Assembly (NCBI GenBank): GCA_964651595.1 | Contig: CAZYYJ010000015.1 | Span: 12,304-76,303, forward strand | Source of the DNA: an uncultured Pseudomonadales bacterium | GTDB taxonomy: Bacteria > Pseudomonadota > Gammaproteobacteria > Pseudomonadales > Azotimanducaceae | DNA: 64,000 nucleotides | Direction of reading: 5' to 3' | Shown: positions 1 through 64,000 of the stretch, in pieces | Position numbering within the stretch: the first letter of the stretch is position 1 | Layout: each line of letters begins with the position of its first letter | Program-made: the position numbers and the translations under genes | The notes under the pieces: generated by a model | What the model was told of the DNA's origin: nothing | Database searches by the model: none | Seen by the model: the letters and a program-made list of their open reading frames with translations, nothing else

Positions 1-1
1 C

Positions 2-706
2 TTTGCTCAGGAAGGTGCGTGGGTTGCCGTGCTGGACAGAGACCTCGCCAGCGCTGCGGATACCGTCGCCATGATCGAAGCCGAAGGCAATCGTGCCCTG
101 GCCCGCGAGCTGGACGTGACTGACGAGGCGGCGACGCAGCGGGTGCTGGGGGAGGTGCTGGAGGTCATGGGCCACGTGGACATCCTGCACAACAATGTGG
201 GCATTGGTCGGGGTGACGCCACACCTGGCCGCATCGAGGAGGCGGTGTGGGACAGAATTTTTTCCACCAACGCCAAGTCTGTGCTGTTCACGTGCAAAGC
301 CTTGTTGCCCGCCATGCGTGAACGGGGTCAGGGAGTCATCATCAACATCTCGTCGGTGGCGGCGGTGGCTAGCGCGGCCAACATCACGGCTTACAAAGCA
401 TCCAAGGCGGCGGTGAACGCCTATACGCAGGCGTTGGCCATCAACAACGCAAAGTACGGCGTGCGCGCCAATGTGATCATGCCGGGCCTCATGAATACGC
501 CCATGGCCATTGAAGGCTATGTGGCTGCGGGACAGAACCGGGACGAGGTGGTGGCGCGTCGCGACGCGGCCGTGCCCCTCAGAGCCACCATGGGCAGCGG
601 ATGGGACGTGGCCAATGCGGCGTTGTTTCTGGCTTCGGACGAAGCCGGATTCATCACCGGTGTCATGCTGCCGGTGGATGGCGGTCAGTCTGCCAAGATC
701 GGCTGA
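2..706 (+). CDS. SDR-family oxidoreductase (5'-truncated by window edge)
   Basis: Reading frame is open from window start. Classical SDR catalytic region (NISS...YKASKAA = S-Y-K triad, PG motif). N-terminal Gly-rich NAD(P) motif lies upstream of the window. Confidence 0.8.
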   Translation, partial: FAQEGAWVAVLDRDLASAADTVAMIEAEGNRALARELDVTDEAATQRVLGEVLEVMGHVDILHNNVGIGRGDATPGRIEEAVWDRIFSTNAKSVLFTCKALLPAMRERGQGVIINISSVAAVASAANITAYKASKAAVNAYTQALAINNAKYGVRANVIMPGLMNTPMAIEGYVAAGQNRDEVVARRDAAVPLRATMGSGWDVANAALFLASDEAGFITGVMLPVDGGQSAKIG

Positions 707-942
707 CCGCAGTCACGCTTAGCAGGTTTGGTTATAAGAAAATGCTGTTGATATGCACTTCAATTGTCCCCAACACAGATAGTCGGCGCCGTTGGTTGTA
801 GGAAAACATTACACATCTGCACAGACCCGACGCCTTTTTACATCACCGTGTCACTTTGTGTAACAAAAGTGTTGACTCCCCGACGAAGGTTAAGGGACAG
901 TATAAGAACTGGGCAGAGTTGGAATAAGACGGGCCTGTACGA

Positions 943-1380
943 ATGCGAATGTTGAACGTCATCATCGGCTGCGTGCTTCTGGCACTTGCGCTGCTTCATG
1001 CGTTCATTCCCCGTTCCTCTCCCGAAGTGCTCACGTTCATGGTCATGTACGCCGCAGGCGCTGTGTTTGCCTTCGCGTCGCTGCGCCGCAACATAAGCCT
1101 GCCGCTCGCCCGCGTGCTGGCCGTGGGCACTACCGCGATCATGTTTTTCTACTTTGCGGGCTTCTTCAAGATGGCCACGCACTTCACGGAAGCCTGGTAC
1201 CGCTCCGGCGCTGCGCTGGAAGGGGTGGGCATGCTGCTTTCCGCCTTTGCCATGATCCCCGTGCTGTCCTGCTACAGCTGCATTCTCAAAGCAGACTGCC
1301 GCGAAACCCTGCAGCGGCAGGACACCTCTCGACGCGCCTTTTTCAGCGTGCCCGAGAGCGTTCAGGAAAAAGCTCACTGA
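943..1380 (+). CDS. hypothetical integral membrane protein
   Basis: 145-aa ORF with 3-4 predicted hydrophobic helices. No recognisable family. Confidence 0.45.
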   Translation: MRMLNVIIGCVLLALALLHAFIPRSSPEVLTFMVMYAAGAVFAFASLRRNISLPLARVLAVGTTAIMFFYFAGFFKMATHFTEAWYRSGAALEGVGMLLSAFAMIPVLSCYSCILKADCRETLQRQDTSRRAFFSVPESVQEKAH

Positions 1381-1433
1381 AACAGGGCTGTCGCCCGCTG
1401 CTACCGCTCGTTTTTCTCTGCGCATGCGTCAGC

Positions 1434-2255
1434 GTGGGCGCCGCGGTTGCGTCGACGTCTGACAGCCGCGCGATTGCCCCTTATGTGGACACCGTGGAAG
1501 ACGACGTGGAGCTGATCCTCGACCTTGCCGGCGTTGTCGAAACCGACTATCTGATCGACCTGGGATCTGGCGACGGTCGCTTTGTCATCGCAGCTGCGCG
1601 CCGCGGCGCCGCCGGCTACGGTATCGACATCGACGCCGCGCTGGTGGCCGGGGCGAGAGCCAGGGCTGCCGCCGCGGGCCTGGGCCATCGCGCGGTGTTT
1701 CTTGAAGGAGACCTTTTCGGCGCGGACATCAGCCGGGCGACCGTGGTCACCATCTATCTCTTTCCTGACGCGAACCTGAAGCTGCGCCCCAAACTGCTGC
1801 GCGAGCTGCGCCCGGGGACCCGCCTCGTTTCCAACAGCTTCACCATGGGTGCCTGGGCGCCGGACGATCGCGCCCAGGGCCGTACCAGCGGTGGTGCGCT
1901 GCTATGGCACATCCCTGCGCACGTCGCAGGCACCTGGCACGTGAATGTGGGGGAGGCGCCGGTGGAGGTGGTGTTCACACAGTGCTTTCAGGAACTGACC
2001 GCCGCGGCTGCGGGGTTTACGGTCGACAACCTGCGGCTCGACGGCCGCCGCCTCTCGATGGAGCTCCGCAGCGATAACGGTACGAATTGGGCTTTACGCG
2101 TGGACATCGATGGTGAGCGCCTCGCCGGCGCTGCCAACGCGTCCGGTAACGGTCGCGAAGCAGTTGTCCCGGTGACCGGTCGGCGGCTGCATCACCCCGC
2201 GTTGGCGGGGGCCGAAGCGCCTGTTACGACAGGCTGCCCGCAATGGTCTCAATGA
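1434..2255 (+). CDS. class I SAM-dependent methyltransferase-like protein
   Basis: GTG start. Motif I-like LIDLGSGDGRF followed by acidic motif II (GIDID). Exact start uncertain. Confidence 0.55.
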   Translation: MGAAVASTSDSRAIAPYVDTVEDDVELILDLAGVVETDYLIDLGSGDGRFVIAAARRGAAGYGIDIDAALVAGARARAAAAGLGHRAVFLEGDLFGADISRATVVTIYLFPDANLKLRPKLLRELRPGTRLVSNSFTMGAWAPDDRAQGRTSGGALLWHIPAHVAGTWHVNVGEAPVEVVFTQCFQELTAAAAGFTVDNLRLDGRRLSMELRSDNGTNWALRVDIDGERLAGAANASGNGREAVVPVTGRRLHHPALAGAEAPVTTGCPQWSQ

Positions 2256-2877
2256 ACGGGGCGCGGCTGTCGCGTTTGTTGGCCGCGTAGGCTTCCGGCG
2301 GCAGTTTCGCAAGCTCGGTGGCCACGGCCAGAGCGTGCGTGTCGACACTGTCGGACGCTTCGTCCAGGAAACCGGCGTCCACGGCGGTGGCGGGATCGAA
2401 CAGGCGGGCCTGAATCACCGCCGCGGTCTGATGCCGGCGCGAGAGGCGCGCCGCAGCAAGCTGCAGCGCAAAGACCGGTAGGCCCATGCCGATCGCTGTC
2501 TCGTTGAGACCAATGCGGAATTCACCGTTTGCGCCGAGGCGGCTGTCGCAGGCGAGCAGCAGCAATGCCCCGGCGGCCACCGCATGCCCGGTGCAGGCTG
2601 CCACCACCGGTTGCGGGTGGGAAAAGAGCCGCAACAGCAGCCGGCCGCCGGCATTGACGAGCGTCTGCGTGGCCTCGGGGCCTTTCTCGAATTCTTTCAG
2701 GTCGAAGCCGGCGGAGAACATGCCGGGGCGGCCTTTGAGCAGCACCGCGCGCGCTTCGCTCTGCGCGCGGTCGAGGCCTGCGTTCACGGTGTCGATGAAG
2801 CTGTGGCCAACGGCGTTGGCTTTGCCGTCGTCCACTTCGATGATGGCCACGGCGTCGTTCAGGGTGTATGCACTCAT
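2224..2877 (-). CDS. enoyl-CoA hydratase/isomerase (crotonase) family protein
   Basis: Crotonase fold signature: oxyanion-hole segments FSAGFDLKEF and GHAVAAGALLLLACD. Start placed at MSAYTLND, the second Met of the 2224..2904 ORF. Confidence 0.75.
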   Translation of the reverse strand: MSAYTLNDAVAIIEVDDGKANAVGHSFIDTVNAGLDRAQSEARAVLLKGRPGMFSAGFDLKEFEKGPEATQTLVNAGGRLLLRLFSHPQPVVAACTGHAVAAGALLLLACDSRLGANGEFRIGLNETAIGMGLPVFALQLAAARLSRRHQTAAVIQARLFDPATAVDAGFLDEASDSVDTHALAVATELAKLPPEAYAANKRDSRAPFIETIAGSLS

Positions 2878-2953
2878 TGTCGGTCTCGCTGAATTCGCGC
2901 CCATTGTACGGTACTATCGCGCCGTTCCCATTTCCTCGAGAGGCCCCCTTCGC

Positions 2954-3820
2954 ATGTCGGCAGCGACCCGCGAGCTACGCAGCGCACGTCCCCAGGTGAG
3001 GAGCGTGATCATCGGAATGCTCATTTTTCATCTCGCCTGTTTCGGCGTCATCTTCACCGGCGTCAGCGCCACGGCCATCTGGGTGGCGGTGGGCATGTAC
3101 GTGTTTCGCGGCCTTGGTATCACCATCGGCTTTCATCGGCTGCTGGCGCACCGCTCCTTCAAAACGAATCGCTTCGTGCAGTTTGTGCTGGCGCTGCTCG
3201 GCAGCCTCGCCGTGCAGGGTGGGCCCCTGTGGTGGGTAGCGCATCATCGTGCGCATCATGCCACCACCGATACCGAAGCCGACGTGCACTCGCCTGTTAC
3301 TCATGGCATGTGGCAGGCGCACATGGGCTGGATGATGATGGACGAGGCGTTCAACGAGAAAGGCACCAACTCCCGGGACCTGCACAAGTATCCCGAGATC
3401 AAGTGGCTGCAGCGCCAGTACGTCTGGCTGATTGTTGCGCAGATCGCCCTGCTTTTTGCCGTCGGTGCCTGGCTGGGCGCGGCGTTTCCCGCCCTCGGCA
3501 CGTCTGGTGCGCAGCTCGTCGTGTGGGGCTTTTTCATCAGCACCGTGTTCACCTGGCACGTGACGTTCATGGTCAACTCCGTATGCCACCGCTGGGGCAG
3601 CCAGGCCTATGACACCGGAGATGCCAGCACCAACAACGTCTTCATCGGTGTGCTGGGCTTTGGGGAAGGCTGGCACAACAACCATCACTTCTATCCCAAC
3701 TCGGCGCGGCACGGTTTGCGCTGGTGGCAGGTGGATGTGTCCTGGTATCTGATCAAGGTCATGAGCTGGCTGAGACTGGCCAGCGATCTGAAGCTGCCCC
3801 GCGAGCTGCGCGAGGCCTGA
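2954..3820 (+). CDS. acyl-CoA (delta-9-type) fatty-acid desaturase
   Basis: Three His boxes (HRLLAH, HRAHH, HNNHH) and 4 TM segments. The longer ORF from 2486 overlaps the antisense crotonase, so the start is placed at the in-frame ATG at 2954. Confidence 0.85.
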   Translation: MSAATRELRSARPQVRSVIIGMLIFHLACFGVIFTGVSATAIWVAVGMYVFRGLGITIGFHRLLAHRSFKTNRFVQFVLALLGSLAVQGGPLWWVAHHRAHHATTDTEADVHSPVTHGMWQAHMGWMMMDEAFNEKGTNSRDLHKYPEIKWLQRQYVWLIVAQIALLFAVGAWLGAAFPALGTSGAQLVVWGFFISTVFTWHVTFMVNSVCHRWGSQAYDTGDASTNNVFIGVLGFGEGWHNNHHFYPNSARHGLRWWQVDVSWYLIKVMSWLRLASDLKLPRELREA

Positions 3821-3822
3821 GC

Positions 3823-4656
3823 GTGGATCATATCAGCGGCAAGTCGGTGGTGATTACCGGCGCCGCCAGCGGGTTTGGACGTTTGCTGGCAAGCAAGGCT
3901 GCCGCCAGAGGGGCGCGGGTAACCGGCGGTGACATCGCGGTGAACGAGCTGAACGCGCTGGTGAACGATGTCGCGGAAGCGGGCGGTGAGGCCCAGGGGA
4001 TCGAGACCGATGTGACCGATCTTGCGGCCATGCAGCGTCTCGTCGCCGCAGCGGTTGATCGCTACGGTGCCGTGGATGTCATGGTGAACAACGCGGGTAT
4101 CATGCCGCTGGCGTTTTTCTCCGACCACGCCTCTGCCGGTGACGCCTGGTCGCGGTGTATCGACATCAACATCAAAGGGGTGCTCAACGGCATCGTGGCC
4201 GTGTACGACACCATGCTGGCTCAGGGACGGGGTCATGTTGTGAATCTGTCTTCCATCTACGGCAACTTTCCCGTTGCCGGCGCGGGCGTGTACGGGGCGT
4301 CGAAGGCGGCGGTAGATTTTTTGTCCGCCTCGCTGCGCGTGGAAGCTCAGGGGCGTATCAAAGTCACCAACGTGAAACCCACCGGCGTGCCAGGCACAAA
4401 CCTCGCAAACGGCGTCGTCAATCCCGAGGCGATCGTTGGCATTCTGGGGCAATACGCGCCCGCATACATGCAGCAATTGCAGGGCCTTGCTACCGGCGAG
4501 GCACCTGTTGAGCTCGTTGACTCGGAACACATCGAGTACGCCGCCCTCGCGCCCGAGCACCTCGCGGAGCAGATTCTGTATGCCATCGATCAGCCGTGGG
4601 GGGTGAACATTGCCGAGTTGACCGTGCGCGCATCGGGGGATGCGTACATCCTCTGA
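3823..4656 (+). CDS. SDR-family oxidoreductase
   Basis: TGAASGFGR Rossmann motif, NNAG, and S...YxxxK (YGASKAA). GTG start immediately after the desaturase stop. Confidence 0.85.
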   Translation: MDHISGKSVVITGAASGFGRLLASKAAARGARVTGGDIAVNELNALVNDVAEAGGEAQGIETDVTDLAAMQRLVAAAVDRYGAVDVMVNNAGIMPLAFFSDHASAGDAWSRCIDINIKGVLNGIVAVYDTMLAQGRGHVVNLSSIYGNFPVAGAGVYGASKAAVDFLSASLRVEAQGRIKVTNVKPTGVPGTNLANGVVNPEAIVGILGQYAPAYMQQLQGLATGEAPVELVDSEHIEYAALAPEHLAEQILYAIDQPWGVNIAELTVRASGDAYIL

Positions 4657-4680
4657 CGCGGGTGGCACTGGGAGCTGACT

Positions 4681-5685
4681 ATGGCTGAGGCGACTCAGGA
4701 CATGCAGGCGGTCATTGGCAACGAGCTGGGGCCGCCGGAAAACTATCGGCTCACCACGCTGCCGGTGCCGCAGCCCGGTCCCCGGGACGTGCAGCTACGG
4801 GTGCGCGTATCCGGCATGGGCTTCGTGGATGCGCTTGTCTCGCGTGGTCTGTACCAGGTGAAACCCGACGTGCCGTATTGCCCCAGCCTCGAGTTTGCCG
4901 GCACGGTCACTGCCGTGGGCGAGCAGGTTACCGGCTTCGCCGTTGGCGATACCGTGGCAGCCTCGGCCTTCGGTGGCGGGCTGGCGGAGTATGCCGTGGT
5001 ACCGGCCGCGGCCGCTGTGCGCCTGCCGGATACCTTCGACATACGCGCCGCGGCAGGTTTCATCGTCAACTACACCACCGCGTGGCATGGCCTGCTGGAT
5101 CGCGGGCAGCTTGTAGCCGGAGAAACGCTGCTGGTGCTGGGCGCGGCCGGCGGCACCGGCATTGCCGCGATACAGGTGGCCCGCATGGCGGGCGCCCGTG
5201 TGATTGCCGGTGCTTCCAGCGACGCCAAGCGTGCGTACGCCCTCGAGCACGGTGCGCATGAGGTGCTGGACTATACCCAGCCCGAGTGGCGCAAAACGTT
5301 GAAGGCACAGACCGGCGGCCGCGGCGTGGACGTTGTCTTCGATCCGGTGGGCGGCGAGCTGCTGGAACCCGCCTTTCGCAGTCTCGGGTGGCGGGGACGT
5401 TACCTCGTGATCGGCTTCGCGGGCGGCCCGATCCCATCGCTGCCGGTGAATCTCGCGCTGCTGAAAGGTGCTGCGTTGATTGGTGTCGACTACCGTCAGT
5501 TCGGGTCTGTGTTCGAAGCCGACGCGGCCGCCGGGCTTCGCGAGCGGCTGTTCGACGCCGTTGCCAGAGGTGATCTGACCCCGCCGCTCGGCACGGATTT
5601 CGCGTTTGCGGACTATGCGGATGCCATGCGCCTTGCTGCGGCGCGGGACGGTCTGGGCAAGACCATCGTCACCGTGGCGGAGTGA
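4681..5685 (+). CDS. NADPH:quinone oxidoreductase / MDR-family zinc-type dehydrogenase
   Basis: GroES-like N-terminal region and GAAGGTG NAD(P)-binding motif. Typical Qor architecture. Confidence 0.85.
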   Translation: MAEATQDMQAVIGNELGPPENYRLTTLPVPQPGPRDVQLRVRVSGMGFVDALVSRGLYQVKPDVPYCPSLEFAGTVTAVGEQVTGFAVGDTVAASAFGGGLAEYAVVPAAAAVRLPDTFDIRAAAGFIVNYTTAWHGLLDRGQLVAGETLLVLGAAGGTGIAAIQVARMAGARVIAGASSDAKRAYALEHGAHEVLDYTQPEWRKTLKAQTGGRGVDVVFDPVGGELLEPAFRSLGWRGRYLVIGFAGGPIPSLPVNLALLKGAALIGVDYRQFGSVFEADAAAGLRERLFDAVARGDLTPPLGTDFAFADYADAMRLAAARDGLGKTIVTVAE

Positions 5686-5688
5686 AGG

Positions 5689-6105
5689 GTGACGCTCACG
5701 CCCTTTCATCTTGCGATTCCGGTGCACGACGTTGCCGAGGCAGCAGCGTTTTATGTGGACGTGCTGGGCTGCGGCGTGGGCCGACGAGGTAGCACGTGGG
5801 TGGACCTCGACCTCTATGGTCATCAGCTCGTCTGCCACGAAGCACCGCGCGGCGCCGAAAGCAGCAATCCCGTGGACGGAGACGACGTACCTGTACCCCA
5901 CTTCGGTGTGGTGCTGACCATGGATCGGTGGCACCAGCTGGCGGCACGCCTTGCCGGACGGGTGGCCTTTGTCATCGAGCCGCACGTGCGGTTCGAAGGC
6001 GAGCCCGGTGAGCAGGCCACGCTGTTCTTTCGCGACCCCAGCGGCAATGCGCTGGAGTTCAAAGCCTTCCGCGACATCGACCGGCAGCTCTTCCAAACCG
6101 CCTGA
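5689..6105 (+). CDS. VOC (glyoxalase/bleomycin-resistance/dioxygenase) family protein
   Basis: [17 protein letters not shown] at the N-terminus and ~138 aa size are typical of VOC proteins. GTG start, 4 bp after the upstream gene. Confidence 0.7.
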
Positions 6106-6261
6106 TACACGCGGTTCGCGCGCATCCAGCGTGCATGGTTCACGTTGTAAGCGGTCTGTGAAAGTTGTCACAACAACGTGAAACGTGAAGCAGCCCGCTG
6201 AGTCAGCCGGACGTTTGGGATGCAATAGCCCTCGTTGACAGTACTTGGGAAGGGCTTACAA

Positions 6262-7017
6262 ATGTTCCGCATCCTGCTTGCCATGACAGTTCTCCTCCTC
6301 GCGGTGCCCGCGGTGGCGGACAGGGACGATCGAGACGACCGTCGTTCCGCGAAAGCGGAGCGCAAAGCCGAGCGCCAGGCGGAACGCGCCGAGCGTCGCG
6401 CTGACCGCCAGCGCGCGAAAGCCGAGCGCCTCGCGCAGCGTCTGGAACGTCGCCAGGCCAGAGATCGCCGCGCCGAAGGGCGGGCGAAGACCAACATCTG
6501 CGATCCGGTGAAGGGCGCCACGCCCAGCCTGTACGGTTTGTGTGTGTCTTATTGTGAGGCCCGCGACATTGACGATGTCGTGCACAACCGCGGCAAACGG
6601 CAGATCAGCGCCGAGAAAATTGCGCAGCGCAAAGCACGTGTGCTCGAACGTTACAACAAGCGTAAAACCGCCAGCGATCCGGACATGCCGTGCGTGAGCC
6701 AGAGCGTTTGCCCCTGCTGGGAAACGAGCTACACGAGTTCGAGTTTCTGGCTGGGCAAAAGCAGCGCGCCCACGTGCCTCAGCACGGATCAGCCCACCAT
6801 TCGCTCTGCCGAGCTTCTCTCGGGGCCTGATGCATCGGCCCCTGACTATGCCAGCATGCAGACCTTCAGCGCGTCCACGGATGGCGTTTCCTTTCAGAAC
6901 TACTGCGCGTTGACCGACATGTCCCAGGGCATTTCCACCTTCCAGGAGATCAGCGATACGGACGCCATGGTCTGTGCCATGCAGGTGCAGTCCACCTGCA
7001 GCGTGGTGGCCAACTAG
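6262..7017 (+). CDS. secreted hypothetical protein with Arg/Glu/Ala-rich repeat region and Cys-rich C-terminal domain
   Basis: Signal peptide MFRILLAMTVLLLAVPAVA. GGGAAGGG Shine-Dalgarno 8 nt upstream of the ATG at 6262. The ORF caller's TTG start at 6235 is judged an extension. Confidence 0.6.
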   Translation: MFRILLAMTVLLLAVPAVADRDDRDDRRSAKAERKAERQAERAERRADRQRAKAERLAQRLERRQARDRRAEGRAKTNICDPVKGATPSLYGLCVSYCEARDIDDVVHNRGKRQISAEKIAQRKARVLERYNKRKTASDPDMPCVSQSVCPCWETSYTSSSFWLGKSSAPTCLSTDQPTIRSAELLSGPDASAPDYASMQTFSASTDGVSFQNYCALTDMSQGISTFQEISDTDAMVCAMQVQSTCSVVAN

Positions 7018-7048
7018 CAGACCGAAACTTCCGTCCGCAATGTTCGAA

Positions 7049-7077
7049 CGGCCGGTGCCATGCACCGGCCGTTTTTG
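7049..7077 (+). terminator. Rho-independent terminator
   Basis: GC-rich hairpin CGGCCGGTGCcatGCACCGGCCG followed by TTTTT, 30 bp after the stop at 7017. Confidence 0.6.
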
Positions 7078-7163
7078 CGTTTAGCCTCCCCGCGTGGCGC
7101 TGCGTGACCGTGAACGCTAAACTCGCCGGCTTTCGCCCGTAAAACAACAAATAGAGGCAAGCC

Positions 7164-8456
7164 GTGTCGTCCGTAGCCGCCCCCCTGATTTCCGACAACG
7201 TCAAGCGCTATACCCTCGGGGTGCTGGTCGTGGTGTACACCTTCAACTTCATCGACCGGCAGATCCTGTCAATTCTCATTGAACCCATCAAAGCGGATCT
7301 GGGCGTATCGGATTTCGGCATGGGCCTGCTGTCCGGCACGGCGTTCGCCATCTTCTATGCCACGCTGGGCATGCCGCTTGCACTCATTGCCGACCGCTGG
7401 AACCGGCGCAACCTCATCGGCATCTCCCTGGCGCTGTGGAGCGGCATGACCGCGTTGTCGGGGCTGGCGCAGAACTTCTGGCACCTGGCAATAGCACGCA
7501 TCGGTGTGGGAGTGGGGGAAGCGGGTTGCAGTCCCGCAGCCCATTCCATGATTGCCGATCTGTACGAAGCCAAAGAGCGGGCCACGGCCCTGGGTGTCTA
7601 TTCGCTGGGTATTCCCATCGGCATCATGTTCGGCCTCTTTGCGGGAGGTGCCATTGCAGACGCCTTCGGCTGGCGCCTGGCATTTTTTGTGGTGGGCGTG
7701 CCCGGCATTCTCCTCTCCGTGGTGGTGTTTCTCACGGTGAAGGAACCCCCCCGGGGGCACGCCGACGGACATACGGCCGCGTCGGATGAGCCGCCGCCAT
7801 CGATCAAAGAGGTGTTCCGGTACCTGTGGACCCGTCGCTCTTTCCTGCACCTGGCCACCGGTGGCGGCCTCACCGCTTTCGTGGGTTACGGGCTCATTAC
7901 CTGGGCGCCGACGTTTTTTGTGCGCAGCCACGAGATGAGTCTCACGGAGGCGGGCTTCTGGCTGGGCCTGGTGCTGGGTATTCCCGGCGGTTTGGGCATT
8001 GTCGCGGGTGGGTGGGTGTCAGACCGCTTCGGCGCCCGCGACACGCGCTGGTATCTGTGGGTGGTGGCCGTGGCACTGGCGGTTGCTGTACCGCTGGGCG
8101 CGGCGGCCTTTCTGGTGGAGGCGTGGTGGGCCTCGCTGCTGCTGCTGTCGCTGCCGATCATGCTGGGTAACTTCTACCAAGGCACCACGTTCGCGCAGGT
8201 GCAGGGTCTTGCACCGGTGCGCATGCGCGCCGTGGCGGCGGCCATTCTGCTGTTCATTCTCAACTTTATCGGCTTCGTCTTCGGGCCCCCGGCCGTCGGG
8301 ATTCTGTCCGATCAGCTTGTCGGCAGCTTCGGCGATGATTCGCTGCGCTACAGCCTCTTCACCTGGGGATTTGTGAACATCTGGGCAGCGTTTCATTACT
8401 GGCGTGCCGGTGGACACCTGCCGGGCGACCTGGCGCGGGCCGGGGAGAGTTCCTGA
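7164..8456 (+). CDS. MFS transporter
   Basis: 12 predicted TM helices and the MFS signature loop (ADRWNRRN). Paralog of the 16884..18158 gene. Confidence 0.85.
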   Translation: MSSVAAPLISDNVKRYTLGVLVVVYTFNFIDRQILSILIEPIKADLGVSDFGMGLLSGTAFAIFYATLGMPLALIADRWNRRNLIGISLALWSGMTALSGLAQNFWHLAIARIGVGVGEAGCSPAAHSMIADLYEAKERATALGVYSLGIPIGIMFGLFAGGAIADAFGWRLAFFVVGVPGILLSVVVFLTVKEPPRGHADGHTAASDEPPPSIKEVFRYLWTRRSFLHLATGGGLTAFVGYGLITWAPTFFVRSHEMSLTEAGFWLGLVLGIPGGLGIVAGGWVSDRFGARDTRWYLWVVAVALAVAVPLGAAAFLVEAWWASLLLLSLPIMLGNFYQGTTFAQVQGLAPVRMRAVAAAILLFILNFIGFVFGPPAVGILSDQLVGSFGDDSLRYSLFTWGFVNIWAAFHYWRAGGHLPGDLARAGESS

Positions 8457-8472
8457 AGGAGACCGGGCCCGG

Positions 8473-8503
8473 TGCCGGTCTGCGTGCGGGGCCGGCACTT
8501 TTC
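8473..8503 (+). terminator. Rho-independent terminator
   Basis: GTGCCGG...CCGGCAC hairpin followed by TTTT, just after the MFS stop. Confidence 0.5.
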
Positions 8504-8577
8504 CAAGGCGCGGACTTTGGTGGTATAAACAACCGCTCGTAAACGGCTGACGAACGGGGCAGGGAGCCGTCACGCCG

Positions 8578-11500
8578 ATGCGCAAAGCCACACAATGGGT
8601 CAAACCCTTCTCGTACACGCTGATTGCGCTGGTGCTGCCGGCGTTTGCCTATTTCATCGTGTTCATCGAGGTGCGCGAGGAAGCGCTCATTGAGCGCATC
8701 CACACGCAACTCGCCATGATTGCCACCCGCACCGAGAGTCGCCTCAATCAGGCGTTCCGCGTGGTGAAGAACGCTGACGCCCGGTACGACAAACGCAACA
8801 CCGTATATGCCCAGGGGGAGTTTGGCCTGGTCAACGCGGACTGTGCGGTCGATCGGCAAAACGAGACAGACCTGAAGGCGCGGCTCGACGGCATCGACGC
8901 CACGCTGGGTGAGGTGTGCATCAACGTTGATCTCGGCCTCGCCTACGAGGTCAGCGAATTTGGCGCAACGTTCTTCCACAATGCCGAAGGCACCGAGACA
9001 GATTCGCGGGAAGTGGTGACATCGGAGCAGCTCGACGGCCCCGAATACGAATTCCTGCAAACGTCCTACAAGCCGTCCGGACGCGCCGTACGCAGAGCGA
9101 GTGCGCCGGCAGCACAACTCGTGGGCTCGGTAGATGTTGCCGGGCGCTTTCACGACCTGCTGTTGATTTACGACGAGAAGACCGTCTACCAGAAGTTTCC
9201 CGAAAAGGGTCGGGTGGTGGACGTGGACGCCATTGATCCGGGTGCGGATGACGCGGAGGACGGCGATTCGGATGCTTCGCTGCAGCCCGTTGCGGATGCG
9301 CTGGACGGCATGCGCGTGAGTTACCAGGGCCGGACGTTTCTCGTGTTCGAGCAACCGATTGCGTTCAGCTTCACCGACAAGCAGTGGCGCATGCTGGGCC
9401 TCGTGGACGAGGCGGTGCTGAACGCGGAGAAGATGCGCTTCGAACGGGGCACGATGAGCCTGATTGTGCTCGCCGCAATCACCCTGCTTCTGTTGATTCC
9501 CTTTGCCAAAGTCTGGTTTCTGGGGCGCTACGGTTCCCTGACGCAGTCGGACATGCTGGCGCTGGTGGTGTGCGGCTTCAGCCTGGTTGCCCTTCTGACG
9601 CTCGTGCTGCTGCACTGGTGGACCGCTGAGCGGCTGCTGCACGCGTGGGATGCGCGCCTGGAGGCCGTGGCCACGGAAATGGCGGAGGATGTGGAAACCG
9701 AGATCCGCGGTGCCGTCACCCAGTTGGACGCAGCCATCCTGCCGATGCGCCAGGCGTTCGAGGCGACACTGGTCTACGGGGACAAGGCAAACTGGAGCAG
9801 CCGTTCCGGTTGTGACCGGCTCGCTAACTTCGAGGACAAGGAGGGGCTGGGCACCTTGGCCAGTAACCTTGCGGCCGGCGGCGCTGACTACGATGCCCGC
9901 GGTCTGACCATTGCGTATCCGCATCTGCGCATGGTGTACCTCATGGACCAGAAGGGCTGTCAGATCGTCAAATGGACCACCTACGACCGGTGGACGGCAC
10001 CGGGGCGGTTTGCAGATCGCGATTACTACCAGCGCCCGCGCCGTGACGGCCGGGTTGCACCGGCGTTGTACAGCATGGCCGACGTCCCCGACTTTTTTAT
10101 CGGTACCATCCAGTCGCGCACCACGGGAGACAAATCTGTCGTTTACAGCCTGCCGGTGGCAGACGTCTGCCCGCCCGAAGAAGCGGAAGGGGTCGAGGCG
10201 GCGTCGTGTGTCGCGGTGCTTTCCGCCACGGGTCTGCGCACCCTGGAGGCAGCCATGCCGAGTGGCTTCGGCTTTGCGCTCATAGACGGGCGGGGTGACA
10301 TTCTCTTTCACAGTGACGGCGGTACGACCGCGGAAACCAATCTGCGTGACGAGCTGGGCAATGGCATTCTACTGACCACGGCCATGCGCCAGGCTACGCC
10401 CCGGCCGGGGGCGGATTTCATCACCACCTACCGCGGGGTGACGCAGCGCTTCGAGGTGGTGCCGCTCACGGGCCTCAAAGGACCGAACTGGCACCTGGTG
10501 GTGTTTGCCGATCAGAACGCCGTGATACTGCCGTTGCTGGAAACTGCGGGCATCACCATTGTGTTGTGGCTGTTCGGCTTCGGCATCGCGTTGACCCTCT
10601 TCATGGGTTGGCTGCGGCGACGCCCCGTCGAAGCCAGGCGTAAGGGAGACGCAGACACCGCAGACGCGGCATCGGTCTCGCTGGCCGTGGTGATCGTCGC
10701 CGGCATGCTCTACCTCATTGCCATGCTCGCTTTTTCCCTCGACGAGCTGCTCGCGCTGGTGCTGGGCGGCTTATCCACGCTGCTGCTGATGGCTTGCGCG
10801 GTTCGCCACCTGCACAGCCACCTGCAGGACAAGACGCACAACGCGCGGCCCTTTGTGCTAGCGGGCATAGGCCTGTTACTGGGCGCGTCGATTCTGCCGG
10901 TGCACCTGCTGCATCAATACGTGGCGCGCGAAGCCGTGGACTCACTCACGAAGCTGCAGATCGACGAGCACTGGGTGGGGCAGGGGCGTCAGGCTCAGCT
11001 CAAGCGGGAGTGGCAGCGTCGGGTAGCGCTGCCCGAGGAAGCCAGCTATCGCGACGAGGCGCTCACGTTCTGGCCGACCTATTCGCTGTTCGGCGACAAG
11101 CTGGTGGCTGGAAGTGCGGCAGCGGATGCTCCGCTGGCTGCCCCGGACCGGAACCTGTTGGCGTTCATACCGGATTATTCCGCGGTGGCAGCCACCCAGC
11201 ATGCGATGTATCGCGTGCCCGATACGCGCTTTGCCGATGTCTGTCTCGAGGGTGCTACGAGCGTTTGCGGTGTCGGGGATCTGCGCCGGCAGATTCTGCG
11301 GGAGCGGGTGGAGAACTTTGCGTTCTACTTCTGGTTCTGGGTGGTAACGCTGCTGCTGGTGGGCGCGGTGTTGCTGACCTTGTGGTCGCTGCTGGTGCGC
11401 ACCCTGGGGATACGTGCCGAAGATTTTCTGCGCATCAGCAACTTCAGCCCGCCCGGTGAGAACGCGGGCGCGCGGGACATCATCTATGGGCTTGGAGAGT

Positions 11501-12426
11501 TCACCAAGCCGAAGTTTCTATCTGCCATTGCGGAAAGCCGGCGCGAGTGGGTTGACCTGCGCCTCGTTCCAGGCACAACGCCGGTGCAGAACGTGGCCGC
11601 CGATCCCGACAGAGATGTGGTGGTGCTGGATCACTTCGATGATTTTCTGATTGATCCGGCGGTGCTGAATCATCGGGTGATGTTGCTGGAACATCTCGTG
11701 CGCGATAAGCAGCGCTCAGTGATTCTTCTGCTCAGCGTGGATCCGCTCAACTTCGTGACATCCACTTACAGCGCCGCTGACAACGCGGCTCTGATCTCAC
11801 GCTTCGCATCGCTGCTGTCGCGCTTCCGGGCCTCTTACTACCAGGAATCGCGGCCACCGGAGCCCGGGGACAGCATCGGGGAAATCACGCTGCACGCCGA
11901 GTGTTTTCATCCCAATCTCGCAAAGATCCGCGAGAGTCTGCTGGCGCACGATGAGCAGCTGGGTCCTGACGAGATCATTCAGCAGGTTGGTCATCGAGCC
12001 AATGCCATTTATCAACATATGTGGGGGCTGTGCACGCGCGTGGAGAAGCTCACGCTCATAGAGCTCGCGCACGGAAACGTGGTTAACCCCAACAACTGGG
12101 ATGCAGCGCGGCGGTTGAAGCAGCGCGGCTACCTGCGCCGCGATCCCTTTCACCGGATCTTCAACGAGAGCTTCACGCGTTTCATTCTGCGTATGGAGCG
12201 CATAGAAGACGTGGATTCCTGGCGGGCCGAGAACCCGGGCATGTGGGCCAGTATCCGGCTGCCGCTGGTGGTGGCAGCTCTCGGCGGCATCGTCTTTCTC
12301 GGCGTGACGCAGCCGGCCTTTTTCAACAGCGCTTTTGCCTTCGCCGCGGCGGGTACAGCCGGGTTGCCATTTCTCACCAGCCTGCTGGTCTCTAGATTCA
12401 ACCGGTCTTCAGCGGACAAAGCCTGA
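8578..12426 (+). CDS. large (1282 aa) hypothetical multi-pass membrane protein
   Basis: Long ORF with several clear TM helices and plausible codon usage. No Walker, His-kinase or other catalytic motif recognised. The 650-aa antisense ORF looks like antisense noise. Confidence 0.6.
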   Translation: MRKATQWVKPFSYTLIALVLPAFAYFIVFIEVREEALIERIHTQLAMIATRTESRLNQAFRVVKNADARYDKRNTVYAQGEFGLVNADCAVDRQNETDLKARLDGIDATLGEVCINVDLGLAYEVSEFGATFFHNAEGTETDSREVVTSEQLDGPEYEFLQTSYKPSGRAVRRASAPAAQLVGSVDVAGRFHDLLLIYDEKTVYQKFPEKGRVVDVDAIDPGADDAEDGDSDASLQPVADALDGMRVSYQGRTFLVFEQPIAFSFTDKQWRMLGLVDEAVLNAEKMRFERGTMSLIVLAAITLLLLIPFAKVWFLGRYGSLTQSDMLALVVCGFSLVALLTLVLLHWWTAERLLHAWDARLEAVATEMAEDVETEIRGAVTQLDAAILPMRQAFEATLVYGDKANWSSRSGCDRLANFEDKEGLGTLASNLAAGGADYDARGLTIAYPHLRMVYLMDQKGCQIVKWTTYDRWTAPGRFADRDYYQRPRRDGRVAPALYSMADVPDFFIGTIQSRTTGDKSVVYSLPVADVCPPEEAEGVEAASCVAVLSATGLRTLEAAMPSGFGFALIDGRGDILFHSDGGTTAETNLRDELGNGILLTTAMRQATPRPGADFITTYRGVTQRFEVVPLTGLKGPNWHLVVFADQNAVILPLLETAGITIVLWLFGFGIALTLFMGWLRRRPVEARRKGDADTADAASVSLAVVIVAGMLYLIAMLAFSLDELLALVLGGLSTLLLMACAVRHLHSHLQDKTHNARPFVLAGIGLLLGASILPVHLLHQYVAREAVDSLTKLQIDEHWVGQGRQAQLKREWQRRVALPEEASYRDEALTFWPTYSLFGDKLVAGSAAADAPLAAPDRNLLAFIPDYSAVAATQHAMYRVPDTRFADVCLEGATSVCGVGDLRRQILRERVENFAFYFWFWVVTLLLVGAVLLTLWSLLVRTLGIRAEDFLRISNFSPPGENAGARDIIYGLGEFTKPKFLSAIAESRREWVDLRLVPGTTPVQNVAADPDRDVVVLDHFDDFLIDPAVLNHRVMLLEHLVRDKQRSVILLLSVDPLNFVTSTYSAADNAALISRFASLLSRFRASYYQESRPPEPGDSIGEITLHAECFHPNLAKIRESLLAHDEQLGPDEIIQQVGHRANAIYQHMWGLCTRVEKLTLIELAHGNVVNPNNWDAARRLKQRGYLRRDPFHRIFNESFTRFILRMERIEDVDSWRAENPGMWASIRLPLVVAALGGIVFLGVTQPAFFNSAFAFAAAGTAGLPFLTSLLVSRFNRSSADKA

Positions 12427-12458
12427 CCGTCAGCGGTGTTGCCGGCGCGACTCGGCGC

Positions 12459-13421
12459 TCAGGCGTGCGCCCGCAGCGTGTGCAGGGTGACCTCGGGGGG
12501 GCAGTTGATGCGGGCATCCACGAGGGAGGCGCCAGCCCCCGGAGAGGTGTAGCCGGACATGGCGCCATGCGTCCACGGGCCGCGACCGAGGCGCCGCGGA
12601 ACGTGCGCCTCGAGCACAACGGGGAAACCGCCGGGAAGACAGATCTGTCCGCCGTGGGTGTGACCGCAGAGGAACAGGTCGGCGCCCGCGTGCGCGGCCT
12701 CGCGGTAGACCTCCGGCGTGTGTGACAGAAACAGACAGAAGCCATCCCGGGGGACACTTTCCAGCGACTTCTGGATGTTGTGGGTTCTGAAGAAATGCGC
12801 ATCGTCGATGCCGGCCACGTGGATGGTAGCGCCCTGGTGGCCGAAAGCGCGATGTTCGTTCATCAGCACGTCAATGCCGAGGGCTTCCAGGGGTGGCACC
12901 AGCGTGACGCTGTCGTGATTGCCCAGCACGGCGTAGACGGGCTCGGTGAGGTGGTTGCGCAGCGCGGCCATGCCGCGTAGAACCTTGTCCTGGTTGCCGT
13001 GTGATCTGAAACGATAGTCGCCTGTCATCACGCAAAGGTCGTAGGTGAGATCGCGGGTGCAACTGATCAGGGCCTCGGCGATGCACTCGCTCATGTCGAT
13101 GTGCAGATCCGAGAGGTGCAGCACGCGCAGGCCATCGCAGTCCATAGGGAGCTTGGGTAGCCGTATCTCGTTGGTGACGACGCGAACGGCGTGGGCGTTG
13201 CGTCGGGCCCGCGCATACATGCCCGACAGCTTGAGTGCGCCGCGAATGAAACCCTGCGCCGAGTACCAGTTCTCCGGATGAAAGAAGCGGGTGCCGCGCA
13301 CGTGCGCTTCGTGCTCAGCTTCCAGACCCAGGCGCTGGCGGGCGTGAACCGCCCCCAGGCGTTGCTCCAGCAGAGCGTGGATGTCTTCCTTGAGAGGTTC
13401 GTCTGCTTGTTGCTCGGCCAT
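12459..13421 (-). CDS. metallophosphoesterase (calcineurin-like phosphoesterase)
   Basis: Motifs LHLSDLH, GDY, GNHD, SHTPE, GHTHGGQ. Start placed at MAEQQADEP rather than the longer upstream extension. Confidence 0.8.
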   Translation of the reverse strand: MAEQQADEPLKEDIHALLEQRLGAVHARQRLGLEAEHEAHVRGTRFFHPENWYSAQGFIRGALKLSGMYARARRNAHAVRVVTNEIRLPKLPMDCDGLRVLHLSDLHIDMSECIAEALISCTRDLTYDLCVMTGDYRFRSHGNQDKVLRGMAALRNHLTEPVYAVLGNHDSVTLVPPLEALGIDVLMNEHRAFGHQGATIHVAGIDDAHFFRTHNIQKSLESVPRDGFCLFLSHTPEVYREAAHAGADLFLCGHTHGGQICLPGGFPVVLEAHVPRRLGRGPWTHGAMSGYTSPGAGASLVDARINCPPEVTLHTLRAHA

Positions 13422-13545
13422 CCCGATCAGTATATCGAATTGGCCTGCCGCCGGTTTGTGGTGTCGCGGCACCGCGTGGGCCGGCTGGCTACACCCATTG
13501 TCCTGACGCATACTGCGGTGGCGACAACAGGGGAGCAGAAAGGCC

Positions 13546-14628
13546 ATGTTCGACTATGCCGACGCGCCGGAAACGTTTGCCGGCGCCATCCGCGAAGACA
13601 TCAAGGCTGCGCACCGGCGCTTCTGGGAACGGCTTGCGCAGCCTGGTTGCTGGTGGAACGGTGCAGAGCGGGTTGCGATCGCCCGTGAATCGCGCAACGC
13701 CCTCGGCGAAGCGGACAGCGATACCGACGGGAGTCTTCCGCCGCGCGCCATCGACGCTGCCCACACGATCATTCTCAATCAGGCGAGCATCAGCCGCGCC
13801 TGGGTGGAAGACAACGCGGCCAACGGATTGTCGAAGGAAGCGTACGTCGAGCTGGTGGGCATTGTCGTTGCTGTGTTCAGCATCGACGAGTTTCACCGTG
13901 CGCTCGGCCTGCCGCTGGAGCCGCTGCCGGTACCCGTTCCGGGTAATCCCTCGGGCTATCGCCCCGCGCATCTCGCCGAGGACATTGGTTTCGTACCGAC
14001 CGTTCCCCCCGATGGTGCCGTGGGCAATGAGGCGGACCTGTGGCAGCAGGGGCGCACTGCCAACGTCGTCCGTGCGTTGACCCTGGTGCCGGATGCGCTG
14101 CGCGATTGGCGCGATCTGGGCGGCGCGCAGTATCTGTCGTTCGAGGCTATGGGAAATTTTGTCGGTTTACCGGATCGCACGCTCAACCGCATGCAGGCGG
14201 AGCTGATTGCCGGTCGGGTGTCGGCGGTGAACGAGTGTTTCTACTGAACCAATGCTCACGCCACGATGCTCCGTGTGAGCGCGCAGACGACCGAGACCGA
14301 GATAGACGTACAGGGCATTGCCGGCGATGCGGCACGTGCCGCGGTAGGCATAGAGTTCGGCACCGAGCTGATGCAGTTCGGGGAAGCCGTGGCGCATCGC
14401 GCGGCCGAGGAGATCACGGCCACACGGCAGGCATTGCTCGATCGGGCCGGGGCGTCGGCGCTGGTCGAAGCAGCGGGCGTTGCCGCCAATTTCCAGCGCA
14501 TGGTGCGCATTGCTGATTCGATCGGCATTCCCGTCGACGACATGACTTCCGAGCTGGGACAGAACATTCGCGCGGAACTCGAGCTCGAGCGCTTCGCCAG
14601 CTCTCAGAACACGCTGGCAGCCACCTAG
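13546..14628 (+). CDS. AhpD/carboxymuconolactone-decarboxylase (CMD)-family protein with in-frame TGA (14245..14247): candidate selenoprotein (alternatively a pseudogene)
   Basis: ORFs 13546..14247 and 14266..14628 are in the same frame, separated only by one TGA. Read-through gives AVNECFY-U-TNAH, matching the CMD/AhpD catalytic motif NGCxYCxxxH with TGA at the second Cys. A hairpin GCTCACGC..GCGTGTGAGC starts 7 nt after the TGA. Confidence 0.55.
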
Positions 14629-14644
14629 GGCCGGGTTGCGCCGT

Positions 14645-15697
14645 TTACCGGTTGGGCCCCCGGTTCATGGGATAAGGCTGCCAGCGCTCCAGCGTCACTT
14701 TCGGCAGCACGGTGGGGTTGACGCAGCTCATGGGCCAGCGGCCGCGCAGCACCAGGGCAACTTCGCGCCCGACGCGACGTCTCGTTTCCGGGCGCATGCG
14801 CGTGGTGGCTGAGGCAACGTGGGGTGTCACCACCACGTTCTCCATGGCAAACAGGGGATTGTCCAGCTCGGGTGGTTCCTGCTCCAGCACGTCGAGGCCA
14901 GCGCCGGCTATCTGACCGGTGCGGAGCGCCTCGATGAGTGCAGCCTCGTCGATGATGGGACCTCGCGCGGTATTGATGATCACCGCGGTTTCCTGCATGC
15001 GCTCGAAGGCGCTGGCATTGAAGGCATGCTCGGTTTCTTCGTTGTGCGGGGAGTGGATGGACAGGTAGTCGCTGCGCTCCAGCAGTTCGTTGAAGCTGAC
15101 CGGTTCGACACCTTCCTTCGTGATTTCCAGCTCGCTCACGTAGGGGTCGCACGCGATCACCCGCATGCCGAAGGCTTTCGCGCGCCGGGCCGTGCAGTGG
15201 GCCACGTTGCCGAAGGCGAACAGCCCCAGCGTCTGTCCGTACAGACGGGGGATTTTACTGAGCAGCGGCCGTGCCTGGTACCAATCGCCGTCTTTTGCCA
15301 TGCGCACCATCGTGGGCGTGCGCCGCGCTAGATCCAGCAGCAGCGCCATGGCGTGATCGGCCACTTCTTCGATGAACACGTCCGGCACGTTGGTGACCAC
15401 CAGGCCCGCGGCCGTGGCGGCTTCGATGTCGACCATGTCCACGCCCACGCTGCCCACGCCGATGCACACGGCTTTCTCCAGCGCATCGATGACCTGCTTG
15501 TCGATGCGTAAACCCCAGGAGGTGATGATGGCGTCGACATCGCGCACGCCTTCGGCAAATTCTTCGGGCGTGTCGGCGCGGATCTCCACGATATCTGCGA
15601 TGGGTGCCAGCGCTTCCAGCTCCAGCGACCAGCGCTGCTCCACCGTCTGGTTCTGGGCCTGCCTGGGGAGCTGTATGCCGACTTTCTTCTTCGTCAT
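14645..15697 (-). CDS. D-isomer-specific 2-hydroxyacid dehydrogenase family protein
   Basis: NAD-binding GxGxxG (FGNVAHCTARRAKAFG). Catalytic R/E/H arrangement (NTARG, ...TPHVAS). Confidence 0.85.
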   Translation of the reverse strand: MTKKKVGIQLPRQAQNQTVEQRWSLELEALAPIADIVEIRADTPEEFAEGVRDVDAIITSWGLRIDKQVIDALEKAVCIGVGSVGVDMVDIEAATAAGLVVTNVPDVFIEEVADHAMALLLDLARRTPTMVRMAKDGDWYQARPLLSKIPRLYGQTLGLFAFGNVAHCTARRAKAFGMRVIACDPYVSELEITKEGVEPVSFNELLERSDYLSIHSPHNEETEHAFNASAFERMQETAVIINTARGPIIDEAALIEALRTGQIAGAGLDVLEQEPPELDNPLFAMENVVVTPHVASATTRMRPETRRRVGREVALVLRGRWPMSCVNPTVLPKVTLERWQPYPMNRGPNR

Positions 15698-15730
15698 GGA
15701 ACGGGTTTCCTGCTCGGTTGAACGGATGCG

Positions 15731-16729
15731 TTAGTAGGGCAGGCCCTGGGCTTCCACGTATAGCGCGTAGATGGATTGGGATGCCGTTATGAAGAGCCTG
15801 TTGCGTTTGACGCCACCAAAACAGAGGTTGGCGGCGCCTTCGGGGAGGTGGATGTGGCCGAGCTTGTCACCTTCGGGCGTGAACACGGCCACGCCGTCGT
15901 AGCCCGGGCCACCCCAGCCTGTGGCTGCCCAGACGTTGCCGTCCACGTCGACGCGGAAGCCGTCGGGCATGGCGCGGCCCAGATCGCAGAACACGTCGCG
16001 ATCACCGAGGGAACCGTCAGCGAGCACGTCGAAGACGTGGATCTGACGCGGATGCCCGGGCTGGTGTGATGCGCCGGTGTCTGCCACGTAGAGCCTGGTC
16101 TCGTCGGGCGAGAACGCAAGACCGTTGGGCTTGGCAAGAGATTCGTCCACCACCTTCAGTTCGTTGGACGCGGGATCCAGGCGATAGGTGCGCGTGGGCA
16201 GCTCGAAAGGGGCTTTGTCACCTTCGTAGTGCCAGTGAATACCGTAGCCCGGGTCTGTGAACCAGATGGAGCCATCGCTCTTTACCGCCACGTCGTTGGG
16301 GGCGTTCAGTCGCTTGCCGTCGAAATTGTCGGCCAGCACGGTGACGCTGCCGTCATGCTCCGTGCGGGTGACGCGCCGCGTGCGATGCTCGCAGGTGACC
16401 AGGCACCCCTGCTTGTCGCGGGTATTGCCGTTGGCGTTGTTGGAAGGCTGACGGAACACCGATACCTCACCGGTAGCGGCCTGCCAGCGCAGCATGCGGT
16501 TGTTGGGGATATCGCTCCAGACCAGGGCATCGTGATCGCCGAACCAGACAGGGCCCTCGTTCCAGCGCCCGCCGGTCCACACGCGCTCCAGCGCCGCGCT
16601 GCCCAGCACATATGCGCGGAAACGCTGGTCGATGACCTCTATGGCAGGATCCGGGTAGCGCAGGGGCTCGTTCCAGTTCCGGTCGAGCTGGCGATGGGCG
16701 ACGGTGTCGTTGGATGAATCCTGTGGCAT
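15731..16729 (-). CDS. SMP-30/gluconolactonase/LRE family protein
   Basis: Six-bladed beta-propeller signature (EGPVW, PNDVAV, PNGLAF, WFTD). Confidence 0.85.
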   Translation of the reverse strand: MPQDSSNDTVAHRQLDRNWNEPLRYPDPAIEVIDQRFRAYVLGSAALERVWTGGRWNEGPVWFGDHDALVWSDIPNNRMLRWQAATGEVSVFRQPSNNANGNTRDKQGCLVTCEHRTRRVTRTEHDGSVTVLADNFDGKRLNAPNDVAVKSDGSIWFTDPGYGIHWHYEGDKAPFELPTRTYRLDPASNELKVVDESLAKPNGLAFSPDETRLYVADTGASHQPGHPRQIHVFDVLADGSLGDRDVFCDLGRAMPDGFRVDVDGNVWAATGWGGPGYDGVAVFTPEGDKLGHIHLPEGAANLCFGGVKRNRLFITASQSIYALYVEAQGLPY

Positions 16730-16883
16730 GGCAAATTGTGTTCCCCGGCGCGGTACTATACAAAGGACGGGTCACGCCTCACAGGTGTGCCGACTGGAAG
16801 GGGAGACATCTTTGGCAGAATCTGAAGCAGGCGCGGCTGCTGGCGACGTCGTGGACGATGAAACCCGGGCTCGGGAGCAGCGC

Positions 16884-18158
16884 ATGCGGGAAGCCGGGTT
16901 TCCGCCGGGCTACCGCTACTACGCTCTGGGCCTGCTGACCGTCGTTTACGTGTTCAACTTCATCGACCGGCAGATCGTGGTGATTCTGCAGGAGTCGATC
17001 AAGGCTGATCTCGGCCTCATGGACTGGCAGCTGGGCATGCTCAGCGGCTTTGCGTTTGCGGTGTTCTACGTGACCATGGGCGTGCCCATTGCGCGTATTG
17101 CCGACAAGGGCGTGCGGCGGAATGTCATCGCCTTCTCGCTGGCGCTGTGGAGCGCCATGACTGCGCTGTGCGGCACGGTATCGAGCTTCTGGCAGTTGCT
17201 GCTCGCGCGTATAGGTGTGGGCGTGGGTGAAGCCGGTTGCAGTCCGCCGGCGCACTCGATCATTTCCGATCTGTTTCCGGTGGAACAACGGGCCACGGCC
17301 CTGTCCGTGTACAACATGGGCATCAACATCGGAGTGTTCATCGGGTTTCTGGCCGGTGGCTGGATCAACGAGTTTCTGGGCTGGCGATGGGCGTTCATCA
17401 CCGTGGGCGTGCCCGGCATACTGTTTGCGGTGTGGGTACGTTTCACTCTGAAAGAGCCCCCCAGGGGCCTTTCGGAGAAGAAGCTGGTGGACAACGAGCC
17501 GCCACCGCTCATGAACGTGTTCAAGCTGCTCTGGGATCGCGTGTCGTTCCGCCACATGGCCATGGCAGCCGGTCTGCATGCCTTTGTGTCTTATGGCGTG
17601 GGCGGATGGATGGCGCCGTTTCTGCAGCGCGTGCACGAGCTCGGCAGCGGAGAAACGGCCAATTGGCTCGCCCCCATCGCCGCGCTGCCGGCCGCTGTAG
17701 GCGCATTTCTGGGTGGTTATCTGTGCGACCGTTACGGCCGGGAAGACGCGCGCATGTACATCTGGATCCCCGCTGGCGCGATCATTGCGGCGCTGCCGTT
17801 TCAACTCGCAGCCTACTTCATCGCCGATCACCGCGTTGCCATGCTGGTGTATGCGATCCCGGTACTGCTGAATGCCTGTTATCTCGGCCCCATGCTTGCC
17901 ATGACACACGGGCTGGTGTCGCTGCGCATGCGGGCAGTGGCATCCAGCGTGCTGTTTCTGGTGCTGAACTTCATTGGCCTGGGGCTGGGCCCGCTGGTGA
18001 CCGGCATTCTCAGTGATGTGTTCGGCGCGCAGATTGGTGCTGGCGAGGGGTTGCGCTGGGCCCTGGTGATAGTGACGCTCACCAACGTGTGGGCTGCCGT
18101 GCACTATTTCTGGGCGGCGCGGACCTTGCGCGAAGACCTTGCCCGAGCGCCCGCATGA
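16884..18158 (+). CDS. MFS transporter (paralog of 7164..8456)
   Basis: High identity to the first MFS gene through the N-terminal half. The ORF opens at 16704, but that would overlap the convergent gluconolactonase gene. The ATG at 16884 (MREAGFPPGYRYY) matches the paralog's N-terminus. Confidence 0.75.
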   Translation: MREAGFPPGYRYYALGLLTVVYVFNFIDRQIVVILQESIKADLGLMDWQLGMLSGFAFAVFYVTMGVPIARIADKGVRRNVIAFSLALWSAMTALCGTVSSFWQLLLARIGVGVGEAGCSPPAHSIISDLFPVEQRATALSVYNMGINIGVFIGFLAGGWINEFLGWRWAFITVGVPGILFAVWVRFTLKEPPRGLSEKKLVDNEPPPLMNVFKLLWDRVSFRHMAMAAGLHAFVSYGVGGWMAPFLQRVHELGSGETANWLAPIAALPAAVGAFLGGYLCDRYGREDARMYIWIPAGAIIAALPFQLAAYFIADHRVAMLVYAIPVLLNACYLGPMLAMTHGLVSLRMRAVASSVLFLVLNFIGLGLGPLVTGILSDVFGAQIGAGEGLRWALVIVTLTNVWAAVHYFWAARTLREDLARAPA

Positions 18159-18231
18159 CACACCCCTTGCAAGAAATTGGACCACGCTACAATATTTCGC
18201 TGACTTTCTTTCCGATACCTGGAGCTAGCTG

Positions 18232-19830
18232 ATGAGCAGTACCACCACCAACGGCGTACGCACCATGGACGAGGCTTTCACCTCGATGCTGGATGCCGAT
18301 ACGCACGCCGAGAACATCATTCCAGCGCTGCGTCGCAACTCCCCGTTGCCGCCCGGCCCGTCCCTGATTCCGGTGGCGCGGTATACCGAGCGGCGCTACC
18401 ACGAGCTCGAGAAAGAAAAGCTGTGGAGCCGTGTGTGGCAGATGGCCGCCCACGAAGACGATTTTCCGAACGTCGGCGACGTGGTGCCCTACGACATCAC
18501 CACCATGTCGTTCCTGCTGGTGCGAACCGGCGAGGATGAGTACAAGGCGTATTACAACGCCTGTCTGCACCGTGGCCGCAAGTTGCGCGAAAGCCGCGCG
18601 AGCAGCCTCGAAGAGCTGCGCTGCCCTTTCCATGGCTGGGCGTGGAATCTCGACGGTTCCCTCAAGCAGGTTCCGTGTGCGTACGACTACGCTGGTCTCG
18701 AGCGCGCGGAGGAGTCGTTGCCGGAAGTGAAACTCGCTCGTTGGGGCCGCTTCCTGTTCATCAACCCCGACCCTGACGCGGCACCCCTGGAAGATCATCT
18801 GGGGGATCTCGGCACGAACTTCGAGATGCTGCCTTACGATCGCCGCTACAAGATGGCCCACGTGGCCAAGGTGATTCGCGCCAACTGGAAGACGGTGCAG
18901 GAAGCTTTCATGGAAAGCTATCACGTGCTCATGACGCATCCGCAGATCCTCACCGGTGGCGCCAACGACCTGTGCACCAAGTACGACGCGTTCGGCAACT
19001 ACTCCCGCGCGATCCGCTGCGGCGCGCTGGAAACGGAAGGGCTGCCTGGCTGGGACATGGATCCCGAAGAAAACGGCACGACGTGCCTCAGAAATCCTCT
19101 CAACGGCTGGTTGTACAAGCACGTGGGCGACGGCGTGGTGGAAGTTACAACACCCAAGGGATTGACCGGCAAGTTCACCACAGACGCGAAATGGCTCGAA
19201 GGTGAGCTGAAGGACGCCAATCCGCACCTGTGTCTCTGGGCGGGCGGTTTGCAGCTGCCGGCTGGCGGCCCCGCACCGCGCGCGCGGGATCACGAGCTGG
19301 CAGAAGACCTGAAAAACGACCTGGGTGACGTGCACCCGCGCGTGCTGCAGTCGGAGATGCAGCGGCGCATGCTCAAAGACGTGGTGCCGTCCATCGCCGA
19401 TGGCATCCCCGATGTGGAGCTGCATTCTTCCATGTTCTTCACAGTGTTCCCCAACTGGCACCCGTGGGGATCGTTCAACCTCATCAACTATCGCTTCCGG
19501 CCGAACGGCGACAACCATGAAGAGTGCATCATGGAGTGCATGTATCTTGCGCCCATTCCGGAAAACGGCGAGTACACGCCAGCGTCGGAGATTCACTGGC
19601 TGGGCGTGGACGAAGACTGGACCAATGCACCCGAGCTGGGCATGTTGACCAAGATCTTCAACCAGGATCTGCGCAACCTGCCCTATGTGTACGAGGGTAT
19701 GAAAGCCACGGCCCGCGAGCACCTGCGCGTAGGCGACTACAACGAGCTGAAGCTGCGTCACTTCCATGAGCTGTACGGTCGGCTGGTGGATGACGAGACG
19801 GCTTTGCCGCTGCCCGGGCTCGACGACTGA
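18232..19830 (+). CDS. Rieske (2Fe-2S) aromatic-ring-hydroxylating oxygenase alpha subunit
   Basis: Rieske motif CLHRG...CPFHGW. No cognate beta subunit or reductase adjacent. GbcA/CntA-like stand-alone type. Confidence 0.8.
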   Translation: MSSTTTNGVRTMDEAFTSMLDADTHAENIIPALRRNSPLPPGPSLIPVARYTERRYHELEKEKLWSRVWQMAAHEDDFPNVGDVVPYDITTMSFLLVRTGEDEYKAYYNACLHRGRKLRESRASSLEELRCPFHGWAWNLDGSLKQVPCAYDYAGLERAEESLPEVKLARWGRFLFINPDPDAAPLEDHLGDLGTNFEMLPYDRRYKMAHVAKVIRANWKTVQEAFMESYHVLMTHPQILTGGANDLCTKYDAFGNYSRAIRCGALETEGLPGWDMDPEENGTTCLRNPLNGWLYKHVGDGVVEVTTPKGLTGKFTTDAKWLEGELKDANPHLCLWAGGLQLPAGGPAPRARDHELAEDLKNDLGDVHPRVLQSEMQRRMLKDVVPSIADGIPDVELHSSMFFTVFPNWHPWGSFNLINYRFRPNGDNHEECIMECMYLAPIPENGEYTPASEIHWLGVDEDWTNAPELGMLTKIFNQDLRNLPYVYEGMKATAREHLRVGDYNELKLRHFHELYGRLVDDETALPLPGLDD

Positions 19831-19914
19831 CGCATCCGCAAGCGCTCGCGCCGGGACGCTGACGGTCGTTGCGCGGCCGTCAGTCTGTTCTGGCCCACGT
19901 TTCGGGAATGATCC

Positions 19915-21246
19915 GTGTCACCGATTGGCGCGCTCGTCGGCGGCGGCCGCGCGCGGTGCCTATACTCGAAGAGATGCAGTTCGAGTTCCCCCAAGATGGA
20001 TATCTCCCCGCTCAGAGCCGGCACGCTGGCTCGCATGCTTGCCGATAAGGCGTTTTTTGCCTCGTTACCCAGCGACATTTTCCGGCAGGGAGAGCAGAAC
20101 GCGCAGCTGGTGGAAATGACTGCGGGAGAAGAACTGGTGCCGGCAGGGGACAGCGCACCTTTCTCGTGGTTTCTGGTCGACGGTACGCTCTCGCTGGATG
20201 GCGCCGACAGCGGTGCTCTCCGCGAGCTGAGCGCGGCGGACTCGGATGCCGGCTATCCGGTGGCGAACCTGCGACCCACGCAGTATCGCGTGATCGCGGT
20301 GGACGATTGCCAGCTCGTGCGCTTCGAACACGCCTACATCCGAAGCCTGGTCAAAGCACCGCCGCCGGCGCGCTTTCTCGGGGGCAGTGAAATTGGCGGT
20401 GGGTCGTGGCAGAGCGAAGCCTATGCGATCGAAGCGCTGCAGCTTGCTCACGACGGAGAGTTCGAGGTGCCGTCCATGCCTGGCATCTCGGCGCGCATCC
20501 ACGACACCATCGTCAGGGACGACTTTTCCATTGAGGAAGTGGCGCGGCTGATCAGCGCCGATCCGTCCATCGCGGGGGGCCTGATCAACCTGGCAAACAG
20601 CGCGTTGTTTGCGGGGCGCGACAAGGTCACCACCCTGGAACGGGCTGTCGTGCGCCTGGGGGTGAAGCAGACCCACACGCTGGTGATGACGCTGGCCACC
20701 AAGGCCCTGTTCACCGCCCGGCAGCCGTGGCTGAAACAACGCCTGAAGGCGATCTGGCGTCACGCTGTGGACATGGGCGCCTATGCCGCGGTGCTGGCGG
20801 GTCTGTCCCCGCGCCTCGACAAAGCTCAGGCCATGCTGCTGGGGTTGTTGCACGAGATCGGTGCCATCCCGTTGCTGGAACTGGCAGACGGCTACGTGGA
20901 ACTGGAAGCAAAGCCGGGCGTGCTGGACGCGGTGCTTGCCAACGTGGCGCCGGAGCTCTCCGCGCGCACGCTGGTGAGCTGGGGGCTGGATGAGTTTGCG
21001 GAGGCAGCCCGGCACCAGGAAAACTGGTATTACGACCACCCTGACGAGCTGAATTACACCGACGTGCTGGTGGTGTCACACCTGCACGGACTGATGAAAG
21101 CACGTGAGTTTGCCAACCTACCGCGCCTGGACGAAACCCACGCCTGGCAGCGTATGGCGGCGCTTGGTCTGACGGCAGCCAAAAGCGTCGAAGTGTTTGC
21201 CGACGCGGCGGACGAGCTTGCACAGCTGAGGGCGCTGCTCTACTGA
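19915..21246 (+). CDS. HDOD-domain signalling protein with N-terminal cNMP-binding-like region
   Basis: HDOD-like helical region (LLHEIGAIPLL, conserved hydrophobic pattern). Start uncertain; alternative Mets lie downstream. Confidence 0.6.
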   Translation: MSPIGALVGGGRARCLYSKRCSSSSPKMDISPLRAGTLARMLADKAFFASLPSDIFRQGEQNAQLVEMTAGEELVPAGDSAPFSWFLVDGTLSLDGADSGALRELSAADSDAGYPVANLRPTQYRVIAVDDCQLVRFEHAYIRSLVKAPPPARFLGGSEIGGGSWQSEAYAIEALQLAHDGEFEVPSMPGISARIHDTIVRDDFSIEEVARLISADPSIAGGLINLANSALFAGRDKVTTLERAVVRLGVKQTHTLVMTLATKALFTARQPWLKQRLKAIWRHAVDMGAYAAVLAGLSPRLDKAQAMLLGLLHEIGAIPLLELADGYVELEAKPGVLDAVLANVAPELSARTLVSWGLDEFAEAARHQENWYYDHPDELNYTDVLVVSHLHGLMKAREFANLPRLDETHAWQRMAALGLTAAKSVEVFADAADELAQLRALLY

Positions 21247-21358
21247 TTTGCTCCGTTACCCGGCGCGCCTGGGCGATTTTGTAACAACGTCCGACAAAAC
21301 TGTTTCAATTGGTTACAGTGATCGCTATATTCGGCCCCCTCTAAACAGGGGAGATACC

Positions 21359-24300
21359 ATGTTTCGACGGGAAACGTGTGGTGCTATTGCTTTGCTGGCC
21401 GGGTTGTCGTTCGCCATCACGGCGCACGCCGAGCAGGATGGGGGCGTGGTCGAAGAGATCATTGTCACCGGTTCGTACATCAAAGGATCGCCCGAGGATG
21501 CACCTTCGCCGGTGCAGACCATTCGCCGCGACGATCTGGTTTCGTCCGGCGTCTCCGATATTGCTGAGTTTGTGCGCAATCTCGAGATAGCCTCCGGGTC
21601 GGATACCGCTCCGCAGAACGAATTTCGCTTCAACGGCAACTCCGGGAGCGGCCTGGCTAACGTGAATCTGCGCGGCGTGGGACCAACGGCGACGCTCGTG
21701 CTCATGGACGGCAAACGCATGCCGTTTGCGGGCCAGAAGCTCGCCGACGGCGACCGCTTCGTGGACATCAACACCATCCCCATCACCATGGTGGAGCGTG
21801 TAGAGGTGCTGAAAGACGGCGGCTCGGCGATCTACGGCTCCGATGCCATCGCCGGGGTGGTGAATTTCATCACCCGCTCTGATTTCGAAGGCTTCGAAAT
21901 CACGGGTAAGTACCAGGAAACGTCAGAAGGCTCCCAGGATGATGCCACCCTCGGCGCGATCTTCGGCTGGGCCAGTGACGATGCCAACACCCACTTTGTG
22001 ATTGGCGGCGAGTTTTTTGATCGGGGCAATCTCCTGTCGCGGGACCGCGAGGACCTCACCCGGGACGTGTTTCCCAAGCAGAATGCATCCATCGTGAACC
22101 GCTTCACGTTCAACGGCCCGGACCTGGGCTGTGAGGCCAACGGGTTCTTTGCGGACAATGGCTTCAGCTCGGATCCGAACGCCTGTTTCCGCAACGGCAG
22201 CGACACCGAGACGTTCATTCCCGAGCAGGAACGCACCAGTGTCATGGCAACGTTCTCTCATCTGTTTTCCGAAAGCGCCGAGGTTTATGCCCAGGCTTCC
22301 TGGTTCGATTCGCGCAGCGGTGAAAGCCAGCCCATCCATGTGGGACCCATCGAGCCGAAATACGCGCTGCCGGGGCTGCTGAACGCCCTGGTGCCGTTCG
22401 GCATAGGCTCGGACCCTGCCAATGATCCGTCGCTCATCACCAATGGCGGCAGCACCATTCCACCGATCCTGCCGATCGAGCTGGTGGACTACGAACTGCG
22501 CGTGCCCGGCATCGATGCCGACCGCAATTTCGACGTGCACAACGAACAGACCACCACACGTTTTCAGCTGGGGCTGCGCGGTGACGTGACCCTGGGCGAG
22601 CGCCCCTGGAGCTACGACTTTTCCGTGACCCGTGGTGACTCCGAGTTCTCCACCAACTTCCTGGGTCTGGACAGCGACCGGTTGGAGCTTGCGCACTACG
22701 GGCTGGGCGGACCCAACTGCACGCCGGACGGTACGCTGGATCCCACGGACCCGCGCGGTGCTGCGGCGCGGGGCCTGATTGCTGGCGGCGACGGTGTGTT
22801 CGACAGCGCCAGTGGCGTACCGGGGGCCGTAGGCCTTCTGGAAGGCACGTTCGAGGCGCTCATGGGCACGGTGCCCGGGCAACCGTTCATCAATCCCGAC
22901 AATGTGGTGCTGGCCATGACCAGCAGCAATCGCGGGGACAATGCGCAGGGCTGCTTTTTCTTCAACCCTTACCTCACGCGCGCGGGCGCGCCCGGGCTCA
23001 CCAACTCTGAGGAGCTGTTGCGCTGGCTCGAGGTGCCGATCAACGACGCGCAGCGGTCGGAAACATTCCTCACCTCCATCGACTTCGTGATGTCAGGAGA
23101 CCTCTTCGACCTGGATGCCGGCCCGGTATCGATGGCCGTGGGCCTGCAGTATCGCGAAGAAGGCCGCGAAACTTTCGTTAACCCGAAAACCGTCGGCGAG
23201 GTGAACAGCTTCGGTCAGCTCAGCGGACAGGAGTCGGTAGCGGGGTTGTCCGAAAACCGCGATTTCGACGCTGAAAGGGATATTGTGGCGGCGTTTGTGG
23301 AGTTCCAGCTGCCGCTGGGCGAGAAGGTCGACCTGCAGGTGGCGGCTCGTTACGAAGACTACGGCGGTGACATTGGTTCCACCTTCGACCCCAAGGTGGG
23401 TGTGCGCTGGCAGGCCACGGACTCTCTCGTTGTGCGCAGCTCAGCCAGCAGCTCGTTCCGTGGACCGGGGCTGGCGCAGGTAGAAGAGGGCACGGGCTTC
23501 AGCCTGGAGTTTGGCGTGGCTGACCTTCTGGGCGAGAACGCGAACCCCGCGGGGCAGAACTGTGTGCGTACCGGTCGTTGCGCCCTGCCGGACGCAGCCG
23601 ATGCGCCCAGCATCATCATCGTCAAGGAAGGTCTGCCCACGCCGGACCTGCAACCGGAAGAAGCAACCACCTTCAACCTGGGCGCCATCTGGTCGCCTGA
23701 GGGCGGACCCCTGGAAGGGCTGACGGTAGGGCTGGACTACTACATGATCCGGTTCGAAGAGAAGATCATCGATGTGCCCACGCAGTCGCTGCTGGCCGAA
23801 GAGCTGGTGCTCTTCGAAGCTGCGCTGGCAGCAAACGATTTCGTTATCGCCGTGCCGGGCCAGCCCGACCTGGGCGCAGCCTGTGATCCCAGCTCGGCCG
23901 AGTTCGATCCGTCGATCACCAACCCGCGTTCCGAGGTTTGTCAGGTGAATCCGGCGGCGTACGCGTTGACGGCCGATCGTTCCAGCTTCGAAGGCGGCCG
24001 CATCACGCGACGCGTGGACGCGTCCCGGGACCTGCAGATCATCGCCAGCGGTGCCATCAACACCGGCAAGGTGGAAACGGATGGCATCGACGCGAACCTC
24101 ACGTACACGTGGGGCAATGATCTCGGCACGTTCATCGTTGACGGACGCTTGAACTACATCCGCGAGTTCGAGGTGAAAGACTTTCCGGGCGGCCAGCCGG
24201 ACTTCGACGCGGCGGGTTTCACCAACAACGATCCTACGCGACGCCTTACCCGGTCCATGCCAGACCTGCGTGGCAATCTTGGCCTGTCCTGGCTGCGGGA

Positions 24301-24583
24301 GAATCACAGTGCGCGTCTGAACATGCGCTTCGTGGGCTCCTACGAGGACAATGGCGCTCCGGGCAACATCATCGGCGACGGAGACATCGATCCCTACTAC
24401 GCGTTCGATTTCAACTACAGCTACGCATGGCAGCTCGACGAGAGCGAGGTGCTGCTGACGCTGGGCGCCATCGACCTCTTCGACGAGGATCTGCCGGAGC
24501 TGAAGAACGCGAACGGCACGGACCTTTCCGTGTTCGATCCGCGCGGTCGACGCATCTACGCTTCGGTGAAGTACACGCTCTGA
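21359..24583 (+). CDS. TonB-dependent outer-membrane receptor
   Basis: Signal peptide ending AITAHA, TonB-box-like EEIIVTGSYI, plug plus long beta-barrel with C-terminal aromatic residue. Start set at the ATG at 21359 (MFRRETCGAIALLAGLSFA). Confidence 0.85.
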   Translation: MFRRETCGAIALLAGLSFAITAHAEQDGGVVEEIIVTGSYIKGSPEDAPSPVQTIRRDDLVSSGVSDIAEFVRNLEIASGSDTAPQNEFRFNGNSGSGLANVNLRGVGPTATLVLMDGKRMPFAGQKLADGDRFVDINTIPITMVERVEVLKDGGSAIYGSDAIAGVVNFITRSDFEGFEITGKYQETSEGSQDDATLGAIFGWASDDANTHFVIGGEFFDRGNLLSRDREDLTRDVFPKQNASIVNRFTFNGPDLGCEANGFFADNGFSSDPNACFRNGSDTETFIPEQERTSVMATFSHLFSESAEVYAQASWFDSRSGESQPIHVGPIEPKYALPGLLNALVPFGIGSDPANDPSLITNGGSTIPPILPIELVDYELRVPGIDADRNFDVHNEQTTTRFQLGLRGDVTLGERPWSYDFSVTRGDSEFSTNFLGLDSDRLELAHYGLGGPNCTPDGTLDPTDPRGAAARGLIAGGDGVFDSASGVPGAVGLLEGTFEALMGTVPGQPFINPDNVVLAMTSSNRGDNAQGCFFFNPYLTRAGAPGLTNSEELLRWLEVPINDAQRSETFLTSIDFVMSGDLFDLDAGPVSMAVGLQYREEGRETFVNPKTVGEVNSFGQLSGQESVAGLSENRDFDAERDIVAAFVEFQLPLGEKVDLQVAARYEDYGGDIGSTFDPKVGVRWQATDSLVVRSSASSSFRGPGLAQVEEGTGFSLEFGVADLLGENANPAGQNCVRTGRCALPDAADAPSIIIVKEGLPTPDLQPEEATTFNLGAIWSPEGGPLEGLTVGLDYYMIRFEEKIIDVPTQSLLAEELVLFEAALAANDFVIAVPGQPDLGAACDPSSAEFDPSITNPRSEVCQVNPAAYALTADRSSFEGGRITRRVDASRDLQIIASGAINTGKVETDGIDANLTYTWGNDLGTFIVDGRLNYIREFEVKDFPGGQPDFDAAGFTNNDPTRRLTRSMPDLRGNLGLSWLRENHSARLNMRFVGSYEDNGAPGNIIGDGDIDPYYAFDFNYSYAWQLDESEVLLTLGAIDLFDEDLPELKNANGTDLSVFDPRGRRIYASVKYTL

Positions 24584-24618
24584 GCGCGCCTGTGCATTCC
24601 GCGCGACGCTCGTGTTAA

Positions 24619-25527
24619 ATGCAGCACGAGCTTTCGCGCGGGAGACGCAAATTGCTGAGCATTGAAGCGACAGGTAGCGCCTGTGGGGCCACGGTGGCGG
24701 GTGTGGATCTGTCCCGCCCCTTGTCTGAAGACGTGGTGCGGGAGCTGCGCCGGGCCTGGATGCGTTACCACGTCCTTGTCTTCCCGGAACAGAAGCTCAC
24801 CGATGTGGACCTGGTGCGGGTGACGGGATGTTTCGGTCCCGTCGGGGAAGATCCGTTTTTCGAGGCGATCAGCGATACCAACCCCGTGGTGGCCCTGACG
24901 CGCCGGGCCGATGAGAAGGCCCCGGTGTTTGCCGAGAACTGGCACAGCGACTGGAGTTTCAAGGCCGTGCCGCCCATCGGTACGTGTCTGTATGCATTGA
25001 CGATTCCTCCCGTGGGCGGCAACACCGATTTCGTGAACCAGCACCTTGCGTACGCCGCCATGCCGGACACTCTGAAAGACCGGCTGGCTGACAAGGTGGC
25101 GGTGCACTCTGCGGCGCTGGCGTATGCACCGGACGGCACTTACGGCGACAAAGCCTGCGAGGACGATCGCAGCATCAAAATCCGCTGGTCGGAGTCGGCG
25201 CGAGATCAGCAGACGCACCCGCTCGTAGTCACGCATCCGGAGAACGGGCAGCCCGGCGTCTTCAGTACCGCCGGTTACATCGTGGGCATAGAGGGCATGG
25301 GCGATGCCGCTGCGCAGGCGCTGCTGGCTGAGGTGCGTGAGTGGCAGACCCGGGAAGAATTCGTGTACAGCCACCAGTGGCAGGAAGGCATGCTGGTTAT
25401 CTGGGACAACCGGTCGGTGCTGCATCGTGCCAATGGTGGCTACGATGGCTACGACCGGGAACTGCACCGGACCACCATTGCGGAGGACCGGGACCGGTTT
25501 GTGTCGCCTGAGGATCTTGCCGCCTGA
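24619..25527 (+). CDS. TauD/TfdA-family Fe(II)/2-oxoglutarate dioxygenase
   Basis: HxD...H facial triad context (WHSDWSF..., ...H near C-terminus). Size ~300 aa. Confidence 0.75.
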   Translation: MQHELSRGRRKLLSIEATGSACGATVAGVDLSRPLSEDVVRELRRAWMRYHVLVFPEQKLTDVDLVRVTGCFGPVGEDPFFEAISDTNPVVALTRRADEKAPVFAENWHSDWSFKAVPPIGTCLYALTIPPVGGNTDFVNQHLAYAAMPDTLKDRLADKVAVHSAALAYAPDGTYGDKACEDDRSIKIRWSESARDQQTHPLVVTHPENGQPGVFSTAGYIVGIEGMGDAAAQALLAEVREWQTREEFVYSHQWQEGMLVIWDNRSVLHRANGGYDGYDRELHRTTIAEDRDRFVSPEDLAA

Positions 25528-25593
25528 TCGCGCAGGGCGCTCTTGAGGGGGAGGGCTCGGCGCATTAGAATTGCGCGCTCGCCTGAGACATGT

Positions 25594-25670
25594 CGGAGTG
25601 TAGCTCAGCTTGGTAGAGCACTACGTTCGGGACGTAGGGGCCGGAGGTTCAAATCCTCTCACTCCGACCA
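25594..25670 (+). tRNA. tRNA-Pro (anticodon CGG)
   Basis: Perfect cloverleaf: 7-bp acceptor CGGAGTG/CACTCCG, D-arm GCTC/GAGC, anticodon loop TTCGGGA, T-arm GGAGG-TTCAAAT-CCTCT, discriminator A plus CCA. Confidence 0.9.
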
Positions 25671-25675
25671 ATTCC
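25626..25675 (+). repeat. attL-like direct repeat (3' part of tRNA-Pro)
   Basis: Identical 50-mer TTCGGGACGTAGGGGCCGGAGGTTCAAATCCTCTCACTCCGACCAATTCC. Confidence 0.85.
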
Positions 25676-26012
25676 ATCAATCCCTACAGCGTTAACACGC
25701 ACTAACCCGAAACGTTCTCGAAAACTTTTCGATAACGCTAGTTCACCACTCTCAAAATCGTTCTTCGCTCGTCCAAGATCGACTCTGCAGCCATCAGCAA
25801 TCGCTCTATATCGGGCGTAGCGTATTGCCTACTCAGCCTACCCTGTCTTGAGCCATCCGCGGGTCCCACCCCTTAACCCTTTGGGGCAATTCGTTCTGAG
25901 TTGTCGCTTTCTTATCGACAAACCGCCTATTTTAGATCGCATGGGGTTTGTAACTACAACGACTAAGTAGGCTTTACGTGCGCGAGGGGGTGTGTCCTCG
26001 CCTGGTACCCAA

Positions 26013-27620
26013 TTAGGCCCGCGAAATCTGCTCAAACGAAACGCCGAACTTGTCTAGATACCGCTTCAATCTGTGCGAGTCATTGGTACTCGCTTTTTTC
26101 TCGCGAGAGACAGCAAACAACTGCCGACCTGCTTCCGCCATCGATCTGGACTTTCTACAAACACTGGCGACGTATCCCAGCTGAACACGATCAAATGGAT
26201 CTATCCCTAGTACAGCTTCAGCCCCAAGCAGCGTTGCCAAGAACTCTTCTCCTTCATTGCCGCCAGCAGCTCCGGCCTGCCATCGTAGCTTTAGTAAATC
26301 TATTTCTTGATCGACAATATCCTTGGAGATACGCCCGCCATCTGCCAATGTCGACATCCGCAAAACACTCGAGTTGAGATCGCGAAAGTTGGCGCGCCAT
26401 TCAGCTTCCCCAATGGCAAATTGAACGTAGCGGTCGCGAGCTTCCCGACTGAACCTAATCATAGTGCCAAGTCTCGACCGAGCGTTTTCGACTTCAAAGT
26501 CCAGGTTCGGTTCGATGTCTTCTACACGCTCCTTGAGAGGCGGAAGGTGATAAGTCCAGAGGTCGAGGCGGGCGATTAAATCTTCTCTAAACCGCCCCTC
26601 GCCCACCATCTGCCACAAGTTCTGATTTGTGCCAGCAATAAGCTGAAAGTTGCTGCTGACTTCTTTATCACTGCCGAGCGGAAAGAAGTGTTTCGTCTCA
26701 ATCGCATTGAGCAACATCGCTTGCTCTTCCACGCCCAGCTCGCCGATTTCATCTAGAAACAGAAGCCCATCGTCGGCCTCTCGTAACAGTCCGGCTCGAT
26801 CAGTTGTGGCGCCTGTGAAGGCACCTTTTGCGTGACCAAACAAAGTGGAACTCACCGCGTCTCCTCTTAGCGTCGCGCAGTTCACTGAGACAAAGTTACC
26901 GCCAAATTGAGTACGTTGTTTTTTTAACTCAAAGATCTGCTTCGCCAACTGCGACTTTCCTGCGCCAGTAGGACCGGTTAATAAGATTGGTTCGCTTGAT
27001 CGAATTGATACCTTCTCAATTTGCTCGATCATTGTGTTGAACGCTTTGTTTTTTGTTTGAATACCCTGCTTCAGGTACTCGGTACCCTCTAATTGTTCCA
27101 ATCGAAATCTTGAGGCGATCTGATCATATTTTGAGAGATCTAGATCGATGACATGATATTCGCCTACAGGAAGATCACCTTCCGTTGGCCGGCTGTTCGG
27201 TGGTGAGGTCTGGATTAAGGTTCCAGGCACGTATCGAGCTTCGGTTAGCAGGAACCAACAAATCTGAGCAACGTGAGTGCCCGTTGTCATATGAACCAGA
27301 TAACGCTCTGACTCTATGTCGAATTGATAGTCATCCGTAAAGGATCGAAGTACCCCATATACGTTCGCAAAGTCCCAAGGATCATCTTGCTTAATGACGT
27401 GCTGCACGACCATCGTTTCCGGCGAGATAGTTTCGATATCCCTGGTTACTTGGTCCGCAAGTGATTGGTAGCGCTCTTCTAGAAGCAATTCCAAGCGATC
27501 AACAACAAAGTCATCGTGCTGGCAGAGCGAAACCGTTGGCCGCCACGCATTCCATCTTTTTGAACCTCGCCCCCTGCGATCAAGGTTCGTACCCAACATG
27601 CCAATCACTACTGTCTTCAT
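26013..27620 (-). CDS. rtcR: RtcR, sigma-54-dependent transcriptional activator with N-terminal CARF domain
   Basis: AAA+ sigma-54 activator motifs (LLTGPTGAGKS, the GAFTGA loop as GAFTGATTD, ESELFGH-like), a C-terminal HTH, and a CARF-type N-terminus like RtcR. Divergently placed from rtcBA. Confidence 0.9.
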   Translation of the reverse strand: MKTVVIGMLGTNLDRRGRGSKRWNAWRPTVSLCQHDDFVVDRLELLLEERYQSLADQVTRDIETISPETMVVQHVIKQDDPWDFANVYGVLRSFTDDYQFDIESERYLVHMTTGTHVAQICWFLLTEARYVPGTLIQTSPPNSRPTEGDLPVGEYHVIDLDLSKYDQIASRFRLEQLEGTEYLKQGIQTKNKAFNTMIEQIEKVSIRSSEPILLTGPTGAGKSQLAKQIFELKKQRTQFGGNFVSVNCATLRGDAVSSTLFGHAKGAFTGATTDRAGLLREADDGLLFLDEIGELGVEEQAMLLNAIETKHFFPLGSDKEVSSNFQLIAGTNQNLWQMVGEGRFREDLIARLDLWTYHLPPLKERVEDIEPNLDFEVENARSRLGTMIRFSREARDRYVQFAIGEAEWRANFRDLNSSVLRMSTLADGGRISKDIVDQEIDLLKLRWQAGAAGGNEGEEFLATLLGAEAVLGIDPFDRVQLGYVASVCRKSRSMAEAGRQLFAVSREKKASTNDSHRLKRYLDKFGVSFEQISRA

Positions 27621-27754
27621 ATCTTTCTAAATATATAGCTATCTTTTTGGATAGGTTATTCCAGACTTCTCTGAGAAGATAGAGGGGTGCTGCGGACTAG
27701 AAGATCTATATATATCAAAGGGTTACTGAAACGAGAATGCAAATTTTTATAAGT

Positions 27755-27770
27755 TGGCACGCTTATCGCT
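27755..27770 (+). promoter_or_regulatory. sigma-54 (-24/-12) promoter for rtcBA
   Basis: TGGCACgcttaTCGCT: GG-N10-GC spacing matches the RpoN consensus TGGCAC-N5-TTGC. Lies 50-65 bp upstream of the rtcB ATG and divergent from rtcR. Confidence 0.6.
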
Positions 27771-27821
27771 ATACAGATAACAATCGGAAAATGGCAAGCA
27801 AGTAAGACCAAAGGAATAAAC

Positions 27822-29066
27822 ATGAGCAACGAAGCAGACAGCATTGATCCTTCCTACGAATTGACCCGTGGAAGCGAGGTGGACATTAAGTCTTGGACTA
27901 GGGGCGTCGCTTTTGAAGACGAAGCCCGTGAGCAACTTAAGAACATCTCAACGTTGCCTTTCATTCATAAGTGGATCGCAGTCATGCCCGATGTCCATTT
28001 GGGCAAAGGCGCGACTATCGGCAGCGTTGTACCAACCATTGGCGCGGTGATTCCCGCTGCAGTTGGAGTGGATATCGGGTGCGGCATGATGGCTGTACGC
28101 ACCAGTCTTGTCGCAAATGACTTGCCCGATAGTTTGAGCGGGGTGCGCACCGCTGTTGAAGCAGCGGTCCCGCACGGGCGCTCGGGACGTGCCCGAGGCT
28201 CGAGAGATAAAGGTGCTTGGGGAAATGTTCCCGAAGACGTAGCCGCTGCTTGGACTGACTTGTCTGAAAAGTTCAGCGTGCTGTGTGACAAGCACCCTGT
28301 ATTGAAGAACACGAACAACGTTATTCACTTGGGTACGTTGGGAACCGGGAATCACTTCATCGAGATTTGTCTAGATGAAAAGGACTCTGTTTGGTTCATG
28401 TTGCACAGTGGATCGAGAGGAGTAGGTAACCGTATCGGTACTTACTTCATCGAGCAGGCGAGAAAGGAAATGGAGCGACACCAAATCAACTTGCCTGATC
28501 GTGACTTGGCCTACTTGTCCGAAGGCAGCGAAGGCTTTGGTGACTATGTCGAAGCAGTCGAGTGGGCGCAGACTTTTGCGCGCATCAACCGAGAAGTCAT
28601 GATGGCTCGAGTCATCGGGGCTGTTCGCAGCGAACTCGACATCGCCTTTGAGGCTCGACTGGAAGCCGTAAATTGCCACCACAACTACGTGAATCGTGAA
28701 ACTCACTATGGTGAAGATGTGTTGGTGACCAGGAAAGGTGCCGTGTCTGCTCGCAAGGGTCAGATGGGCATCATTCCCGGAAGCATGGGTGCTCGTTCAT
28801 TTATTGTTCGAGGACTTGGAAACGAAGAGAGTTTCTGTAGCTGCAGCCATGGTGCTGGTCGTGTCATGTCGCGTACAAAGGCAAAGAAACTGGTGAGCTT
28901 GGACGAACATGTCAAAGCAACCGAAGGAGTCGAATGTCGGAAGGACGCTGGAGTGATCGATGAAACGCCTGCCGCATACAAAGACATTGATGCAGTGATG
29001 GCTGCTCAGTCCGACCTTGTCGAAGTGGTTTACACGCTTAAGCAGGTTGTCTGTGTAAAAGGTTAG
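27822..29066 (+). CDS. rtcB: RtcB RNA-splicing ligase (3'-phosphate/5'-OH ligase)
   Basis: Conserved RtcB motifs: MPDVHLGKG, GTGNHF, HNY, SHGAGR. AAGGA Shine-Dalgarno. Confidence 0.92.
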   Translation: MSNEADSIDPSYELTRGSEVDIKSWTRGVAFEDEAREQLKNISTLPFIHKWIAVMPDVHLGKGATIGSVVPTIGAVIPAAVGVDIGCGMMAVRTSLVANDLPDSLSGVRTAVEAAVPHGRSGRARGSRDKGAWGNVPEDVAAAWTDLSEKFSVLCDKHPVLKNTNNVIHLGTLGTGNHFIEICLDEKDSVWFMLHSGSRGVGNRIGTYFIEQARKEMERHQINLPDRDLAYLSEGSEGFGDYVEAVEWAQTFARINREVMMARVIGAVRSELDIAFEARLEAVNCHHNYVNRETHYGEDVLVTRKGAVSARKGQMGIIPGSMGARSFIVRGLGNEESFCSCSHGAGRVMSRTKAKKLVSLDEHVKATEGVECRKDAGVIDETPAAYKDIDAVMAAQSDLVEVVYTLKQVVCVKG

Positions 29067-29137
29067 CCCATTGTCTATTCACTTTAGTGGGAGGGGCTGG
29101 CCAACCCCAATCGAAACTAAACCTAACGGTGACGAAA

Positions 29138-30190
29138 ATGGCAGCAATGGAAATTGACGGCAGTATGGGTGAAGGCGGCGGGCAAGTGCTCAGAACCGCC
29201 CTTACGCTGTCTATGTGCCTGACGCAGCCTATCGCCGTCACTAACATCCGCTCAGGGCGTAAAAAGTCAGGGTTGCTACGCCAACATCTCGCCGCCTTAA
29301 AAGCGGCTGCTGAGATATCGGATGCAGAACTAGAAGGTGCCGAGCTGGGATCTACAGAGATTAGGTTTTTGCCTGGTGTCGTGAAGTCTGGCTCTTACGA
29401 ATTCAAAATTGGTTCAGCTGGTAGTACGACGCTTTTGGCTCAAACGATCATACCTGCACTGAGCATGTTGAAGGAGCAAAGCAGCGTGACCGTGCATGGT
29501 GGTACTCACAACGGCATGGCTCCAAGTGTTGAGTTCGTAGAACTGGCTCTGGTCCCTTTGCTGAAGCGCGCCGGATTAGGCATGGATTCTGACTTGTTGC
29601 GATATGGATTTTATCCAAACGGGGGTGGCACCTGGAAAGCGACAGTCGAACCATGGACCAATGCTCGGTTTGTTGAACTCATCGTACGAGGCAAACCGGT
29701 TTCGAGAGAAGCAGTTGCCACTATCAGCAACCTGCAATCTCACATTGGTGAGCGTGAGCTTGAAAGAGTTGCCAAAAAGCTGGCCTGGACGAACGAAGAA
29801 CTGGTCCTCAAAGAGGTATCAGCGCCGGGCCCCGGGAACTTGCTTTCGTTGAGGTGCGTTTACGAAAACGTCACCGAGGTCTTCGAATCAGTGGGTTCCA
29901 TTGGTTTAAGCGCGGAGAGAGTGGCAGGAAGAGCAATAAGAGATGCTAAGCAATATGTTCAAGGTCGGCATGTTGTTGGTGAGTACTTGGCTGATCAGTT
30001 GCTTCTACCTCTGGTTTTAGGCGCTGGCGGCGTGTTCACCACCGGAGCGCTTAGCAGCCACTGTCGCACCAACATGGCTCTGATAAATCAGATGTTGGGC
30101 GCGGACTATTTCGAGATCGTCGAAGAGATGACAGAGGTGGGGCCGCACTCGACGATAAGAATCCCGAAAGGTTTAGCGCTGGCCCGTTAG
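29138..30190 (+). CDS. rtcA: RtcA RNA 3'-terminal phosphate cyclase
   Basis: N-terminal GEGGGQVLRTALTLS and LRQHL motifs of the RtcA family. Start chosen at MAAMEIDGS, in-frame within the 29087 ORF. Confidence 0.88.
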   Translation: MAAMEIDGSMGEGGGQVLRTALTLSMCLTQPIAVTNIRSGRKKSGLLRQHLAALKAAAEISDAELEGAELGSTEIRFLPGVVKSGSYEFKIGSAGSTTLLAQTIIPALSMLKEQSSVTVHGGTHNGMAPSVEFVELALVPLLKRAGLGMDSDLLRYGFYPNGGGTWKATVEPWTNARFVELIVRGKPVSREAVATISNLQSHIGERELERVAKKLAWTNEELVLKEVSAPGPGNLLSLRCVYENVTEVFESVGSIGLSAERVAGRAIRDAKQYVQGRHVVGEYLADQLLLPLVLGAGGVFTTGALSSHCRTNMALINQMLGADYFEIVEEMTEVGPHSTIRIPKGLALAR

Positions 30191-30304
30191 ACCCAAAGGA
30201 AAACCAGATGGTTTGTTAGCGGAACTGGCTCGTGAGTCCAGCCCGGCGAATGATGCAGCTGAACCTTGGTATTCATTCGTACCAACGAAACAATCTGAAG
30301 CAAT

Positions 30305-30377
30305 AGCTTGTTAGCTCAGTTGGTAGAGCGATCCATTTAGATTGGATTTGTCCCAGGTTCAATTCCTGGACAAGCAC
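30305..30377 (+). ncRNA. tRNA-like element (pseudo-tRNA / possible Y-RNA-like tRNA mimic), anticodon-position UAG, no CCA
   Basis: Cloverleaf: acceptor AGCTTGT/ACAAGCA with an A-A mismatch at 1-72, D-arm GCTC-AGTTGGTA-GAGC, anticodon arm ATCCA-TTTAGAT-TGGAT, 5-nt variable loop, T-arm CCAGG-TTCAATT-CCTGG. Lies immediately downstream of rtcA. Confidence 0.5.
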
Positions 30378-30827
30378 ATTGGGAAAAGCCCTATAACGGC
30401 TTGGGGTTCGACTCCCCTCGAAGGTGATTCCTTCAAAAAGACGGTGGCGCTCGCACATATGAGCTATGGCTTGTGTGTGTTTGCAAGAGCTCGAAGAACC
30501 GTATGGTCCGAGTGCGAAAGCCTTACTCTGGCCTCGCACATTCTGGCTTCACGCAGATTCGAGTTCCGGCTGGGTCGAACTGGCGTCAGTTCCCCTCGTC
30601 TGTTTTAGGAAGAGAGCTGCATTCTATAGTGAAAGCGTGCCGCTGATATGTATTCAACCCGTTGACGTGCAGCTGCACAAACGCGCGTTGACAACTTGAT
30701 GCTGCTGCTAAGTCTAAATGGGGATATGTCTCTTCTTACACAGAGGGTAACCACGTTCCAGAACGACAGAGTGCCACTCTTACTGTGACCGCCCCCACCC
30801 ATGGGGGAAATTTGAGGAGACATACAC

Positions 30828-31970
30828 ATGGTCACGAAAACGATCCGTGTGGCAGAAAATCAGCGGGTACTCTGGTTCCGCGACGGCAACCTAATGGGTG
30901 TGTTGGCTCCTGGAAAGTACAAATTCTGGAAGCGAACACGACATTTGCGATTTGAGTCCTACGACGTCGCAGACGGCGAAGCCGTTTTGCCCAACGCTCA
31001 GTACTTGATTCGTGAGCACAGCGAAATGTTGGGGCAGCACTTGGAAATTCGAGAACTCGAACAGAACCAAGTTGCCTTGATCTCCGTGAACAAGCTAGTC
31101 AAACGTCTGGCCTTGCCCGGTGAAGTGATCGCTTTCTGGAAGAATTCGGTCGATTCCAGCATCGAGGTCGAGAACTTCGCTGAAAGCCTGACCGTTCCCG
31201 ATGAATGGGTTAAGGCTATCAATCAAAGTGGTGACGCTGTTGCGCTGGCAACGCTTAACAAAGCGATATTGCCCGTTACGGTAGATCAGGGTTTCGAAGC
31301 ACTGTTGGTGAACGATGGCGAGATCGCGAGAAGCCTCGCTCCTGGCCGTTATGCGTTTTGGAAACTGGGAAGAGACATAAAAGTCCTCTCAGTAGACAAG
31401 CGTGTGCAGGAAATTGAGATCAACGGTCAGGAGATTCTGACCCGAGATCGGGTTTCACTACGCACCAACGCATCGCTTCAATATCGCATCACGGACGCTG
31501 TTAAAGCGGTTGTTGATACGCCTGATGTGGTCGGATTGGCTTATCGAGCAGTTCAGTTTGCCCTGCGTCGAACGATTGGTTCGCTCACGTTGGACGAACT
31601 ATTGGGTGACAAAACCAAGCTTGGAGACGACGTTCAATCCCAGGTAAGCAGTGAGCTCGCAAATGTGGGTATAGCGGTCACCATGGTTGGCATCAAGGAC
31701 TTCATCTTGCCCGGCGAGATGAAAACGATTTTGAACCAAGTGGTTGAAGCCGAGAAAGTCGCCGAGGCGAATGCAATTCGCCGACGTGATGAAACCCAGG
31801 CAGTCCGAGCACTGGCTAACACGGCAAAGCAGCTGGAAAGCAATGCAATGATGGCCAGGCTTAAGGAGCTAGAAGCACTGCAAACCGTTTCTTCTAGCGT
31901 CGATACCTTGAACGTCTATAACGGACTGGATGGCGTGATGGGTCAACTTGTGAAACTCCAATCCGAATAG
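30828..31970 (+). CDS. SPFH/band-7 (stomatin/prohibitin/flotillin-like) domain protein with N-terminal triple repeat
   Basis: C-terminal SPFH-like region plus coiled-coil (EAEKVAEANAIRRRDETQAV...). Three N-terminal copies of a LAPG-Y-FWK motif. Confidence 0.7.
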   Translation: MVTKTIRVAENQRVLWFRDGNLMGVLAPGKYKFWKRTRHLRFESYDVADGEAVLPNAQYLIREHSEMLGQHLEIRELEQNQVALISVNKLVKRLALPGEVIAFWKNSVDSSIEVENFAESLTVPDEWVKAINQSGDAVALATLNKAILPVTVDQGFEALLVNDGEIARSLAPGRYAFWKLGRDIKVLSVDKRVQEIEINGQEILTRDRVSLRTNASLQYRITDAVKAVVDTPDVVGLAYRAVQFALRRTIGSLTLDELLGDKTKLGDDVQSQVSSELANVGIAVTMVGIKDFILPGEMKTILNQVVEAEKVAEANAIRRRDETQAVRALANTAKQLESNAMMARLKELEALQTVSSSVDTLNVYNGLDGVMGQLVKLQSE

Positions 31971-32029
31971 GAGCGGAGTAAGCTGGCGGTAGCGCTTCGG
32001 CGCTGCCGTAGTTCTATCTGGAATGATCG

Positions 32030-32476
32030 ATGGATAACCGCAAAAAAACCTATGTCTTTGATATGGACGGTACGCTGGCGTTGGTGGACCATCGGCGAGG
32101 ACTCCTGGAGGGAGAGAAGCCAGACTGGCATAGCTTCAATAAGGCATCCCTACTTGATCCCCCGAACGAGCCTGTAAGCAATGTTCTCAAATCCTTGTTT
32201 GCGGCAGGCTTTCAGATTTGGATCGTTAGCGGTAGGAGCGATATTGCAGAGTTAGAAACTCGAGGGTGGCTTACAAAATACGAGATTCCCTTCCACCAAC
32301 TGTTGATGCGATCTGCTTCAGACAACAGACCAGACGATATCCTGAAAAAGGAGTGGGCGCTGAAGTATCAGTTTCCGGAAACAGTTTTAGCGGTTTTCGA
32401 TGACCGTAACTCCGTTGTAAATATGTGGCGAGACCTAAACATTCCTTGTTTCCAGGTCGCCGAAGGAGACTTTTAG
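32030..32476 (+). CDS. stand-alone HAD-family polynucleotide 3'-phosphatase (T4 Pnkp phosphatase-domain-like)
   Basis: DxDGT motif (FDMDGTL). C-terminal AVFDDRNSVVNMWRDLNIPCFQVAEGDF closely matches the C-terminus of the phage T4 Pnkp phosphatase domain (...DDR..VVEMWRR.GV.CWQVASGDF). Confidence 0.75.
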   Translation: MDNRKKTYVFDMDGTLALVDHRRGLLEGEKPDWHSFNKASLLDPPNEPVSNVLKSLFAAGFQIWIVSGRSDIAELETRGWLTKYEIPFHQLLMRSASDNRPDDILKKEWALKYQFPETVLAVFDDRNSVVNMWRDLNIPCFQVAEGDF

Positions 32477-33273
32477 TGTCAATTCCACAGGGTGTTCGAG
32501 ATGAGATCATTCGAAGGCTGAACGCCTGTGAACTAGAACACGGCGTCCGAATCATCTATTGCGCGGAATCTGGATCCAGGGCTTGGGGATTTGCCTCCCC
32601 CGACTCAGACTATGACGTGCGCTTTATTTACGTGCGGCCTAGCGATTGGTACTTGTCATTTGACGTTGAACGCAGGAGAGACGTCATCGAGTATCCGATT
32701 GTCGACGAAATCGATATCAATGGCTGGGACTTACGAAAAGCTCTCTATCTGTTTACTCGTACCAACGGCGCCTTATTGGAGTGGTTGGGAAGCCCTATTG
32801 TGTATAGAGAAATCGGAGAAACCGCTGCGAACCTTCGAGAACTGGCACGCTCACATATCAGCGATATCGCACTCTGTTACCACTACAGTCACATGGCCCG
32901 TCGCAACGCTCAACAATTCCTTGAGAAAGATGAAGTGAAACTCAAGAAATACTTCTACGTGCTGCGACCATTACTCGCGATTCGGTGGATTCAGAACGGT
33001 AAGGGAGTACCCCCTGTTCCGTTTGAAGAACTACTACACGCAGAAGCGCCAGCAAGCCTAATCGGTGAGGTAGAGAAGCTTCTTGAAGTGAAGAAGAGAA
33101 CCCCGGAGCTAGGAGTCGGACCTAGGATTCAGGAGATTAATGACTTCGTGTTTGGTGAGTTTGAGCGCTATGGAGACCAGTTCTCGGGGCAAGGTAGACC
33201 AGAGCAGGAAAGCTCGGAGCGACGGGAAGAACTTAACGATGTATTTCGGAGTGCGGTGAATACACAGCCCTAA
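32476..33273 (+). CDS. Pol-beta-superfamily nucleotidyltransferase (COG3541-like)
   Basis: GS-x9-DSDYD nucleotidyltransferase motif (ESGSRAWGFASPDSDYDVRF). GTG start overlaps the phosphatase stop (TAGTG), indicating translational coupling. Confidence 0.6.
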   Translation: MSIPQGVRDEIIRRLNACELEHGVRIIYCAESGSRAWGFASPDSDYDVRFIYVRPSDWYLSFDVERRRDVIEYPIVDEIDINGWDLRKALYLFTRTNGALLEWLGSPIVYREIGETAANLRELARSHISDIALCYHYSHMARRNAQQFLEKDEVKLKKYFYVLRPLLAIRWIQNGKGVPPVPFEELLHAEAPASLIGEVEKLLEVKKRTPELGVGPRIQEINDFVFGEFERYGDQFSGQGRPEQESSERREELNDVFRSAVNTQP

Positions 33274-33354
33274 CGTACCTCCAGCAAGCTGTGAGCCGCT
33301 AGCAAGTCGCTCAGTACTATATATCTATCCAGTTTTGTGGCTTAGTATTAGGCC

Positions 33355-35853
33355 ATGATCAATCCCGAAGAAGGCAGCAGCAACACAGACAACAACCTCG
33401 TAGCCGCAGAGTTACTGGACCGGTATGCGCAGCTCGATTTGTCCGACGCAAACGAAGCAGAGACGCGACTCAAACTAATAGATCGGATTTTCTTTGAGCT
33501 TTTAGGATGGTCACATGACGATGTTACTGTGGAGGAGCGTGTAACAGAGGATTCTGGGCTTGCATACACAGACTACGTTTTCCGAACCGCTAACACAGCC
33601 TTCATAGTTGAGGCCAAGCGGGTCGGCCAAACCTTCAAGTCTGTAGGAGATATGCGTCGTTCCAAACTTACAGGCAACTTGGTGAAAGGCCAGTCCGGGG
33701 ACGCGATCAAACAAGTCCGAGATTACTGCAGACAAAAGTCTATTCAATTTGCAGTCGCGACAAATGGAGCTCAGTGGGTCGTGTTTCCAGCAGTTCGAAC
33801 TGATCAGGTTAGTTTTGCAAACTCTTCTGCAATCATCTTCGACTCTCTGGCCACTGTTTTAGGCCAGGAGTTCGACGACTTCTACGAGCTGCTATCGCGC
33901 GACGCAGTTATAAATGGACATCTAGAACTCGAGCTTCTCGGTAGAAGTGAAGACCAGATCGAAGAACGAAGACTGAACGCATTTTATGGTTCGACTGGAA
34001 GATCAAAACGAAACCCCATCTATCCCCTGATTCAAGACGCTATTACGGAGGCATTTACTGACTCAATAATCGACAAGGACGATCAATTACTAGAGAAGTG
34101 CTACGTACCATCTGCCGATAGGATCAGGTTCGACAAAAAAATCAAAATGCATCTGCAGCGAGCGGATAGCCTATTTAGCAGGCAAGCGGCGAGACCGCTC
34201 CGCCGAAGCTCCGATGCCAAAGTACTTTCCGAATCAGTGGAGGCAGCTCGCGGCCTTGGGCGTCCTCTTGCAGTACTCGTTCTTGGGCCAGTTGGGGCGG
34301 GTAAGACAACTTACCTAAACTACTCCAGACGAGTTTCGGCGAAGGCGTTCTTTTCAGAGAAGAAAGACCGACTTTACCCTCAATGGATTCAAATTGATTT
34401 CCGCAAGCTCAGTGGTTCGGAATCGCCAACTGACTTTGTGTACTCATGCCTGCTGGAATACATGCGTGACGAGCCGCTCTTAAAAGATTGGGGGCGCGCT
34501 GTTCGGCCAGCTTACGGGAAGGACATCGAATCGCTAAAGGCCGGTCCCTTACATCTTTTGGCGAAGAACGAAGAAAAATTCGAAGAGAAAATCTCTGAAC
34601 TGGTGCTGAAAGACTATGAGTCTGTAACTCCGTATGTGGACAAAGTCCTTGGATGGCTTGGGGGTCACGAACCTATTTTCTTAGTTGTCGACAATGTGGA
34701 TCAATTTGAGTCCTCTGATTTTCAATCAAAGATTTTCTCCGAATGTATTGCGATCGCCAGCCGAATTGGACTGAATCTGGTGATGTCGATGCGCGAATCA
34801 ACCTATATCGAACATCGTCACTCAGCGACATTTGACGCGTTCGATTTCGACCCAATTCAGATCGAACCCCCTCAGATTGGGCCGGTTCTTTCTAGGCGCT
34901 TTTTCGTTGCAAAAAACATCCTCAAAAATCGGCCCGGCGAGTTTCGTACACAGAGTGGACCGCTGTTTCGCGCTGCCGATTTGTCGGTTTTCATGGATGT
35001 CGTACAGAGTTCGGTTCTCGGCACCGAAGTTGGAACACGGATAGAAGTCCTTGCTGACGGCGATGTGAGGCTAGCGTTGCGCATGACCAGGGAGTTTCTA
35101 GAGTCCGGCTATTCAGATCCCGCAAAAGCAATTGCAGTAGTCGAACGCGGAGAGACTTACACAATGCCCAAACACGAGGCCCTCCGCTCGATCATCCTGG
35201 GGAACAAAACAACATACTCTGAGGAATTGTCTGTATTGGGGAACCCCTTTGACTCACGCCAAGGTATTACCAATCTCCAGTTGTTAAGAACGTTCATTTT
35301 AAATGCGTTAGTGAGCCTGAGCAGTGATGGAAGATTTAAGAAACTTGATGGCCCGACTATAAGGGATGAGTGCAACAAGATAGGCGTTTCTCAGGACATA
35401 ACGCTAAACACACTAAAGGACCTGTGTCGCCTGAACTTTGTCAGCACGTCGTCCCACGCAGAAGCTGATTTCACCTCGAGCTTCTTCCCGAGCCGATTGG
35501 GCGGCTTCATCATCCGCGACTTAATGGCAGATATGACTTTCGTGGAGAACGTGCTTCTAGATACATTTATCGACGAAAAAGAGACCTGGGAAATCCTGAG
35601 AAAGCTAAGCGACGAAATACAGGCGGAACGACAGCCAACAAAACGACTCAAAGTCAGGGTCAAACGTGTTAAAGCTTTCTACGAATACATGGAGGAGCTA
35701 TACACTCCACTAGCAGCCGAAGCCCAACGGAGAGCTCTACCAAAAGAGTGGTGTAGTAATCCGCTTAAAGAGAACAAGACTCGGCTCTGGAACAACTGTA
35801 ATCAGGCGATCAAGTCCTCCACCAGGCACTATCCCGCAAAGGCCAAAAGGTAA
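33355..35853 (+). CDS. PD-(D/E)xK nuclease (HsdR-N/Mrr-like) / P-loop NTPase fusion protein, 832 aa
   Basis: N-terminal EAETRLKLIDRIFFELLGW...YTDYVF...FIVEAKR, a restriction-endonuclease-like D...EAK motif. Central Walker A VLGPVGAGKTT and Walker B IFLVVDNVDQFE. Long alpha-helical C-terminus. Confidence 0.6.
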   Translation: MINPEEGSSNTDNNLVAAELLDRYAQLDLSDANEAETRLKLIDRIFFELLGWSHDDVTVEERVTEDSGLAYTDYVFRTANTAFIVEAKRVGQTFKSVGDMRRSKLTGNLVKGQSGDAIKQVRDYCRQKSIQFAVATNGAQWVVFPAVRTDQVSFANSSAIIFDSLATVLGQEFDDFYELLSRDAVINGHLELELLGRSEDQIEERRLNAFYGSTGRSKRNPIYPLIQDAITEAFTDSIIDKDDQLLEKCYVPSADRIRFDKKIKMHLQRADSLFSRQAARPLRRSSDAKVLSESVEAARGLGRPLAVLVLGPVGAGKTTYLNYSRRVSAKAFFSEKKDRLYPQWIQIDFRKLSGSESPTDFVYSCLLEYMRDEPLLKDWGRAVRPAYGKDIESLKAGPLHLLAKNEEKFEEKISELVLKDYESVTPYVDKVLGWLGGHEPIFLVVDNVDQFESSDFQSKIFSECIAIASRIGLNLVMSMRESTYIEHRHSATFDAFDFDPIQIEPPQIGPVLSRRFFVAKNILKNRPGEFRTQSGPLFRAADLSVFMDVVQSSVLGTEVGTRIEVLADGDVRLALRMTREFLESGYSDPAKAIAVVERGETYTMPKHEALRSIILGNKTTYSEELSVLGNPFDSRQGITNLQLLRTFILNALVSLSSDGRFKKLDGPTIRDECNKIGVSQDITLNTLKDLCRLNFVSTSSHAEADFTSSFFPSRLGGFIIRDLMADMTFVENVLLDTFIDEKETWEILRKLSDEIQAERQPTKRLKVRVKRVKAFYEYMEELYTPLAAEAQRRALPKEWCSNPLKENKTRLWNNCNQAIKSSTRHYPAKAKR

Positions 35854-35968
35854 CTCGATAAAATCTCGATAACTCAGTCCTGCTTAGTCCTGCTCTGTCG
35901 TGCAATTCGCTACAGTCGCACTCTAAATAAAGTTAATTAAATCAATAGGTTAGATAGTATATTTAACT

Positions 35969-36018
35969 TTCGGGACGTAGGGGCCGGAGGTTCAAATCCT
36001 CTCACTCCGACCAATTCC
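35969..36018 (+). repeat. attR-like direct repeat (copy of tRNA-Pro 3' end)
   Basis: Exact 50-bp match to 25626..25675. Flanking sequence diverges immediately on both sides. Confidence 0.85.
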
Positions 36019-36078
36019 TCCAGACTCCTGCGTTCATTCAGGGCTAACCGAAACGCCCCGAAGGGGAAACGTCGAGCG

Positions 36079-36987
36079 TTAACTCCGTAGCAGATTGGTT
36101 ATTGGCACCGTGATGCACGCCTGTGTATCAGCCAGTTGCTTGTCGCCAATGATCCCCTGAAACCAGGTGCTGCTGGCCAGATCGTGAAAGTACTGACTGC
36201 CCGGATAGTAAACCAGCATCGCCTGGTCGAATTTGTGATCGTGCTCCAGCGCTACCGTTGCTCCGATGTGCATCGGGCCGTAACGCAGGTCGGCCATCAA
36301 ACCGAGCATGGCTGAACCATAGGAATCATTGGCTGCTTGCTGTTCAGCGCTGCCGTTGCGGGCCAGATTGACAATCAGAATCGCATCGCGCCCCAGGCTG
36401 CTTGCGTGCTGCAGCAGTGCCGATGAGGCGCCGGCAGGATTCGGTTCCGAGCTTGGTTCAAAGGGCAGAACGTCCGGCGCAAACGTCACTCCCCGCCATA
36501 GCTTCATGGCCAGGAACATCTGGTGCAGCAACACGTTGAGGCTGGCAGAGCGCTCGAACCCGTGTGTGTATTTTGCCGCGAACTGCGCGAGAGCAGCCCC
36601 GATCTCCGGGCGCTTGAGGTAATCCCGATAGGCTTCCCGGCTGGCAAACTGCTGCAACAGGATTGCTTGCCACTCCAGAGACTCGCCAAAGGTCTGCGAA
36701 ATCTGCCGGGACCGAATGCCGGTGTGGATGACCTGGCCGGCGTAGATCAGCGTCGCCTCGGTGTCTGCTGCGGCATTCACCAGGGCTGTCAGTGGTGTCA
36801 TGTATGCCTCACTTTCGCGCGCGCGCACGAAAGTGAGGACGTGAAACGCGTCGCCATGGAACGGGTTCTGGTAGTCCTGTACGGCATTGAGCCGCGCATC
36901 CATGTAGTGGTTGTGCTGATTGACCATGAGCGCGATCACGATCAGAAGGAACACGAAGCCCAGCAAGCCGAGTGTTTTGATTTTCAC
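36079..36987 (-). CDS. hypothetical exported/membrane-anchored protein
   Basis: GTG start preceded by a GGAGGGAG Shine-Dalgarno. N-terminal hydrophobic anchor (LGLLGFVFLLIVIALMV). No recognisable family. Confidence 0.55.
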   Translation of the reverse strand: MKIKTLGLLGFVFLLIVIALMVNQHNHYMDARLNAVQDYQNPFHGDAFHVLTFVRARESEAYMTPLTALVNAAADTEATLIYAGQVIHTGIRSRQISQTFGESLEWQAILLQQFASREAYRDYLKRPEIGAALAQFAAKYTHGFERSASLNVLLHQMFLAMKLWRGVTFAPDVLPFEPSSEPNPAGASSALLQHASSLGRDAILIVNLARNGSAEQQAANDSYGSAMLGLMADLRYGPMHIGATVALEHDHKFDQAMLVYYPGSQYFHDLASSTWFQGIIGDKQLADTQACITVPITNLLRS

Positions 36988-37076
36988 GTCACTCCCTCCT
37001 CGGTGGGTTGGCCCTTCCGTTGCAATACTAACCCAACGCAGAGAGCGTGGTTGCAGACGGGGCACCGAGACCGAAT

Positions 37077-38129
37077 CTAACGGTCGATCTCGAGAACGAT
37101 GTTGCCGATATGGGTTTTCGTTTGGAACGCGCGTTGCGCGTCCGAGATGGAGGCGAGCGGATAGGTGGCAGCAACCAGCGGTAAAACCTGCTCCTGTTCA
37201 ATCAGCTTCAGGAGCTTGCCGAACACGGCTGGTTCCAGCACCGTGCACCCGAAGAAGCTCAGGTCTTTCAGGTACAACGTCCTGATATCGAGAGACACGA
37301 TCGGACCTGCGATAGCGCCAGCAACGGCGTAGCGGCCACCATGGCGAAGCACTTCCAGCAAGCCGGGCCAGGCAGCGCCAGCGACCAGATCGATCACCAC
37401 ATCTACGCTGTTCGCGCCAAGACTGACGGTGAGATCCTCGTCGCGCGTCATAGTTTGATCAGCCCCCAGCTCTCTCAGCTTGCCGGCTTTGGGCTCGCTG
37501 GTAACAGCGACAACTTCAGCACCTCGCGCTCTGGCCAGCTGGACGGCCGCCGAACCAACGCCACCCGATGCACCTGTAACGAGCACTCTGTCCTGTTCCG
37601 TCACGGCAGCGCGCGTCAGCATGTTTTCTGCGGTCGAATAGGAGCACGGGAATGTGGCCAGCTCCACGCTGGTATAGCGACTGTCGATCTTGTGCGCATG
37701 TCGAGATGCAACGACGGTGTATTGTGCAAAGCCTCCGTCGCACTCGGATCCGAAGTACCACGGCTTCTGCAGGACGTGTCCGTTTGCCTCCCGCAACAGA
37801 GGTTCGACGAGAACGCGCTCGCCGATGCGAGATTGGTCGACATCACTTCCCGCTTCTACGATCGATCCGCAGACGTCGGCGCCTTGAATGCGCGGAAACG
37901 TCAGCGGGTTTCCTGACCAGGTGGCGTCTGCTGCCTGCTGGCTGTTCTTTGAATACCAGGCCTGGCGTGTGTTGATGTCGGTGTTGTTCACGCCCGCCGC
38001 TGCAACACGAATCAGCACGTCACGAGGGCCCGGCCGCGGGATCGGAACGTTCTCTCGATAGACCAGGTTCTCAGGTCCCCCATGGCCTACGAGGACTGCT
38101 GCCTTCATCAATCGTGGAATGTCGACCAC
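37077..38129 (-). CDS. MDR-family zinc-type alcohol dehydrogenase / quinone oxidoreductase-like protein
   Basis: GroES-like N-terminal region and Rossmann GASGGVGS motif. Confidence 0.8.
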   Translation of the reverse strand: MVDIPRLMKAAVLVGHGGPENLVYRENVPIPRPGPRDVLIRVAAAGVNNTDINTRQAWYSKNSQQAADATWSGNPLTFPRIQGADVCGSIVEAGSDVDQSRIGERVLVEPLLREANGHVLQKPWYFGSECDGGFAQYTVVASRHAHKIDSRYTSVELATFPCSYSTAENMLTRAAVTEQDRVLVTGASGGVGSAAVQLARARGAEVVAVTSEPKAGKLRELGADQTMTRDEDLTVSLGANSVDVVIDLVAGAAWPGLLEVLRHGGRYAVAGAIAGPIVSLDIRTLYLKDLSFFGCTVLEPAVFGKLLKLIEQEQVLPLVAATYPLASISDAQRAFQTKTHIGNIVLEIDR

Positions 38130-38277
38130 CTGCTTTCCACACCGGATAAACCGGGTTGATGCTCGACGTTGGTGTCGACAGCGTCAAGCGCGCGCCCGCT
38201 TGCGCCTGTAGTGGTGGGTTGGCGTAAAGTGCAACGACGGCACATGCCGTTGAGTTCGGCCCTGCAGGAGGTGGAAG

Positions 38278-38997
38278 GTGGATACCAGCATTGAACCGGA
38301 ACAACACTACGCGAAGCATGGATATGCCGTTTTTCGCGATCAGCTGTCTCCGGCGCTGGTAGCGGATCTGACGCACGAGTACCGGAAGGTCCCCGAAACC
38401 TCGTATCTGCTGGAGCCGCATTTCCGTTCGTACCGTCACGTCTCGCAGCACAGTGAGCTGTTTCGCTCTCTTGCGCTGCGGGGCTTTTTTCCACAACTGG
38501 CGGCCGCGTTGATCGGTGTGCCTGCGGTTCGTCTCCTTTTCGATCAGTTCATCGTCAAACCGGCCGGGGTGGAAGGAACGCCATGGCATCAGGATCAACC
38601 GAGTCTGTGTTTCGACAGTTTTGGCATCTGCACTTTCTGGATTCCGCTGGTTGATATCCGCGTCGGGTCGGGCGGCGTGCAGTTCTTTCACGACGACCGA
38701 AGAGCAAAGGGACCAGTGGACGGTATTGGTTTGAGAGTAGAAACCACTAAGCAGGGGCTGAGCGCTCAATCCCTCCCGCTCGTAACAGGTTCTTTCACGG
38801 TGCACGATGGCTGGGCGATTCACCGGGCGGAAGCCAACGCCACGCCTAACGATCGCCCCGCCATCAATCTGGTTTACTTTGATGCCGGCGCGCGTGTGGA
38901 GGCGTTGTCCGGACGAGACTGGCGAGCGGCTCGCGACAAGTTTTTCCCGGGTCGGGAACCCGGAGACGTGGCTGACAACTGCCCGGTTGCCGGGTGA
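38278..38997 (+). CDS. phytanoyl-CoA dioxygenase (PhyH)-family protein
   Basis: PhyH-like N-terminus (HYAKHGYAVFRDQL) and WHQD...H iron-ligand pattern. Confidence 0.65.
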   Translation: MDTSIEPEQHYAKHGYAVFRDQLSPALVADLTHEYRKVPETSYLLEPHFRSYRHVSQHSELFRSLALRGFFPQLAAALIGVPAVRLLFDQFIVKPAGVEGTPWHQDQPSLCFDSFGICTFWIPLVDIRVGSGGVQFFHDDRRAKGPVDGIGLRVETTKQGLSAQSLPLVTGSFTVHDGWAIHRAEANATPNDRPAINLVYFDAGARVEALSGRDWRAARDKFFPGREPGDVADNCPVAG

Positions 38998-39034
38998 AAT
39001 CTCTCGTTCGCTCGGGTGTGACGGTGCGCGAGCG

Positions 39035-39421
39035 TTACGTCATTTCCATGAGCTGAACCAGGTTGCCGCAGGTGTTGTCCAGCACAGCCATGCGGACGGA
39101 ACCTGCATCTACGGGCGCCTGGGTGAACGTCACGCCGAGGCTGCTCAATCGCTCGTACTCGGCATCCAGGTTGTCCACCTGAAACGACGTCGCGGGGATG
39201 CCGTCGGCAACGAGGGCTTCCCGGTAGGGCCTGACGGCAGGATGTTCGCTGGGTTCCAGCAGCAGTTCGGGGCCATGAGGCGCGTCTGGAGAGACAAGGG
39301 TCAGCCAGCGATGCTTCCCCATGGGAACATCGTTTTTTACAACGAAACCGAGTTTTTCCGTATAGAAATCATGGGCTTGCGCCTGATTGTGGACAAATAC
39401 GCTCGTGATGTGGATTTTCAT
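39035..39421 (-). CDS. VOC/glyoxalase-family protein
   Basis: 128 aa. MKIHITSVFVHNQAQAHDFYTEKLGF is a typical glyoxalase-fold N-terminus. Confidence 0.75.
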   Translation of the reverse strand: MKIHITSVFVHNQAQAHDFYTEKLGFVVKNDVPMGKHRWLTLVSPDAPHGPELLLEPSEHPAVRPYREALVADGIPATSFQVDNLDAEYERLSSLGVTFTQAPVDAGSVRMAVLDNTCGNLVQLMEMT

Positions 39422-39480
39422 GGTTCCGGTTCTCTCAGAAAAGGCGTCGGCAATCGGCCGCCCTTATTTCAGCGACGAGG

Positions 39481-39903
39481 TCAGGTGTGGGCCACAGCAG
39501 TGAGTCGCCGGTGCGACAGCACGAGATACATGGCTACCGCCACGTCCACTAACGCACAGAATGCCGGATACCAGCTGAATACGCCCGGGTTGATAAAGAA
39601 GACGTCGTGATAGAAATCGTACAAGCCATGGCTGAACCAGCCGGCAGCGACGACGAGCAGCGTCCAGTGGGATCGTATGCGCCAGACCAGGAAGCCGGTA
39701 AGGGTGTATGGCACGCCATACAGCAGCTCTTTGAGAATGACTGAGCCATCCAGGGCCAGCATGCCGAACAACATGTAGTACACCGGCAGGGTAGCAAGGA
39801 ACAGCGGCCAGGCAGCCGAATCCCACTGCCTTTTGCGGATGAGATAGATGGTGGGAATGATGAACACAATCCCGACAATCATGCCGATGACGTCAGGCGA
39901 CAC
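39481..39903 (-). CDS. hypothetical small membrane protein
   Basis: 4 predicted TM helices. Start overlaps the GST stop by 11 nt. Confidence 0.5.
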   Translation of the reverse strand: MSPDVIGMIVGIVFIIPTIYLIRKRQWDSAAWPLFLATLPVYYMLFGMLALDGSVILKELLYGVPYTLTGFLVWRIRSHWTLLVVAAGWFSHGLYDFYHDVFFINPGVFSWYPAFCALVDVAVAMYLVLSHRRLTAVAHT

Positions 39904-40813
39904 GTTTGAGGACCTCTTTTTTCAGTCCGATACCGAACAAGTGTTCAACGCCGGCCTTGACGCGGAAAGCTGTGCTCATGGTCTTGTGTCTGCCCATGAC
40001 GCCTTCGCGGAAAGACGGACGTTGAGAGATTCGCTGGAACCAGGAGAAGTAGGCCGGAAACAGCTCGTCGAACGGGTAGTCGCACTCGATCAAGCGAAGG
40101 GTTTTCATGGCCCAGATGATATCTGCCATTGTCAGCTCGTTGCCGGTCATGAAGCTTCTTCCATCCTGCAATCGCTGCTCGTGCGCCTGAAATGCCGCGT
40201 TCAGTTTGTCCAGATGTTCCATGTACACCGTGTCGGGAATCGAACGGTTGTCGTAGCCCGTGTAGAAACTGACGAGTTTCTCGCCGTCGTCAGCGTCTCT
40301 GAGCAGGGCCTTCAAGTGTGCCTCCTCCGCGCTCGACAGGCGAGCGAGCCCTCGAAGCCCCCAGCGGAACGTCACGAAGCGGATTGAGCGATGCAGGGCT
40401 TTGCCCAGATCGGTCAGGGCCTGGGCATCGGCCATCACTTCCGGGTTGTGCTTCGGCACCAGCGGGGTGCCACCGAACGCGTCATCGAGGTAGGCCACGA
40501 TATCCATGGATTCGATGTGCAGCTCACCGTCGTGCACAAGCGCGGGCACTACCAGGTTGGGTTGGATCTGAGCGTAGGTTTCGGTCATGTGTTCTTTCTT
40601 CACCAGCGATACCTGCCTGCTTACCCAGGCGCCATCCTGACCGGCGAGGGAGGCGGCATCGTCCGCATCAAAGCGAACTTCCCGCCCGCGTACCAGGCCC
40701 TTCTCGTGCAGGGCAAAGCGAACCCGCTGAGCGCACGGGGCCGCATCGAAGTGAAACAGGTGCACACCTTCCAGTTTGTCGACGATCGGGCTTTCTGGAT
40801 TTTCGATCTTCAT
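39893..40813 (-). CDS. glutathione S-transferase-family protein
   Basis: Thioredoxin-like N-terminal GST domain and helical C-terminal domain. ~300 aa, larger than classical GSTs. Confidence 0.75.
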   Translation of the reverse strand: MKIENPESPIVDKLEGVHLFHFDAAPCAQRVRFALHEKGLVRGREVRFDADDAASLAGQDGAWVSRQVSLVKKEHMTETYAQIQPNLVVPALVHDGELHIESMDIVAYLDDAFGGTPLVPKHNPEVMADAQALTDLGKALHRSIRFVTFRWGLRGLARLSSAEEAHLKALLRDADDGEKLVSFYTGYDNRSIPDTVYMEHLDKLNAAFQAHEQRLQDGRSFMTGNELTMADIIWAMKTLRLIECDYPFDELFPAYFSWFQRISQRPSFREGVMGRHKTMSTAFRVKAGVEHLFGIGLKKEVLKRVA

Positions 40814-40829
40814 TTCAATTCTCCGCTGT

Positions 40830-40851
40830 ATTTATGTACCGTATCGCATAA
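40830..40851 (+). promoter_or_regulatory. candidate TetR operator (inverted repeat) in the GST/tetR divergent intergenic region
   Basis: TTTATG-N10-CATAAA inverted repeat. Confidence 0.35.
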
Positions 40852-40892
40852 AATAAATGGCGGTCAACGATTAATTTGCGAAAAGGTACAAA

Positions 40893-41483
40893 ATGACCAG
40901 GGGCAGACCAAGAAAGTTCGATGAGGACGAGGCGCTGAATGGCGCGATGCGGCTGTTCTGGGAAAAAGGCCTGTCGGCGACTTCTCTCGATGAGCTGTCT
41001 CAAGCCATGAAGATGAAGCGCCCCAGCATCTACAACGCCTTCGGGAACAAAGACGAAATCTACCGCAAAGCGCTAGGCCGCTTCTGCGGCCAGCTGGACC
41101 AGGGCATGGCGGAAACCTTCGACAGCATGCCCGATCTGCGGGAAGGTCTGCGCGCTTTCTTCGATCGCGCCATTGACGTCTATAGTGGTACCGATCCAGC
41201 CATGGGGTGTCTGATGATATGCACGGCGCCCGCAGAAGCGTTTTCGCATCCGGAGGTTGGTGAAGACCTGCGCAGTCTCATAGCGCGGCTCGACCGGGGG
41301 TTTGCGCGGCGCCTGCGCAGAGCGCAGAAAGAAAACGCCTTTCCGGCAGATGGAAGTCCTGAGCTGACGGCTTCTCTCTTTCAGGCAACGTTGCAGACCG
41401 TGGCCCTCAGAGCCAGGACCGGAAGCTCTAAACAGGCGTTGCGGAAGATTGCGTTCTTCGCCGTCGAGAGACTGACAGCCTGA
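40893..41483 (+). CDS. TetR-family transcriptional regulator
   Basis: N-terminal HTH (LFWEKGLSATSLDELSQAMKMKRPSIYNAFGNKDEIY). Confidence 0.85.
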   Translation: MTRGRPRKFDEDEALNGAMRLFWEKGLSATSLDELSQAMKMKRPSIYNAFGNKDEIYRKALGRFCGQLDQGMAETFDSMPDLREGLRAFFDRAIDVYSGTDPAMGCLMICTAPAEAFSHPEVGEDLRSLIARLDRGFARRLRRAQKENAFPADGSPELTASLFQATLQTVALRARTGSSKQALRKIAFFAVERLTA

Positions 41484-41547
41484 TTGTGCCGGTACATCGT
41501 TACGCGGGTTTGCTAGGCTGAAAGAAGCGCCGTAAGGCAGGCACCGT

Positions 41548-43533
41548 ATGCCACCGACAGATCCCGGCCAACGAGCCACTCAAGTTCCCGAGTCGCCCGA
41601 CAGCAGGCTTGCCCGGCTGGAGCGCGAGAACGCCATGCTGCGCGCTGCCATCCGTGCTTGTCCTGCCGGCATTCTCATCGCGAGCGCCCCGGACGGTGTC
41701 ATACAGGAGTGGAACCCGGCGGCTCTGGGCATCCGTGGTGCCGAAGCCGCCGAATTGACACAGATTCCTCTGGCTCAGCATCCCGACCAATGGCAGACCT
41801 TTCACCCGAGCGGAGAGATTTACGCGCCTGAAGATCTGCCGCTGTCGCGGGCATTGCTGAAAGGGGAAGTGGTGGATGGCGACGAGGTGATCATTCGCGA
41901 CACCTCGGGCGCCGACCGCTGGGTGTTGGGGCATGCGGCCCCGGTGTACGACGACCATGGGAATTTGATCGCAGGGGTTGTGGTGTTCCCGGACGTTACC
42001 GAGCGCATGCACATCGAGCGCCAGGCGCGCCGGCTGCAGGCGATGATAGAGGCGACCCCCAGCGCAGTGATTCAGGCGAACCTGGATGGCACGGTGGATT
42101 ATCTCAATCCGGCCGCTTATGCGATGTGTAAGTTGCCGGAGACGACGGCGCCCGGCGACGTGCAGCTGCGCGATCTGTTTACCGTGGCGGGTGCGCGGGT
42201 TGTCTTCGAAGATTGTTTGCCCGCTGCGCTGCGGGATGGTTTCTGTCGCCTGGAAGCCGAACTGGCGGCTGCGGACGGTGTAACAGTGCCCGTGAGCGGT
42301 CTGGTTACCGTCACTGCAGACGACCGGGGCGAGCTCAATCAGCTTTCGCTGATCGTGGGTGACGTATCGGAGATTCGTCGCCTCGAGGCGCAGTTTGCTC
42401 AGAGTCAGCGTATGGAGGCCATCGGGCGCCTTGCCGGTGGCGTAGCCCATGATTTCAATAATCTGCTGACCCTGATCATCAACTACACGTTGATGACTCA
42501 GGAGACCCTGGAGCCCGGGTCGCCGGGCCATGACGACCTGGAGCAGGTAGTGATGGCGTCCGAGCGCGCTGCAGATCTGTGCCGCAACCTGCTTGGCTTT
42601 GCGCGCCGGCAGATCATCGAACCCAAAATTCTCCATCTGGGCGACGTCATCGCCGACATGGAGAAGCTGCTGCAGCGTTCTCTGGGTGAGGACGTGCGGT
42701 TGAAAACCGATATTGAACACCAGCTGTGGCGGGTGCGCATGGATCGGTCGCAGCTCGACCAGGTGCTCATCAACCTGGTGGTAAACGCCCGCGAGGCGAT
42801 GCCCGCCGGCGGTGAGCTGACGATCGCTGCCCGGAACGCGGTGCTGGATGAACGCTACGCGTCTGAGCACCCGGAGGTGGCGCCGGGTGAGTACGTGATG
42901 ATGACAGTGGCAGACACCGGGGTGGGTATCGGCCCGGAGTTGTTGCCGGTAGTGTTCGAACCGTTCTTTTCCACGAAGGAGCGCGGTCACTCCAGCGGTC
43001 TGGGCCTGGCGACGGTGCATGGCGCGGTGAAGCAGAACGGCGGGCAAATCGCCGTGCACTCCGAGCGCGACCAAGGCACCACGTTCGAACTGTATTGGCC
43101 CAGAGCCGAGGGCCTCGTGGAGCCCGCGGTGGATACGGATCTCACGGCGCGGGTCGATGCAGCAGGTGTGGTCATGGTGGTGGAAGACGAGGCGGAAATC
43201 CGCAAGCTTGCCGAAAAGCTCCTGGCTGACGCTGGCTATCAGGTGCTGGCCGCTTCGGACGGTCACACGGCGTTGCAGATGGAAGCCGACCACGACGGCG
43301 CCATTGACCTGCTGGTCACCGACGTGGTGCTGCCACACATGAATGGCAGGCAGGTCGCAGATGCCATGCGCTCGCGTCGGCCCGCGCTCAAAGTCCTGTT
43401 CATGTCGGGATACACCGAAGATGCGATTGTGGATCGCGGTGAGGTTGCCGGTGATCTGGAATTTCTGGCAAAACCGTTCGCGCGTGATGCGTTCCTGACA
43501 CGTGTGCGTGCGCTGGTTACCGAGGAGCCTTGA
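41548..43533 (+). CDS. hybrid sensor histidine kinase/response regulator with PAS domains
   Basis: PAS repeats, H-box (AHDFNNLLT), HATPase N/G boxes (VVNAREAM, DTGVGI, GSGLGLA), C-terminal receiver domain (VVEDE...D...K). Confidence 0.85.
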   Translation: MPPTDPGQRATQVPESPDSRLARLERENAMLRAAIRACPAGILIASAPDGVIQEWNPAALGIRGAEAAELTQIPLAQHPDQWQTFHPSGEIYAPEDLPLSRALLKGEVVDGDEVIIRDTSGADRWVLGHAAPVYDDHGNLIAGVVVFPDVTERMHIERQARRLQAMIEATPSAVIQANLDGTVDYLNPAAYAMCKLPETTAPGDVQLRDLFTVAGARVVFEDCLPAALRDGFCRLEAELAAADGVTVPVSGLVTVTADDRGELNQLSLIVGDVSEIRRLEAQFAQSQRMEAIGRLAGGVAHDFNNLLTLIINYTLMTQETLEPGSPGHDDLEQVVMASERAADLCRNLLGFARRQIIEPKILHLGDVIADMEKLLQRSLGEDVRLKTDIEHQLWRVRMDRSQLDQVLINLVVNAREAMPAGGELTIAARNAVLDERYASEHPEVAPGEYVMMTVADTGVGIGPELLPVVFEPFFSTKERGHSSGLGLATVHGAVKQNGGQIAVHSERDQGTTFELYWPRAEGLVEPAVDTDLTARVDAAGVVMVVEDEAEIRKLAEKLLADAGYQVLAASDGHTALQMEADHDGAIDLLVTDVVLPHMNGRQVADAMRSRRPALKVLFMSGYTEDAIVDRGEVAGDLEFLAKPFARDAFLTRVRALVTEEP

Positions 43534-43577
43534 GCGTCTGGGACCCTCGGTACCCTGAAAAGCCGGCCTGGCGCCGG

Positions 43578-43955
43578 CTAGAGCAGAGGCAACCCGTAGG
43601 CGGCAGCCAGTCCCAGCAGCCACATGGCACCTGCCATGACAACAAAGCGGCCGTTCCAGCGTTGCGCGCGTGCGCAGGCGGCGGCGAGCTCGGGATCCGC
43701 GGGACAGCGCCGTCCAGGCCGGTATACAGCCCAGACAGCGCCGGCGATCAACAACCCAGACAGGCTGAACACCCAGACTTTGTGAAGGCTCAGCGTCACC
43801 AGCCATGGAGCTGCGCTCACCATGGCTGCGACCGCAGCGCCGAAGCCCAGCGCCACCAGGGTGATGGGAACGGCGCAGCACACCAGGGTGGTGGCGGTTG
43901 TGAACAGCAGCACCCATGTCCACCGTCGCGGGGCGCGAGCGTTCTCCGCAGCCAC
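43578..43955 (-). CDS. MerT-like metal-ion transport membrane protein
   Basis: TM1 with vicinal Cys pair (LVCCAVPITLVALGFGAAV, cf. MerT CCLGPLVLIALGFSGAW) and a cytoplasmic-loop Cys pair (CPADPELAAAC). GTG start overlaps the upstream stop (TAGTG). Confidence 0.6.
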   Translation of the reverse strand: MAAENARAPRRWTWVLLFTTATTLVCCAVPITLVALGFGAAVAAMVSAAPWLVTLSLHKVWVFSLSGLLIAGAVWAVYRPGRRCPADPELAAACARAQRWNGRFVVMAGAMWLLGLAAAYGLPLL

Positions 43956-44605
43956 TAGAACACCCACCCGATGCCGACGTTTACGAAGCCACCGCGCCAG
44001 TTGCTGTCGCGTTCGTAGGCGAGATGTTTGTACTCTGCCCGAAGCATCATGTTCCGATTGAAGTACACGAAGACCGGGCCCGTCTGCACGCGATCGCCGT
44101 CTTCGCTGGTTAACGCGGAGATGTCCCACAAGGCGAAGCGACCGCTGCCTGTGCCGGGGAAGGCGAAACCGAAGTTGATATCGACGCCGGTGCGGTCGCC
44201 CCAGGAGTACACGTCATAAAGCTGGTAGAACGATGCTGTTTCGGTGCTGTAGGAGATACTCACGCCCGTGTCCCATGCACCGCTCTCGCTGGTGGGTAGC
44301 TGTACCGAGGGGGTAAAGCTCCAGTTGCCGGTTCTGGGGCCTTCGTTGAAGTACTTCTTCAATGGCAGACCCAGGATGAGATCGCCGAGTCCGTCGTCGC
44401 GATAAGGCAGCTTGAACGTGGCGCGAATGGACCTGTCCCAGGTGTACACACCCTCCAGCCAGGTAGTTGTGACGCCGTCGAATCGCTCGACCCGGGTCTG
44501 TATCCCGTAGCCACCGTCCCAGCGCGGGGCCATGTCCATCACGGGTTGATGAGCCAGAACGCCGCTGCTGGCCGCAAGCAGCAGCGCGGCGACGCTAACT
44601 CTCAC
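43955..44605 (-). CDS. outer-membrane beta-barrel protein (hypothetical)
   Basis: Signal peptide AALLLAASSGVLA. Alternating amphipathic pattern with C-terminal aromatic residue (GIGWVF). Confidence 0.55.
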   Translation of the reverse strand: MRVSVAALLLAASSGVLAHQPVMDMAPRWDGGYGIQTRVERFDGVTTTWLEGVYTWDRSIRATFKLPYRDDGLGDLILGLPLKKYFNEGPRTGNWSFTPSVQLPTSESGAWDTGVSISYSTETASFYQLYDVYSWGDRTGVDINFGFAFPGTGSGRFALWDISALTSEDGDRVQTGPVFVYFNRNMMLRAEYKHLAYERDSNWRGGFVNVGIGWVF

Positions 44606-44936
44606 TGGTAAGACTCGTCAGAGAGCCATCGGCGGCGCGCTCGAACAATTCAATGGGTTCATAGCCGCCATCTTTGATGGCGCGGTAGAGCGCCTGCCTG
44701 TCGAGGGTGGCGCCGGGTTTCACAGCGACGGTAACGCGTTGGTTTTCTATCGCGACCAGTACCCCTTTGTTGTACCTGGAGCGGTCTACGAAGGGGAGTC
44801 TGGCGACTTTCTTGGATACGCCGAGCGCACAGAACTCACAGACGATGCCGTGTACGTGAACGACGTAGTCCCGGGCGTGCGCATCGTTGGCGAGGAGCGC
44901 CAGCAGCAACGCCAGCGCGCGAATGCAGTTAGACAT
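44595..44936 (-). CDS. periplasmic heavy-metal-associated (HMA) domain protein, MerP/CopZ-like
   Basis: Signal peptide plus metal-binding GIVCEFCA (xxCxxC) in a ferredoxin-like HMA fold. Confidence 0.7.
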   Translation of the reverse strand: MSNCIRALALLLALLANDAHARDYVVHVHGIVCEFCALGVSKKVARLPFVDRSRYNKGVLVAIENQRVTVAVKPGATLDRQALYRAIKDGGYEPIELFERAADGSLTSLTSES

Positions 44937-44985
44937 GACAATACCTTTCGTTTGATTGGGTTCGGGGCAGAGCCCCGGCGGTCAA

Positions 44986-45330
44986 CTACGAAAGGTGGGC
45001 GATTGGAGGGCGAAAGAGCGTTTCGGGGGCCGCGAGCATGAGCGGTCGAGCCGGAGCGGTCGCGGGTACGGGCGGCAGGTGCAGCCCTGGCTGAATCGGC
45101 TCTGGATGTTGCAGTGCGGGGAGACACATCAGGCAGCATTCGCCGGCGGCATGCTCATCGCCCTGCGGGTCCTGCTCACCCGCGCCGCGGTCCATCTGAT
45201 GGCAGGGCGGCTGAGGCGCGGCGTCGTCTTCAGCAGGCGCAAAGCAGCACGCGCCGTACGCGCTGAACGAGTTCAGCAGGAACAACACGGCCGCAAACTG
45301 CAGCCAGACTTTGCCGGATGGGACCTTCAT
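44986..45330 (-). CDS. hypothetical small secreted Cys/His-rich protein
   Basis: Signal peptide; CC...C...CC..C pattern. Weak call in a GC-rich region. Confidence 0.35.
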   Translation of the reverse strand: MKVPSGKVWLQFAAVLFLLNSFSAYGACCFAPAEDDAAPQPPCHQMDRGAGEQDPQGDEHAAGECCLMCLPALQHPEPIQPGLHLPPVPATAPARPLMLAAPETLFRPPIAHLS

Positions 45331-45471
45331 GCGGCGATTTCACCATGCCTCGTGGGAAAAGTCCGCTAACTCCGTAGCAAAAACGCCAGAATTTGAAGAA
45401 TTTGAGGACACCAGGCTTACAGAGTGCGTGCTTTGGCTTACAGCCGTGTGAGCCGGATTTTGTGTGTGTCC

Positions 45472-46104
45472 TCAACTGGCTTGTACGTTGTGAGACGCCG
45501 GCCAGCGGCTGTGCAGGGCCTGGTAGAGCAGCGGGGCGAACGAACCAAGGATCAGGGCGAATACAACCCAGCCCCAGGGGTTACGGCCGTTGGCGCGGGC
45601 GTCCTGCATCAGCCACGCCAGCCAGAACACGATCATGATCACCAGGTCCACCCAGATCTGGACGTTTGACCACGAGTGCATCACCACGCCGGGCACGTCG
45701 GTGCCGTCAACGACGAGAGCTGCGATCGTCAGCAGGGCGAAGAGCGCGAAAGCGACGGTGGCGCCCACGCGGCGGGACGTGGCAGATCCGCCGCCGTTCT
45801 GCGCGCCCGGCGATGCCGGCCAGCGTTCGTAGACGATGATGTAGATCAGGGGCACGAAGGCGCCGAAAATCAGGGCGCCCACAATCCATGGCCAGGGATT
45901 GCGGCCTGCCGCCCGCGCTTCCGGCACGAGCCAGGCGCACCAGATCACCATGGCCAGCACCAGATCCAGCCAGATCTGCAGGGAAATCAGGTTGTAGGTG
46001 ATGGCATTCGGGAAGCCGTTCGTGCCGTCGGCTACCATGGCCAGAATGGTGAGTGCGGCAAAAGGAATCAGGGCGATGATGGCGCCGGTACGAAGGCTGA
46101 GCAT
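45472..46104 (-). CDS. hypothetical membrane protein with internal tandem duplication
   Basis: Two ~100-aa halves with the same pattern (...QIW-DLV-..W-AWL..-ARAxGRNPW-W.VGALIFG.F.PL-Y). Confidence 0.55.
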   Translation of the reverse strand: MLSLRTGAIIALIPFAALTILAMVADGTNGFPNAITYNLISLQIWLDLVLAMVIWCAWLVPEARAAGRNPWPWIVGALIFGAFVPLIYIIVYERWPASPGAQNGGGSATSRRVGATVAFALFALLTIAALVVDGTDVPGVVMHSWSNVQIWVDLVIMIVFWLAWLMQDARANGRNPWGWVVFALILGSFAPLLYQALHSRWPASHNVQAS

Positions 46105-46124
46105 GGCCGATATCTCACGAGGTT

Positions 46125-46161
46125 TGTAGTGGAGACTACAATAATCGTAGTGCTCACTACA
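46125..46161 (+). promoter_or_regulatory. twin palindromic operators (GTAGT-N4-ACTAC x2), probable TetR binding sites
   Basis: tGTAGTggagACTACa and cGTAGTgctcACTACa, 21 bp apart, in the divergent intergenic region upstream of the TetR gene. Confidence 0.4.
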
Positions 46162-46197
46162 ATCAAGCGGGAGGAGTTGTTAGAGTGACAGGCAACC

Positions 46198-46734
46198 ATG
46201 GGCCATAAATACACCAAGACCGAGTTGCTCGAAGGTGCCCTTGCCGTTGCCCGCGAGCAGGGTCTCAGCCAGCTCAGCTTCGGTCGCGTCGCTAAACATC
46301 TCGGCACCAGCGACCGCGTCATCGTTTACTACTTCCCCAGGAAGGAAGATCTGTACGTCGAAGTAATCCAGGCCCTCGGGCAGGAGCTGCAGACCCGCCT
46401 GGCAGCCGCCGTGCCGGCTGCGCCCGGTGATCATCGCGAGCTCTGCCGGGCGGCGTGGCCGGTGCTTGCCCATCCCGACGCCGATCGCGCCTTCGGGCTG
46501 TTCTTCGAAGCCAACGGCCTGGCTGCGTCGGGTGTCAGCCCGTTCGACCAACTCGTGCCCACCCTGGTCACCGCGTGGATCGACTGGGTGGCGGCGCTAC
46601 TGCCGGGAACGACAGCACACCGGCGCCGCGAAGCCGAGCTGACGGTAGCGCTGCTCGACGGGCTGCTCCTCTTCCGCCAGACCGCGGGGGCTGCCGCCGC
46701 CAACCGCGTTGCGCGTTCGCTGGGCATCCTTTGA
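46198..46734 (+). CDS. TetR-family transcriptional regulator
   Basis: HTH LAVAREQGLSQLSFGRVAKHLGTSDRVIVYYF. Confidence 0.85.
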   Translation: MGHKYTKTELLEGALAVAREQGLSQLSFGRVAKHLGTSDRVIVYYFPRKEDLYVEVIQALGQELQTRLAAAVPAAPGDHRELCRAAWPVLAHPDADRAFGLFFEANGLAASGVSPFDQLVPTLVTAWIDWVAALLPGTTAHRRREAELTVALLDGLLLFRQTAGAAAANRVARSLGIL

Positions 46735-46759
46735 CGGCGGGCTGCGGTAAGCTCTCGTC

Positions 46760-47707
46760 ATGAAAACCCTCCTCATCGTTCTGGCCATCGTGCTGGTGCT
46801 GGGCGTCGTGGCCGTCGACCAGCGCCACTACCTCCTGTACCAGTCCATGAGGCTCGGAGGTGGTGCTCCGCCGGCGCTGCTGGACGCGGGACAGGAGTTG
46901 TCCAGCACAGTCTGGTTCGACGACTACTACACCATCGACCGGCTCGCGCCGGATACCTACGCCATCGGCGAACCGCGTTATGCCCAGCAGAACATCAACT
47001 ATCTCATCGTGGGTACGGAGCGGGCCCTGCTTTTCGATGCCGGGCCCGGGGTAAGAGACATCACGCCGGTGGTTGAGTCGCTCACGACGCTGCCGGTCGT
47101 GTTCCTGCCCTCACATTTTCACTACGACCATGTGGGCAACGGTGTCGAGTTTGCACAGCGTGCCGTGGTGGACCTGCCTTATCTGCGGGACCGCGCTGAG
47201 GGTAACCAGCTGGCATTCACGGATATGGAGCACCTCGGCCCCGTGGAGGGCTTTGCGGTGCCCACGTGGCGTGTGGATCACTGGTGGGCGCCGGGCATGC
47301 CCATCAGCCTGGGCGGCCGGGAGGTGACGATTGTGCATACCCCCGGGCACTCCCCCGAGTCTATCTCCCTCTATGACGTGGCCAACAACGCCATCTACGC
47401 GGGCGACTATCTCTACGAAGGCCCGCTCTATGCCTTTGTGCCCGGCGCCAGCGTGCAGGATTACCTGACAACGGCGCAGAAGCTCCTGAAAACCTATGCC
47501 CAGACGGAGGTGTACTACGGCGCGCACCGCATGGGACCCCCGGGGCCGCCCACCTTGAGCCGCCAGGATGTCGTGGATCTCGAGCGCACGCTGCTGGCCA
47601 TGCGAGCCGGTTCCCTGACAGGCTCGGGCACATGGCCGGTGAGCTTCGTCGTCAACGATCGCATCACACTGCTTGCGGATCCGGCGCTGCTCCAGGACTG
47701 GGATTGA
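46760..47707 (+). CDS. MBL-fold metallo-hydrolase
   Basis: HxHxDH motif (SHFHYDHVGN) and downstream HTPGHSPES. Confidence 0.8.
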   Translation: MKTLLIVLAIVLVLGVVAVDQRHYLLYQSMRLGGGAPPALLDAGQELSSTVWFDDYYTIDRLAPDTYAIGEPRYAQQNINYLIVGTERALLFDAGPGVRDITPVVESLTTLPVVFLPSHFHYDHVGNGVEFAQRAVVDLPYLRDRAEGNQLAFTDMEHLGPVEGFAVPTWRVDHWWAPGMPISLGGREVTIVHTPGHSPESISLYDVANNAIYAGDYLYEGPLYAFVPGASVQDYLTTAQKLLKTYAQTEVYYGAHRMGPPGPPTLSRQDVVDLERTLLAMRAGSLTGSGTWPVSFVVNDRITLLADPALLQDWD

Positions 47708-47800
47708 CGCGCGCCGGCCCCTGATCACCAGCTCGGACAGGTCCCGGGTGCGTCGAAAATCCGGTCCGGGCCAGCCCCGGACCGGCAACGCTCAAACCGC

Positions 47801-49147
47801 CTACAACAGATTCTTGATGTCGCTCGAGAACGTGGGAAAGGCGAACATCGAGTTTTTCAGAGCAGTTGCGGTAATGCCGTGCTGCATGGCGAGGCTGAAG
47901 GTGTGGATCAGCTCTTCGCCGCGATGGCCCACGAGGTGCGCGCCCAGAAGCTGGTCGGTGTCCTCGTCGATCAGCACCTTCGCCCAGGCGACAGGCTCTG
48001 CATAGCTCTTGCCCGAGAACCACTCACGCATGTCGTTGGTGCTCACGCGCACGCGAAGACCACCGGCACGCGCATCAGCTTCTGTGAGGCCCACCGTCGC
48101 CAGTGCAGGAATGGTGTACACAGCGCTGGGTATCACCCGGTAGTCCGGACTTTCGGCAGGTCCCGCAACGATGTTCTCGCCCACGATGCGGCCCTCGTAG
48201 GTTGCCAGCGGCGAGAGCTGGGCAGAGTACACCAGCGCATCCCCCGCTACCCACACATGCGGGTTCGAGCGGGCGCGCAGATGCTCGTCCACGTCGATGC
48301 GTACGCCGTCGTGGACGATGCCGGCAGCGTCTAGGTCGAGCGTATCCACGTTGGCAACACGCCCGGCACCGTTCACGACCCGGTCCGCGCGAACCACGTG
48401 GGTCCTGTCACCCAGGCGATAGCTCACCGCAAATTCACCGTCGACCGCCTCGATCGCGTCCACGGTCACTTCGGTGTGCACGGTGGCGCCGAGACGTTCC
48501 GTATCTTCGCGCAGCACAGCCACCGCGTCGGCTTCCAGCCGGGGCAGAAGCCGAGGCATGGCCTCCAGAATGGTCACTTCACTGCCCGCGCGCAGAAACA
48601 CGTGGCCGAACTCCAGGGCAATCACGCCGCCGCCGATGAACACCACACGCTCGGGGCGGGTGGGGTCGGACAGCAGCTCGTCTGACGTCACGAGGTGCTC
48701 GGCGCCGGGTATGGGCAGTGGTCGCGGTTTCGATCCGGTGGCGATCACGATGTGCCCTGCCTCCAGACGCTCACCGTTTACTTCCACGGCGTTCCTGCCG
48801 ACGAAGCGGGCGGTTCCTTCGTAGACGTCACCGCGTTTTTCGGCGACGCCTTTCATGGCGTCGGGAATGAACGACACCATTGCCTGCTCGCGGCGGATCA
48901 ACGCCGACCAGTCGAGCTCGGCGCCGTCCACGTGAATGCCGTGGGCCGATGCGCGTGCGATCTCGTCGAGACTGTGGGCAGCCGCCACCAGCACTTTCTT
49001 GGGCGTGCAGCCGCGGTTGGGGCACGTGCCGCCGAAATCCCGGGCCTCGATGAACGCGACGGATTTTCCGGCTTCCTGCACCACGCTGGATACGGCGAAA
49101 CCGGCGTTGCCGCCGCCGATGATGATGACGTCGTAGAAATGGGTCAT
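47801..49147 (-). CDS. class I FAD-dependent pyridine-nucleotide-disulfide oxidoreductase
   Basis: FAD motif GGGNAGF, redox-active GGTCPNRGCTPKK, second Rossmann GGGVIALE, C-terminal dimerisation HP...E motif. Not called MerA, because it lacks both NmerA and the C-terminal CC pair. Confidence 0.85.
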   Translation of the reverse strand: MTHFYDVIIIGGGNAGFAVSSVVQEAGKSVAFIEARDFGGTCPNRGCTPKKVLVAAAHSLDEIARASAHGIHVDGAELDWSALIRREQAMVSFIPDAMKGVAEKRGDVYEGTARFVGRNAVEVNGERLEAGHIVIATGSKPRPLPIPGAEHLVTSDELLSDPTRPERVVFIGGGVIALEFGHVFLRAGSEVTILEAMPRLLPRLEADAVAVLREDTERLGATVHTEVTVDAIEAVDGEFAVSYRLGDRTHVVRADRVVNGAGRVANVDTLDLDAAGIVHDGVRIDVDEHLRARSNPHVWVAGDALVYSAQLSPLATYEGRIVGENIVAGPAESPDYRVIPSAVYTIPALATVGLTEADARAGGLRVRVSTNDMREWFSGKSYAEPVAWAKVLIDEDTDQLLGAHLVGHRGEELIHTFSLAMQHGITATALKNSMFAFPTFSSDIKNLL

Positions 49148-49173
49148 GGTTTTTCTCCTCGATGTGAAGCTGG

Positions 49174-49443
49174 TTAACGAACCGCCGTGCTGGCGCGGCC
49201 CAGCAGGGTGTCCAGCGCGCCGGTCTGAGCCAGAGCGGCAAGCTCGTCCGATCCGCCGAGCGATATGCCGTTGGCGAACACCTGCGGCACCGTGAACGCG
49301 CCGGAACGGGCGCGCATTTCAGCCTGGCCGGCGGGATCCCGGGTGACGTCGTACTCGACGTATGCGATGTCGTGGGCGTCCAGCAGCGCCTTGGCGCGGT
49401 GGCAATAGGGGCAATAGTCTTTCGTGTAAATCTCGACGGTCAT
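49174..49443 (-). CDS. glutaredoxin
   Basis: CPYC active site and TVPQVF...GG glutathione-binding motifs; 89 aa. Confidence 0.85.
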   Translation of the reverse strand: MTVEIYTKDYCPYCHRAKALLDAHDIAYVEYDVTRDPAGQAEMRARSGAFTVPQVFANGISLGGSDELAALAQTGALDTLLGRASTAVR

Positions 49444-49568
49444 GGCTGTGCTTCCGCGGTTGTTGTCTGTACGGTGCGCAGTTTGTGCGGCATTTGATGG
49501 CGTTTGTATGCCATAAATGCCGTAAAATATGTCTGAACGTCCGGACTACACGCCATGAGAGATTGACC

Positions 49569-50447
49569 ATGGATTGTCTCAGCACCGTCATTACGCAGAT
49601 GCGCCTCTCCGCCGGGGTGTTCGTCCACGCCCGCTTCTGTGGCCGTTGGGCGGTGGACACGTCGGGGCAGCGCATGGCGACTTTTCACCTCATCGAGCAC
49701 GGTGCGTGCTGGCTGCATGTGCCCGGAGAAACACCGCGCCCCCTTGCCGCGGGTGATCTGGTGGTGTTTCCCCGCGACGGCGCGCACGTGGTCAGCGACG
49801 CGGCCGAAAGGCCGGCTGATGTCGACATCAACGCCACACCCATGGCCGGCCCGGGGGAGACACCGGACAGCGCCATGCTGTGCGGATACTTCGAGTTTCA
49901 GGGCGCTGCGCTGGTGCCGTTGCTGCATGGCCTGCCGGATGCCATTGTCATCAGCGTTGACAACCCCTACACACAACCGCTCATACAGCTGCTGATGCGC
50001 GAACTGGCGGACGACGCGCCCGGCGCGGAAGCGGTCATCGAGTTCTACGCCCATGCGCTGTTTGTGCAGACCCTGCGGGCCGTAGGCGACGGCCGCCTGG
50101 ATCAGGGTCTGGTGGCCGCCTTGCGGGATCCGGCGCTGGCCCGGGCCCTGGCAGCCATTCACAGCACTCCCGGCGAACGCTGGACGCTGACGCGCCTCGC
50201 AGCGCTGGCCCACCTTGGTCGCACCGCGTTCGCTGAGCGCTTTCGTCGCTTCGTGGGAGTGCCACCCATGCGTTATCTGCAGCGATGGCGCCTGCAGCTG
50301 GCCGCAGAGCAACTGAAATCCACGCGCAGGTCCATGGCGGCCATTGCCGAAGAGGTCGGTTACGCATCAGAGGTTGCGTTCCGCAAGGCGTTCAAGCGCG
50401 AAATGGACATCGCCCCGGGCCGGCTCAGACGCGAATCTGCTGCCTGA
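49569..50447 (+). CDS. AraC-family transcriptional regulator with N-terminal cupin domain
   Basis: C-terminal double HTH (AraC signature region). Start at MDCLSTVI, within the longer ORF that begins at 49362. Confidence 0.8.
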   Translation: MDCLSTVITQMRLSAGVFVHARFCGRWAVDTSGQRMATFHLIEHGACWLHVPGETPRPLAAGDLVVFPRDGAHVVSDAAERPADVDINATPMAGPGETPDSAMLCGYFEFQGAALVPLLHGLPDAIVISVDNPYTQPLIQLLMRELADDAPGAEAVIEFYAHALFVQTLRAVGDGRLDQGLVAALRDPALARALAAIHSTPGERWTLTRLAALAHLGRTAFAERFRRFVGVPPMRYLQRWRLQLAAEQLKSTRRSMAAIAEEVGYASEVAFRKAFKREMDIAPGRLRRESAA

Positions 50448-50483
50448 GGTATGCTTCGCTACTCACCACGAAGGAACGTTGTC

Positions 50484-50909
50484 ATGAGAAAGGTTGTCGT
50501 CGTATTGCTGCTGGTTTGCGGTGCAAGTGCAGGCGCCTGGGCAGACGGCTACCCCAAGCCGGGTTTGTACAAGGTCACCGCGGAGTTGTCTTCAAAGCAG
50601 TTGCCCATGACCCGCACCCACGAGATGGAAGAGTGTCTGTCAGAGAACGAGTTTCTCAACGACCCGGCAAGCTGGGCGTCCAAGCAACCGGGACAGGAAT
50701 GTAAAGCCATCCGGGCGGACGTCGGCGGAGGCAAAGTGGACATCGAGCTCGAGTGTGTTCTGGATGACGGCGGTAAGGCGCGCATGGTAGGCACCGGCAC
50801 GTACACCAGCGACAGCTACCAGATGACCAACGTCATGCGCGTTCAGGCCCATGGCATGGACGTGGAAATGAACACGAACATGAAAGCCGTTTACGCCGGC
50901 GACTGCTGA
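50484..50909 (+). CDS. hypothetical periplasmic protein (DUF3617-like)
   Basis: Signal peptide MRKVVVVLLLVCGASAGAWA. ~140 aa. Confidence 0.45.
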   Translation: MRKVVVVLLLVCGASAGAWADGYPKPGLYKVTAELSSKQLPMTRTHEMEECLSENEFLNDPASWASKQPGQECKAIRADVGGGKVDIELECVLDDGGKARMVGTGTYTSDSYQMTNVMRVQAHGMDVEMNTNMKAVYAGDC

Positions 50910-50916
50910 AGCGCTG

Positions 50917-51768
50917 GTGGCCCTGATCCGATTCGTACCGGTCCGACTGGCACCGGTCCTGCTGGCCCTGCTGCTGGCTGGCTGCGGCGGATCCAGCGAT
51001 TGCCCGAAAGTGGTGGTGCTGACGGGCTACTGGCCCAACACCAACGAGATGCTGCGGCGCTGGAGCACGGATCCGGCGCAGAATCCCCAGGGCTGGGCGG
51101 GCGCAGACTGGGGTGGCTATGGCTACGACGTGCATGCGTTCTTTCCCGAGTTTCCTCCGGATGGCGACCCCATGAACGATCCCTTCGGCTCTGATGGCTG
51201 GGTGGGTGCACCGGCGTCCGATCTGAAGGTGGATTTCCAGGACACCAGCGCCGATTTCTGGCGCATCATGGACACCCTCCAGCCGCACATTCTCATCACC
51301 ACCAGTCGTGGCGGCGAGATCGGCTGGGAGGTGGAAGCGCTAGAAGGCGGGCACTTCGGCGGCACGGACGATCCCGCTGAAGACTGGGCTGGCGACCGGC
51401 ACGGTGCGGAGACACTGCCAACGCGCACGAGCATCGACCACCGCAGCTGGGAGGCGATCAGTACCTATCGCGACGGCCGGCGGCTGCCCAGCCGGTTGCC
51501 CATGGACGCCATCGTAGCGGCAACCGAAGCGCTGGGCCTGGTCGACGTGGCAATCGATCACACGGGCACCAGCGGCAACTACCTGTCCGGATTCATGGGT
51601 CTGCACGGGTTGTACTTCAACCAGATCACGCCCCACAACGTAGCGGCCGGGCACATTCACGTGGGTGTCGACGTTACTATCGCGGACGCCGAACGGCTCA
51701 TGACGGCCACCCTTGCTGCCGTGCTGGCCCGCTTCGACGCCCGCGACCTGACCTGCCCGGAAAGCTAG
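50917..51768 (+). CDS. hypothetical lipoprotein
   Basis: Lipobox LLLAGCGG after a hydrophobic leader. Confidence 0.55.
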   Translation: MALIRFVPVRLAPVLLALLLAGCGGSSDCPKVVVLTGYWPNTNEMLRRWSTDPAQNPQGWAGADWGGYGYDVHAFFPEFPPDGDPMNDPFGSDGWVGAPASDLKVDFQDTSADFWRIMDTLQPHILITTSRGGEIGWEVEALEGGHFGGTDDPAEDWAGDRHGAETLPTRTSIDHRSWEAISTYRDGRRLPSRLPMDAIVAATEALGLVDVAIDHTGTSGNYLSGFMGLHGLYFNQITPHNVAAGHIHVGVDVTIADAERLMTATLAAVLARFDARDLTCPES

Positions 51769-51813
51769 GGTAGGCTGTCTGCGGTCACCACATACAACCA
51801 ACTGAAGGGGCTC

Positions 51814-52293
51814 ATGAGTAAATTCAAATTATCCGTTAACGGCGAGCAGCACGAGGTGGATGTGAATCCGCAGATGCCGCTCCTGTGGGTGCTGCGCGAC
51901 AAGCTGAAGCTCACTGGCAGCAAGTTCGGCTGCGGCATTGCCCAGTGCGGCGCCTGCACGGTGCACGTCGACGGCGTGCCTGTTCGCTCCTGCGTGCTGC
52001 CGGTAGCTGCCGTGAGCGGGGCTGTCACTACCATCGAGGGGTTGGCTGCGGGTGGCGACCTGCATCCGCTGCAGACCGCGTGGATCGAGAACGACGTGCC
52101 GCAATGTGGTTACTGTCAATCCGGGCAGATCATGAGCGCCGCGGCGCTGCTGGCCACCAATGCGGCGCCCAGTGACGACGAGATCGATCAGGCACTGGCA
52201 GGAAACTACTGCCGCTGTGGCACGTACGTTCGCATCCGCAAAGCGATCCACGCTGCCGCAGACGACATGGCCCAGACGGGAGGTCGCTCATGA
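51814..52293 (+). CDS. (2Fe-2S)-binding small subunit of a molybdopterin-dependent oxidoreductase (IorA/CoxS-like)
   Basis: Plant-type ferredoxin Cys cluster ([11 protein letters not shown]) and second cluster (CGYCQSG...CRCGTY). Confidence 0.9.
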
Positions 52294-54515
52294 ACGACAT
52301 ACGCCTGGATCGTCGCCGTTTTCTGAAAGTATCCGCGCTGGCGGGTGGCGGACTCATGCTGCAGATGACGTTGCCGGGTACGGCGGTCGGTGAGGAAGCG
52401 ACCACGCTGGTCCGCTCCAAGGAACTCAACGTGTTCGTGCAGATCGCGTCGGACGGTGAGATCACCATCTTTTCCAGCCTGCCGGAAATGGGCCAGGGCG
52501 TGAAGACCAGCCTGCCCATGATCATTGCCGAAGAAATGGGTGCCCGATGGGAAGATGTGACGGTGCTCGAGGCGCCGCTGGATCCCAAGTTCGGCCTGCA
52601 GGGCGCCGGCGGCTCCACGTCCATTCCCCGCGAGTTCAACGCCATGCGTCGCATGGGGGCATCCGCGCGCGAGATGCTGATCGGGGCGGCGTCGCTGCTG
52701 ATGGAAGTGGACCGGGAAGGCCTCGAGGCGCGGGACAGCAAGGTGGTGCACAGCTCCGGCGAGAGCCGCAGCTTCGGCCAGCTCGCGGCCCTGGCAGCTG
52801 AACAGCCCGTGCCGGAACCGGAGATGCTGTCGTACAAAGACCCGCGTTCGTACACCATCATCGGCACCTCGGTGGGCGGTGTCGATAACCTTGTCATCGC
52901 CACGGGCCTGTCGGACTTCGGCATCGATGTGGACGTACCGGGTATGCAGTACGCCACCTACACGCGCTGTCCGCGTGTGGGCGGCCGCGCCATCAGCTTC
53001 AACGAGGCGGAAATCAAGAAGCTGCCCGGCATCACCGATGCGTTTGTGCTGGCGCCCGATGAGCGTTCGGGGGAAGCCTCCATGCCGTTTCTGAAAGGGC
53101 TGGCCGTACTGCGCGGTGGTGTTGCCATCGTCGGCGAAGACACCTGGTCGGTCATGAACGCCAAAGCGCAGCTCGACGTGACATGGGACTACACCGGTGC
53201 GTCGGAAGACAGCTGGACCGGCATGGTGGCCGAGGCGAAGAAAATTGCCGCGGCGGGCGGGGGCGAAGTAACGGTGGATGGGCCGGTGGAGGCGGCCTTT
53301 GCCGATGACGCGAACCGGGTGCACGAGGCGTTCTACGATTTTCCCTACGTTGCTCACGTATGTATGGAACCCATGAACTGCACCGTGCACATCACGAAAG
53401 GGCAGCCGGATACCATGGAAATCTGGCTGGGCAGCCAGTTTCCAGGGCAGGTGAAAGAAATTGCCATGAACATGCTCGGCATCGAGCCTGGCAACGTCAC
53501 GGTGCATCCGCAGCGCCTGGGCGGCGGTTTCGGACGCCGGGCGGTGCACGACTTTGCGGCGGAAGCCATGGCCATCGCCCATCGGGTTGAGGTGCCGGTC
53601 AAGCTCACGTGGACGCGCCCGGACGACATTCACAACGACTTTTTCCGTGTCGGCGGCTTCGAGAACATGAAAGCGGCGGTGGACGGCGACGGCAAACTCG
53701 TCGCCTGGGACCAGCACTACATCGGCTTCGGCAATAACGGCCGGCCGGTGATCGGCTCCGGGCTGCGCGGTTACGAAATGCCCGCCGTCACCTCGAAGAA
53801 CGCGCGGGTGCGCCAGTCGCTGATGCCCGTGGCCACCCCGTGCGGAGCCTGGCGGGCTCCGGGATCCAACACCAACGCCTTCGTTGAACAGAGCTTCATT
53901 CACGAGCTGGCCGCGCTGGCCGGGCGGGACCACCTGGAATTTCTCCTCGAGATGCTGGGCGAGCCACGATGGATCAAGGAAGGCGACGTCAATGCGTTGA
54001 ACACGGGCCGAGCGGCCGACGTGCTGCGCCTCGTTGCCGACAAGGCGCAGTGGGGCAGAACCATGGCGCCGGGCAAGGGCATGGGGCTGGCGTTCTATTT
54101 CTGTCATGCGGCCCATGTGGCGGAAATTGCGGAAGTTACCGTGGATGCGCAGCGCAACTTCAGCGTCGACAAGGTCACCGTGGCGGTGGATGTGGGACCC
54201 ATCATCAATATGAGTGGCGCCCTCAACCAGGTGCAGGGCTCCATCGTCGATGGGCTCAGCACCATGGCGCTGCAACAGATCACCATGGAAGGCGGCGTCA
54301 TCCAGGAAGACAACTTCGATCAGTATCAGGTCATGCGAATCGCTGCCACGCCTGAGATCGACGTGCACTTCCTTCAGAGCGAAAACCCCTCCACGGGTCT
54401 GGGCGAGCCTGCGCTGCCTCCGCTGGCGCCGGCCGTGACCAACGCCATCTTTTCCGCCAGCGGCGAGCGGATTCGCTCCATGCCGTTGAGTGCGGCGGGC
54501 TTCAAGCTGGTTTAG
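52290..54515 (+). CDS. molybdopterin-binding large subunit of an aldehyde oxidase / xanthine dehydrogenase-family oxidoreductase (IorB-like)
   Basis: Tat signal [15 protein letters not shown]. Overlaps the small-subunit stop (ATGA). Large Moco-binding domain architecture. Confidence 0.88.
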
Positions 54516-54564
54516 CCCGCCGGGCGTTCGCGACCCTGCCGCAGGGCAGGGTCGAGCGCCAGGG

Positions 54565-55335
54565 CTAGCCGCGGTTGAAGCGGTCCCGGGCAGAGCGGGC
54601 GTCGTTGGTACCCGCGGTGAGCTGGCTCTGATCGGCGTCCGCAAAGCTCACGGCGCGGTTGAGCGCCGTCGCCGTGGCATTGACGGCTTCCTTGATCATC
54701 GTCACGGCCACGGGCGGCATCTCCGCGGCGGCTCCCGCGAGCGCCAGCGCTGCTTCCAATGCCTCTCCATCGGGGGCGATCTCTTCCACCAGCCCCCAGT
54801 TCAACGCGGTGGCTGCGTCCATCTTTTCGCACAGAATGCAGATGCGTTTGGCCCGGGCGGGGCCAACGAGGTTCACCAGGCGGGGCAGCGCTCCCCACTG
54901 CAGATTCAGGCCGATTTTGGCCTCTGGCACGTAGAGGTAGCAGCTCTCACCCATTACCCGCCAGTCACATGCCAGCGGCAGGGCCACGCCTGCGCCGACG
55001 GCGAGCCGTTCCATGGCGGCGACGGTGATCTGAGGCATGGCTTCCCAGGCCTCGCATAGACGCACGCCCCGGAAGTACACCTGGCGTTTCTCCATGTCGG
55101 ACGACTCCGTGGCGTTGCGGGCTGCCAGGTCCTCGATATCGGCTCCGGCGGAAAAATAATTCCTGGAGCCGGTCAGAACGACCGCGCGGGTGTCCAGATC
55201 GTCGTGGAAAGATCGGGCCACATCGGTGAGCTCGAGGATGAGCTTGCCGTCAAAGGCGTTCAGGTTTTTGTGACGGTCGAAGGTGACGGTGGCGATGGGG
55301 CCGTCGCGTTCGACGGTGCAGTAATCGTAGGTCAT
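54565..55335 (-). CDS. enoyl-CoA hydratase/isomerase family protein
   Basis: Crotonase motifs (FSAGADI, AVGAGVALPLACD). Confidence 0.85.
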   Translation of the reverse strand: MTYDYCTVERDGPIATVTFDRHKNLNAFDGKLILELTDVARSFHDDLDTRAVVLTGSRNYFSAGADIEDLAARNATESSDMEKRQVYFRGVRLCEAWEAMPQITVAAMERLAVGAGVALPLACDWRVMGESCYLYVPEAKIGLNLQWGALPRLVNLVGPARAKRICILCEKMDAATALNWGLVEEIAPDGEALEAALALAGAAAEMPPVAVTMIKEAVNATATALNRAVSFADADQSQLTAGTNDARSARDRFNRG

Positions 55336-55438
55336 GCAATTTCCGGTGTTCCAGGTGGCTCGGCGAGTTTGCCCTCACGCGCTTGATGGCGTCTACTCAG
55401 GTGTAGCTGCACAACAATCCACAGAGGGGAGTGATGCC

Positions 55439-55819
55439 ATGCCGCAATACCTACTCATTGGTCTCTGCGAACCCAAAAGCGACGAGGGCCAGGCTGCCTT
55501 CGACGAATGGTTCATCGACCAGCACATCGAGGACACGACGCACTGCCCGAACTTCATTCGTGGCCGGGTCTACGAACTGAAAGGGCCGCACCTCGAGATT
55601 CCCACCGTGTCCCGTTACATCTCGGTGTACGAGGTGGAAGCCGAGAGTTACGAGGAGGCGGAGCGCGTGTTGAACGAGTGGCAGGCGAATCCGGACGCGT
55701 GGTCCGGGCGCAGGCACCACAGCGAGACCGGCGACCGCCTGGGCGGCATTCCCATGAACATCGGGGGTTCCGGATGGTATGAGCTGCTGCGCTCCTACGA
55801 CGGTCCGGCTGCTGGCTGA
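55439..55819 (+). CDS. hypothetical protein
   Basis: ATG with AGGGGAG Shine-Dalgarno inside the 55334 ORF. ~126 aa, no known motif. Confidence 0.4.
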   Translation: MPQYLLIGLCEPKSDEGQAAFDEWFIDQHIEDTTHCPNFIRGRVYELKGPHLEIPTVSRYISVYEVEAESYEEAERVLNEWQANPDAWSGRRHHSETGDRLGGIPMNIGGSGWYELLRSYDGPAAG

Positions 55820-55823
55820 GCCG

Positions 55824-56663
55824 CTACAGCAGTTCTGCAGCCATGGCGTCGAGCGCGCTCAGCACGTTGTCCTCGTCGTAAAACCCGAGCATGGGAATCA
55901 CCCGGGATACGCCCAGGGCCGCATAGTCTTCCAGCATGGCTCTGGTCGGTGGTTTGGGCGGCGTGATCGACAGCTCGAGAGCGCCGAGGTCAGCCGGTCG
56001 CTCGAAGCGCGCTTGTGCCAGGGTCAGCCCCTCCACCGCTTTCGCGGTGGCGGTCACGTCCATGGCGAAGCCGTACCAGCCATGGCCGTGCGTCACAGCG
56101 CGGCGCATGGCGGCCGGGCTGGCGCCACCGATGATCAACGGTGGGCCCTCGGGACGCGTGGGTCGGGGCTGGGCCTGGATATTGTCAAAATTCACGTAGC
56201 GGCCACTGAACGTGGGTTTCGGCTCGCGCCACAGCACGCGCATGGCGTCGATGTACTCGTCCGTGCGCGGACCCCGGGAGGCGAAATCTACGCCAAGGGC
56301 GGCAAACTCCTGGTGTAGATAGCCCGCGCCGATGCCGAACAGGAGCCTGCCGTCGCACAGCACGTCGAGCGAGCCGATCTCCTTGGCGAGGACCACCGGG
56401 TTGCGCTGCGCGATGAGCGTGATGCCGGTCCCCAGCTTCAACGTGGTCGTGGCTGACGCCAGATAGGCGAGCAGCGCCGGCGGATGCAGCATGGGGGTCT
56501 CGGGCGGGGCGGGGGAAGGAGCCTCGCGCGGGTCGGGCAGCACCACGTGCTCCCCGGTCCATACGCTCTCGAACCCCAGCGTTTCCGCGTGCTGAGCTAC
56601 TTTCATAGCCCAGGCCGGCTGGGCCATGAAATTCATGTTGATACCAAAGAGCCCGATGTGCAT
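55824..56663 (-). CDS. LLM-class (luciferase-like) flavin-dependent oxidoreductase
   Basis: TIM-barrel LLM signature regions (WTGEHV, FGIGAGY). Confidence 0.85.
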   Translation of the reverse strand: MHIGLFGINMNFMAQPAWAMKVAQHAETLGFESVWTGEHVVLPDPREAPSPAPPETPMLHPPALLAYLASATTTLKLGTGITLIAQRNPVVLAKEIGSLDVLCDGRLLFGIGAGYLHQEFAALGVDFASRGPRTDEYIDAMRVLWREPKPTFSGRYVNFDNIQAQPRPTRPEGPPLIIGGASPAAMRRAVTHGHGWYGFAMDVTATAKAVEGLTLAQARFERPADLGALELSITPPKPPTRAMLEDYAALGVSRVIPMLGFYDEDNVLSALDAMAAELL

Positions 56664-56796
56664 GGCTTCTCTCCCCGTGATTCGCTGCGATGCGCACGGA
56701 ACATACCATCGAACGCACCGGCTGTGTGCCCGATGGCCGCCAGCTTGTTCGCGCGCAGCCTCTCGCGCACAATCGGGTGGCTGTCAGGGGAGAGAC

Positions 56797-58497
56797 ATGA
56801 ACGCTATCAAGCAAGGGCTGCTGACCGCAGCCACCATCTGGGTTACACACGGTGCTCTGGCGCTGACGCCCGCGGAGCGGGTCGCAGATTTCCGCCTGTT
56901 CGATGATGCGGGCGCCTCGCATCATCTGCACTACTTCACCCACAAACGTGCCGTGGTGCTGCTGGTGCAGGACAGCACCTGCGCCACCGGCAGGGCCCCG
57001 CTGGCGGCGTTGCCCGAGCTGCAGCGCCAGCACGAGAACGTACAGTTCTTTGCCATCAGCCCCACAGACAGCCGTTCCGCCGCGGCTGCTCTGGACGCAG
57101 CCGTGCCCGTGCTGGTGGACGATGCCCAGCTGGTGGGGCGTACGCTCGGCTTGAATCGGGCGGGCGAAGCGCTGGTAGTGGACACAACCGACTGGACGCT
57201 GGCCTACCGCGGCGATGCCGATGCAGGCCTCAAAGCCGCGCTGAACGCCATGGCAGCCGGCGAGAGTATCGAGGTGCCGCAAACCACTGCCCGCGGCTGC
57301 GATATCGTCTACACCGCGCACGACGGCGCACAGATCTCCTATGCGGACACCGTTGCGCCGATCCTCGCCGACAACTGTGTGAGCTGTCACCGCGAAGGCG
57401 GCATTGGCCCCTGGGCCATGACGGGCTATGACATGGTGCGGGGCTTCTCGCTGATGATCCGTGAAGTTCTCATGAACAAGCGGATGCCGCCCTGGCATGC
57501 GGATCCGCAGGTGGGTCATTGGGCCAATGATCGCAGTCTCAGCCGCGAGCAGCTGCAGTCGCTCGTCTCGTGGATCGATGCAGGCGCTCCGAGGGGCGAG
57601 GGCGATGATCCGCTGCAGGGCATTGCCGGACCGCAATCAGTCTGGGGCGCGCTGGGAGAGCCGGATCTGATCATCGACATCCCGCCCACCGACGTGCCCT
57701 CCACCGGCGTGGTCGACTACCAATACAAGTACGTGGCGAACCCACTGGACCGTGACGTGTGGGTACGCGCATCGCAGATTGTGCCGGGCGACCGCACTGT
57801 GCTGCACCATGTGATCACGCGCTTCGGCCAGCGCGTGACGGAAGGCCCCCGCAAGGGCCGTATCTCCAATCGCGGCATTGGTGGCGGGCTGGCCGGATAC
57901 GTCCCCGGCGCCGAAGCACGACCGCTCCCGGCTGATACCGGCACGTTCTTCCCGGCCGGCAGCACCATCGAGTTTCAGATGCACTACACCACCTCGGGGG
58001 TTGCCACCACCGACCACTCCAGGATTGGCATCTACTTCCACGAAGACAAGCCCGCACACGCGTATAAAGGGATGGTGCTCGCCGATCCGCGCATCCGCAT
58101 ACCGGCGCATGCCGCCAACCACGGGGAGACCACCACCCGGGCGTTCAAAAGCGATGCGCTCATCTACAGTTTTCTGCCGCACTCGCACTATCGCGGTAAG
58201 GCTGCCCGCTTCGTGGCCGCGTATCCGGACGGCACCGAAGAGGTGCTGCTGAATGTGCCCAACTACGATTTCAACTGGCAGACCACGTACCGGCTTGCGG
58301 AACCGAAGCTGGTACCGGCCGGCACCAGGATCATCTACACCAACTGGTGGGACAACTCGGCACAGAATCCCGCTAATCCCGACCCGACACGCGAGGTGCC
58401 CTGGGGCCAGCAGTCCTTCGACGAGATGATCTTCGGCGTGGTGAGTTACCGTGAGGTAACCGACGCCGAAGGCGAGCAGCTTGCGGGGGGCGAATGA
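56797..58497 (+). CDS. thioredoxin-like / mono-haem cytochrome c / copper type-II monooxygenase-like fusion protein
   Basis: Signal peptide. CxxCH haem motif (ADNCVSCHREGG). C-terminal region with HxH (LPHSHYRG) and Met (DEMIF) patterns resembling the PHM/DBH CuM site. Confidence 0.65.
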   Translation: MNAIKQGLLTAATIWVTHGALALTPAERVADFRLFDDAGASHHLHYFTHKRAVVLLVQDSTCATGRAPLAALPELQRQHENVQFFAISPTDSRSAAAALDAAVPVLVDDAQLVGRTLGLNRAGEALVVDTTDWTLAYRGDADAGLKAALNAMAAGESIEVPQTTARGCDIVYTAHDGAQISYADTVAPILADNCVSCHREGGIGPWAMTGYDMVRGFSLMIREVLMNKRMPPWHADPQVGHWANDRSLSREQLQSLVSWIDAGAPRGEGDDPLQGIAGPQSVWGALGEPDLIIDIPPTDVPSTGVVDYQYKYVANPLDRDVWVRASQIVPGDRTVLHHVITRFGQRVTEGPRKGRISNRGIGGGLAGYVPGAEARPLPADTGTFFPAGSTIEFQMHYTTSGVATTDHSRIGIYFHEDKPAHAYKGMVLADPRIRIPAHAANHGETTTRAFKSDALIYSFLPHSHYRGKAARFVAAYPDGTEEVLLNVPNYDFNWQTTYRLAEPKLVPAGTRIIYTNWWDNSAQNPANPDPTREVPWGQQSFDEMIFGVVSYREVTDAEGEQLAGGE

Positions 58498-59546
58498 TGC
58501 GCGTGCTGACCAGTGCGTGTGTGCTGCTCCTGGCAGCGTCCGGGGTTGCTGCAGACATTCCTCGCCTGCCAGATGGCAAACCCGATCTGAACGGAACTTA
58601 CGATGTTGCGACGCTGACGCCGTTGCAGCGCCCCGTGGATTTTGGCGACAACCTGTATCTCACGCCGGAAGACGCGGCAAAGCTCGCTGCGGCGGATCGT
58701 GCCCGGGAGGATGCAGATTCCCTGCAGAGCGACCCGGACCGCGAAGCGCCCCCTGAAGGCGGCGATGGCTCTCCGGGCGCGGCGGGAAATGTGGGTGGAT
58801 ACAACGCCTTCTGGATCGACAACGGCGATCAGGCGTTCACGGTGGACGGTAAGTTCCGCACGTCCATCATCACATCCCCCGCAAACGGCCGTTATCCGGC
58901 GCTCACCCCCGCTGGCCGGGCACGCGCGCTGCAGCGGCGCAGTCTCTTTCCCGCCAACACCGGCAGGGCGACCTGGCTGGACGAAGAAGGTCCTGGTCCT
59001 TATGACAACATGGAGATGCGGCCGCTGGCGGAACGTTGCCTGCTGGGTTTTGGACCCGTCGCAGGCCCGCCCATGGTGCCTGCGCTGTACAACAACCTGA
59101 AACGGATCGTGCAGACCGACGAGTACGTGATGATTCTGGCCGAGATGGTGCACGATGCGCGGGTGGTGCGCATGAACGCCACCCATCGTCCGGACAGCTT
59201 ACGCACCTGGCTCGGAGACTCCATCGGCTGGTGGGAAGGCGATACGCTGGTGGTGGAGACCGTCAACTTCAAAGCCCGGCCCGCCCTGTCTCTGGCGGAT
59301 GAGCATCTGAAGGTGACAGAACGGTTTACGCTGACCGAAGAGAATGGCCTGGTGTATGCCTTCACCGTCGACAATCCCACGGTCTGGACCGAGCCCTGGA
59401 GTGGCGACTATCCGTGGCCGCGTACCGACAGCAAGGTGTTCGAGTATGCGTGTCATGAAGGCAACTATGCCCTCGGCAACATCATGCGCGGCGCGCGCCT
59501 GCTCGAGGCAGACCTGGAGAGTGCCGGGGCGGGCGGCGAAGACTGA
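58494..59546 (+). CDS. hypothetical secreted protein
   Basis: Signal peptide MMRVLTSACVLLLAASGVAA. ATGA overlap with the upstream gene, so probably co-functional. Confidence 0.6.
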   Translation: MMRVLTSACVLLLAASGVAADIPRLPDGKPDLNGTYDVATLTPLQRPVDFGDNLYLTPEDAAKLAAADRAREDADSLQSDPDREAPPEGGDGSPGAAGNVGGYNAFWIDNGDQAFTVDGKFRTSIITSPANGRYPALTPAGRARALQRRSLFPANTGRATWLDEEGPGPYDNMEMRPLAERCLLGFGPVAGPPMVPALYNNLKRIVQTDEYVMILAEMVHDARVVRMNATHRPDSLRTWLGDSIGWWEGDTLVVETVNFKARPALSLADEHLKVTERFTLTEENGLVYAFTVDNPTVWTEPWSGDYPWPRTDSKVFEYACHEGNYALGNIMRGARLLEADLESAGAGGED

Positions 59547-59547
59547 G

Positions 59548-60717
59548 CTAGCCCAGAATACCTTCGCGGCGGTAGAGCAGTACCGACAGCCACGCGAGCA
59601 ACGCGGCGTAGACGGTGGTGGCTGCCATGCTGGTGGCAACGTGCAGCGGTAAAACCACTTCGCCTTTGATGATGTCTGTCATCAGGTTCGCCTGCGCCAG
59701 ACTCGGCACCAGCATGTTCACCAGGGTGGTTTCCACGCCGGTGAGTTGCGCGAAGATCAGCGGAATGGTGGGTACCAGAATGACCAGCGTGAGATAGGTC
59801 TGCGCCTCTTTGTAGCTCTTGGCAAAGCTCGCCACCACCGTCAGTAACGCGGCAGCAAAGAGGATCAGGGGCAGGCAGATCAGGAACACGCCGGCAAGCT
59901 GTCCCGGGCCGATCTCCAGCGCCATACCGATGCGTTCGAACGGCACAAAGGGCACCGCAAATGCCAGGCTTACCAGAAAAATCACGAGACTGGCGGCGCC
60001 GAACACGGCCGTCGCGGCGATCTTGCCGAGCACCAGCTGCGCCCGTGATGCCGGTTGTGACAGCAGCGGTTCCAGCGAGCCGTGCTCCCGCTCACCGGCA
60101 GTGGTGTCGATGGCGAGATAGAAACCGCCCATGAAAATCACCATGACCAGGAAGTAGGGCAGCGACGCCAGCACCGTCAATGCGCGGGCCGCGGGCGAGG
60201 CGACGTCTACCTCCTGGGTGTTGATGGGCCGCGAAAGATTCGGGTCCACGCCCCTCAGCTGCAGCCGCAGGTAGCCGATGATGCGACTGTACTGGTTGAT
60301 GTAAGCCCTGAGCTGTCCCAGGTGCCGGCGCGTGGACGAAAGCTGGCTCGAGTCGTGGATCAGCACCAGCGTGTTGAGGTTGCCTTCGCTGTAGCGCGCC
60401 GCGTAGTCGGGGCTGATGACCAGCACCAGCTCATGCTCGCCGTTGCGCACCAGTGCCTGAGGGTCGTCACTTTCCACCGCCTCGATGGTGGCGTTCTGTC
60501 CGCGCAGATAACTCATCAGCTCAGGCGCGTACTGCTCACCGACCACGGTGAACTCTATGGCGTCGTCCGACTCGCCCAGAGCCCGCTCCAGCACGAACAC
60601 CATGATGCCGACGAAGAACACGGGGCCGAGGATGGCCAGAGAAAACGACGACATGATCGTGCGCCGGTCGCGCAGGTTGTCGGTGCACTCTTTTTTGAGA
60701 ACCACTCCGAAGCTCAC
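59548..60717 (-). CDS. ABC-2-type transporter permease
   Basis: 6 TM helices in the C-terminal half with a long N-terminal periplasmic loop. Follows an ABC ATPase gene with a 4-bp overlap. Confidence 0.75.
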   Translation of the reverse strand: MSFGVVLKKECTDNLRDRRTIMSSFSLAILGPVFFVGIMVFVLERALGESDDAIEFTVVGEQYAPELMSYLRGQNATIEAVESDDPQALVRNGEHELVLVISPDYAARYSEGNLNTLVLIHDSSQLSSTRRHLGQLRAYINQYSRIIGYLRLQLRGVDPNLSRPINTQEVDVASPAARALTVLASLPYFLVMVIFMGGFYLAIDTTAGEREHGSLEPLLSQPASRAQLVLGKIAATAVFGAASLVIFLVSLAFAVPFVPFERIGMALEIGPGQLAGVFLICLPLILFAAALLTVVASFAKSYKEAQTYLTLVILVPTIPLIFAQLTGVETTLVNMLVPSLAQANLMTDIIKGEVVLPLHVATSMAATTVYAALLAWLSVLLYRREGILG

Positions 60718-61505
60718 GGGTGATCCTCGCTGTCCATGCCGGTCAACGATATAAATGCATCTTCCAGGTTGTCTGTGCCGGCCCGGGTGCGCAGTTCGTC
60801 CAGCGTGCCGTTGAAGCGCACCTCTCCTGCGCCGATGATGACCACGTCGTCACACAGCGCTTCCACCTCCTGCATGATGTGGCTGGAGAACAGCACACAT
60901 TTGCCGGCCTCTTTGAGCTCGAAAATGATCTCGCGCAGAGCGCGCGTGGCCATGACGTCGAGGCCGTTCGTCGGCTCGTCCAGAATCACGTGCCCCGGGT
61001 TGTGCACCAGGGCTCTGGCCAGCGCAACCTTGATGCGCTGCCCCTGAGAAAAGCCTGCGGTTCGCCGCGTCGCGAACTCGGCCATGCCGAGCTGATTCAC
61101 CAGCGTGTCGATGCGTGCGGCGAGCGCGTCGCCGCTCAGCCCCTGCAGCTGGCCGAAGTAGCGGATGTTCTCGATTGCGGTGAGGCGGCCGTACAGGCCT
61201 GAATCGTGCGGCAGCACGCCGATCTGACGGCGCACCTCCATGGGATCCTCGGCCACGCTCACACCGGCTACCCGAGCGGTGCCGCTGTCGGGTTTGATCA
61301 TGGTGGACAGCACGCGCAGCGTCGTCGATTTACCTGCGCCGTTGGGCCCCAGAAGTGCCGTGATGCGGCTGTCGGCGGCGCTAAAGGAGACCCGTTTCAC
61401 CGCCTGGACCTTCTGAAAGCGCTTGGCGATCTCGCTCACCTCGATCACGGCGGCGGCCCCATGAGATTGACGAAGAACGGGCTGGGCGAGAGGTATTGCG
61501 TACAT
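60714..61505 (-). CDS. ABC transporter ATP-binding protein
   Basis: Walker A GPNGAGKST, signature LSGGQ-like (FSQGQRIKV), Walker B ILDEPT. The true start is probably at the internal GTG (VIEVSEI). Confidence 0.85.
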   Translation of the reverse strand: MYAIPLAQPVLRQSHGAAAVIEVSEIAKRFQKVQAVKRVSFSAADSRITALLGPNGAGKSTTLRVLSTMIKPDSGTARVAGVSVAEDPMEVRRQIGVLPHDSGLYGRLTAIENIRYFGQLQGLSGDALAARIDTLVNQLGMAEFATRRTAGFSQGQRIKVALARALVHNPGHVILDEPTNGLDVMATRALREIIFELKEAGKCVLFSSHIMQEVEALCDDVVIIGAGEVRFNGTLDELRTRAGTDNLEDAFISLTGMDSEDHP

Positions 61506-62929
61506 TCGCTGTCGACCACCTCGGGATCGGCTGCTTCCACGAACTCCAGCGCGAGGCGCGGGATGCAGCCGCGGGCGATCACGCCATGGCCTTGTCCCGG
61601 AGCAACCACGTGCACCGCGCGACTGAGGCCTGCCATGGCGCGCTCCCCCCAGGCAGGCGGGGTGATCGGATCAAACTCCCCGGACAGCACCAGGGTGGGC
61701 ACGGACGAGGTGAACGGTGCTTTGATGTCCTCGTGACGGACCCCTTCCGGCCAGATCGAGCACATGATCTGCATCGTGTCGTAAAGGTCGCGGCCGAGAT
61801 AAGCCCGGTCCATGGCCGCGTAGTCCACAGTGTCGTCGTAAAACGGCGCGTCTTCCGTGCACACCACGGCGTTGTGCATGCCGTAGTTGAGCGCGGTGCT
61901 GAAGTCGTGCACCAGACGCACGGCGTTTGCCGCGATGGGCAGGTACCGCTGCTGATGGGCGGCCTGGGAGACGATCAACGGCACCAGGGCGGTGGTTTCG
62001 GGCGCATACAGGGAGAAGCGCAGCCAGATCGCGAGGTGCGCGTAGCTGAGCTCAATCTCTGTGGGTTCGCCGGTGATGGGATGGGCCAGTGTGAGCGGCG
62101 CCGGGGGTGTGTCTCTGAGCGTGGTGGCCAGCCGGGCAAAGTCGTCACCCAGCGTTGGAAAGGCTTCGGCGCAGCCTGCACTGGCCGCGCACCGGGCGGC
62201 CACGGCGTCAAAGGCGTTCTGGCTGTGCACCGCTATGTCCCGGCCCAGGCGCTGGTCGGTGGGCACCACGCCATCGATCACCAGCGTGCGCGTGCTGGCC
62301 GGATAGCGCCGCGCAAAGTGCTGCGCTACGCGGGTGCCGTAAGACACACCGTACAGGCTCCACTGGTTGTACCCGAGCGTTGCGCGCAGCGATTCCAGAT
62401 CTTCCACCGCGGCGCTGGTGGTGAAAAATCGCGGGTCGTGGGGCAGCGCGTTGAGGCAGTCCCTGGTAATGGTCAGCGTCTCATCGCTGGTGGGCTCGTT
62501 GGCGGTGTCGGTGACGGCGTCGCACGTCATGGGTGCTGAACGACCGGTGCCGCGTTGATCGATGACCACCACGTCCCGTTCCCGCGTGAACATGCGCCAG
62601 ACGCCGGCAAAGTCCACCAGCAGATCGATGGATGATCCACCGGGGCCGCCGTTGATGATCGTCAACGCATCTGCTGCCGGTTCCAGGGCGGTGGATGGCA
62701 GGCGGGCGATGAAAAGCTCGATAGCTTCGCCACCCGGATCGTTGCGATCGAGGGGTTGTCGCCACGTCGCGCATTCAGCGTGCAGGTTGCCGTTGCCGCC
62801 GCTGCCGGCCAGGGAACAGCTCTTGAACGCCGGTGCCGATGCGGCTGCCGGGCCTTCAGCGGCAGTTGCGCCCGCAAGGGGAAACACGGCGATCGTTGCC
62901 GCCAGGAAACGCCGCCACGGCCAGGGCAT
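61445..62929 (-). CDS. secreted alpha/beta-hydrolase (S33 prolyl/tripeptidyl aminopeptidase-like)
   Basis: Signal peptide and nucleophile elbow GVSYG. Confidence 0.8.
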   Translation of the reverse strand: MPWPWRRFLAATIAVFPLAGATAAEGPAAASAPAFKSCSLAGSGGNGNLHAECATWRQPLDRNDPGGEAIELFIARLPSTALEPAADALTIINGGPGGSSIDLLVDFAGVWRMFTRERDVVVIDQRGTGRSAPMTCDAVTDTANEPTSDETLTITRDCLNALPHDPRFFTTSAAVEDLESLRATLGYNQWSLYGVSYGTRVAQHFARRYPASTRTLVIDGVVPTDQRLGRDIAVHSQNAFDAVAARCAASAGCAEAFPTLGDDFARLATTLRDTPPAPLTLAHPITGEPTEIELSYAHLAIWLRFSLYAPETTALVPLIVSQAAHQQRYLPIAANAVRLVHDFSTALNYGMHNAVVCTEDAPFYDDTVDYAAMDRAYLGRDLYDTMQIMCSIWPEGVRHEDIKAPFTSSVPTLVLSGEFDPITPPAWGERAMAGLSRAVHVVAPGQGHGVIARGCIPRLALEFVEAADPEVVDSECTQYLSPSPFFVNLMGPPP

Positions 62930-63975
62930 CAGAACAGCCTTGACGTGCTGTACTCGGTGAGGGCGCGCAGCGCCTCGACGTAGGGGTTGGGGAACAGCCC
63001 GTCCAGGCAGTCGAGCGCAAGTTGCGCTTCGCGGCAGGCCGCCTCGTGGGTGAACGCGAGCGCGCCGCTTGAGCGAACAATGGTCAGAATGTCGTCCAGG
63101 CGTTCTGCGGACTGCTGCTCCACAGCATCCCGTATCACCTGCCGGGAGGGCTCGTCGGCGCAGCGCAGGGCCTGAATGAGCGGCAGGGTGAGCTTGCCCT
63201 CGGCCAGGTCGTCGCCGGCGTTCTTGCCCATGGTGTCGCTGTCCCCGGCGTAGTCGAGCCAGTCGTCCACGAGTTGATAGGTCATGCCGAAGTGTAGCCC
63301 GAAACGTTGCATCTGCCGGGTGTGCTCACTTTCCAGCGCGGTGTTTTCGGCACGGGCCAGCAACGCCGCCGTATGCGTGGCCGCTTCGAACAGCAGTGCT
63401 GTCTTGCTGCGGATCACGTCCCGGTACTGGGCCTCGGTCAGCTGCGCATTGCCGATGTTGGACAACTGCAGCACCTCGCCCTCGGCAATACGGTTGGTGG
63501 CCTCCGACAGCACCGCCATGATGTCCATTTCTCCCACGTCCACCATGAGCTGGAACGCGCGGGAGTACAGGAAATCGCCCACCAGCACGCTTGGGGCGTT
63601 GCCCCAGCGTTCATTGGCAGTGAGCCGGCCGCGGCGCATGCCCGAATGATCGACGACGTCGTCGTGCAGCAGCGTTGCCGTGTGCAGAAACTCGATGATG
63701 GCCGCCAGTTGTACGTGGCGTGCGCCCTGGTAACCCAGAGCCCCGCTGGTCAGCAGCACCATCAGCGGGCGCAGGCGCTTACCGCCGCTTTCCACGATGT
63801 AAGTGCCGATCTCTTCCACCAGAGCGACGTCGGACGTGAGACGGGTGGGGATGAGCTGGTTTACGGCGGCGAAGTCGCTTTCGACCAGGGCGTAAACGGG
63901 CTGCAACGCTTCAATGGAGGCGGCTGCACGGCTGACATGCACGGTGGAATCTTTCTGTCTGGCTGGGTCGGTCAC
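62929..63975 (-). CDS. ispB: polyprenyl-diphosphate synthase (octaprenyl-type)
   Basis: First (LLHDDVVD) and second (GDFLY...DD) Asp-rich FARM/SARM motifs, typical of IspB. Confidence 0.85.
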   Translation of the reverse strand: MTDPARQKDSTVHVSRAAASIEALQPVYALVESDFAAVNQLIPTRLTSDVALVEEIGTYIVESGGKRLRPLMVLLTSGALGYQGARHVQLAAIIEFLHTATLLHDDVVDHSGMRRGRLTANERWGNAPSVLVGDFLYSRAFQLMVDVGEMDIMAVLSEATNRIAEGEVLQLSNIGNAQLTEAQYRDVIRSKTALLFEAATHTAALLARAENTALESEHTRQMQRFGLHFGMTYQLVDDWLDYAGDSDTMGKNAGDDLAEGKLTLPLIQALRCADEPSRQVIRDAVEQQSAERLDDILTIVRSSGALAFTHEAACREAQLALDCLDGLFPNPYVEALRALTEYSTSRLF

Positions 63976-64000
63976 GGCAGCGGCCTATGGTACCAGGCCT

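Follow-up and report, generated by a model that had tools for sequence, protein, structure and literature searches.

Does an in-frame TGA end a gene, or is it read as an amino acid? The question is raised by a stretch of 64,000 nucleotides (hereafter the window) from an uncultured Pseudomonadales bacterium of the Azotimanducaceae, in which the ORFs 13546..14247 and 14266..14628 lie in a common frame and form one gene broken only by the TGA at 14245..14247. The 18 nt between the TGA and the second ORF correspond to six sense codons (ACC AAT GCT CAC GCC ACG). The original prediction had described two same-frame ORFs parted by one TGA, an arrangement confirmed on the sequence, and the read-through translation is as it stated, with ...SAVNECFY[TGA]TNAHATML... 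at the junction, or more fully ...GRVSAVNECFY-U-TNAHATMLRVSAQ....

Comparison with relatives from other genomes indicates that this TGA almost certainly encodes selenocysteine (Sec, U) in an AhpD-like enzyme. The complete explanation, in which we have high confidence, comprises a single gene for a 360-residue oxidoreductase of the AhpD_rel_CFYUT family, in which the UGA codon would be decoded as U234 under the direction of an RNA element located in the downstream coding region. The features concerned are collected in Table 1.

Table 1. Positions of the features discussed, numbered from the first nucleotide of the window except for the paralogue pairs, which are given by locus
Feature	Position	Strand	Remarks
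AhpD-like selenoprotein gene	13546..14628	+	360 codons; Sec = codon 234; TAG terminator 14626..14628
In-frame UGA, read as selenocysteine U234 (almost certain)	14245..14247	+	TGA in 87/87 family copies and 83/83 aligned copies; second-Cys position of the AhpD CxxC
Putative catalytic relay: E219 (14200..14202), C231 (14236..14238), Y233, U234, H238 (14257..14259)	14200..14259	+	Spacing as in PA0269 and MtAhpD
Element conserved at the nucleotide level, ACG AUG CUC CGU GUG AGC; putative SECIS core	14263..14280	+	Frozen synonymous sites, codons +6..+11
Small hairpin: GCUC (14268..14271), loop CGUGU (14272..14276), GAGC (14277..14280); proposed SelB-binding apical stem-loop	14268..14280	+	RNAalifold consensus
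Larger, originally predicted hairpin: 8 bp, 11-nt loop	14254..14280	+	Thermodynamically dominant fold in the window sequence; excludes the small hairpin
In-frame deletion site, ~16 residues relative to the family (residues ~53-59 of the selenoprotein)	13702..13722	+	Removes the N-terminal CxxC segment, consensus ALxCxFCxxRKxALSPYxxxGEH
Metallophosphoesterase gene	12462..13511	-	Divergent, upstream of the selenoprotein gene
Paralogue pairs	L018 10733 and 14524; L022 10733 and 12042; L040 10733 and 13208; L050 9384 and 10733; L062 10733 and 15563

Family membership and previous descriptions

Selenoproteins of this type have been described since 2005. AhpD-like proteins with a CxxU motif were found in Sargasso Sea sequences in 2005 (27 sequences; PMC1088965), and in the GOS data the AhpD-like 1 and AhpD-like 2 families, with 299 and 70 sequences, are among the most abundant selenoprotein families (PMC2398784). 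Current reviews include them, as does a dedicated database. The original prediction had presented AhpD-like proteins as a known bacterial selenoprotein family, in agreement with the literature since 2005 and with the NCBIfam model NF041238. The marine-metagenome proteins of Zhang, Gladyshev and co-workers resemble the present gene by description, with a CxxU motif in an AhpD/COG2128-type protein and a TGA followed by a coding-region stem-loop; they are abundant in marine samples rich in Gammaproteobacteria, and in those papers the family is defined broadly. The family is therefore already known, described and curated, and NCBI holds an equivalog for the exact CFYUT subfamily.

The gene at 13546..14628 is, by its sequence match, a member of that curated family. 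When U is written as C, the read-through product scores 397 bits against the equivalog NF041238.1 (cut-off 175, E = 8.1e-119), with profile positions 1-357 of 357 aligned to protein residues 15-352. Matched separately, the half-ORFs cover profile positions 1-238 (249.5 bits) and 246-357 (109.1 bits). The model is named 'AhpD_rel_CFYUT, alkylhydroperoxidase-related (seleno)protein', and the motif it spells, C-F-Y-U-T, is present here with a TGA-encoded U (NECFY[TGA]TNAH), as it is in 87 of 87 relatives. Likeness to the family thus covers the full-length match and the motif, and extends to the length class and to a probable build of two lobes. The relatives, mostly from Pseudomonadales, OM182, Pseudohongiella and Azotimanducaceae MAGs, share 55-68% identity with the window protein, which differs from them by the lack of the N-terminal CxxC segment (~16 residues), a segment typical of 81 of 83 relatives and not known as family-defining.

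The Pfam CMD domain (PF02627) is recognized at residues 203-254, across the TGA, with a marginal pass of 24.7 bits against a gathering threshold of 23; it appears only in the read-through, as neither half-ORF alone matches any Pfam family. The scores for TIGR01926 and TIGR00777 fall under both cut-offs, so the protein is not a member of those subfamilies.

What goes slightly beyond the catalogue is the map of nucleotide constraint, the doubt over which hairpin is read, the apparent lack of Cys forms, the sestrin-like two-lobe model and the loss of the N-lobe CxxC. The gene leaves the present understanding of selenocysteine decoding as it is, and its main value lies in annotation, since joining the two ORFs restores an antioxidant-type selenoenzyme. 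The joined gene also marks the source organism as a likely selenium user.

Evidence for decoding of the UGA codon

A scan with one genome per species found 311 relatives, from which 80 loci were fetched for comparison at the DNA level. In tblastn across these 80 loci, homology runs through the TGA (query residues ~2-357). The codon at the Sec site is TGA in 87 of 87 copies, and in all 83 aligned copies, from different genomes; TGC, TGT, TAA and TAG never occur. The true terminators of the same 83 genes are mixed (TGA 32, TAG 28, TAA 23). Conservation is undiminished beyond the TGA, the majority-residue fraction being 0.736 for the 232 columns upstream and 0.734 for the 123 columns downstream. 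Over codons +1..+6, residues are kept in the 83 copies (T 100%, A 90%, H 100%, A 89%) while third positions vary freely, a pattern that marks selection on the protein.

A pseudogene or a sequencing error in this contig, with TGC turned to TGA, would need only a single base change. The chance of this is very close to nil, given that the identical protein sequence is found in two independent metagenome assemblies and that no relative carries TGC or TGT where all have TGA.

The same data bear on an arrangement of two separate genes, in which translation would truly stop at 14245 and start anew, independently or by coupling, at the ATG at 14266. Gene callers annotate the locus in this way everywhere, and an ATG at codon +7 is kept in 92% of relatives. 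Nevertheless, the six codons between TGA and ATG, which two genes would leave untranslated, are conserved as protein, the catalytic His sits in the gap between the ORFs, the CMD match and all alignments to PDB entries cross the TGA, and neither TAA nor TAG ever replaces the putative stop in the 83 genomes, although all three terminators are in use there. Two genes are thus very improbable. Taken together, the invariant TGA and the conservation across it leave no room for a pseudogene, a sequencing error or two separate genes.

The way in which databases present the family requires comment. The best 120 database homologues of the read-through all end at ...N[EQD]C[FY]Y, and the best 120 found with the segment that bridges the Sec site are, without exception, C-terminal halves of ~120 residues. 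As both sets consist of halves, gene callers evidently split the gene everywhere. The original prediction had set orthologues ending at a conserved stop against a selenoprotein; database orthologues do end there, but as an artefact of gene calling, for homology and the CMD domain run on past it, and the catalytic His lies beyond. No full-length Cys form of the family, which could have served as a control, occurs among the 240 protein matches listed and the 87 genomic copies, and a search for Cys forms with the bridging segment returned only C-terminal halves of Sec forms.

Selenocysteine, rather than termination, is accordingly the reading retained here. The candidate selenoprotein originally proposed is borne out by a family model matched end to end, an invariant TGA beside varied terminators, undiminished downstream conservation and constraint at the nucleotide level. 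On this family-level evidence, Sec decoding in these lineages appears very hard to avoid, and we infer Sec insertion in the source organism itself. The immediate context of the codon is also regular: in the region 14242..14248, the codon 5′ of UGA is TAC in 81 of 83 copies and TAT in 2, and the base 3′ of UGA is always A. Beside the downstream element, this may reflect a context constraint around the Sec codon.

Active site and comparison with AhpD proteins

Proton relays are known from AhpD of M. tuberculosis (Glu118-Cys130-His132-Cys133-His137) and from PA0269 (Glu36-Cys48-Tyr50-Cys51-His55) (PMC3141380). The corresponding residues of the window protein, E-x11-C-x-Y-U-x3-H, have a spacing identical to that of PA0269 and MtAhpD, with Sec in place of the second Cys. 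E219, C231 and Y233 are invariant in the family, and H at +4 is kept in 83 of 83 copies. Solved structures of AhpD-like proteins (3c1l, 6k40, 2pfx, 2prr and 2oyo) align over residues ~160-330, and the second Cys of their CxxC falls exactly on the TGA (3c1l SSINHCYYCLTAH, 6k40 SGLNRCVYCAVSH), where the original prediction had placed it. Similarity to the AhpD-like proteins of the PDB is weak at the sequence level, with E from 1e-6 to 1e-2. The AhpD, PA0269 and TIGR01926 proteins (PDB 1gu9, 2o4d, 3c1l, 6k40, 2pfx, 2prr) are single domains of ~150-200 residues with Cys at both positions, whereas the window protein, at 360 residues, has an additional N-terminal lobe and carries Sec in place of the second Cys.

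By analogy with AhpD proteins, U234 would replace the second Cys and form a selenenylsulfide/selenol-thiol redox pair with C231, while E219, Y233 and H238 would supply the proton relay. The enzyme would be an AhpD-like thiol/selenol oxidoreductase, whose substrate may be a peroxide or whose function may be the reduction of a peroxiredoxin partner.

The RNA element downstream of the UGA codon

Codon usage changes abruptly from codon +6 onwards. Within 14263..14280, Thr is encoded by ACG in 38 of 40 cases, Leu by CTC in 83 of 83, Arg by CGT in 80 of 83, Val by GTG in 57 of 57 and Ser by AGC in 82 of 83, with the Met codon ATG among them. Codon entropy is 0-0.3 bits in the element, whereas the 103 other conserved four-/six-fold degenerate codons of the gene average 1.86 and never fall below 0.96. 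This collapse of entropy over codons +6..+11 implies a constraint on the nucleotides themselves of the 18-nt stretch, which lies 16-33 nt 3′ of the UGA, at the expected location of a bacterial SECIS. The invariant element offers a compact, family-specific signature for gene finding, as well as a clean substrate for asking which hairpin SelB reads.

Two mutually exclusive hairpins can be drawn here. The one described in the original prediction (8 bp with one G-U, a loop of ~11 nt and a start 7 nt after the TGA) is present in the sequence with that geometry, its 5′ arm GCUCACGC at 14254..14261, its loop at 14262..14272 and its 3′ arm GUGUGAGC at 14273..14280. The 3′-arm string 'GCGTGTGAGC' given for it is not literally there, the preceding bases being CC and not GC. 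The second, smaller hairpin emerges from the RNAalifold consensus of 83 sequences (GCUC-CGUGY-GAGC), in which 331 of 332 cells are paired. It has a conserved stem of 4 bp (5 with a U-G pair), a loop of 5 nt with G2-U3, and a spacing of 24 nt from the UGA. The 3′ arm of the larger hairpin is shared with the small one, and the conserved element overlaps the 3′ arm and the loop of the larger.

The bSECIS model (PMC13188914) provides a reference for both. It specifies an apical loop of 3-9 nt, a stem of 4-16 bp, 16-37 nt from UGA to loop and an MFE of <= -7.5 kcal/mol, together with a G as the first or second loop base, after which G or U is usual. The small hairpin agrees with the model in loop and stem, in its loop G and in spacing; its energy is -4.5 kcal/mol alone, short of the limit, and -10.0 in the best window context. 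The larger hairpin departs from the model in three of four respects, namely loop size (11 nt), loop G (the loop starts with CA) and spacing (14 nt), and agrees with it in energy only. Like E. coli-type bSECIS elements, the element of the window occupies a coding-sequence site just 3′ of the UGA and presents a small apical loop with G then U at 24 nt; it differs from them by a 4-bp stem under the energy criterion, no covariation and no Rfam match.

That the larger hairpin is the functional SECIS of the source organism is a doubtful proposition, which nonetheless deserves consideration. In the window sequence, the MFE and the centroid structure are both this fold, whose pairs have probabilities of 0.88-0.99, against 0.004 for the small hairpin. 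For the larger hairpin, six of the eight pairs can each form in 72 or more of the 83 relatives, and the C/U variation at position 3 of the His codon always still pairs with G. Its stability is at chance level: the MFE of -12.1 kcal/mol compares with -11.66 (sd 2.3) for 200 dinucleotide shuffles, 80 of which are as stable (z = -0.19), and the hairpin alone is no more than is expected by chance in GC-rich sequence. The third pair (15-37), whose 5′ base is a freely varying third position of an Ala codon, can form in only 9 of 83 relatives and is broken in 74, and the fifth (17-35) forms in 57 and is broken in 26. This fold also leaves unexplained the invariance of C14271, a loop base, and of U14274, the partner in the G-U pair, where C would pair better. 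Finally, its 5′ arm starts so close to the UGA that, on background knowledge, it would fall within the stretch covered by the decoding ribosome. The proposal of this hairpin as a SECIS thus stands as to the site, which is under constraint where a SECIS is expected, and is weakened as to the fold by chance-level stability, two poorly conserved pairs and the departures from the bSECIS model.

Other tests are neutral. No covariation was found for either hairpin model among the 83 relatives, since the element is invariant, and neither folding energies nor pair probabilities across the family separate the two models. Rfam was searched over the whole window with gathering thresholds and on 14150..14400 with E <= 10; neither search detected a SECIS or other relevant family.

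Known ribosome footprints and the function of the E. coli SECIS suggest how the two folds could be related. A ribosome paused on the UGA would unwind the first dozen or so downstream nucleotides; this would melt the 5′ arm of the larger hairpin and leave the shared 3′ arm free to form the small one, whose G-U could then be presented to SelB-GTP-Sec-tRNA(Sec). By this analogy it is probable, with some reserve, that the small hairpin and not the larger fold is read after unwinding by the ribosome. Sec decoding would accordingly be directed by the coding-sequence RNA element at 14263..14280, whose most conserved fold is the 4-bp hairpin with its CGUGU loop. As far as the exact fold can be deduced, the conserved core seems better described as the small hairpin GCUC-CGUGU-GAGC.

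The N-terminal lobe

Upstream of the AhpD-like region, the N-terminal ~160 residues have no Pfam match. Because Sestrin-2 is built from two AhpD-like lobes in tandem, this part probably forms a second lobe of that kind. P0005, a typical truncated member of 247 aa, was modelled with AF2 (pLDDT 85.3, pTM 0.86); the model is all-helical, and a Foldseek search with it gave no significant match. Comparison with Sestrin-2 (PDB 5cuf), made through this model of a truncated relative and not with the window protein, yields 12% identity, an architectural resemblance only. A test for internal duplication by hhalign, N half against C half, was not significant (probability 0.4%); its sole aligned stretch places the N-terminal IAxESRNALxCxFC on the active-site IAGRVSAINECFYU.

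Of 83 relatives, 81 carry the N-terminal CxxC; only the window protein and one other copy (L050_0) lack it, through an in-frame deletion of ~16 residues. Its loss could reflect relaxed constraint. On a bolder reading, which we regard as improbable but worth stating, the CFYUT family would be obligately Sec-using and two-lobed in the manner of sestrins, its SECIS would be an unusually small invariant element of 13-18 nt outside the bSECIS energy criterion, and the window copy would be a natural single-centre variant. The obligate use of Sec is suggested by the lack of a Cys form among the ~330 relatives examined. If this reading were true, the window copy would show that a CxxU centre works without the N-terminal cysteines.

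Selenocysteine machinery and gene neighbourhood

The window contains no tRNA-Sec (only tRNA-Pro and tRNA-Leu) and no SelA, SelB or SelD signatures. A tRNA-Sec scan of 60 related loci found none, and a motif scan for SelA, SelB and SelD in all fetched related loci found none near the gene. The absence of sel genes from the window says nothing about the organism, as the gene has no conserved neighbours and sel genes are unlinked to it in relatives too. The window was also scanned for further pairs of same-frame ORFs parted by a TGA, and no second candidate was convincing.

These observations are relevant to the idea that the window copy is a fossil, the family being truly selenoproteins and the source organism having lost its Sec machinery, so that a truncated product of 233 residues would be made. 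The lack of sel genes and tRNA-Sec in the window and the unusual deletion of the N-terminal CxxC would be compatible with such decay. The first point is uninformative for want of linkage in any relative, and the copy itself looks maintained: the 126 codons 3′ of the TGA contain neither frameshifts nor extra stops, identity to the family consensus is 75.4% downstream of the TGA and 76.7% upstream, and the 18-nt element is intact, with no departure from the consensus. A fossil is therefore improbable, and a gene in use for selenoprotein synthesis remains the preferred reading.

The selenoprotein gene is monocistronic. Its start lies only ~34 nt from that of the divergent metallophosphoesterase gene (13511..13547), which leaves very little space for two promoters; the longest ORF of the metallophosphoesterase would overlap the selenoprotein start at the palindromic CATG 13545..13548. 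A scan for promoter and terminator consensus sequences at the gene gave nothing above chance. Convergent downstream genes encode a 2-hydroxyacid dehydrogenase and a gluconolactonase, and an MFS transporter, a Rieske oxygenase and HDOD genes are found further along. Just upstream of the metallophosphoesterase gene, an ORF of 1,282 residues (8578..12426, + strand), starting with ATG and with a coding-like GC3 of ~0.77, has no match in Pfam or NCBIfam. Clustering of gene neighbourhoods across 81 loci revealed no recurrent partner, the best real cluster occurring in ~15 loci, and no AhpC or peroxiredoxin partner is conserved beside the gene in these loci.

Annotation and paralogues

Public protein collections present this gene, like hundreds of relatives, as a pair of unnamed ORFs (~247 and ~120 residues). 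JGI has given a few of the C-terminal halves wrong, unrelated names, such as 'flagellar hook-basal body complex protein FliE' and 'DNA-binding phage protein'.

Five genomes carry two diverged CFYUT paralogues within 5 kb (Table 1), and the TGA and the downstream element are kept in each. Several of the second copies have a lengthened, 6-bp version of the small hairpin (GCGCUC/GAGCGC).

Follow-up and report, generated by a model that had tools for sequence, protein, structure and literature searches.

The window, a 64,000-nucleotide stretch of DNA, carries what is most probably a recently acquired composite island at a tRNA-Pro gene with two functionally separate cargoes: an RNA-repair operon of a described class and an unrelated nuclease gene. 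The locus is instructive, yet it is not a new kind of system.

The host integration target, a tRNA-Pro(CGG) gene (25594–25670, + strand; ARAGORN; Rfam RF00005, 65.5 bits), is intact. Its 3′ end together with 5 further nt forms an attL-like repeat copy (25623–25675, + strand; repeat search and shuffles), and an attR-like copy holding a partial tRNA-Pro 3′ end, with a mismatch at the third base, is found at 35966–36018 (+ strand; repeat search). The preliminary description had reported a perfect 50-bp repeat of the tRNA-Pro 3′ end; the direct repeat is seen here as 53 nt with one mismatch, 50 nt of it perfect, and a 28-mer from it is present at just two places in the window and turns up in none of 100 shuffles. 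Between the copies lie 10.3 kb, starting with a non-coding left arm (25676–26012, no strand assigned) whose sole ORF (25838–26035) has no Pfam or NCBIfam match and whose first part, 25676–25979, is absent from the shared part of the nearest related locus, L013, where the blastn match starts at 25980. To the right of the island, the flank reads TCCAGACTCCTG....

The island is compositionally foreign. Its GC content is 49.9% versus 63.0% for the host, where 10.3-kb windows have 63.4 ± 0.8% GC (island z = −16.9). By tetranucleotide L1 distance it lies 0.50 from the host, whereas host windows lie at 0.087 ± 0.009, a gap of about 45 standard deviations. GC3 is 51–57% in island genes and 67–77% in flanking genes. 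The roughly 10.4 kb of AT-richer DNA noted earlier lies well beyond the host range in GC, GC3 and tetranucleotide composition alike. Also as described before, the island lacks an integrase: HMM searches place none of its ORFs in an integrase family, and at 338, 450 and 112 bp the non-coding gaps leave no room for such a gene. The genes called in the flanks, over 4 kb on the left and 10 kb on the right, include no recorded integrase, and no excisionase or transfer genes are left in the island. These data support a compositionally foreign, integrase-less insertion at the tRNA-Pro 3′ end. Site-specific recombination would have put the island into the tRNA-Pro(CGG) 3′ end, with its own integrase since lost. 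Integrase-less tRNA-island remnants and elements mobilized in trans are likewise bordered on both sides by a tRNA 3′-end repeat, foreign in composition and loaded with accessory cargo; the present island differs from them in that integrase, excisionase and transfer genes are all gone.

An empty tRNA-Pro site, which the preliminary description had proposed as a check, was searched for among relatives and found in none, so that acquisition is argued from the repeat and the composition only. Together with the recovery of the host in just a few metagenome assemblies, this is what could be said for genes ancestral to the lineage, or for an assembly chimera at the repeated tRNA sequence. Either seems extremely improbable given the composition, a near-perfect 53-nt repeat that reconstitutes the tRNA, and the presence of a 7.3-kb block of the island at 91% identity elsewhere, in a different genomic context. 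Moreover, both repeat copies and the intervening island were recovered in three independent metagenome assemblies from different samples, two of which reach into both host flanks, and this agreement speaks strongly against an assembly artifact.

The first cargo opens with rtcR (26013–27620, − strand), whose product, an enhancer-binding activator for sigma-54, carries an RtcR N-terminal domain of the CARF type (NF038308, 766 bits, cut-off 650; PF06956, E = 1.8e-80; PF00158, E = 8.7e-49); an alternative called start gives a 528-aa product with the gene end at 27599. A sigma-54 promoter-like site, TGGCACgcttaTCGCT (27755–27770, + strand), is located 52 nt upstream of the rtcB ATG and has one mismatch to TGGCAC-N5-TTGCW. 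Taken alone, this motif is at chance frequency in the window. Of 25 related loci, however, 13 have the pattern TGGCAC-N5-TNGC no more than 450 bp downstream of the start of the divergent rtcR (TCGC or TTGC in 11, TGGC in one, TAGC in one), and in L013 and a further relative, L014, the site is the same or almost the same. The RNA ligase gene rtcB follows (27822–29066, + strand; PF01139, E = 2.6e-129, 433 bits, full length). RtcB joins 3′-phosphate or 2′,3′-cyclic phosphate ends to 5′-OH ends. The RNA 3′-terminal phosphate cyclase gene rtcA (29087–30190, + strand, alternative ATG at 29147) matches NF003246 (378 bits, cut-off 352), PF01137 and PF05189. The HMMs agree with the rtcR, rtcB and rtcA assignments made earlier, and the sigma-54 motif is at the expected place.

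Downstream of the Rtc genes is an SPFH/Band-7 (“slipin”) protein gene (30828–31970, + strand; PF01145, E = 1.7e-26). The product, a probably soluble protein in whose sequence no transmembrane segment was evident when read by eye, consists of N-terminal beta repeats, the SPFH domain and a long C-terminal helix (AlphaFold pLDDT 81.5). Foldseek relates this model to stomatin, HflK/C and prohibitin cages (E about 1e-15) and to major vault protein, which makes the protein a candidate oligomeric scaffold for RNA and repair enzymes. Next comes a HAD phosphatase that stands alone and is of the type seen in the phosphatase domain of T4 Pnkp (32030–32476, + strand; PF25109, E = 1e-29). It matches the “polynucleotide kinase” families phrog_415 and phrog_505 (E = 1.8e-45 and 2.5e-36), its DxDGT motif is intact (DMDGT), and it is a putative RNA 3′-phosphatase. 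The start codon of the following gene, encoding the Pol-beta-fold nucleotidyltransferase RlaP (32476–33273, + strand; PF10127, E = 1.5e-85; phrog_14344), shares 1 nt with the HAD stop codon, coupling the two translationally; the RlaP GS...DxD motif is intact. Two Pseudomonas RlaPs add 1–2 NMP to RNA 3′-OH ends in vitro (10.64898/2025.12.29.696909). The SPFH protein, T4-Pnkp-like 3′-phosphatase and nucleotidyltransferase of the preliminary description correspond to Band_7, HAD_PNKP and RlaP in the HMM searches, and every domain call it made for the island ORFs, including that of the 832-aa PD-(D/E)xK nuclease/NTPase fusion considered below, proved right.

The tRNA-like RNA noted earlier is confirmed at 30305–30377 (+ strand; ARAGORN; Rfam tRNA, 59 bits) and is of the Band-7-associated, or b7a-tRNA, type. 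Of the 82 other Band-7 loci, 73 have a same-strand tRNA-like gene no more than 800 nt upstream of Band-7, with a median spacer of 356 nt. Immediately after the tRNA-like RNA is a second conserved structured element (30380–30434, + strand; motif and covariation), which has no Rfam family match. It consists, in order, of GGGAAAA, a hairpin AAGCC/GGCUU abutting a T-arm-like GGGG-UUCGACU-CCCC, and a hairpin GAAGG/CCUUC, and it is kept in L013 and L014. Of 74 loci, 38 have a T-arm-like motif after the tRNA-like RNA, 35 of them as the short element and 3 as a second full tRNA-like gene. T-stem pair 2 covaries (GC 13, CG 12, UA 6, AU 3), as do the hairpin pairs in a hand-made alignment. The second element is probably part of one non-coding RNA with the tRNA-like RNA.

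It could be argued that the tRNA-like RNA is an ordinary extra decoding tRNA supplementing the pool rather than an SPFH cofactor. The Rfam score and the class I cloverleaf obtained as the minimum-free-energy fold fit such a role, as do the large arrays of apparently normal tRNA genes at several related Band-7 loci; in cyanobacteria, tRNA arrays are co-regulated with rtcB (PMC8421152). Decoding is nevertheless an unlikely function. ARAGORN names the RNA “Leu-UAG” from its loop UUUAGAU, but real bacterial tRNA-Leu has a long variable arm that this class I body lacks, the Rfam alignment flags a mismatch in the first acceptor pair, and CCA is not encoded. The anticodon loop is hypervariable among related loci, being UAAAACA (no U33) in one of the nearest relatives and 6 nt long in the other, and at least 10 of 73 relatives have loops of 6, 8 or 9 nt. 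The fixed place upstream of Band-7 and the conserved extra element also argue against a decoding tRNA.

The block shared with L013, which runs from rtcR to RlaP (7.3 kb), comprises window positions 25980–33260 by blastn and has 91% DNA identity. L013 and L014 (the latter about 70%) hold the same seven-part module, each in a different genomic context: in L013 the module is followed by an unrelated amidohydrolase gene, with a patatin gene nearby, and in L014 a different AAA_16 ATPase of 935 aa is encoded 1.8 kb downstream. In the 80 more distant loci of the Band-7 set (83 loci, namely the window and 82 others, L013 and L014 included), the genes near Band-7 encode full-length RtcB in 43, RtcR in 25, RtcA in 20 and RlaP in 14. 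The HAD phosphatase is present in only 3 of the 83, and relaxing hmmsearch to E ≤ 10 adds none to the window, L013 and L014. Its coupling to RlaP and the hypervariable anticodon loop of the tRNA-like RNA are the two unusual features of the locus.

The first cargo is a rare phosphatase-containing version of a described operon class. The preliminary description held that the composition had not been described; however, RtcB, Band-7, b7a-tRNA and RlaP together form a class that other papers attribute to Burroughs and Aravind 2016 (10.1101/312249, PMC6514570, PMC7824862, 10.64898/2025.12.29.696909). As presented in these papers, the class shares with the island RtcB, RlaP and Band-7 with a same-strand tRNA-like gene just upstream, and it is sporadic and laterally transferred, as is the cargo here. 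Compared with the class as it appears there, the island has the additional stand-alone HAD_PNKP gene coupled to RlaP, has RtcA and RtcR together, and carries the whole unit within tRNA-flanked borders; by that comparison nothing is unusual beyond the added HAD-Pnkp gene and the location on a tRNA island.

Several precedents bear on how this cargo might work. Like the E. coli rtcR-rtcBA and Salmonella rsr-yrlBA-rtcBA operons, it has a divergent rtcR (CARF and sigma-54 activator), a sigma-54 promoter, rtcB and rtcA, to which HAD and RlaP are additional here. The Salmonella YrlA–Rsr/Ro60 pair is similar in combining an operon-encoded structured tRNA-like RNA with a scaffold protein, but the scaffold there is a Ro60/TROVE protein rather than an SPFH protein, and the RNA is a Y RNA rather than a b7a tRNA-like RNA with a second element. 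End healing followed by sealing is also the logic of phage T4 Pnkp/Rnl1 and bacterial Pnkp/Hen1, and the HAD domain belongs to the same phosphatase family as that of T4 Pnkp (PF25109; phrog_415, phrog_505). Unlike those systems, the island has neither a kinase domain nor an ATP-dependent 5′-phosphate ligase, and sealing is by RtcB, which needs the 3′ phosphate that HAD would remove. The cargo (25980–33260) is most probably a laterally mobile, RtcR/sigma-54-controlled operon extended by a T4-Pnkp-type HAD 3′-phosphatase. Ribotoxins or anticodon nucleases would cut tRNA or rRNA to give 2′,3′-cyclic phosphate and 5′-OH ends; RtcB would reseal clean breaks, and RtcA would re-cyclize 3′-phosphate ends. 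At ends short of nucleotides, HAD may strip the 3′ phosphate and the coupled RlaP restore one or two nucleotides. Ends from this branch would not be directly sealable by RtcB because of its need for a 3′ phosphate. From synteny and fold, the soluble SPFH protein and the tRNA-like RNA may act as a scaffold or substrate mimic.

The second cargo is a passenger gene for an 832-aa nuclease-NTPase fusion (33355–35853, + strand), with weak HSDR_N and STAND/AAA_16 matches and a match to phrog_14719. The PD-(D/E)xK nuclease domain is of the HsdR-N type (D73, E86, K88) and also resembles type IIG restriction enzymes; the NTPase is an Orc/Cdc6-like AAA+/STAND domain (Walker A GPVGAGKTT, Walker B VVDNVDQ), and the C-terminal region is helical with a winged helix. 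The PD-ExK and Walker motifs are invariant, and the fold resembles Orc/Cdc6, TnsC, BrxC and NLRs. No PADLOC defense model matches the protein at full length, only its nuclease domain. An N-terminal PD-(D/E)xK nuclease, a central P-loop NTPase of NLR-, Cdc6- and BrxC-like fold and a C-terminal helical domain make the protein similar to single-gene nuclease-STAND/AAA+ immunity proteins (Avs-like proteins, KAP NTPase fusions) and to type IV restriction enzymes that depend on NTP. Typical Avs proteins are longer than 832 aa. KAP NTPase fusions were lately found to give phage defense (PMC13552941).

Relatives of this protein were fetched from 26 loci that represent 13 distinct gene contexts (4 in genomes or metagenomes, 2 on plasmids, 7 on predicted viral contigs), with 3 more at only about 24–25% identity. 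They are stand-alone genes close to genes of toxin-antitoxin and restriction systems, with neighbors including HsdM, HepT/MNT, RelE/Xre, HigBA and Fic, and in this setting, as in their occurrence on plasmids and predicted viral contigs, they are like nuclease-STAND/AAA+ immunity proteins. The architecture suggests that the protein targets DNA and not RNA; most likely it is a DNA-acting nuclease that depends on NTP, and it is a candidate for action against mobile elements. The gene is most probably of a kind found in defense islands, plasmids and predicted viral contigs, an island-mate rather than a partner of the Rtc module.

The preliminary description had instead proposed one self-contained conflict module, in which the 832-aa protein, as effector or toxin, damages RNA and a repair or immunity arm is formed by Rtc, HAD and RlaP. 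The gene follows RlaP on the same strand after 82 bp in which no terminator is predicted, and its GC content (48.2%) is nearly that of the Rtc block (50.6%); for these reasons it may share both its transcript and its donor with the operon in this island. A pairing of toxin and repair arm is nonetheless very unlikely and is contradicted by co-occurrence: the available flanks (up to 10 kb) of the 26 loci, and hence the 13 contexts, contain no rtcR, rtcB, rtcA, Band-7, HAD or RlaP gene, and the 82 other Band-7 loci contain no relative of the 832-aa protein. Furthermore, HsdR-N/type IIG-like nucleases and Orc/Cdc6-like winged-helix ATPases are DNA-directed architectures. The earlier view that the whole cargo serves RNA repair holds for most of it but not for the 832-aa gene, which falls outside the unit shared with L013, since that unit stops 13 bp before the RlaP stop codon. 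The AAA_16 gene near the L014 module would suit a conflict module; together with the L013 patatin gene, it may reflect a loose, class-level association of the Rtc module with conflict genes.

The locus is an integrase-less tRNA-Pro island that holds a rare HAD-containing variant of a described class of RNA-repair operon, together with an unrelated, stand-alone nuclease-AAA+/STAND gene. The observation and domain calls of the preliminary description stood, and its view of the cargo as RNA repair held for most of the cargo, but the toxin-and-repair partnership that it proposed was not supported. The value of the locus lies in the coupling of HAD to RlaP, in the evidence for mobility of the module and in the RNA observations, rather than in a new toxin-and-repair system.

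The island occupies 10.3 kb between two copies of a 53-nt direct repeat. The left copy (25623-25675) consists of the last 48 nt of a tRNA-Pro(CGG) gene (25594-25670; ARAGORN and Rfam) plus 5 downstream bases, and the right copy lies at 35966-36018 with 1 mismatch. Searching the window for a 28-mer from the repeat gave exactly two hits, and 100 shuffles gave none. The comparison of GC and tetranucleotide composition with the flanks that had been suggested was run and sets the island apart from its host: GC is 49.9% versus 63.0% (10.3-kb host windows, 63.4 +/- 0.8%; z = -16.9), and the tetranucleotide L1 distance to the host is 0.50, versus 0.087 +/- 0.009 among host windows. Likewise, GC3 is 67-77% for flanking genes and 51-57% for island genes. 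Both repeat copies and the intervening island are present in 3 independent metagenome assemblies, 2 of which reach both host flanks, so the arrangement is not an assembly chimera.

Searches for tyrosine and serine recombinase families gave no match in any island ORF, and the non-coding gaps of the island (338, 450, and 112 bp) are too short for a hidden integrase. There is also no recombinase among the called genes of the flanks, which encode a TonB receptor and TauD on the left (4 kb) and, on the right (10 kb), a 302-aa protein without a family match, ADH, PhyH, glyoxalase, GST, TetR, a PAS kinase, and others. The repeat, the shifts in GC, tetranucleotide composition and GC3, and the lack of a recombinase match thus bear out the original reading of an integrase-less, lower-GC island at tRNA-Pro. 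Like integrative islands at tRNA genes, the locus is bordered on both sides by direct repeats of the tRNA 3′ end and is foreign in composition, and it lacks the tyrosine or serine recombinase gene that such elements carry; it is either a remnant or is mobilized in trans. At an empty attB site, tRNA-Pro would be joined directly to the right-flank TCCAGACTCCTGCG. A scan of metagenome contigs with the flanking TauD returned relatives of at most 64% identity, none with the tRNA-Pro/right-flank gene order, and look-ups by exact protein (TauD, the 302-aa right-flank protein, and the 90%-identity cluster representatives of both) yielded nothing but contigs that include the island junctions or stop short of them. 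In this species, all contigs with the tRNA-Pro end show an island junction at that point. Immediately right of the island, a 5-kb stretch (36019-41500) that encodes the 302-aa protein, ADH, PhyH, glyoxalase, GST, and TetR is of intermediate GC (57-60%, versus 63-65%) with a GC3 of 67-73%. It might represent an earlier acquisition at this tRNA hotspot that has since partly ameliorated.

The Rtc block extends over 7.3 kb from rtcR to RlaP (25980-33260), and HMM searches of the island ORFs showed all of the original gene assignments to be correct. RtcR, encoded on the minus strand divergently from rtcB at a distance of 201 bp, combines a CARF-type N-terminal domain with a sigma-54 AAA+ activator domain (NF038308 equivalog, 766 bits against a cut-off of 650; PF06956 and PF00158). 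It is accompanied by the RtcB ligase (PF01139, 433 bits), the RtcA cyclase (NF003246, 378 bits against a cut-off of 352), an SPFH/Band-7 protein (30828-31970; PF01145, E = 1.7e-26), a HAD_PNKP phosphatase of 148 aa (PF25109, E = 1e-29) with the motif FDMDGTL (DxDxT nucleophile), and the nucleotidyltransferase RlaP, which matches PF10127 over the full-length profile (E = 1.5e-85) and has the GS...DxD motif. The start codon of RlaP overlaps the HAD stop codon by 1 base. A sigma-54 (-24/-12)-like site, TGGCACgcttaTCGCT, lies at 27755-27770, 52 nt upstream of rtcB. The motif alone occurs in the window at chance frequency, yet 13 of 25 related loci have the same motif between the divergent rtcR and the next gene. 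With the regulator, the predicted sigma-54 promoter, and both RtcB and RtcA present, the block would constitute an RtcR-regulated rtcBA operon. Scans for sigma-70 promoters and intrinsic terminators gave fewer matches than shuffled controls and defined no transcript ends. A 77-aa ORF at 30466-30699 was treated as non-coding, as it has no family match and its region is not alignable with L014, one of two metagenome loci with the closest Rtc modules.

The preliminary description had considered this composition undescribed. However, the RtcB/Band-7/b7a-tRNA/RlaP combination has already been described, and the addition of HAD is the distinctive part. The Pfam name of PF10127 is “RlaP, RNA repair pathway DNA polymerase beta family.” According to later papers (10.1101/312249; PMC6514570; PMC7824862; 10.64898/2025.12.29.696909), the RNA-ligase-associated RlaP was defined by Burroughs and Aravind (2016), whose systems serve counter-ribotoxin repair and are spread by horizontal transfer. 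As judged by gene content, the Rtc block belongs to this class: a Band-7 protein beside an RNA ligase, an adjacent tRNA-like gene, and RlaP are all present in the island. Our own survey agrees with the published description. Relatives of the Band-7 protein number in the thousands and are annotated “slipin family protein”; we examined 80 genome loci with relatives of 37-44% identity, which with L014 and the second metagenome locus, L013, make 82 loci other than the window. Near Band-7 in the 80 genome loci we found full-length RtcB (within 10 kb) in 43, RtcR in 25, RtcA in 20, and RlaP in 14. A tRNA-like gene on the same strand, at most 800 nt upstream of Band-7, is present in 72 of the 80 and in L013, or 73 of the 82, with a median spacer of 356 nt.

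The HAD gene, by comparison, occurs in just 3 of the 83 Band-7 loci, all within the clade of the window, and is the distinguishing feature of this operon variant; neither tblastn nor a custom HMM recovered HAD_PNKP in Band-7 loci outside this clade at E <= 10. Since the protein consists of the HAD domain only and no 5′-kinase (P-loop) domain was found in any island ORF, it is a Pnkp-like phosphatase and not Pnkp itself.

RtcB joins 3′-phosphate or cyclic-phosphate ends to 5′-OH ends. Oligomerization of RtcR leads to activation of the operon, and RtcA produces the cyclic-phosphate ends (PMC7790460); for the sealing chemistry of RtcB see also PMC7824862. Induction by 2′,3′-cyclic-phosphate tRNA fragments and the ligation activity have been shown for Salmonella and E. 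coli only (PMC7790460), and by orthology both would be expected here. Two Pseudomonas RlaPs add 1 or 2 NMPs to RNA 3′-OH ends, and RlaP has been proposed as a counter to “smart” nucleotide-trimming ribotoxins such as RloC (10.64898/2025.12.29.696909). We infer that the HAD phosphatase could strip the 3′ phosphate left by a toxin, yielding a 3′-OH end for the translationally coupled RlaP. The coupling would offer a testable answer to part of an open question, since RlaP wants a 3′-OH while ribotoxin breaks carry a 3′ phosphate. It also sharpens a puzzle stated by the RlaP authors, namely that an RlaP-extended 3′-OH end is not joinable by RtcB, and that a route is needed from such ends back to the 3′-phosphate-dependent ligase (10.64898/2025.12.29.696909).

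The gene order of the Rtc block, rtcR | rtcB-rtcA-tRNA-like-Band7-HAD-RlaP, is reproduced exactly in both metagenome loci, whose Band-7 proteins are 95% (L013) and 79% (L014) identical to that of the window. The L013 DNA is 91% identical to the window across 25980-33260 and has no match elsewhere, and the 7.3-kb unit from rtcR to RlaP is therefore found in two genomic contexts. Downstream of the module in L013 are an amidohydrolase, a 1134-aa TPR protein, and a patatin gene. The locus is a clean natural case of a complete, regulated RNA-repair operon in lateral transfer, which fits the view of RNA-repair systems as counter-weapons exchanged between genomes. Within the module, RtcA of L014 (8203-9309) is 59% identical to that of the window (29087-30190), whereas RtcR, RtcB, Band-7, HAD, and RlaP are 77-89% identical, which may point to replacement of the rtcA gene or to a relaxed constraint on it. 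In addition, a predicted viral contig (L205; IMG/VR IMGVR_UViG_2667528155_000005) encodes adjoining Band-7 (36% identity) and RlaP (49% identity) proteins at its very end (166-2100), which suggests that part of the repair module can travel on phages or prophages.

The second cargo is the gene for an 832-aa protein (33355-35853, plus strand), a PD-(D/E)xK nuclease joined to an Orc/Cdc6-like AAA+/STAND domain. More than 430 proteins of about 815-830 aa make up its family, and most of the named ones are from Gammaproteobacteria. Homologs have precomputed matches to HSDR_N or HSDR_N_2 together with KAP_NTPase, AAA_16, or nSTAND5. Across 30 homologs, three sets of residues do not vary: D73, E86, and K88, which form the PD-ExK nuclease motif; the Walker A core, G...G.GKTT (in the window, GPVGAGKTT); and the Walker B core, DN.DQ (in the window, VVDNVDQ). 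These domain types point to DNA, not RNA, as the probable substrate. Relatives adjoin csrA-tRNA-Ser and HsdM in one case and, in others, HepT/MNT, RelE/Xre and Phd, or, in Marinomonas, HigBA and Fic; they also occur on Klebsiella, Enterobacter, and Serratia plasmids, one being annotated “predicted type IV restriction endonuclease,” and on 20 IMG/VR viral contigs. The closest relative outside this species (67% identity; L005, 9611-12472) is encoded between tRNA-Ser, which comes after csrA, and hsdM, directly downstream of the tRNA gene. Given this position and that in the window, family members are found repeatedly at the borders of variable regions associated with tRNA genes.

The protein had been cast as a candidate effector with Rtc as its repair arm. 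In this island the two are close: the gene begins 82 bp after RlaP in the same orientation, no terminator is predicted in the gap, and the GC of the gene (48.2%) is near the 50.6% of the Rtc block. Co-transcription of the gene with the operon is therefore possible in this island. A loose “conflict neighborhood” around Rtc modules is possible as well; a different AAA_16 protein, of 935 aa, lies near the module in L014. The pairing nonetheless fails the gene-neighborhood test proposed for it, because co-occurrence is zero from both sides. None of rtcR, rtcB, rtcA, Band-7, HAD, or RlaP is present in the available flanks (up to 10 kb) of the 26 loci retrieved for relatives of the 832-aa protein (by flank DNA comparison, 13 distinct gene contexts plus 3 of only about 24-25% identity), and a relative of the 832-aa protein is found in 0 of the 82 other Band-7 loci. 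By this neighborhood evidence, the 832-aa gene is taken to be a passenger and not a partner of Rtc. Sharing an island is not evidence for a partnership, and the gene merits study as a stand-alone candidate defense nuclease. Separately, candidate conflict genes follow the Rtc module in L013 (the TPR protein and patatin phospholipase, 9419-13923, minus strand) and in L014 (the 935-aa AAA_16 ATPase, 13686-16493, minus strand), none of them related to the 832-aa protein.

Avs-type identity was also considered for the 832-aa protein. Its architecture and fold are compatible with those of the antiviral STAND NTPases (N-terminal effector, central STAND NTPase, C-terminal sensor). However, no PADLOC model for Avs/AVAST matches it, PADLOC returning a match to the nuclease domain only, and its fold is matched best by Orc/Cdc6 AAA+ proteins, not by NLRs. 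Neither the 832-aa profile nor the N-terminal 270 aa gave a significant match in PDB sequence searches. For lack of a family model match, this identity was set aside.

The SPFH/Band-7 protein has no evident transmembrane segment when its sequence is read by eye. Its structural model (m4da4a30a2942; pLDDT 81.5) comprises beta repeats, the SPFH domain, and a long helix, and its fold matches include the cage-forming stomatin, HflK/C, and prohibitin as well as major vault protein over 425-478 alignment columns. The model makes it plausible that the protein is a soluble, oligomeric scaffold holding RNA, and a soluble, vault-like RNA-protein assembly is a possibility. By the latest statement found (10.1101/312249, 2018), the Band-7 RNA-protein pair was without experimental validation.

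The RNA in question is a predicted b7a-tRNA-type tRNA-like RNA at 30305-30377, 450 nt upstream of Band-7 on the same strand, detected by tRNA gene calls and Rfam. The call as “Leu-UAG” does not denote a genuine tRNA-Leu, because the RNA has a class I cloverleaf fold, its first acceptor pair is mismatched, and CCA is not encoded. Although the bodies are nearly identical, the anticodon loop reads UUUAGAU in the window (30336-30342) and UAAAACA in L013 (4480-4486) and is 6 nt long in L014. Across 24 pairs with bodies at least 85% identical, which are not phylogenetically independent, loop divergence is 48% versus 9.6% for the body, and the loop is the same in 4 pairs only. Non-canonical loop lengths (6, 8, or 9 nt) occur in at least 10 of 73 relatives. 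This variability suggests that the loop is under selection.

The pattern motivates a reading of the tRNA-like RNA as a sentinel or decoy, its loop a bait tuned to particular anticodon nucleases, rather than as a passive scaffold. Such a bait would be expected to vary in the loop on a conserved body. We consider this reading unlikely. Under it, the bait, held by a soluble SPFH assembly that may form a cage, would be cleaved to release a 5′ half with a cyclic phosphate, which would turn on RtcR or else soak up the nuclease, and HAD and RlaP would then rebuild the trimmed ends. If this were true, the module would serve as a mobile, RNA-based system of alarm and repair against ribotoxins.

Directly 3′ of the tRNA-like RNA is a second, conserved structured element (30380-30434; 4524-4599 in L013 and about 9500-9580 in L014). 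A GG(U/A)AA motif comes first, followed by a hairpin of 4-5 bp that directly adjoins a T-arm-like hairpin, GGGG-UUCGACU-CCCC (loop UUCGAMU), and then by another hairpin. In 38 of 74 loci a T-arm-like motif comes after the tRNA-like RNA; it is part of the short element in 35 of them and of a second full tRNA-like gene in 3. T-stem pair 2 covaries (GC 13, CG 12, UA 6, AU 3). For the other hairpin, covariation was seen in an alignment made by hand and selected for pairing, which makes this result indicative only; in such an alignment the variety of pair types is evidence, whereas the percentage paired is not. Automatic alignment (MAFFT with RNAalifold) recovered the T-arm-like stem only, and no Rfam family covers the element. 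Folding energy alone is not significant (z = -1.56). Together with the hypervariable loop, the element provides a cheap lead to the function of the Band-7 RNA-protein pair.

In cyanobacteria, tRNA arrays are reported to be co-regulated with rtcB (PMC8421152); we found no literature on tRNA arrays associated with Band-7. Six of the surveyed loci with Band-7 and RtcB (L086, L089, L050, L081, L049, and L034) lie inside large same-strand tRNA gene arrays, with ARAGORN calls within 6 kb reaching up to 34 in L089, 28 in L086, and 19 in L050.

Follow-up and report, generated by a model that had tools for sequence, protein, structure and literature searches.

The closest described counterpart of the RNA considered here is the b7a-tRNA, which, according to the account given in a 2018 preprint by Wang et al. 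(10.1101/312249), was predicted by Burroughs and Aravind in 2016 (Nucleic Acids Res 44:8525), was proposed to be a counterpart of YrlA or redundant with it, and was without experimental validation as of 2018. That preprint was the only item returned by a full-text literature search for "b7a-tRNA", a literature search for experiments linking SPFH, RtcB and tRNA gave nothing relevant, and Rfam holds no b7a-tRNA family. YrlA and YrlB, which both carry T-arms, derive by cleavage from a single precursor encoded immediately 5' of rsr in rsr-yrlBA-rtcBA operons and mimic tRNA via a D-arm and a T-arm; some of these RNAs, M. smegmatis YrlA among them, are processed by RNase P, some are given CCA, and the criterion applied for YrlA was that a Ro60/TROVE gene should lie no more than about 4 kb away on its strand (Chen et al. 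2014, PMC4201824). Also documented are tRNA arrays, the L-arrays, which are induced by stress and regulated together with rtcB; it was proposed that they act as sponges or backups when toxins cut tRNA (Santamaria-Gomez et al. 2021, PMC8421152).

The window analysed here is a stretch of 64,000 nucleotides from an uncultured Pseudomonadales bacterium, and it contains a 73-nt cloverleaf at positions 30305-30377 (+), which was labelled tRNA-Leu(tag) by ARAGORN and matched the Rfam tRNA model RF00005 with 59.0 bits (E=3e-10 for the whole window). The sole other tRNA in the window, a tRNA-Pro at 25594, scored 65.5 bits with the same model. The cloverleaf begins 114 nt past the rtcA stop (30190), where the first-pass annotation had located it, and the features listed there are all present: D-loop AGTTGGTA, T-loop TTCAATT, UAG at the anticodon position, an A1.A72 mismatch (marked "v" in the cmscan alignment), a short variable loop (of 5 nt) and no encoded CCA. 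C73 is followed by ATT. In the same alignment the arms follow the standard order of acceptor, D, anticodon, variable, T and acceptor. The analysis shows this element to be real and conserved, to have the features of a tRNA mimic and not of a decoder, and to be tied to a Band-7 gene, the start of which lies 451 nt 3' on the same strand.

The earlier placement of a non-coding tRNA mimic within a sigma-54/RtcR RNA-repair operon was supported. A divergent rtcR (26013-27620, −) encodes a CARF-like RtcR domain and a sigma-54 activator AAA+ domain (Pfam RtcR 1.8e-80, Sigma54_activat 8.7e-49), and a sigma-54-type promoter, TGGCACGCTTATCGC (27755-27769, +), with one mismatch to TGGCACG-N4-TTGC, lies 53 nt before rtcB; matches to this consensus occur at chance level window-wide, and the assignment rests on position beside rtcR and rtcB. 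It is followed on the + strand by the RNA ligase gene rtcB (27822-29066, Pfam RtcB 2.6e-129), the RNA 3'-phosphate cyclase gene rtcA (29087-30190, Pfam RTC 1.7e-69 plus RTC_insert), the Band-7/SPFH ("slipin") gene (30828-31970), a gene for a protein with a HAD-type PNKP (polynucleotide-kinase-phosphatase) phosphatase domain (32030-32476, Pfam HAD_PNKP 1e-29) and the RlaP nucleotidyltransferase gene (32425-33273, Pfam RlaP 1.5e-85). Gene calls on identical contigs (L081) give RlaP 265 aa, which places its start near 32476; its biochemistry has been described (PMC12776372). An accessory gene for a STAND/AAA_16-like NTPase (33355-35853, +, weak Pfam hits) is missing from the corresponding position in the nearest relatives L084 and L086. 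Terminator-like or sigma-70-like sites were not found in 27500-31200, and the sequence search gave no internal sigma-54 or sigma-70 promoter or terminator between rtcA and the Band-7 gene. A conserved YGGCR past the hairpin that lies 5' of the cloverleaf was considered as a sigma-54 site and rejected, as judged from its wrong spacing and lack of a −12 GC.

Judged from the secondary description in 10.1101/312249, the element at 30305-30377 matches the b7a-tRNA family. It too is an authentic-looking tRNA cloverleaf (ARAGORN, RF00005, covariation in four stems), it too stands beside a Band-7/SPFH gene, and its cluster, with RtcR, RtcB, RtcA, HAD_PNKP and RlaP, is an RtcB repair neighbourhood; no feature in conflict with that description was found. 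As that preprint presents it, this kind of RNA had already been predicted in 2016 and the window supplies an additional member, not the new Rsr-independent class that the first-pass annotation had proposed. The features measured here are the frequent mismatch at 1-72, an anticodon loop that is hypervariable and often departs from 7 nt, a second T-arm module or tandem tRNA-like in most loci, the 5' hairpin and a structured domain of 200-400 nt ahead of Band-7.

The likeness to YrlA, also claimed earlier, stands as a functional parallel, which is how 10.1101/312249 treats the b7a-tRNA, and fails as membership of the Y RNA family. The window element likewise lies in an RtcB repair operon, and its two T-arm modules 5' of the Band-7 gene recall the two tandem T-arm RNAs 5' of a gene for a ring- or cage-forming protein (PMC4201824). 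YrlA, however, is permuted, with a T-arm, an acceptor-like stem-loop and a D-arm in that order and a Ro60-binding stem formed from both ends, whereas the cloverleaf of the window RNA is not permuted and includes an anticodon arm; the candidate partner of this RNA is Band-7, not Ro60. A TROVE/Ro60 domain was absent from the operon genes and from every window ORF of at least 380 aa, as the earlier annotation had stated. The Infernal comparison which it had put forward went against a Y RNA assignment: the Rfam Y_RNA/YrlA models gave no gathering-score match in the window and none even at E<=10 in 29900-31000, and the tRNA model is the one that matches. YrlA/Y RNA membership was rejected on the lack of an Rfam match, of a TROVE gene and of permutation. 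The L-arrays share with the window the presence of extra tRNA-type genes beside rtcB, but an array covers the isoacceptors almost completely, with tRNAs in which 1-72 is paired and the loop has 7 nt, whereas the mimic in the window stands alone, without an array.

A tRNA-like element on the same strand and 5' of the Band-7 gene was found in 81 loci, comprising 73 of 80 distant genome loci, seven close relatives whose gap is complete, and the window. The carriers span several bacterial phyla, and the distance from the end of the tRNA-like to the Band-7 start ranges from 139 to 718 nt, mostly 180-510 nt. The element lies directly 5' of Band-7 in all operon orders, with RtcB upstream, downstream or absent from the fetched flank (RtcB was present there in about 47 of the 80 distant loci), and in the many loci ordered RtcR<-tRNA-Band7-RtcB it is the first element past the promoter region. 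Across the 81 loci it tracks Band-7 and not RtcB, RtcA or RtcR, which goes against the RtcB/RtcR partnership of the first-pass annotation, where the Band-7 gene had been missed. The covariation sought in homologous loci was found, with the fold conserved and all four cloverleaf stems covarying: among 72 orthologous elements, 94.8% of cells were paired, compared with 64.6% in shuffles, the covariation score was 0.765 (0.174 in shuffles), and 17 of 21 pairs had changed on both sides, with slid-partner controls being 34-44% paired. This recurrence and covariation are far beyond chance. The D-arm TAGCTCAG..GGTAGAGCA is 99-100% invariant and the remaining three stems covary freely; such invariance suggests sequence-specific recognition. 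A decaying tRNA pseudogene or integration-site remnant without function might be read from the terminal mismatch, an anticodon odd for its class and the missing CCA. This explanation is effectively refuted because the stems covary, and its probability is close to nil; occurrence in 81 loci of several phyla, compensatory changes, a fixed position beside one gene family and the maintenance in relatives of gene order on both sides of the tRNA-like also stand against it.

Bacterial tRNA-Leu belongs to class II, with a long variable arm, and has A73 as discriminator. The window element, with its 5-nt variable loop and C73, lacks these canonical features and is indeed not Leu-like, as first described. 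Pair 1-72 is canonical in 35 of 74 Band-7-adjacent elements, compared with 60 of 65 other tRNAs in the same loci, and the anticodon loop departs from 7 nt in 22 of 81 Band-7-adjacent elements (27%, with loops of 4-9 nt) but in 2 of 68 other tRNAs. The 59 seven-nt loops carry 26 different anticodons, and the nearest relatives of the window tRNA body have AAA, CAT, AGT and CTT. The nearest relative of all, L084, whose Band-7 protein is 95% identical, has AAA where the window has TAG; 7 of the 9 loop positions (31-39) differ between the two, but 3 of the other 64 (Fisher p=2e-6). Seven or more loop differences would arise with a probability of 1e-4 if the loop changed at the rate of 4-fold sites (0.169), so that loop divergence exceeds synonymous-site divergence. 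Among 14 close pairs the anticodon loop differs at 32% of positions and the remainder at 8%. Because of the 1-72 mismatch, the non-7-nt loops, the 26 anticodons and the fast loop divergence, the Band-7-adjacent element is, on sequence grounds, a mimic and not a decoding tRNA.

These data bear most directly on the proposal of an ordinary or spare decoding tRNA that reads CUN Leu codons and is induced along with the repair operon to make up for tRNAs lost to nucleases, as has been suggested for stress-induced tRNA arrays. The score of the element is like that of a normal tRNA, the D- and T-loops are canonical, NCCA is encoded after position 72 in about 15 of 81 members, large tRNA arrays adjoin the Band-7 gene in several related loci, and stress-induced arrays co-regulated with rtcB are on record (PMC8421152). 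The proposal was nevertheless considered very unlikely, given the class and discriminator mismatch with tRNA-Leu, the A1.A72 mismatch (about half of the family, and 8% of neighbouring tRNAs, have a mismatch at 1-72), the unrelated anticodons of orthologues down to the nearest relative, and the 27% of members with loops unable to decode. An origin from initiator tRNA, for which the combination of C1.A72 and CAU common in the family was considered, was rejected, since the anticodon stem is without the three G-C pairs and 11-24 is C-G.

The anticodon loop does not appear to be simply decaying, because most loops keep 7 nt (73% of loci), and among these U33 occurs in 73% and a purine at 37 in 90%. 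This retention, together with the loop being the fastest-evolving part in both the comparison with L084 and the 14 close pairs, agrees with a bait or decoy for anticodon nucleases, in which the loop would track the specificity of a toxin (colicin, PrrC, VapC or PARIS-type) and cleavage would titrate the toxin or release halves with a 2',3'-cyclic phosphate that feed back on the RtcR CARF domain. Initiator tRNA is excluded from elongation by a mismatched 1-72 pair, and by analogy the mismatch could bar the mimic from elongation. Halves of tRNA ending in cyclic phosphate do activate RtcR (PMC7790460, PMC10159003), and a competitive-inhibitor role was suggested for YrlA, as was a "sponge" role for array tRNAs. 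Against the bait proposal, 27% of loops are not tRNA-like in length, some clades keep their loop (CTCATAA is shared by L006, L012 and L021), the difference between the window and L084 could be one replacement event and not selection, the window contains no linked toxin gene, Salmonella YrlA is uncut by the relevant nuclease, and the strict Band-7 linkage and the large structured domain are left unexplained. A bait function, which would be compatible with binding of the same RNA by Band-7, was regarded as unlikely.

The cloverleaf occupies part of a 637-nt gap between rtcA and the Band-7 gene, in which further RNA elements were recognized. Four ORFs of 76-88 aa that overlap this gap were considered as coding content and rejected, since none stays in frame even in the nearest relative L084. 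A conserved 5' element (30214-30250, +) contains the hairpin CTGGCT-CGTG-AG(T)CCAG at 30225-30241, with GTTAGCGG as 5' flank and CCGGCG as 3' flank. The hairpin sequence is unchanged in 7 of 8 close relatives, with compensatory variants in L089 (CTGATTCGTGAATCAG), L009 (CGGGCTCGTGAGTCCCG), L066 (CGGGCTCGCGAGTCCCG) and L073 (GGGGTTCGTGAACCCC), and nhmmer recovered the element at the equivalent place in L009 and L010 (E about 2e-4) and, more weakly, in seven further loci. A long-range pairing predicted by RNAalifold between GUGAGUCC of the 5' element and a downstream GGCGCUCAC box was contradicted by the local-hairpin covariation and rejected, because L089, L009, L066 and L073 alter both sides of the local hairpin.

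A second module, resembling half a tRNA, lies 3' of the cloverleaf (30380-30417, +) and consists of TGGG, with a D-loop-like GG, a hairpin AAGCC-CTATAAC-GGCTT (30386-30402) and a T-arm GGGG-TTCGACT-CCCC (30403-30417). The sequences of this second hairpin pair are exactly those given in the first-pass annotation, but the reading of the former as anticodon-arm-like does not extend far, the 7-nt loop being confined to the window and its nearest relative and the loops of other relatives having 4-6 nt (e.g., TAAC, TAAG, GCAA). The module is kept in 8 of 8 close relatives, in which the hairpin shows compensatory changes from GCC/GGC to GCT/AGC, CCC/GGG and ACCCG/CGGGT. All but one of 71 loci have a paired second T-arm, with pairs of the GC, CG, UA and AU types, and most loci have an orphan T-arm or a second full tRNA-like beside the first. 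A small hairpin, GAAGG-TGATT-CCTTC (30420-30434, +), follows in the MFE folds and the alignment, and most close relatives show a hairpin of varying sequence at this position.

A strongly structured distal domain (30443-30778, +) is supported by MFE z-scores and by a fixed-box pairing test. The segment 30420-30830 folds with an MFE z of −4.4, and the equivalent spacers of 77 loci have a mean z of −4.0, compared with −1.6 in coding controls. The domain is probably closed by pairing of GGTGGCGCTC (30443-30452) with GAGTGCCACT (30769-30778), the partner being retained with changes in L085, L086, L087, L090 and L091; the fixed-box support for this closing helix is moderate, with per-sequence shuffle p values of 0.002-0.07 and, for L089, 0.25. 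The longest helix between spacer ends was discarded as evidence for closure, since its mean of 10.0 against 9.7 in shuffled sequences is uninformative. No Rfam family matched the distal domain at E<=10 (29900-31000), on which ground the region 30420-30827 was rejected as a GOLLD-, ROOL- or OLE-type large structured RNA, and the equivalent spacers of 20 related loci gave no gathering-score match either.

The structured spacer reaches to about 50 nt before the Band-7 start codon, and the element, which invariably precedes Band-7 on its own strand, is separated from it by no promoter or terminator, as would be expected of a cis-acting Band-7 mRNA leader, be it an RNase P/RNase Z signal or a stabilising or regulatory 5' structure, with no function in trans. 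The parallel here would be "tRNA punctuation", as in MALAT1-mascRNA, and the related M. smegmatis mimic is cut by RNase P (PMC4201824). Such a leader was considered distinctly unlikely: loci ordered RtcR<-tRNA-Band7-RtcB have no upstream mRNA to separate, a processing signal needs no invariant D-arm, second T-arm module or conserved 5' hairpin, and the Ro60-Y RNA parallel would favour, by analogy, a trans-acting RNP.

The Band-7 gene encodes a protein of 380 aa (Pfam Band_7 1.7e-26) with N-terminal beta-repeats, an SPFH domain and a long helix, and no hydrophobic N-terminal segment was apparent in the translation read by eye. Its AF2 model (pLDDT 81) matched stomatin, HflK/C and prohibitin cages in Foldseek (E about 1e-14), as well as the major vault protein across 410-466 columns (E about 1e-10), the latter at fold level only, with 12-15% identity and a TM of about 0.37. 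The vault is an RNA-holding particle. The Band-7 model shares with its major protein the beta repeats, the SPFH "shoulder" and the long helix, and the Band-7 partner appears, from this model, to be a soluble, cage-forming relative of the vault shell. A cage-forming protein with a small structured RNA would be common to both, the Band-7 case being predicted from genes and model; vault RNA, for its part, is not tRNA-shaped and binds TEP1, not MVP.

The best explanation overall, to which an even chance was assigned, is that of a non-decoding b7a-type mimic serving as the RNA partner of a vault-like Band-7 scaffold. The 637-nt gap would be filled by the mimic, the 5' hairpin, the second T-arm module and the large structured 3' domain, and the RNA would be transcribed with rtcBA from the RtcR/sigma-54 promoter, as is suggested because no consensus promoters or terminators lie in between. 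It would fold into one full and one partial tRNA "elbow" (the D-loop/T-loop corner) and be bound by the oligomeric stomatin/vault-like Band-7 protein encoded directly downstream; this binding is proposed because the genes are adjacent, and a cis-acting Band-7 mRNA leader would be in keeping with adjacency too. The resulting RNP may be an analogue of Ro60-YrlA or of the vault, which, while tRNA cut by nucleases is repaired, would hold or present either broken tRNAs or enzymes that recognise tRNA (RtcB, RtcA, the PNKP phosphatase, RlaP). The rapidly changing anticodon loop of the mimic could be an unconstrained part or a bait surface. A role purely as scaffold does not predict a loop that outpaces synonymous sites. 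A more ambitious version, in which the whole gap is one modular RNA that forms a vault-like particle with Band-7, uses its loop as nuclease bait, and both senses and repairs cut tRNA, was judged improbable. That modular RNA would comprise the 5' hairpin, the full tRNA mimic, the half-tRNA elbow and a highly structured, closed domain about 330 nt long, with the anticodon loop of the mimic under diversifying selection.

The pairing of a b7a-tRNA with a Band-7 protein is a widespread companion of the RtcB repair system, with at least 591 confirmed Band-7 relatives in the family search. The parts of the RNA that are fixed, namely the D-arm, the two T-arms and the 5' hairpin, are now marked, as are those free to vary or possibly selected, namely the anticodon loop and pair 1-72, and cultured species are among the locus carriers, so that the role of the RNA becomes testable. 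These species include Microbulbifer hydrolyticus, Pseudoalteromonas luteoviolacea and Pseudoalteromonas sp. SMS1, Cellvibrio fibrivorans, Dyella marensis, Catenovulum sp. SX2 and Motilimonas cestriensis. Should the RNA turn out to act as scaffold cofactor or as bait for toxins, this would account for the way in which a general RNA ligase is directed to damaged tRNA in bacteria. Next to Ro60-Y RNA, it would be an independent second example of RNA quality control that makes use of tRNA mimicry.

The complete cloverleaf folds from 30305–30377 (+), was labelled tRNA-Leu(tag) by ARAGORN and, in a search of the whole window, matched the Rfam tRNA model, a check proposed in the first-pass annotation, with 59.0 bits (E = 3e-10), not far below the sole other window tRNA, tRNA-Pro(CGG) at 25594 (65.5 bits). 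The details described there, namely the D-loop AGTTGGTA, the T-loop TTCAATT, UAG at anticodon positions 34–36, the A1.A72 mismatch, a short variable loop (5 nt) and the lack of CCA (C73 is followed by ATT), were all confirmed in the sequence and the Rfam alignment, as was the second pair of hairpins, AAGCC-CTATAAC-GGCTT (30386–30402) and GGGG-TTCGACT-CCCC (30403–30417). The tRNA-Pro (25594–25670, +) is ordinary-looking, lies 340 nt past the rtcR 3' end and may be a boundary of an inserted repair island.

The cloverleaf lies in a 637-nt non-coding gap (30191–30827), preceded by genes assigned with Pfam to RtcR (26013–27620, −), RtcB (27822–29066, +) and RtcA (29087–30190, +), and followed by a Band-7/SPFH protein (30828–31970, +), a HAD-type PNKP phosphatase (32030–32476, +) and an RlaP nucleotidyltransferase (ending at 33273, +). 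Recent work found that RlaP extends the 3' ends of damaged RNA by one or two nucleotides ahead of ligation (PMC12776372), and with this gene set the operon therefore has everything needed to heal and seal broken tRNA. A sigma-54-type site, TGGCACGCTTATCGC, is located 53 nt 5' of rtcB, and co-transcription of the gap with rtcBA is plausible from the sequence, since no consensus promoter or terminator was found between 27500 and 31200. Downstream of RlaP, on the same strand, Pfam places an 832-aa STAND/AAA_16-like NTPase (33355–35853, +), which is apparently either a variable accessory gene or an unrelated one of defence type, because the nearest relatives, L084 and L086, carry different genes there. 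A 1282-aa ORF at 8578–12426 (+) had no Pfam match at E ≤ 1e-5.

The Band-7 gene, unused in the first-pass annotation, is the key to the identity of the element. Its protein has thousands of relatives, from which 80 distant genome loci (37–44% identity) and eight close contigs (52–95%) were sampled; one of the latter, whose sequence stops 290 nt before its Band-7 gene, served in alignment only. Close contigs with enough flank kept the RtcB-RtcA-gap-Band-7 order, with RtcR upstream wherever the flank reaches; HAD_PNKP comes next in all except L090 and L091, the latter truncated, and four of the contigs also have RlaP. A same-strand tRNA-like element was found upstream of Band-7 in 81 loci (73/80 distant, the seven close ones with a complete gap, and the window), ending 139–718 nt, mostly 180–510 nt, before the Band-7 start. 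It keeps its place 5' of Band-7 in loci with RtcB upstream, in those with RtcB downstream and in those where no RtcB was found in the fetched flank; the element goes with Band-7 and not with RtcA. Such a band-7-associated tRNA-like RNA (b7a-tRNA) was predicted by Burroughs and Aravind in 2016, as cited in a 2018 preprint from the Wolin laboratory, the only place in the literature searched where the name was found; the preprint describes an apparent functional redundancy with YrlA and, as of 2018, no experimental validation (10.1101/312249). The window locus agrees with that description on each point testable here, and the element very probably belongs to this kind. The new Rsr-independent class once proposed for it therefore falls away, the kind being already named, though uncharacterised, and the window element a further member; the features measured here may or may not exceed the 2016 description. 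TROVE domains were absent from every window ORF of at least 380 aa, in agreement with the reported lack of Ro60, and the analogy with YrlA is reasonable as to function and wrong as to family.

The fold is conserved in homologous loci, as the first-pass annotation had suggested checking. Across 72 aligned elements, 94.8% of cells were standard pairs, vs 64.6% in column shuffles and 34–44% with slid partners; both-side changes occurred in 17/21 pairs, and the covariation score was 0.765 vs 0.174. The D-arm TAGCTCAG..GGTAGAGCA was 99–100% invariant and the remaining three stems were free to vary. In L091 the element carries a 14-nt insertion, AGCAGTTCGTCTTA (2590–2610), whose sequence suggests that the D-stem/anticodon-stem junction was partly duplicated; ARAGORN no longer makes a call there.

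Three further conserved parts were seen in an alignment of the eight close relatives. The 5' hairpin CTGGCT-CGTG-AG(T)CCAG (30225–30241) has conserved flanks, both-side changes in L089, L009, L066 and L073, and weak nhmmer matches at the corresponding place in nine of the distant loci. In the second module (30380–30417), TGG is followed by a short hairpin and then a T-arm. Among close relatives this hairpin covaries, and its loop measures 4–7 nt, so that it is not anticodon-like in general. The T-arm, GGGGTTCGAnTCCCC, is near-invariant among close relatives and paired in 70/71 across all loci. As most distant loci bear either a GGTAAAGG-hairpin-T-arm module or, in tandem, another complete tRNA-like, two consecutive tRNA 'elbows' are the usual design upstream of Band-7, resembling YrlB and YrlA, two T-arm-bearing RNAs released from a single precursor upstream of rsr (PMC4201824). 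The distal ~400 nt of the gap is non-coding and unusually structured (z = −4.4 in the window; mean z = −4.0 for spacers of 77 loci vs −1.6 for equal-length coding controls), with no match to Rfam families. A box, GGTGGCGCTC (30443–30452), is able to pair with GAGTGCCACT (30769–30778), and relatives keep a sequence-changed partner, which gives moderate support to a predicted closing helix; a cruder statistic, tried first, was no better than shuffles. An apparent closing helix, GAGGCYCAT/GTGGGCCTC, was also noted in the distant loci L010, L030 and L042, with a similar one in the MFE folds of L014 and L021; in the first three its 3' strand resembles the 5' strand of the window group, GGTGGCGCTC, as if swapped, possibly by coincidence.

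In several relatives, unlike the window, large same-strand tRNA arrays of 19–34 genes, each a nearly full set of isoacceptors, immediately precede or surround b7a-tRNA/Band-7 (L008 1530–4743; L030 1869–4818; L059 2662–5448 and 7166–7976; L063 416–4031), with smaller sets in L016, L021, L054, L055, L073 and L074. Cyanobacteria are reported to carry arrays near rtcB (PMC8421152); an association of arrays with Band-7 loci may be a new observation. GOLLD RNA (Rfam RF02032, gathering score 150) was found inside two arrays, a few kb upstream of Band-7 in two gammaproteobacterial MAGs, at L008 2330–2817 (+, 153.5 bits), enclosing Leu-tag (2399–2475), and at L059 3469–3955 (+, 154.9 bits), enclosing Arg-tct (3540–3614). 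Array Leu tRNAs measure just 77–79 nt by ARAGORN (L008 2399–2475 and 4489–4743; L030 3208–3367; L059 7653–7976) and thus have no long variable arm, although one is expected of bacterial tRNA-Leu; Tyr and Ser tRNAs of the same arrays retain theirs.

Several features suggest that the element is probably not a decoder. Pair 1-72 was canonical in 35/74 Band-7-adjacent elements vs 60/65 other tRNAs of the same loci, the anticodon loop was not 7 nt in 22/81 vs 2/68, and 26 different anticodons occurred among 59 seven-nt loops. The short variable loop, C73 and A1.A72 of the window element clash with bacterial Leu identity rules. With the loop excluded, the sequences nearest to it also came from Band-7-adjacent elements, for which the calls were Phe(aaa), Met(cat), Thr(agt) and Lys(ctt); the tRNA body is orthologous and the anticodon is not. 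Against L084 (Band-7 95% identical), 7 of the nine positions 31–39 were changed vs 3/64 elsewhere (Fisher p = 2e-6), exceeding divergence at four-fold degenerate sites (0.169; P for at least 7 = 1e-4), and in 14 close pairs the loop differed at 32% of positions vs 8% elsewhere; most loops are still 7 nt with U33 and a purine at 37. This rapid turnover, the sole feature that a Band-7 cofactor model leaves unpredicted, fits an anticodon loop acting as bait or decoy against anticodon nucleases, which may coexist with a scaffold role.

In the AlphaFold model of Band-7 (pLDDT 81), three beta units at the N-terminus are accompanied by an SPFH domain and a long helix. The units bear 'PG.Y.FWK' repeats (residues 28–35, 97–105 and 172–179), and no hydrophobic N-terminal segment was apparent in the translation read by eye. 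Foldseek retrieved the cage-forming SPFH proteins stomatin, HflK/C, prohibitin, erlin and flotillin, and also major vault protein (over 410–466 columns); the predicted model aligns both with the latter and with stomatin-type cages. Burroughs and Aravind reportedly drew the same analogy in 2016, pairing TROVE with Y RNA and Band-7 with this tRNA-like RNA, and seeing both types of protein united in the vault. The element is a tRNA mimic, conserved and structured, that carries extra modules, is linked to a Band-7 gene within an RtcB repair operon and does not suit decoding. In the cofactor model, for and against which we hold the balance to be about even, the mimic would be induced together with the operon, would use its invariant D-arm/T-arm corner(s) to bind an oligomer of Band-7 and, by analogy with Y RNA and Ro60, may act as RNA cofactor in a repair particle.
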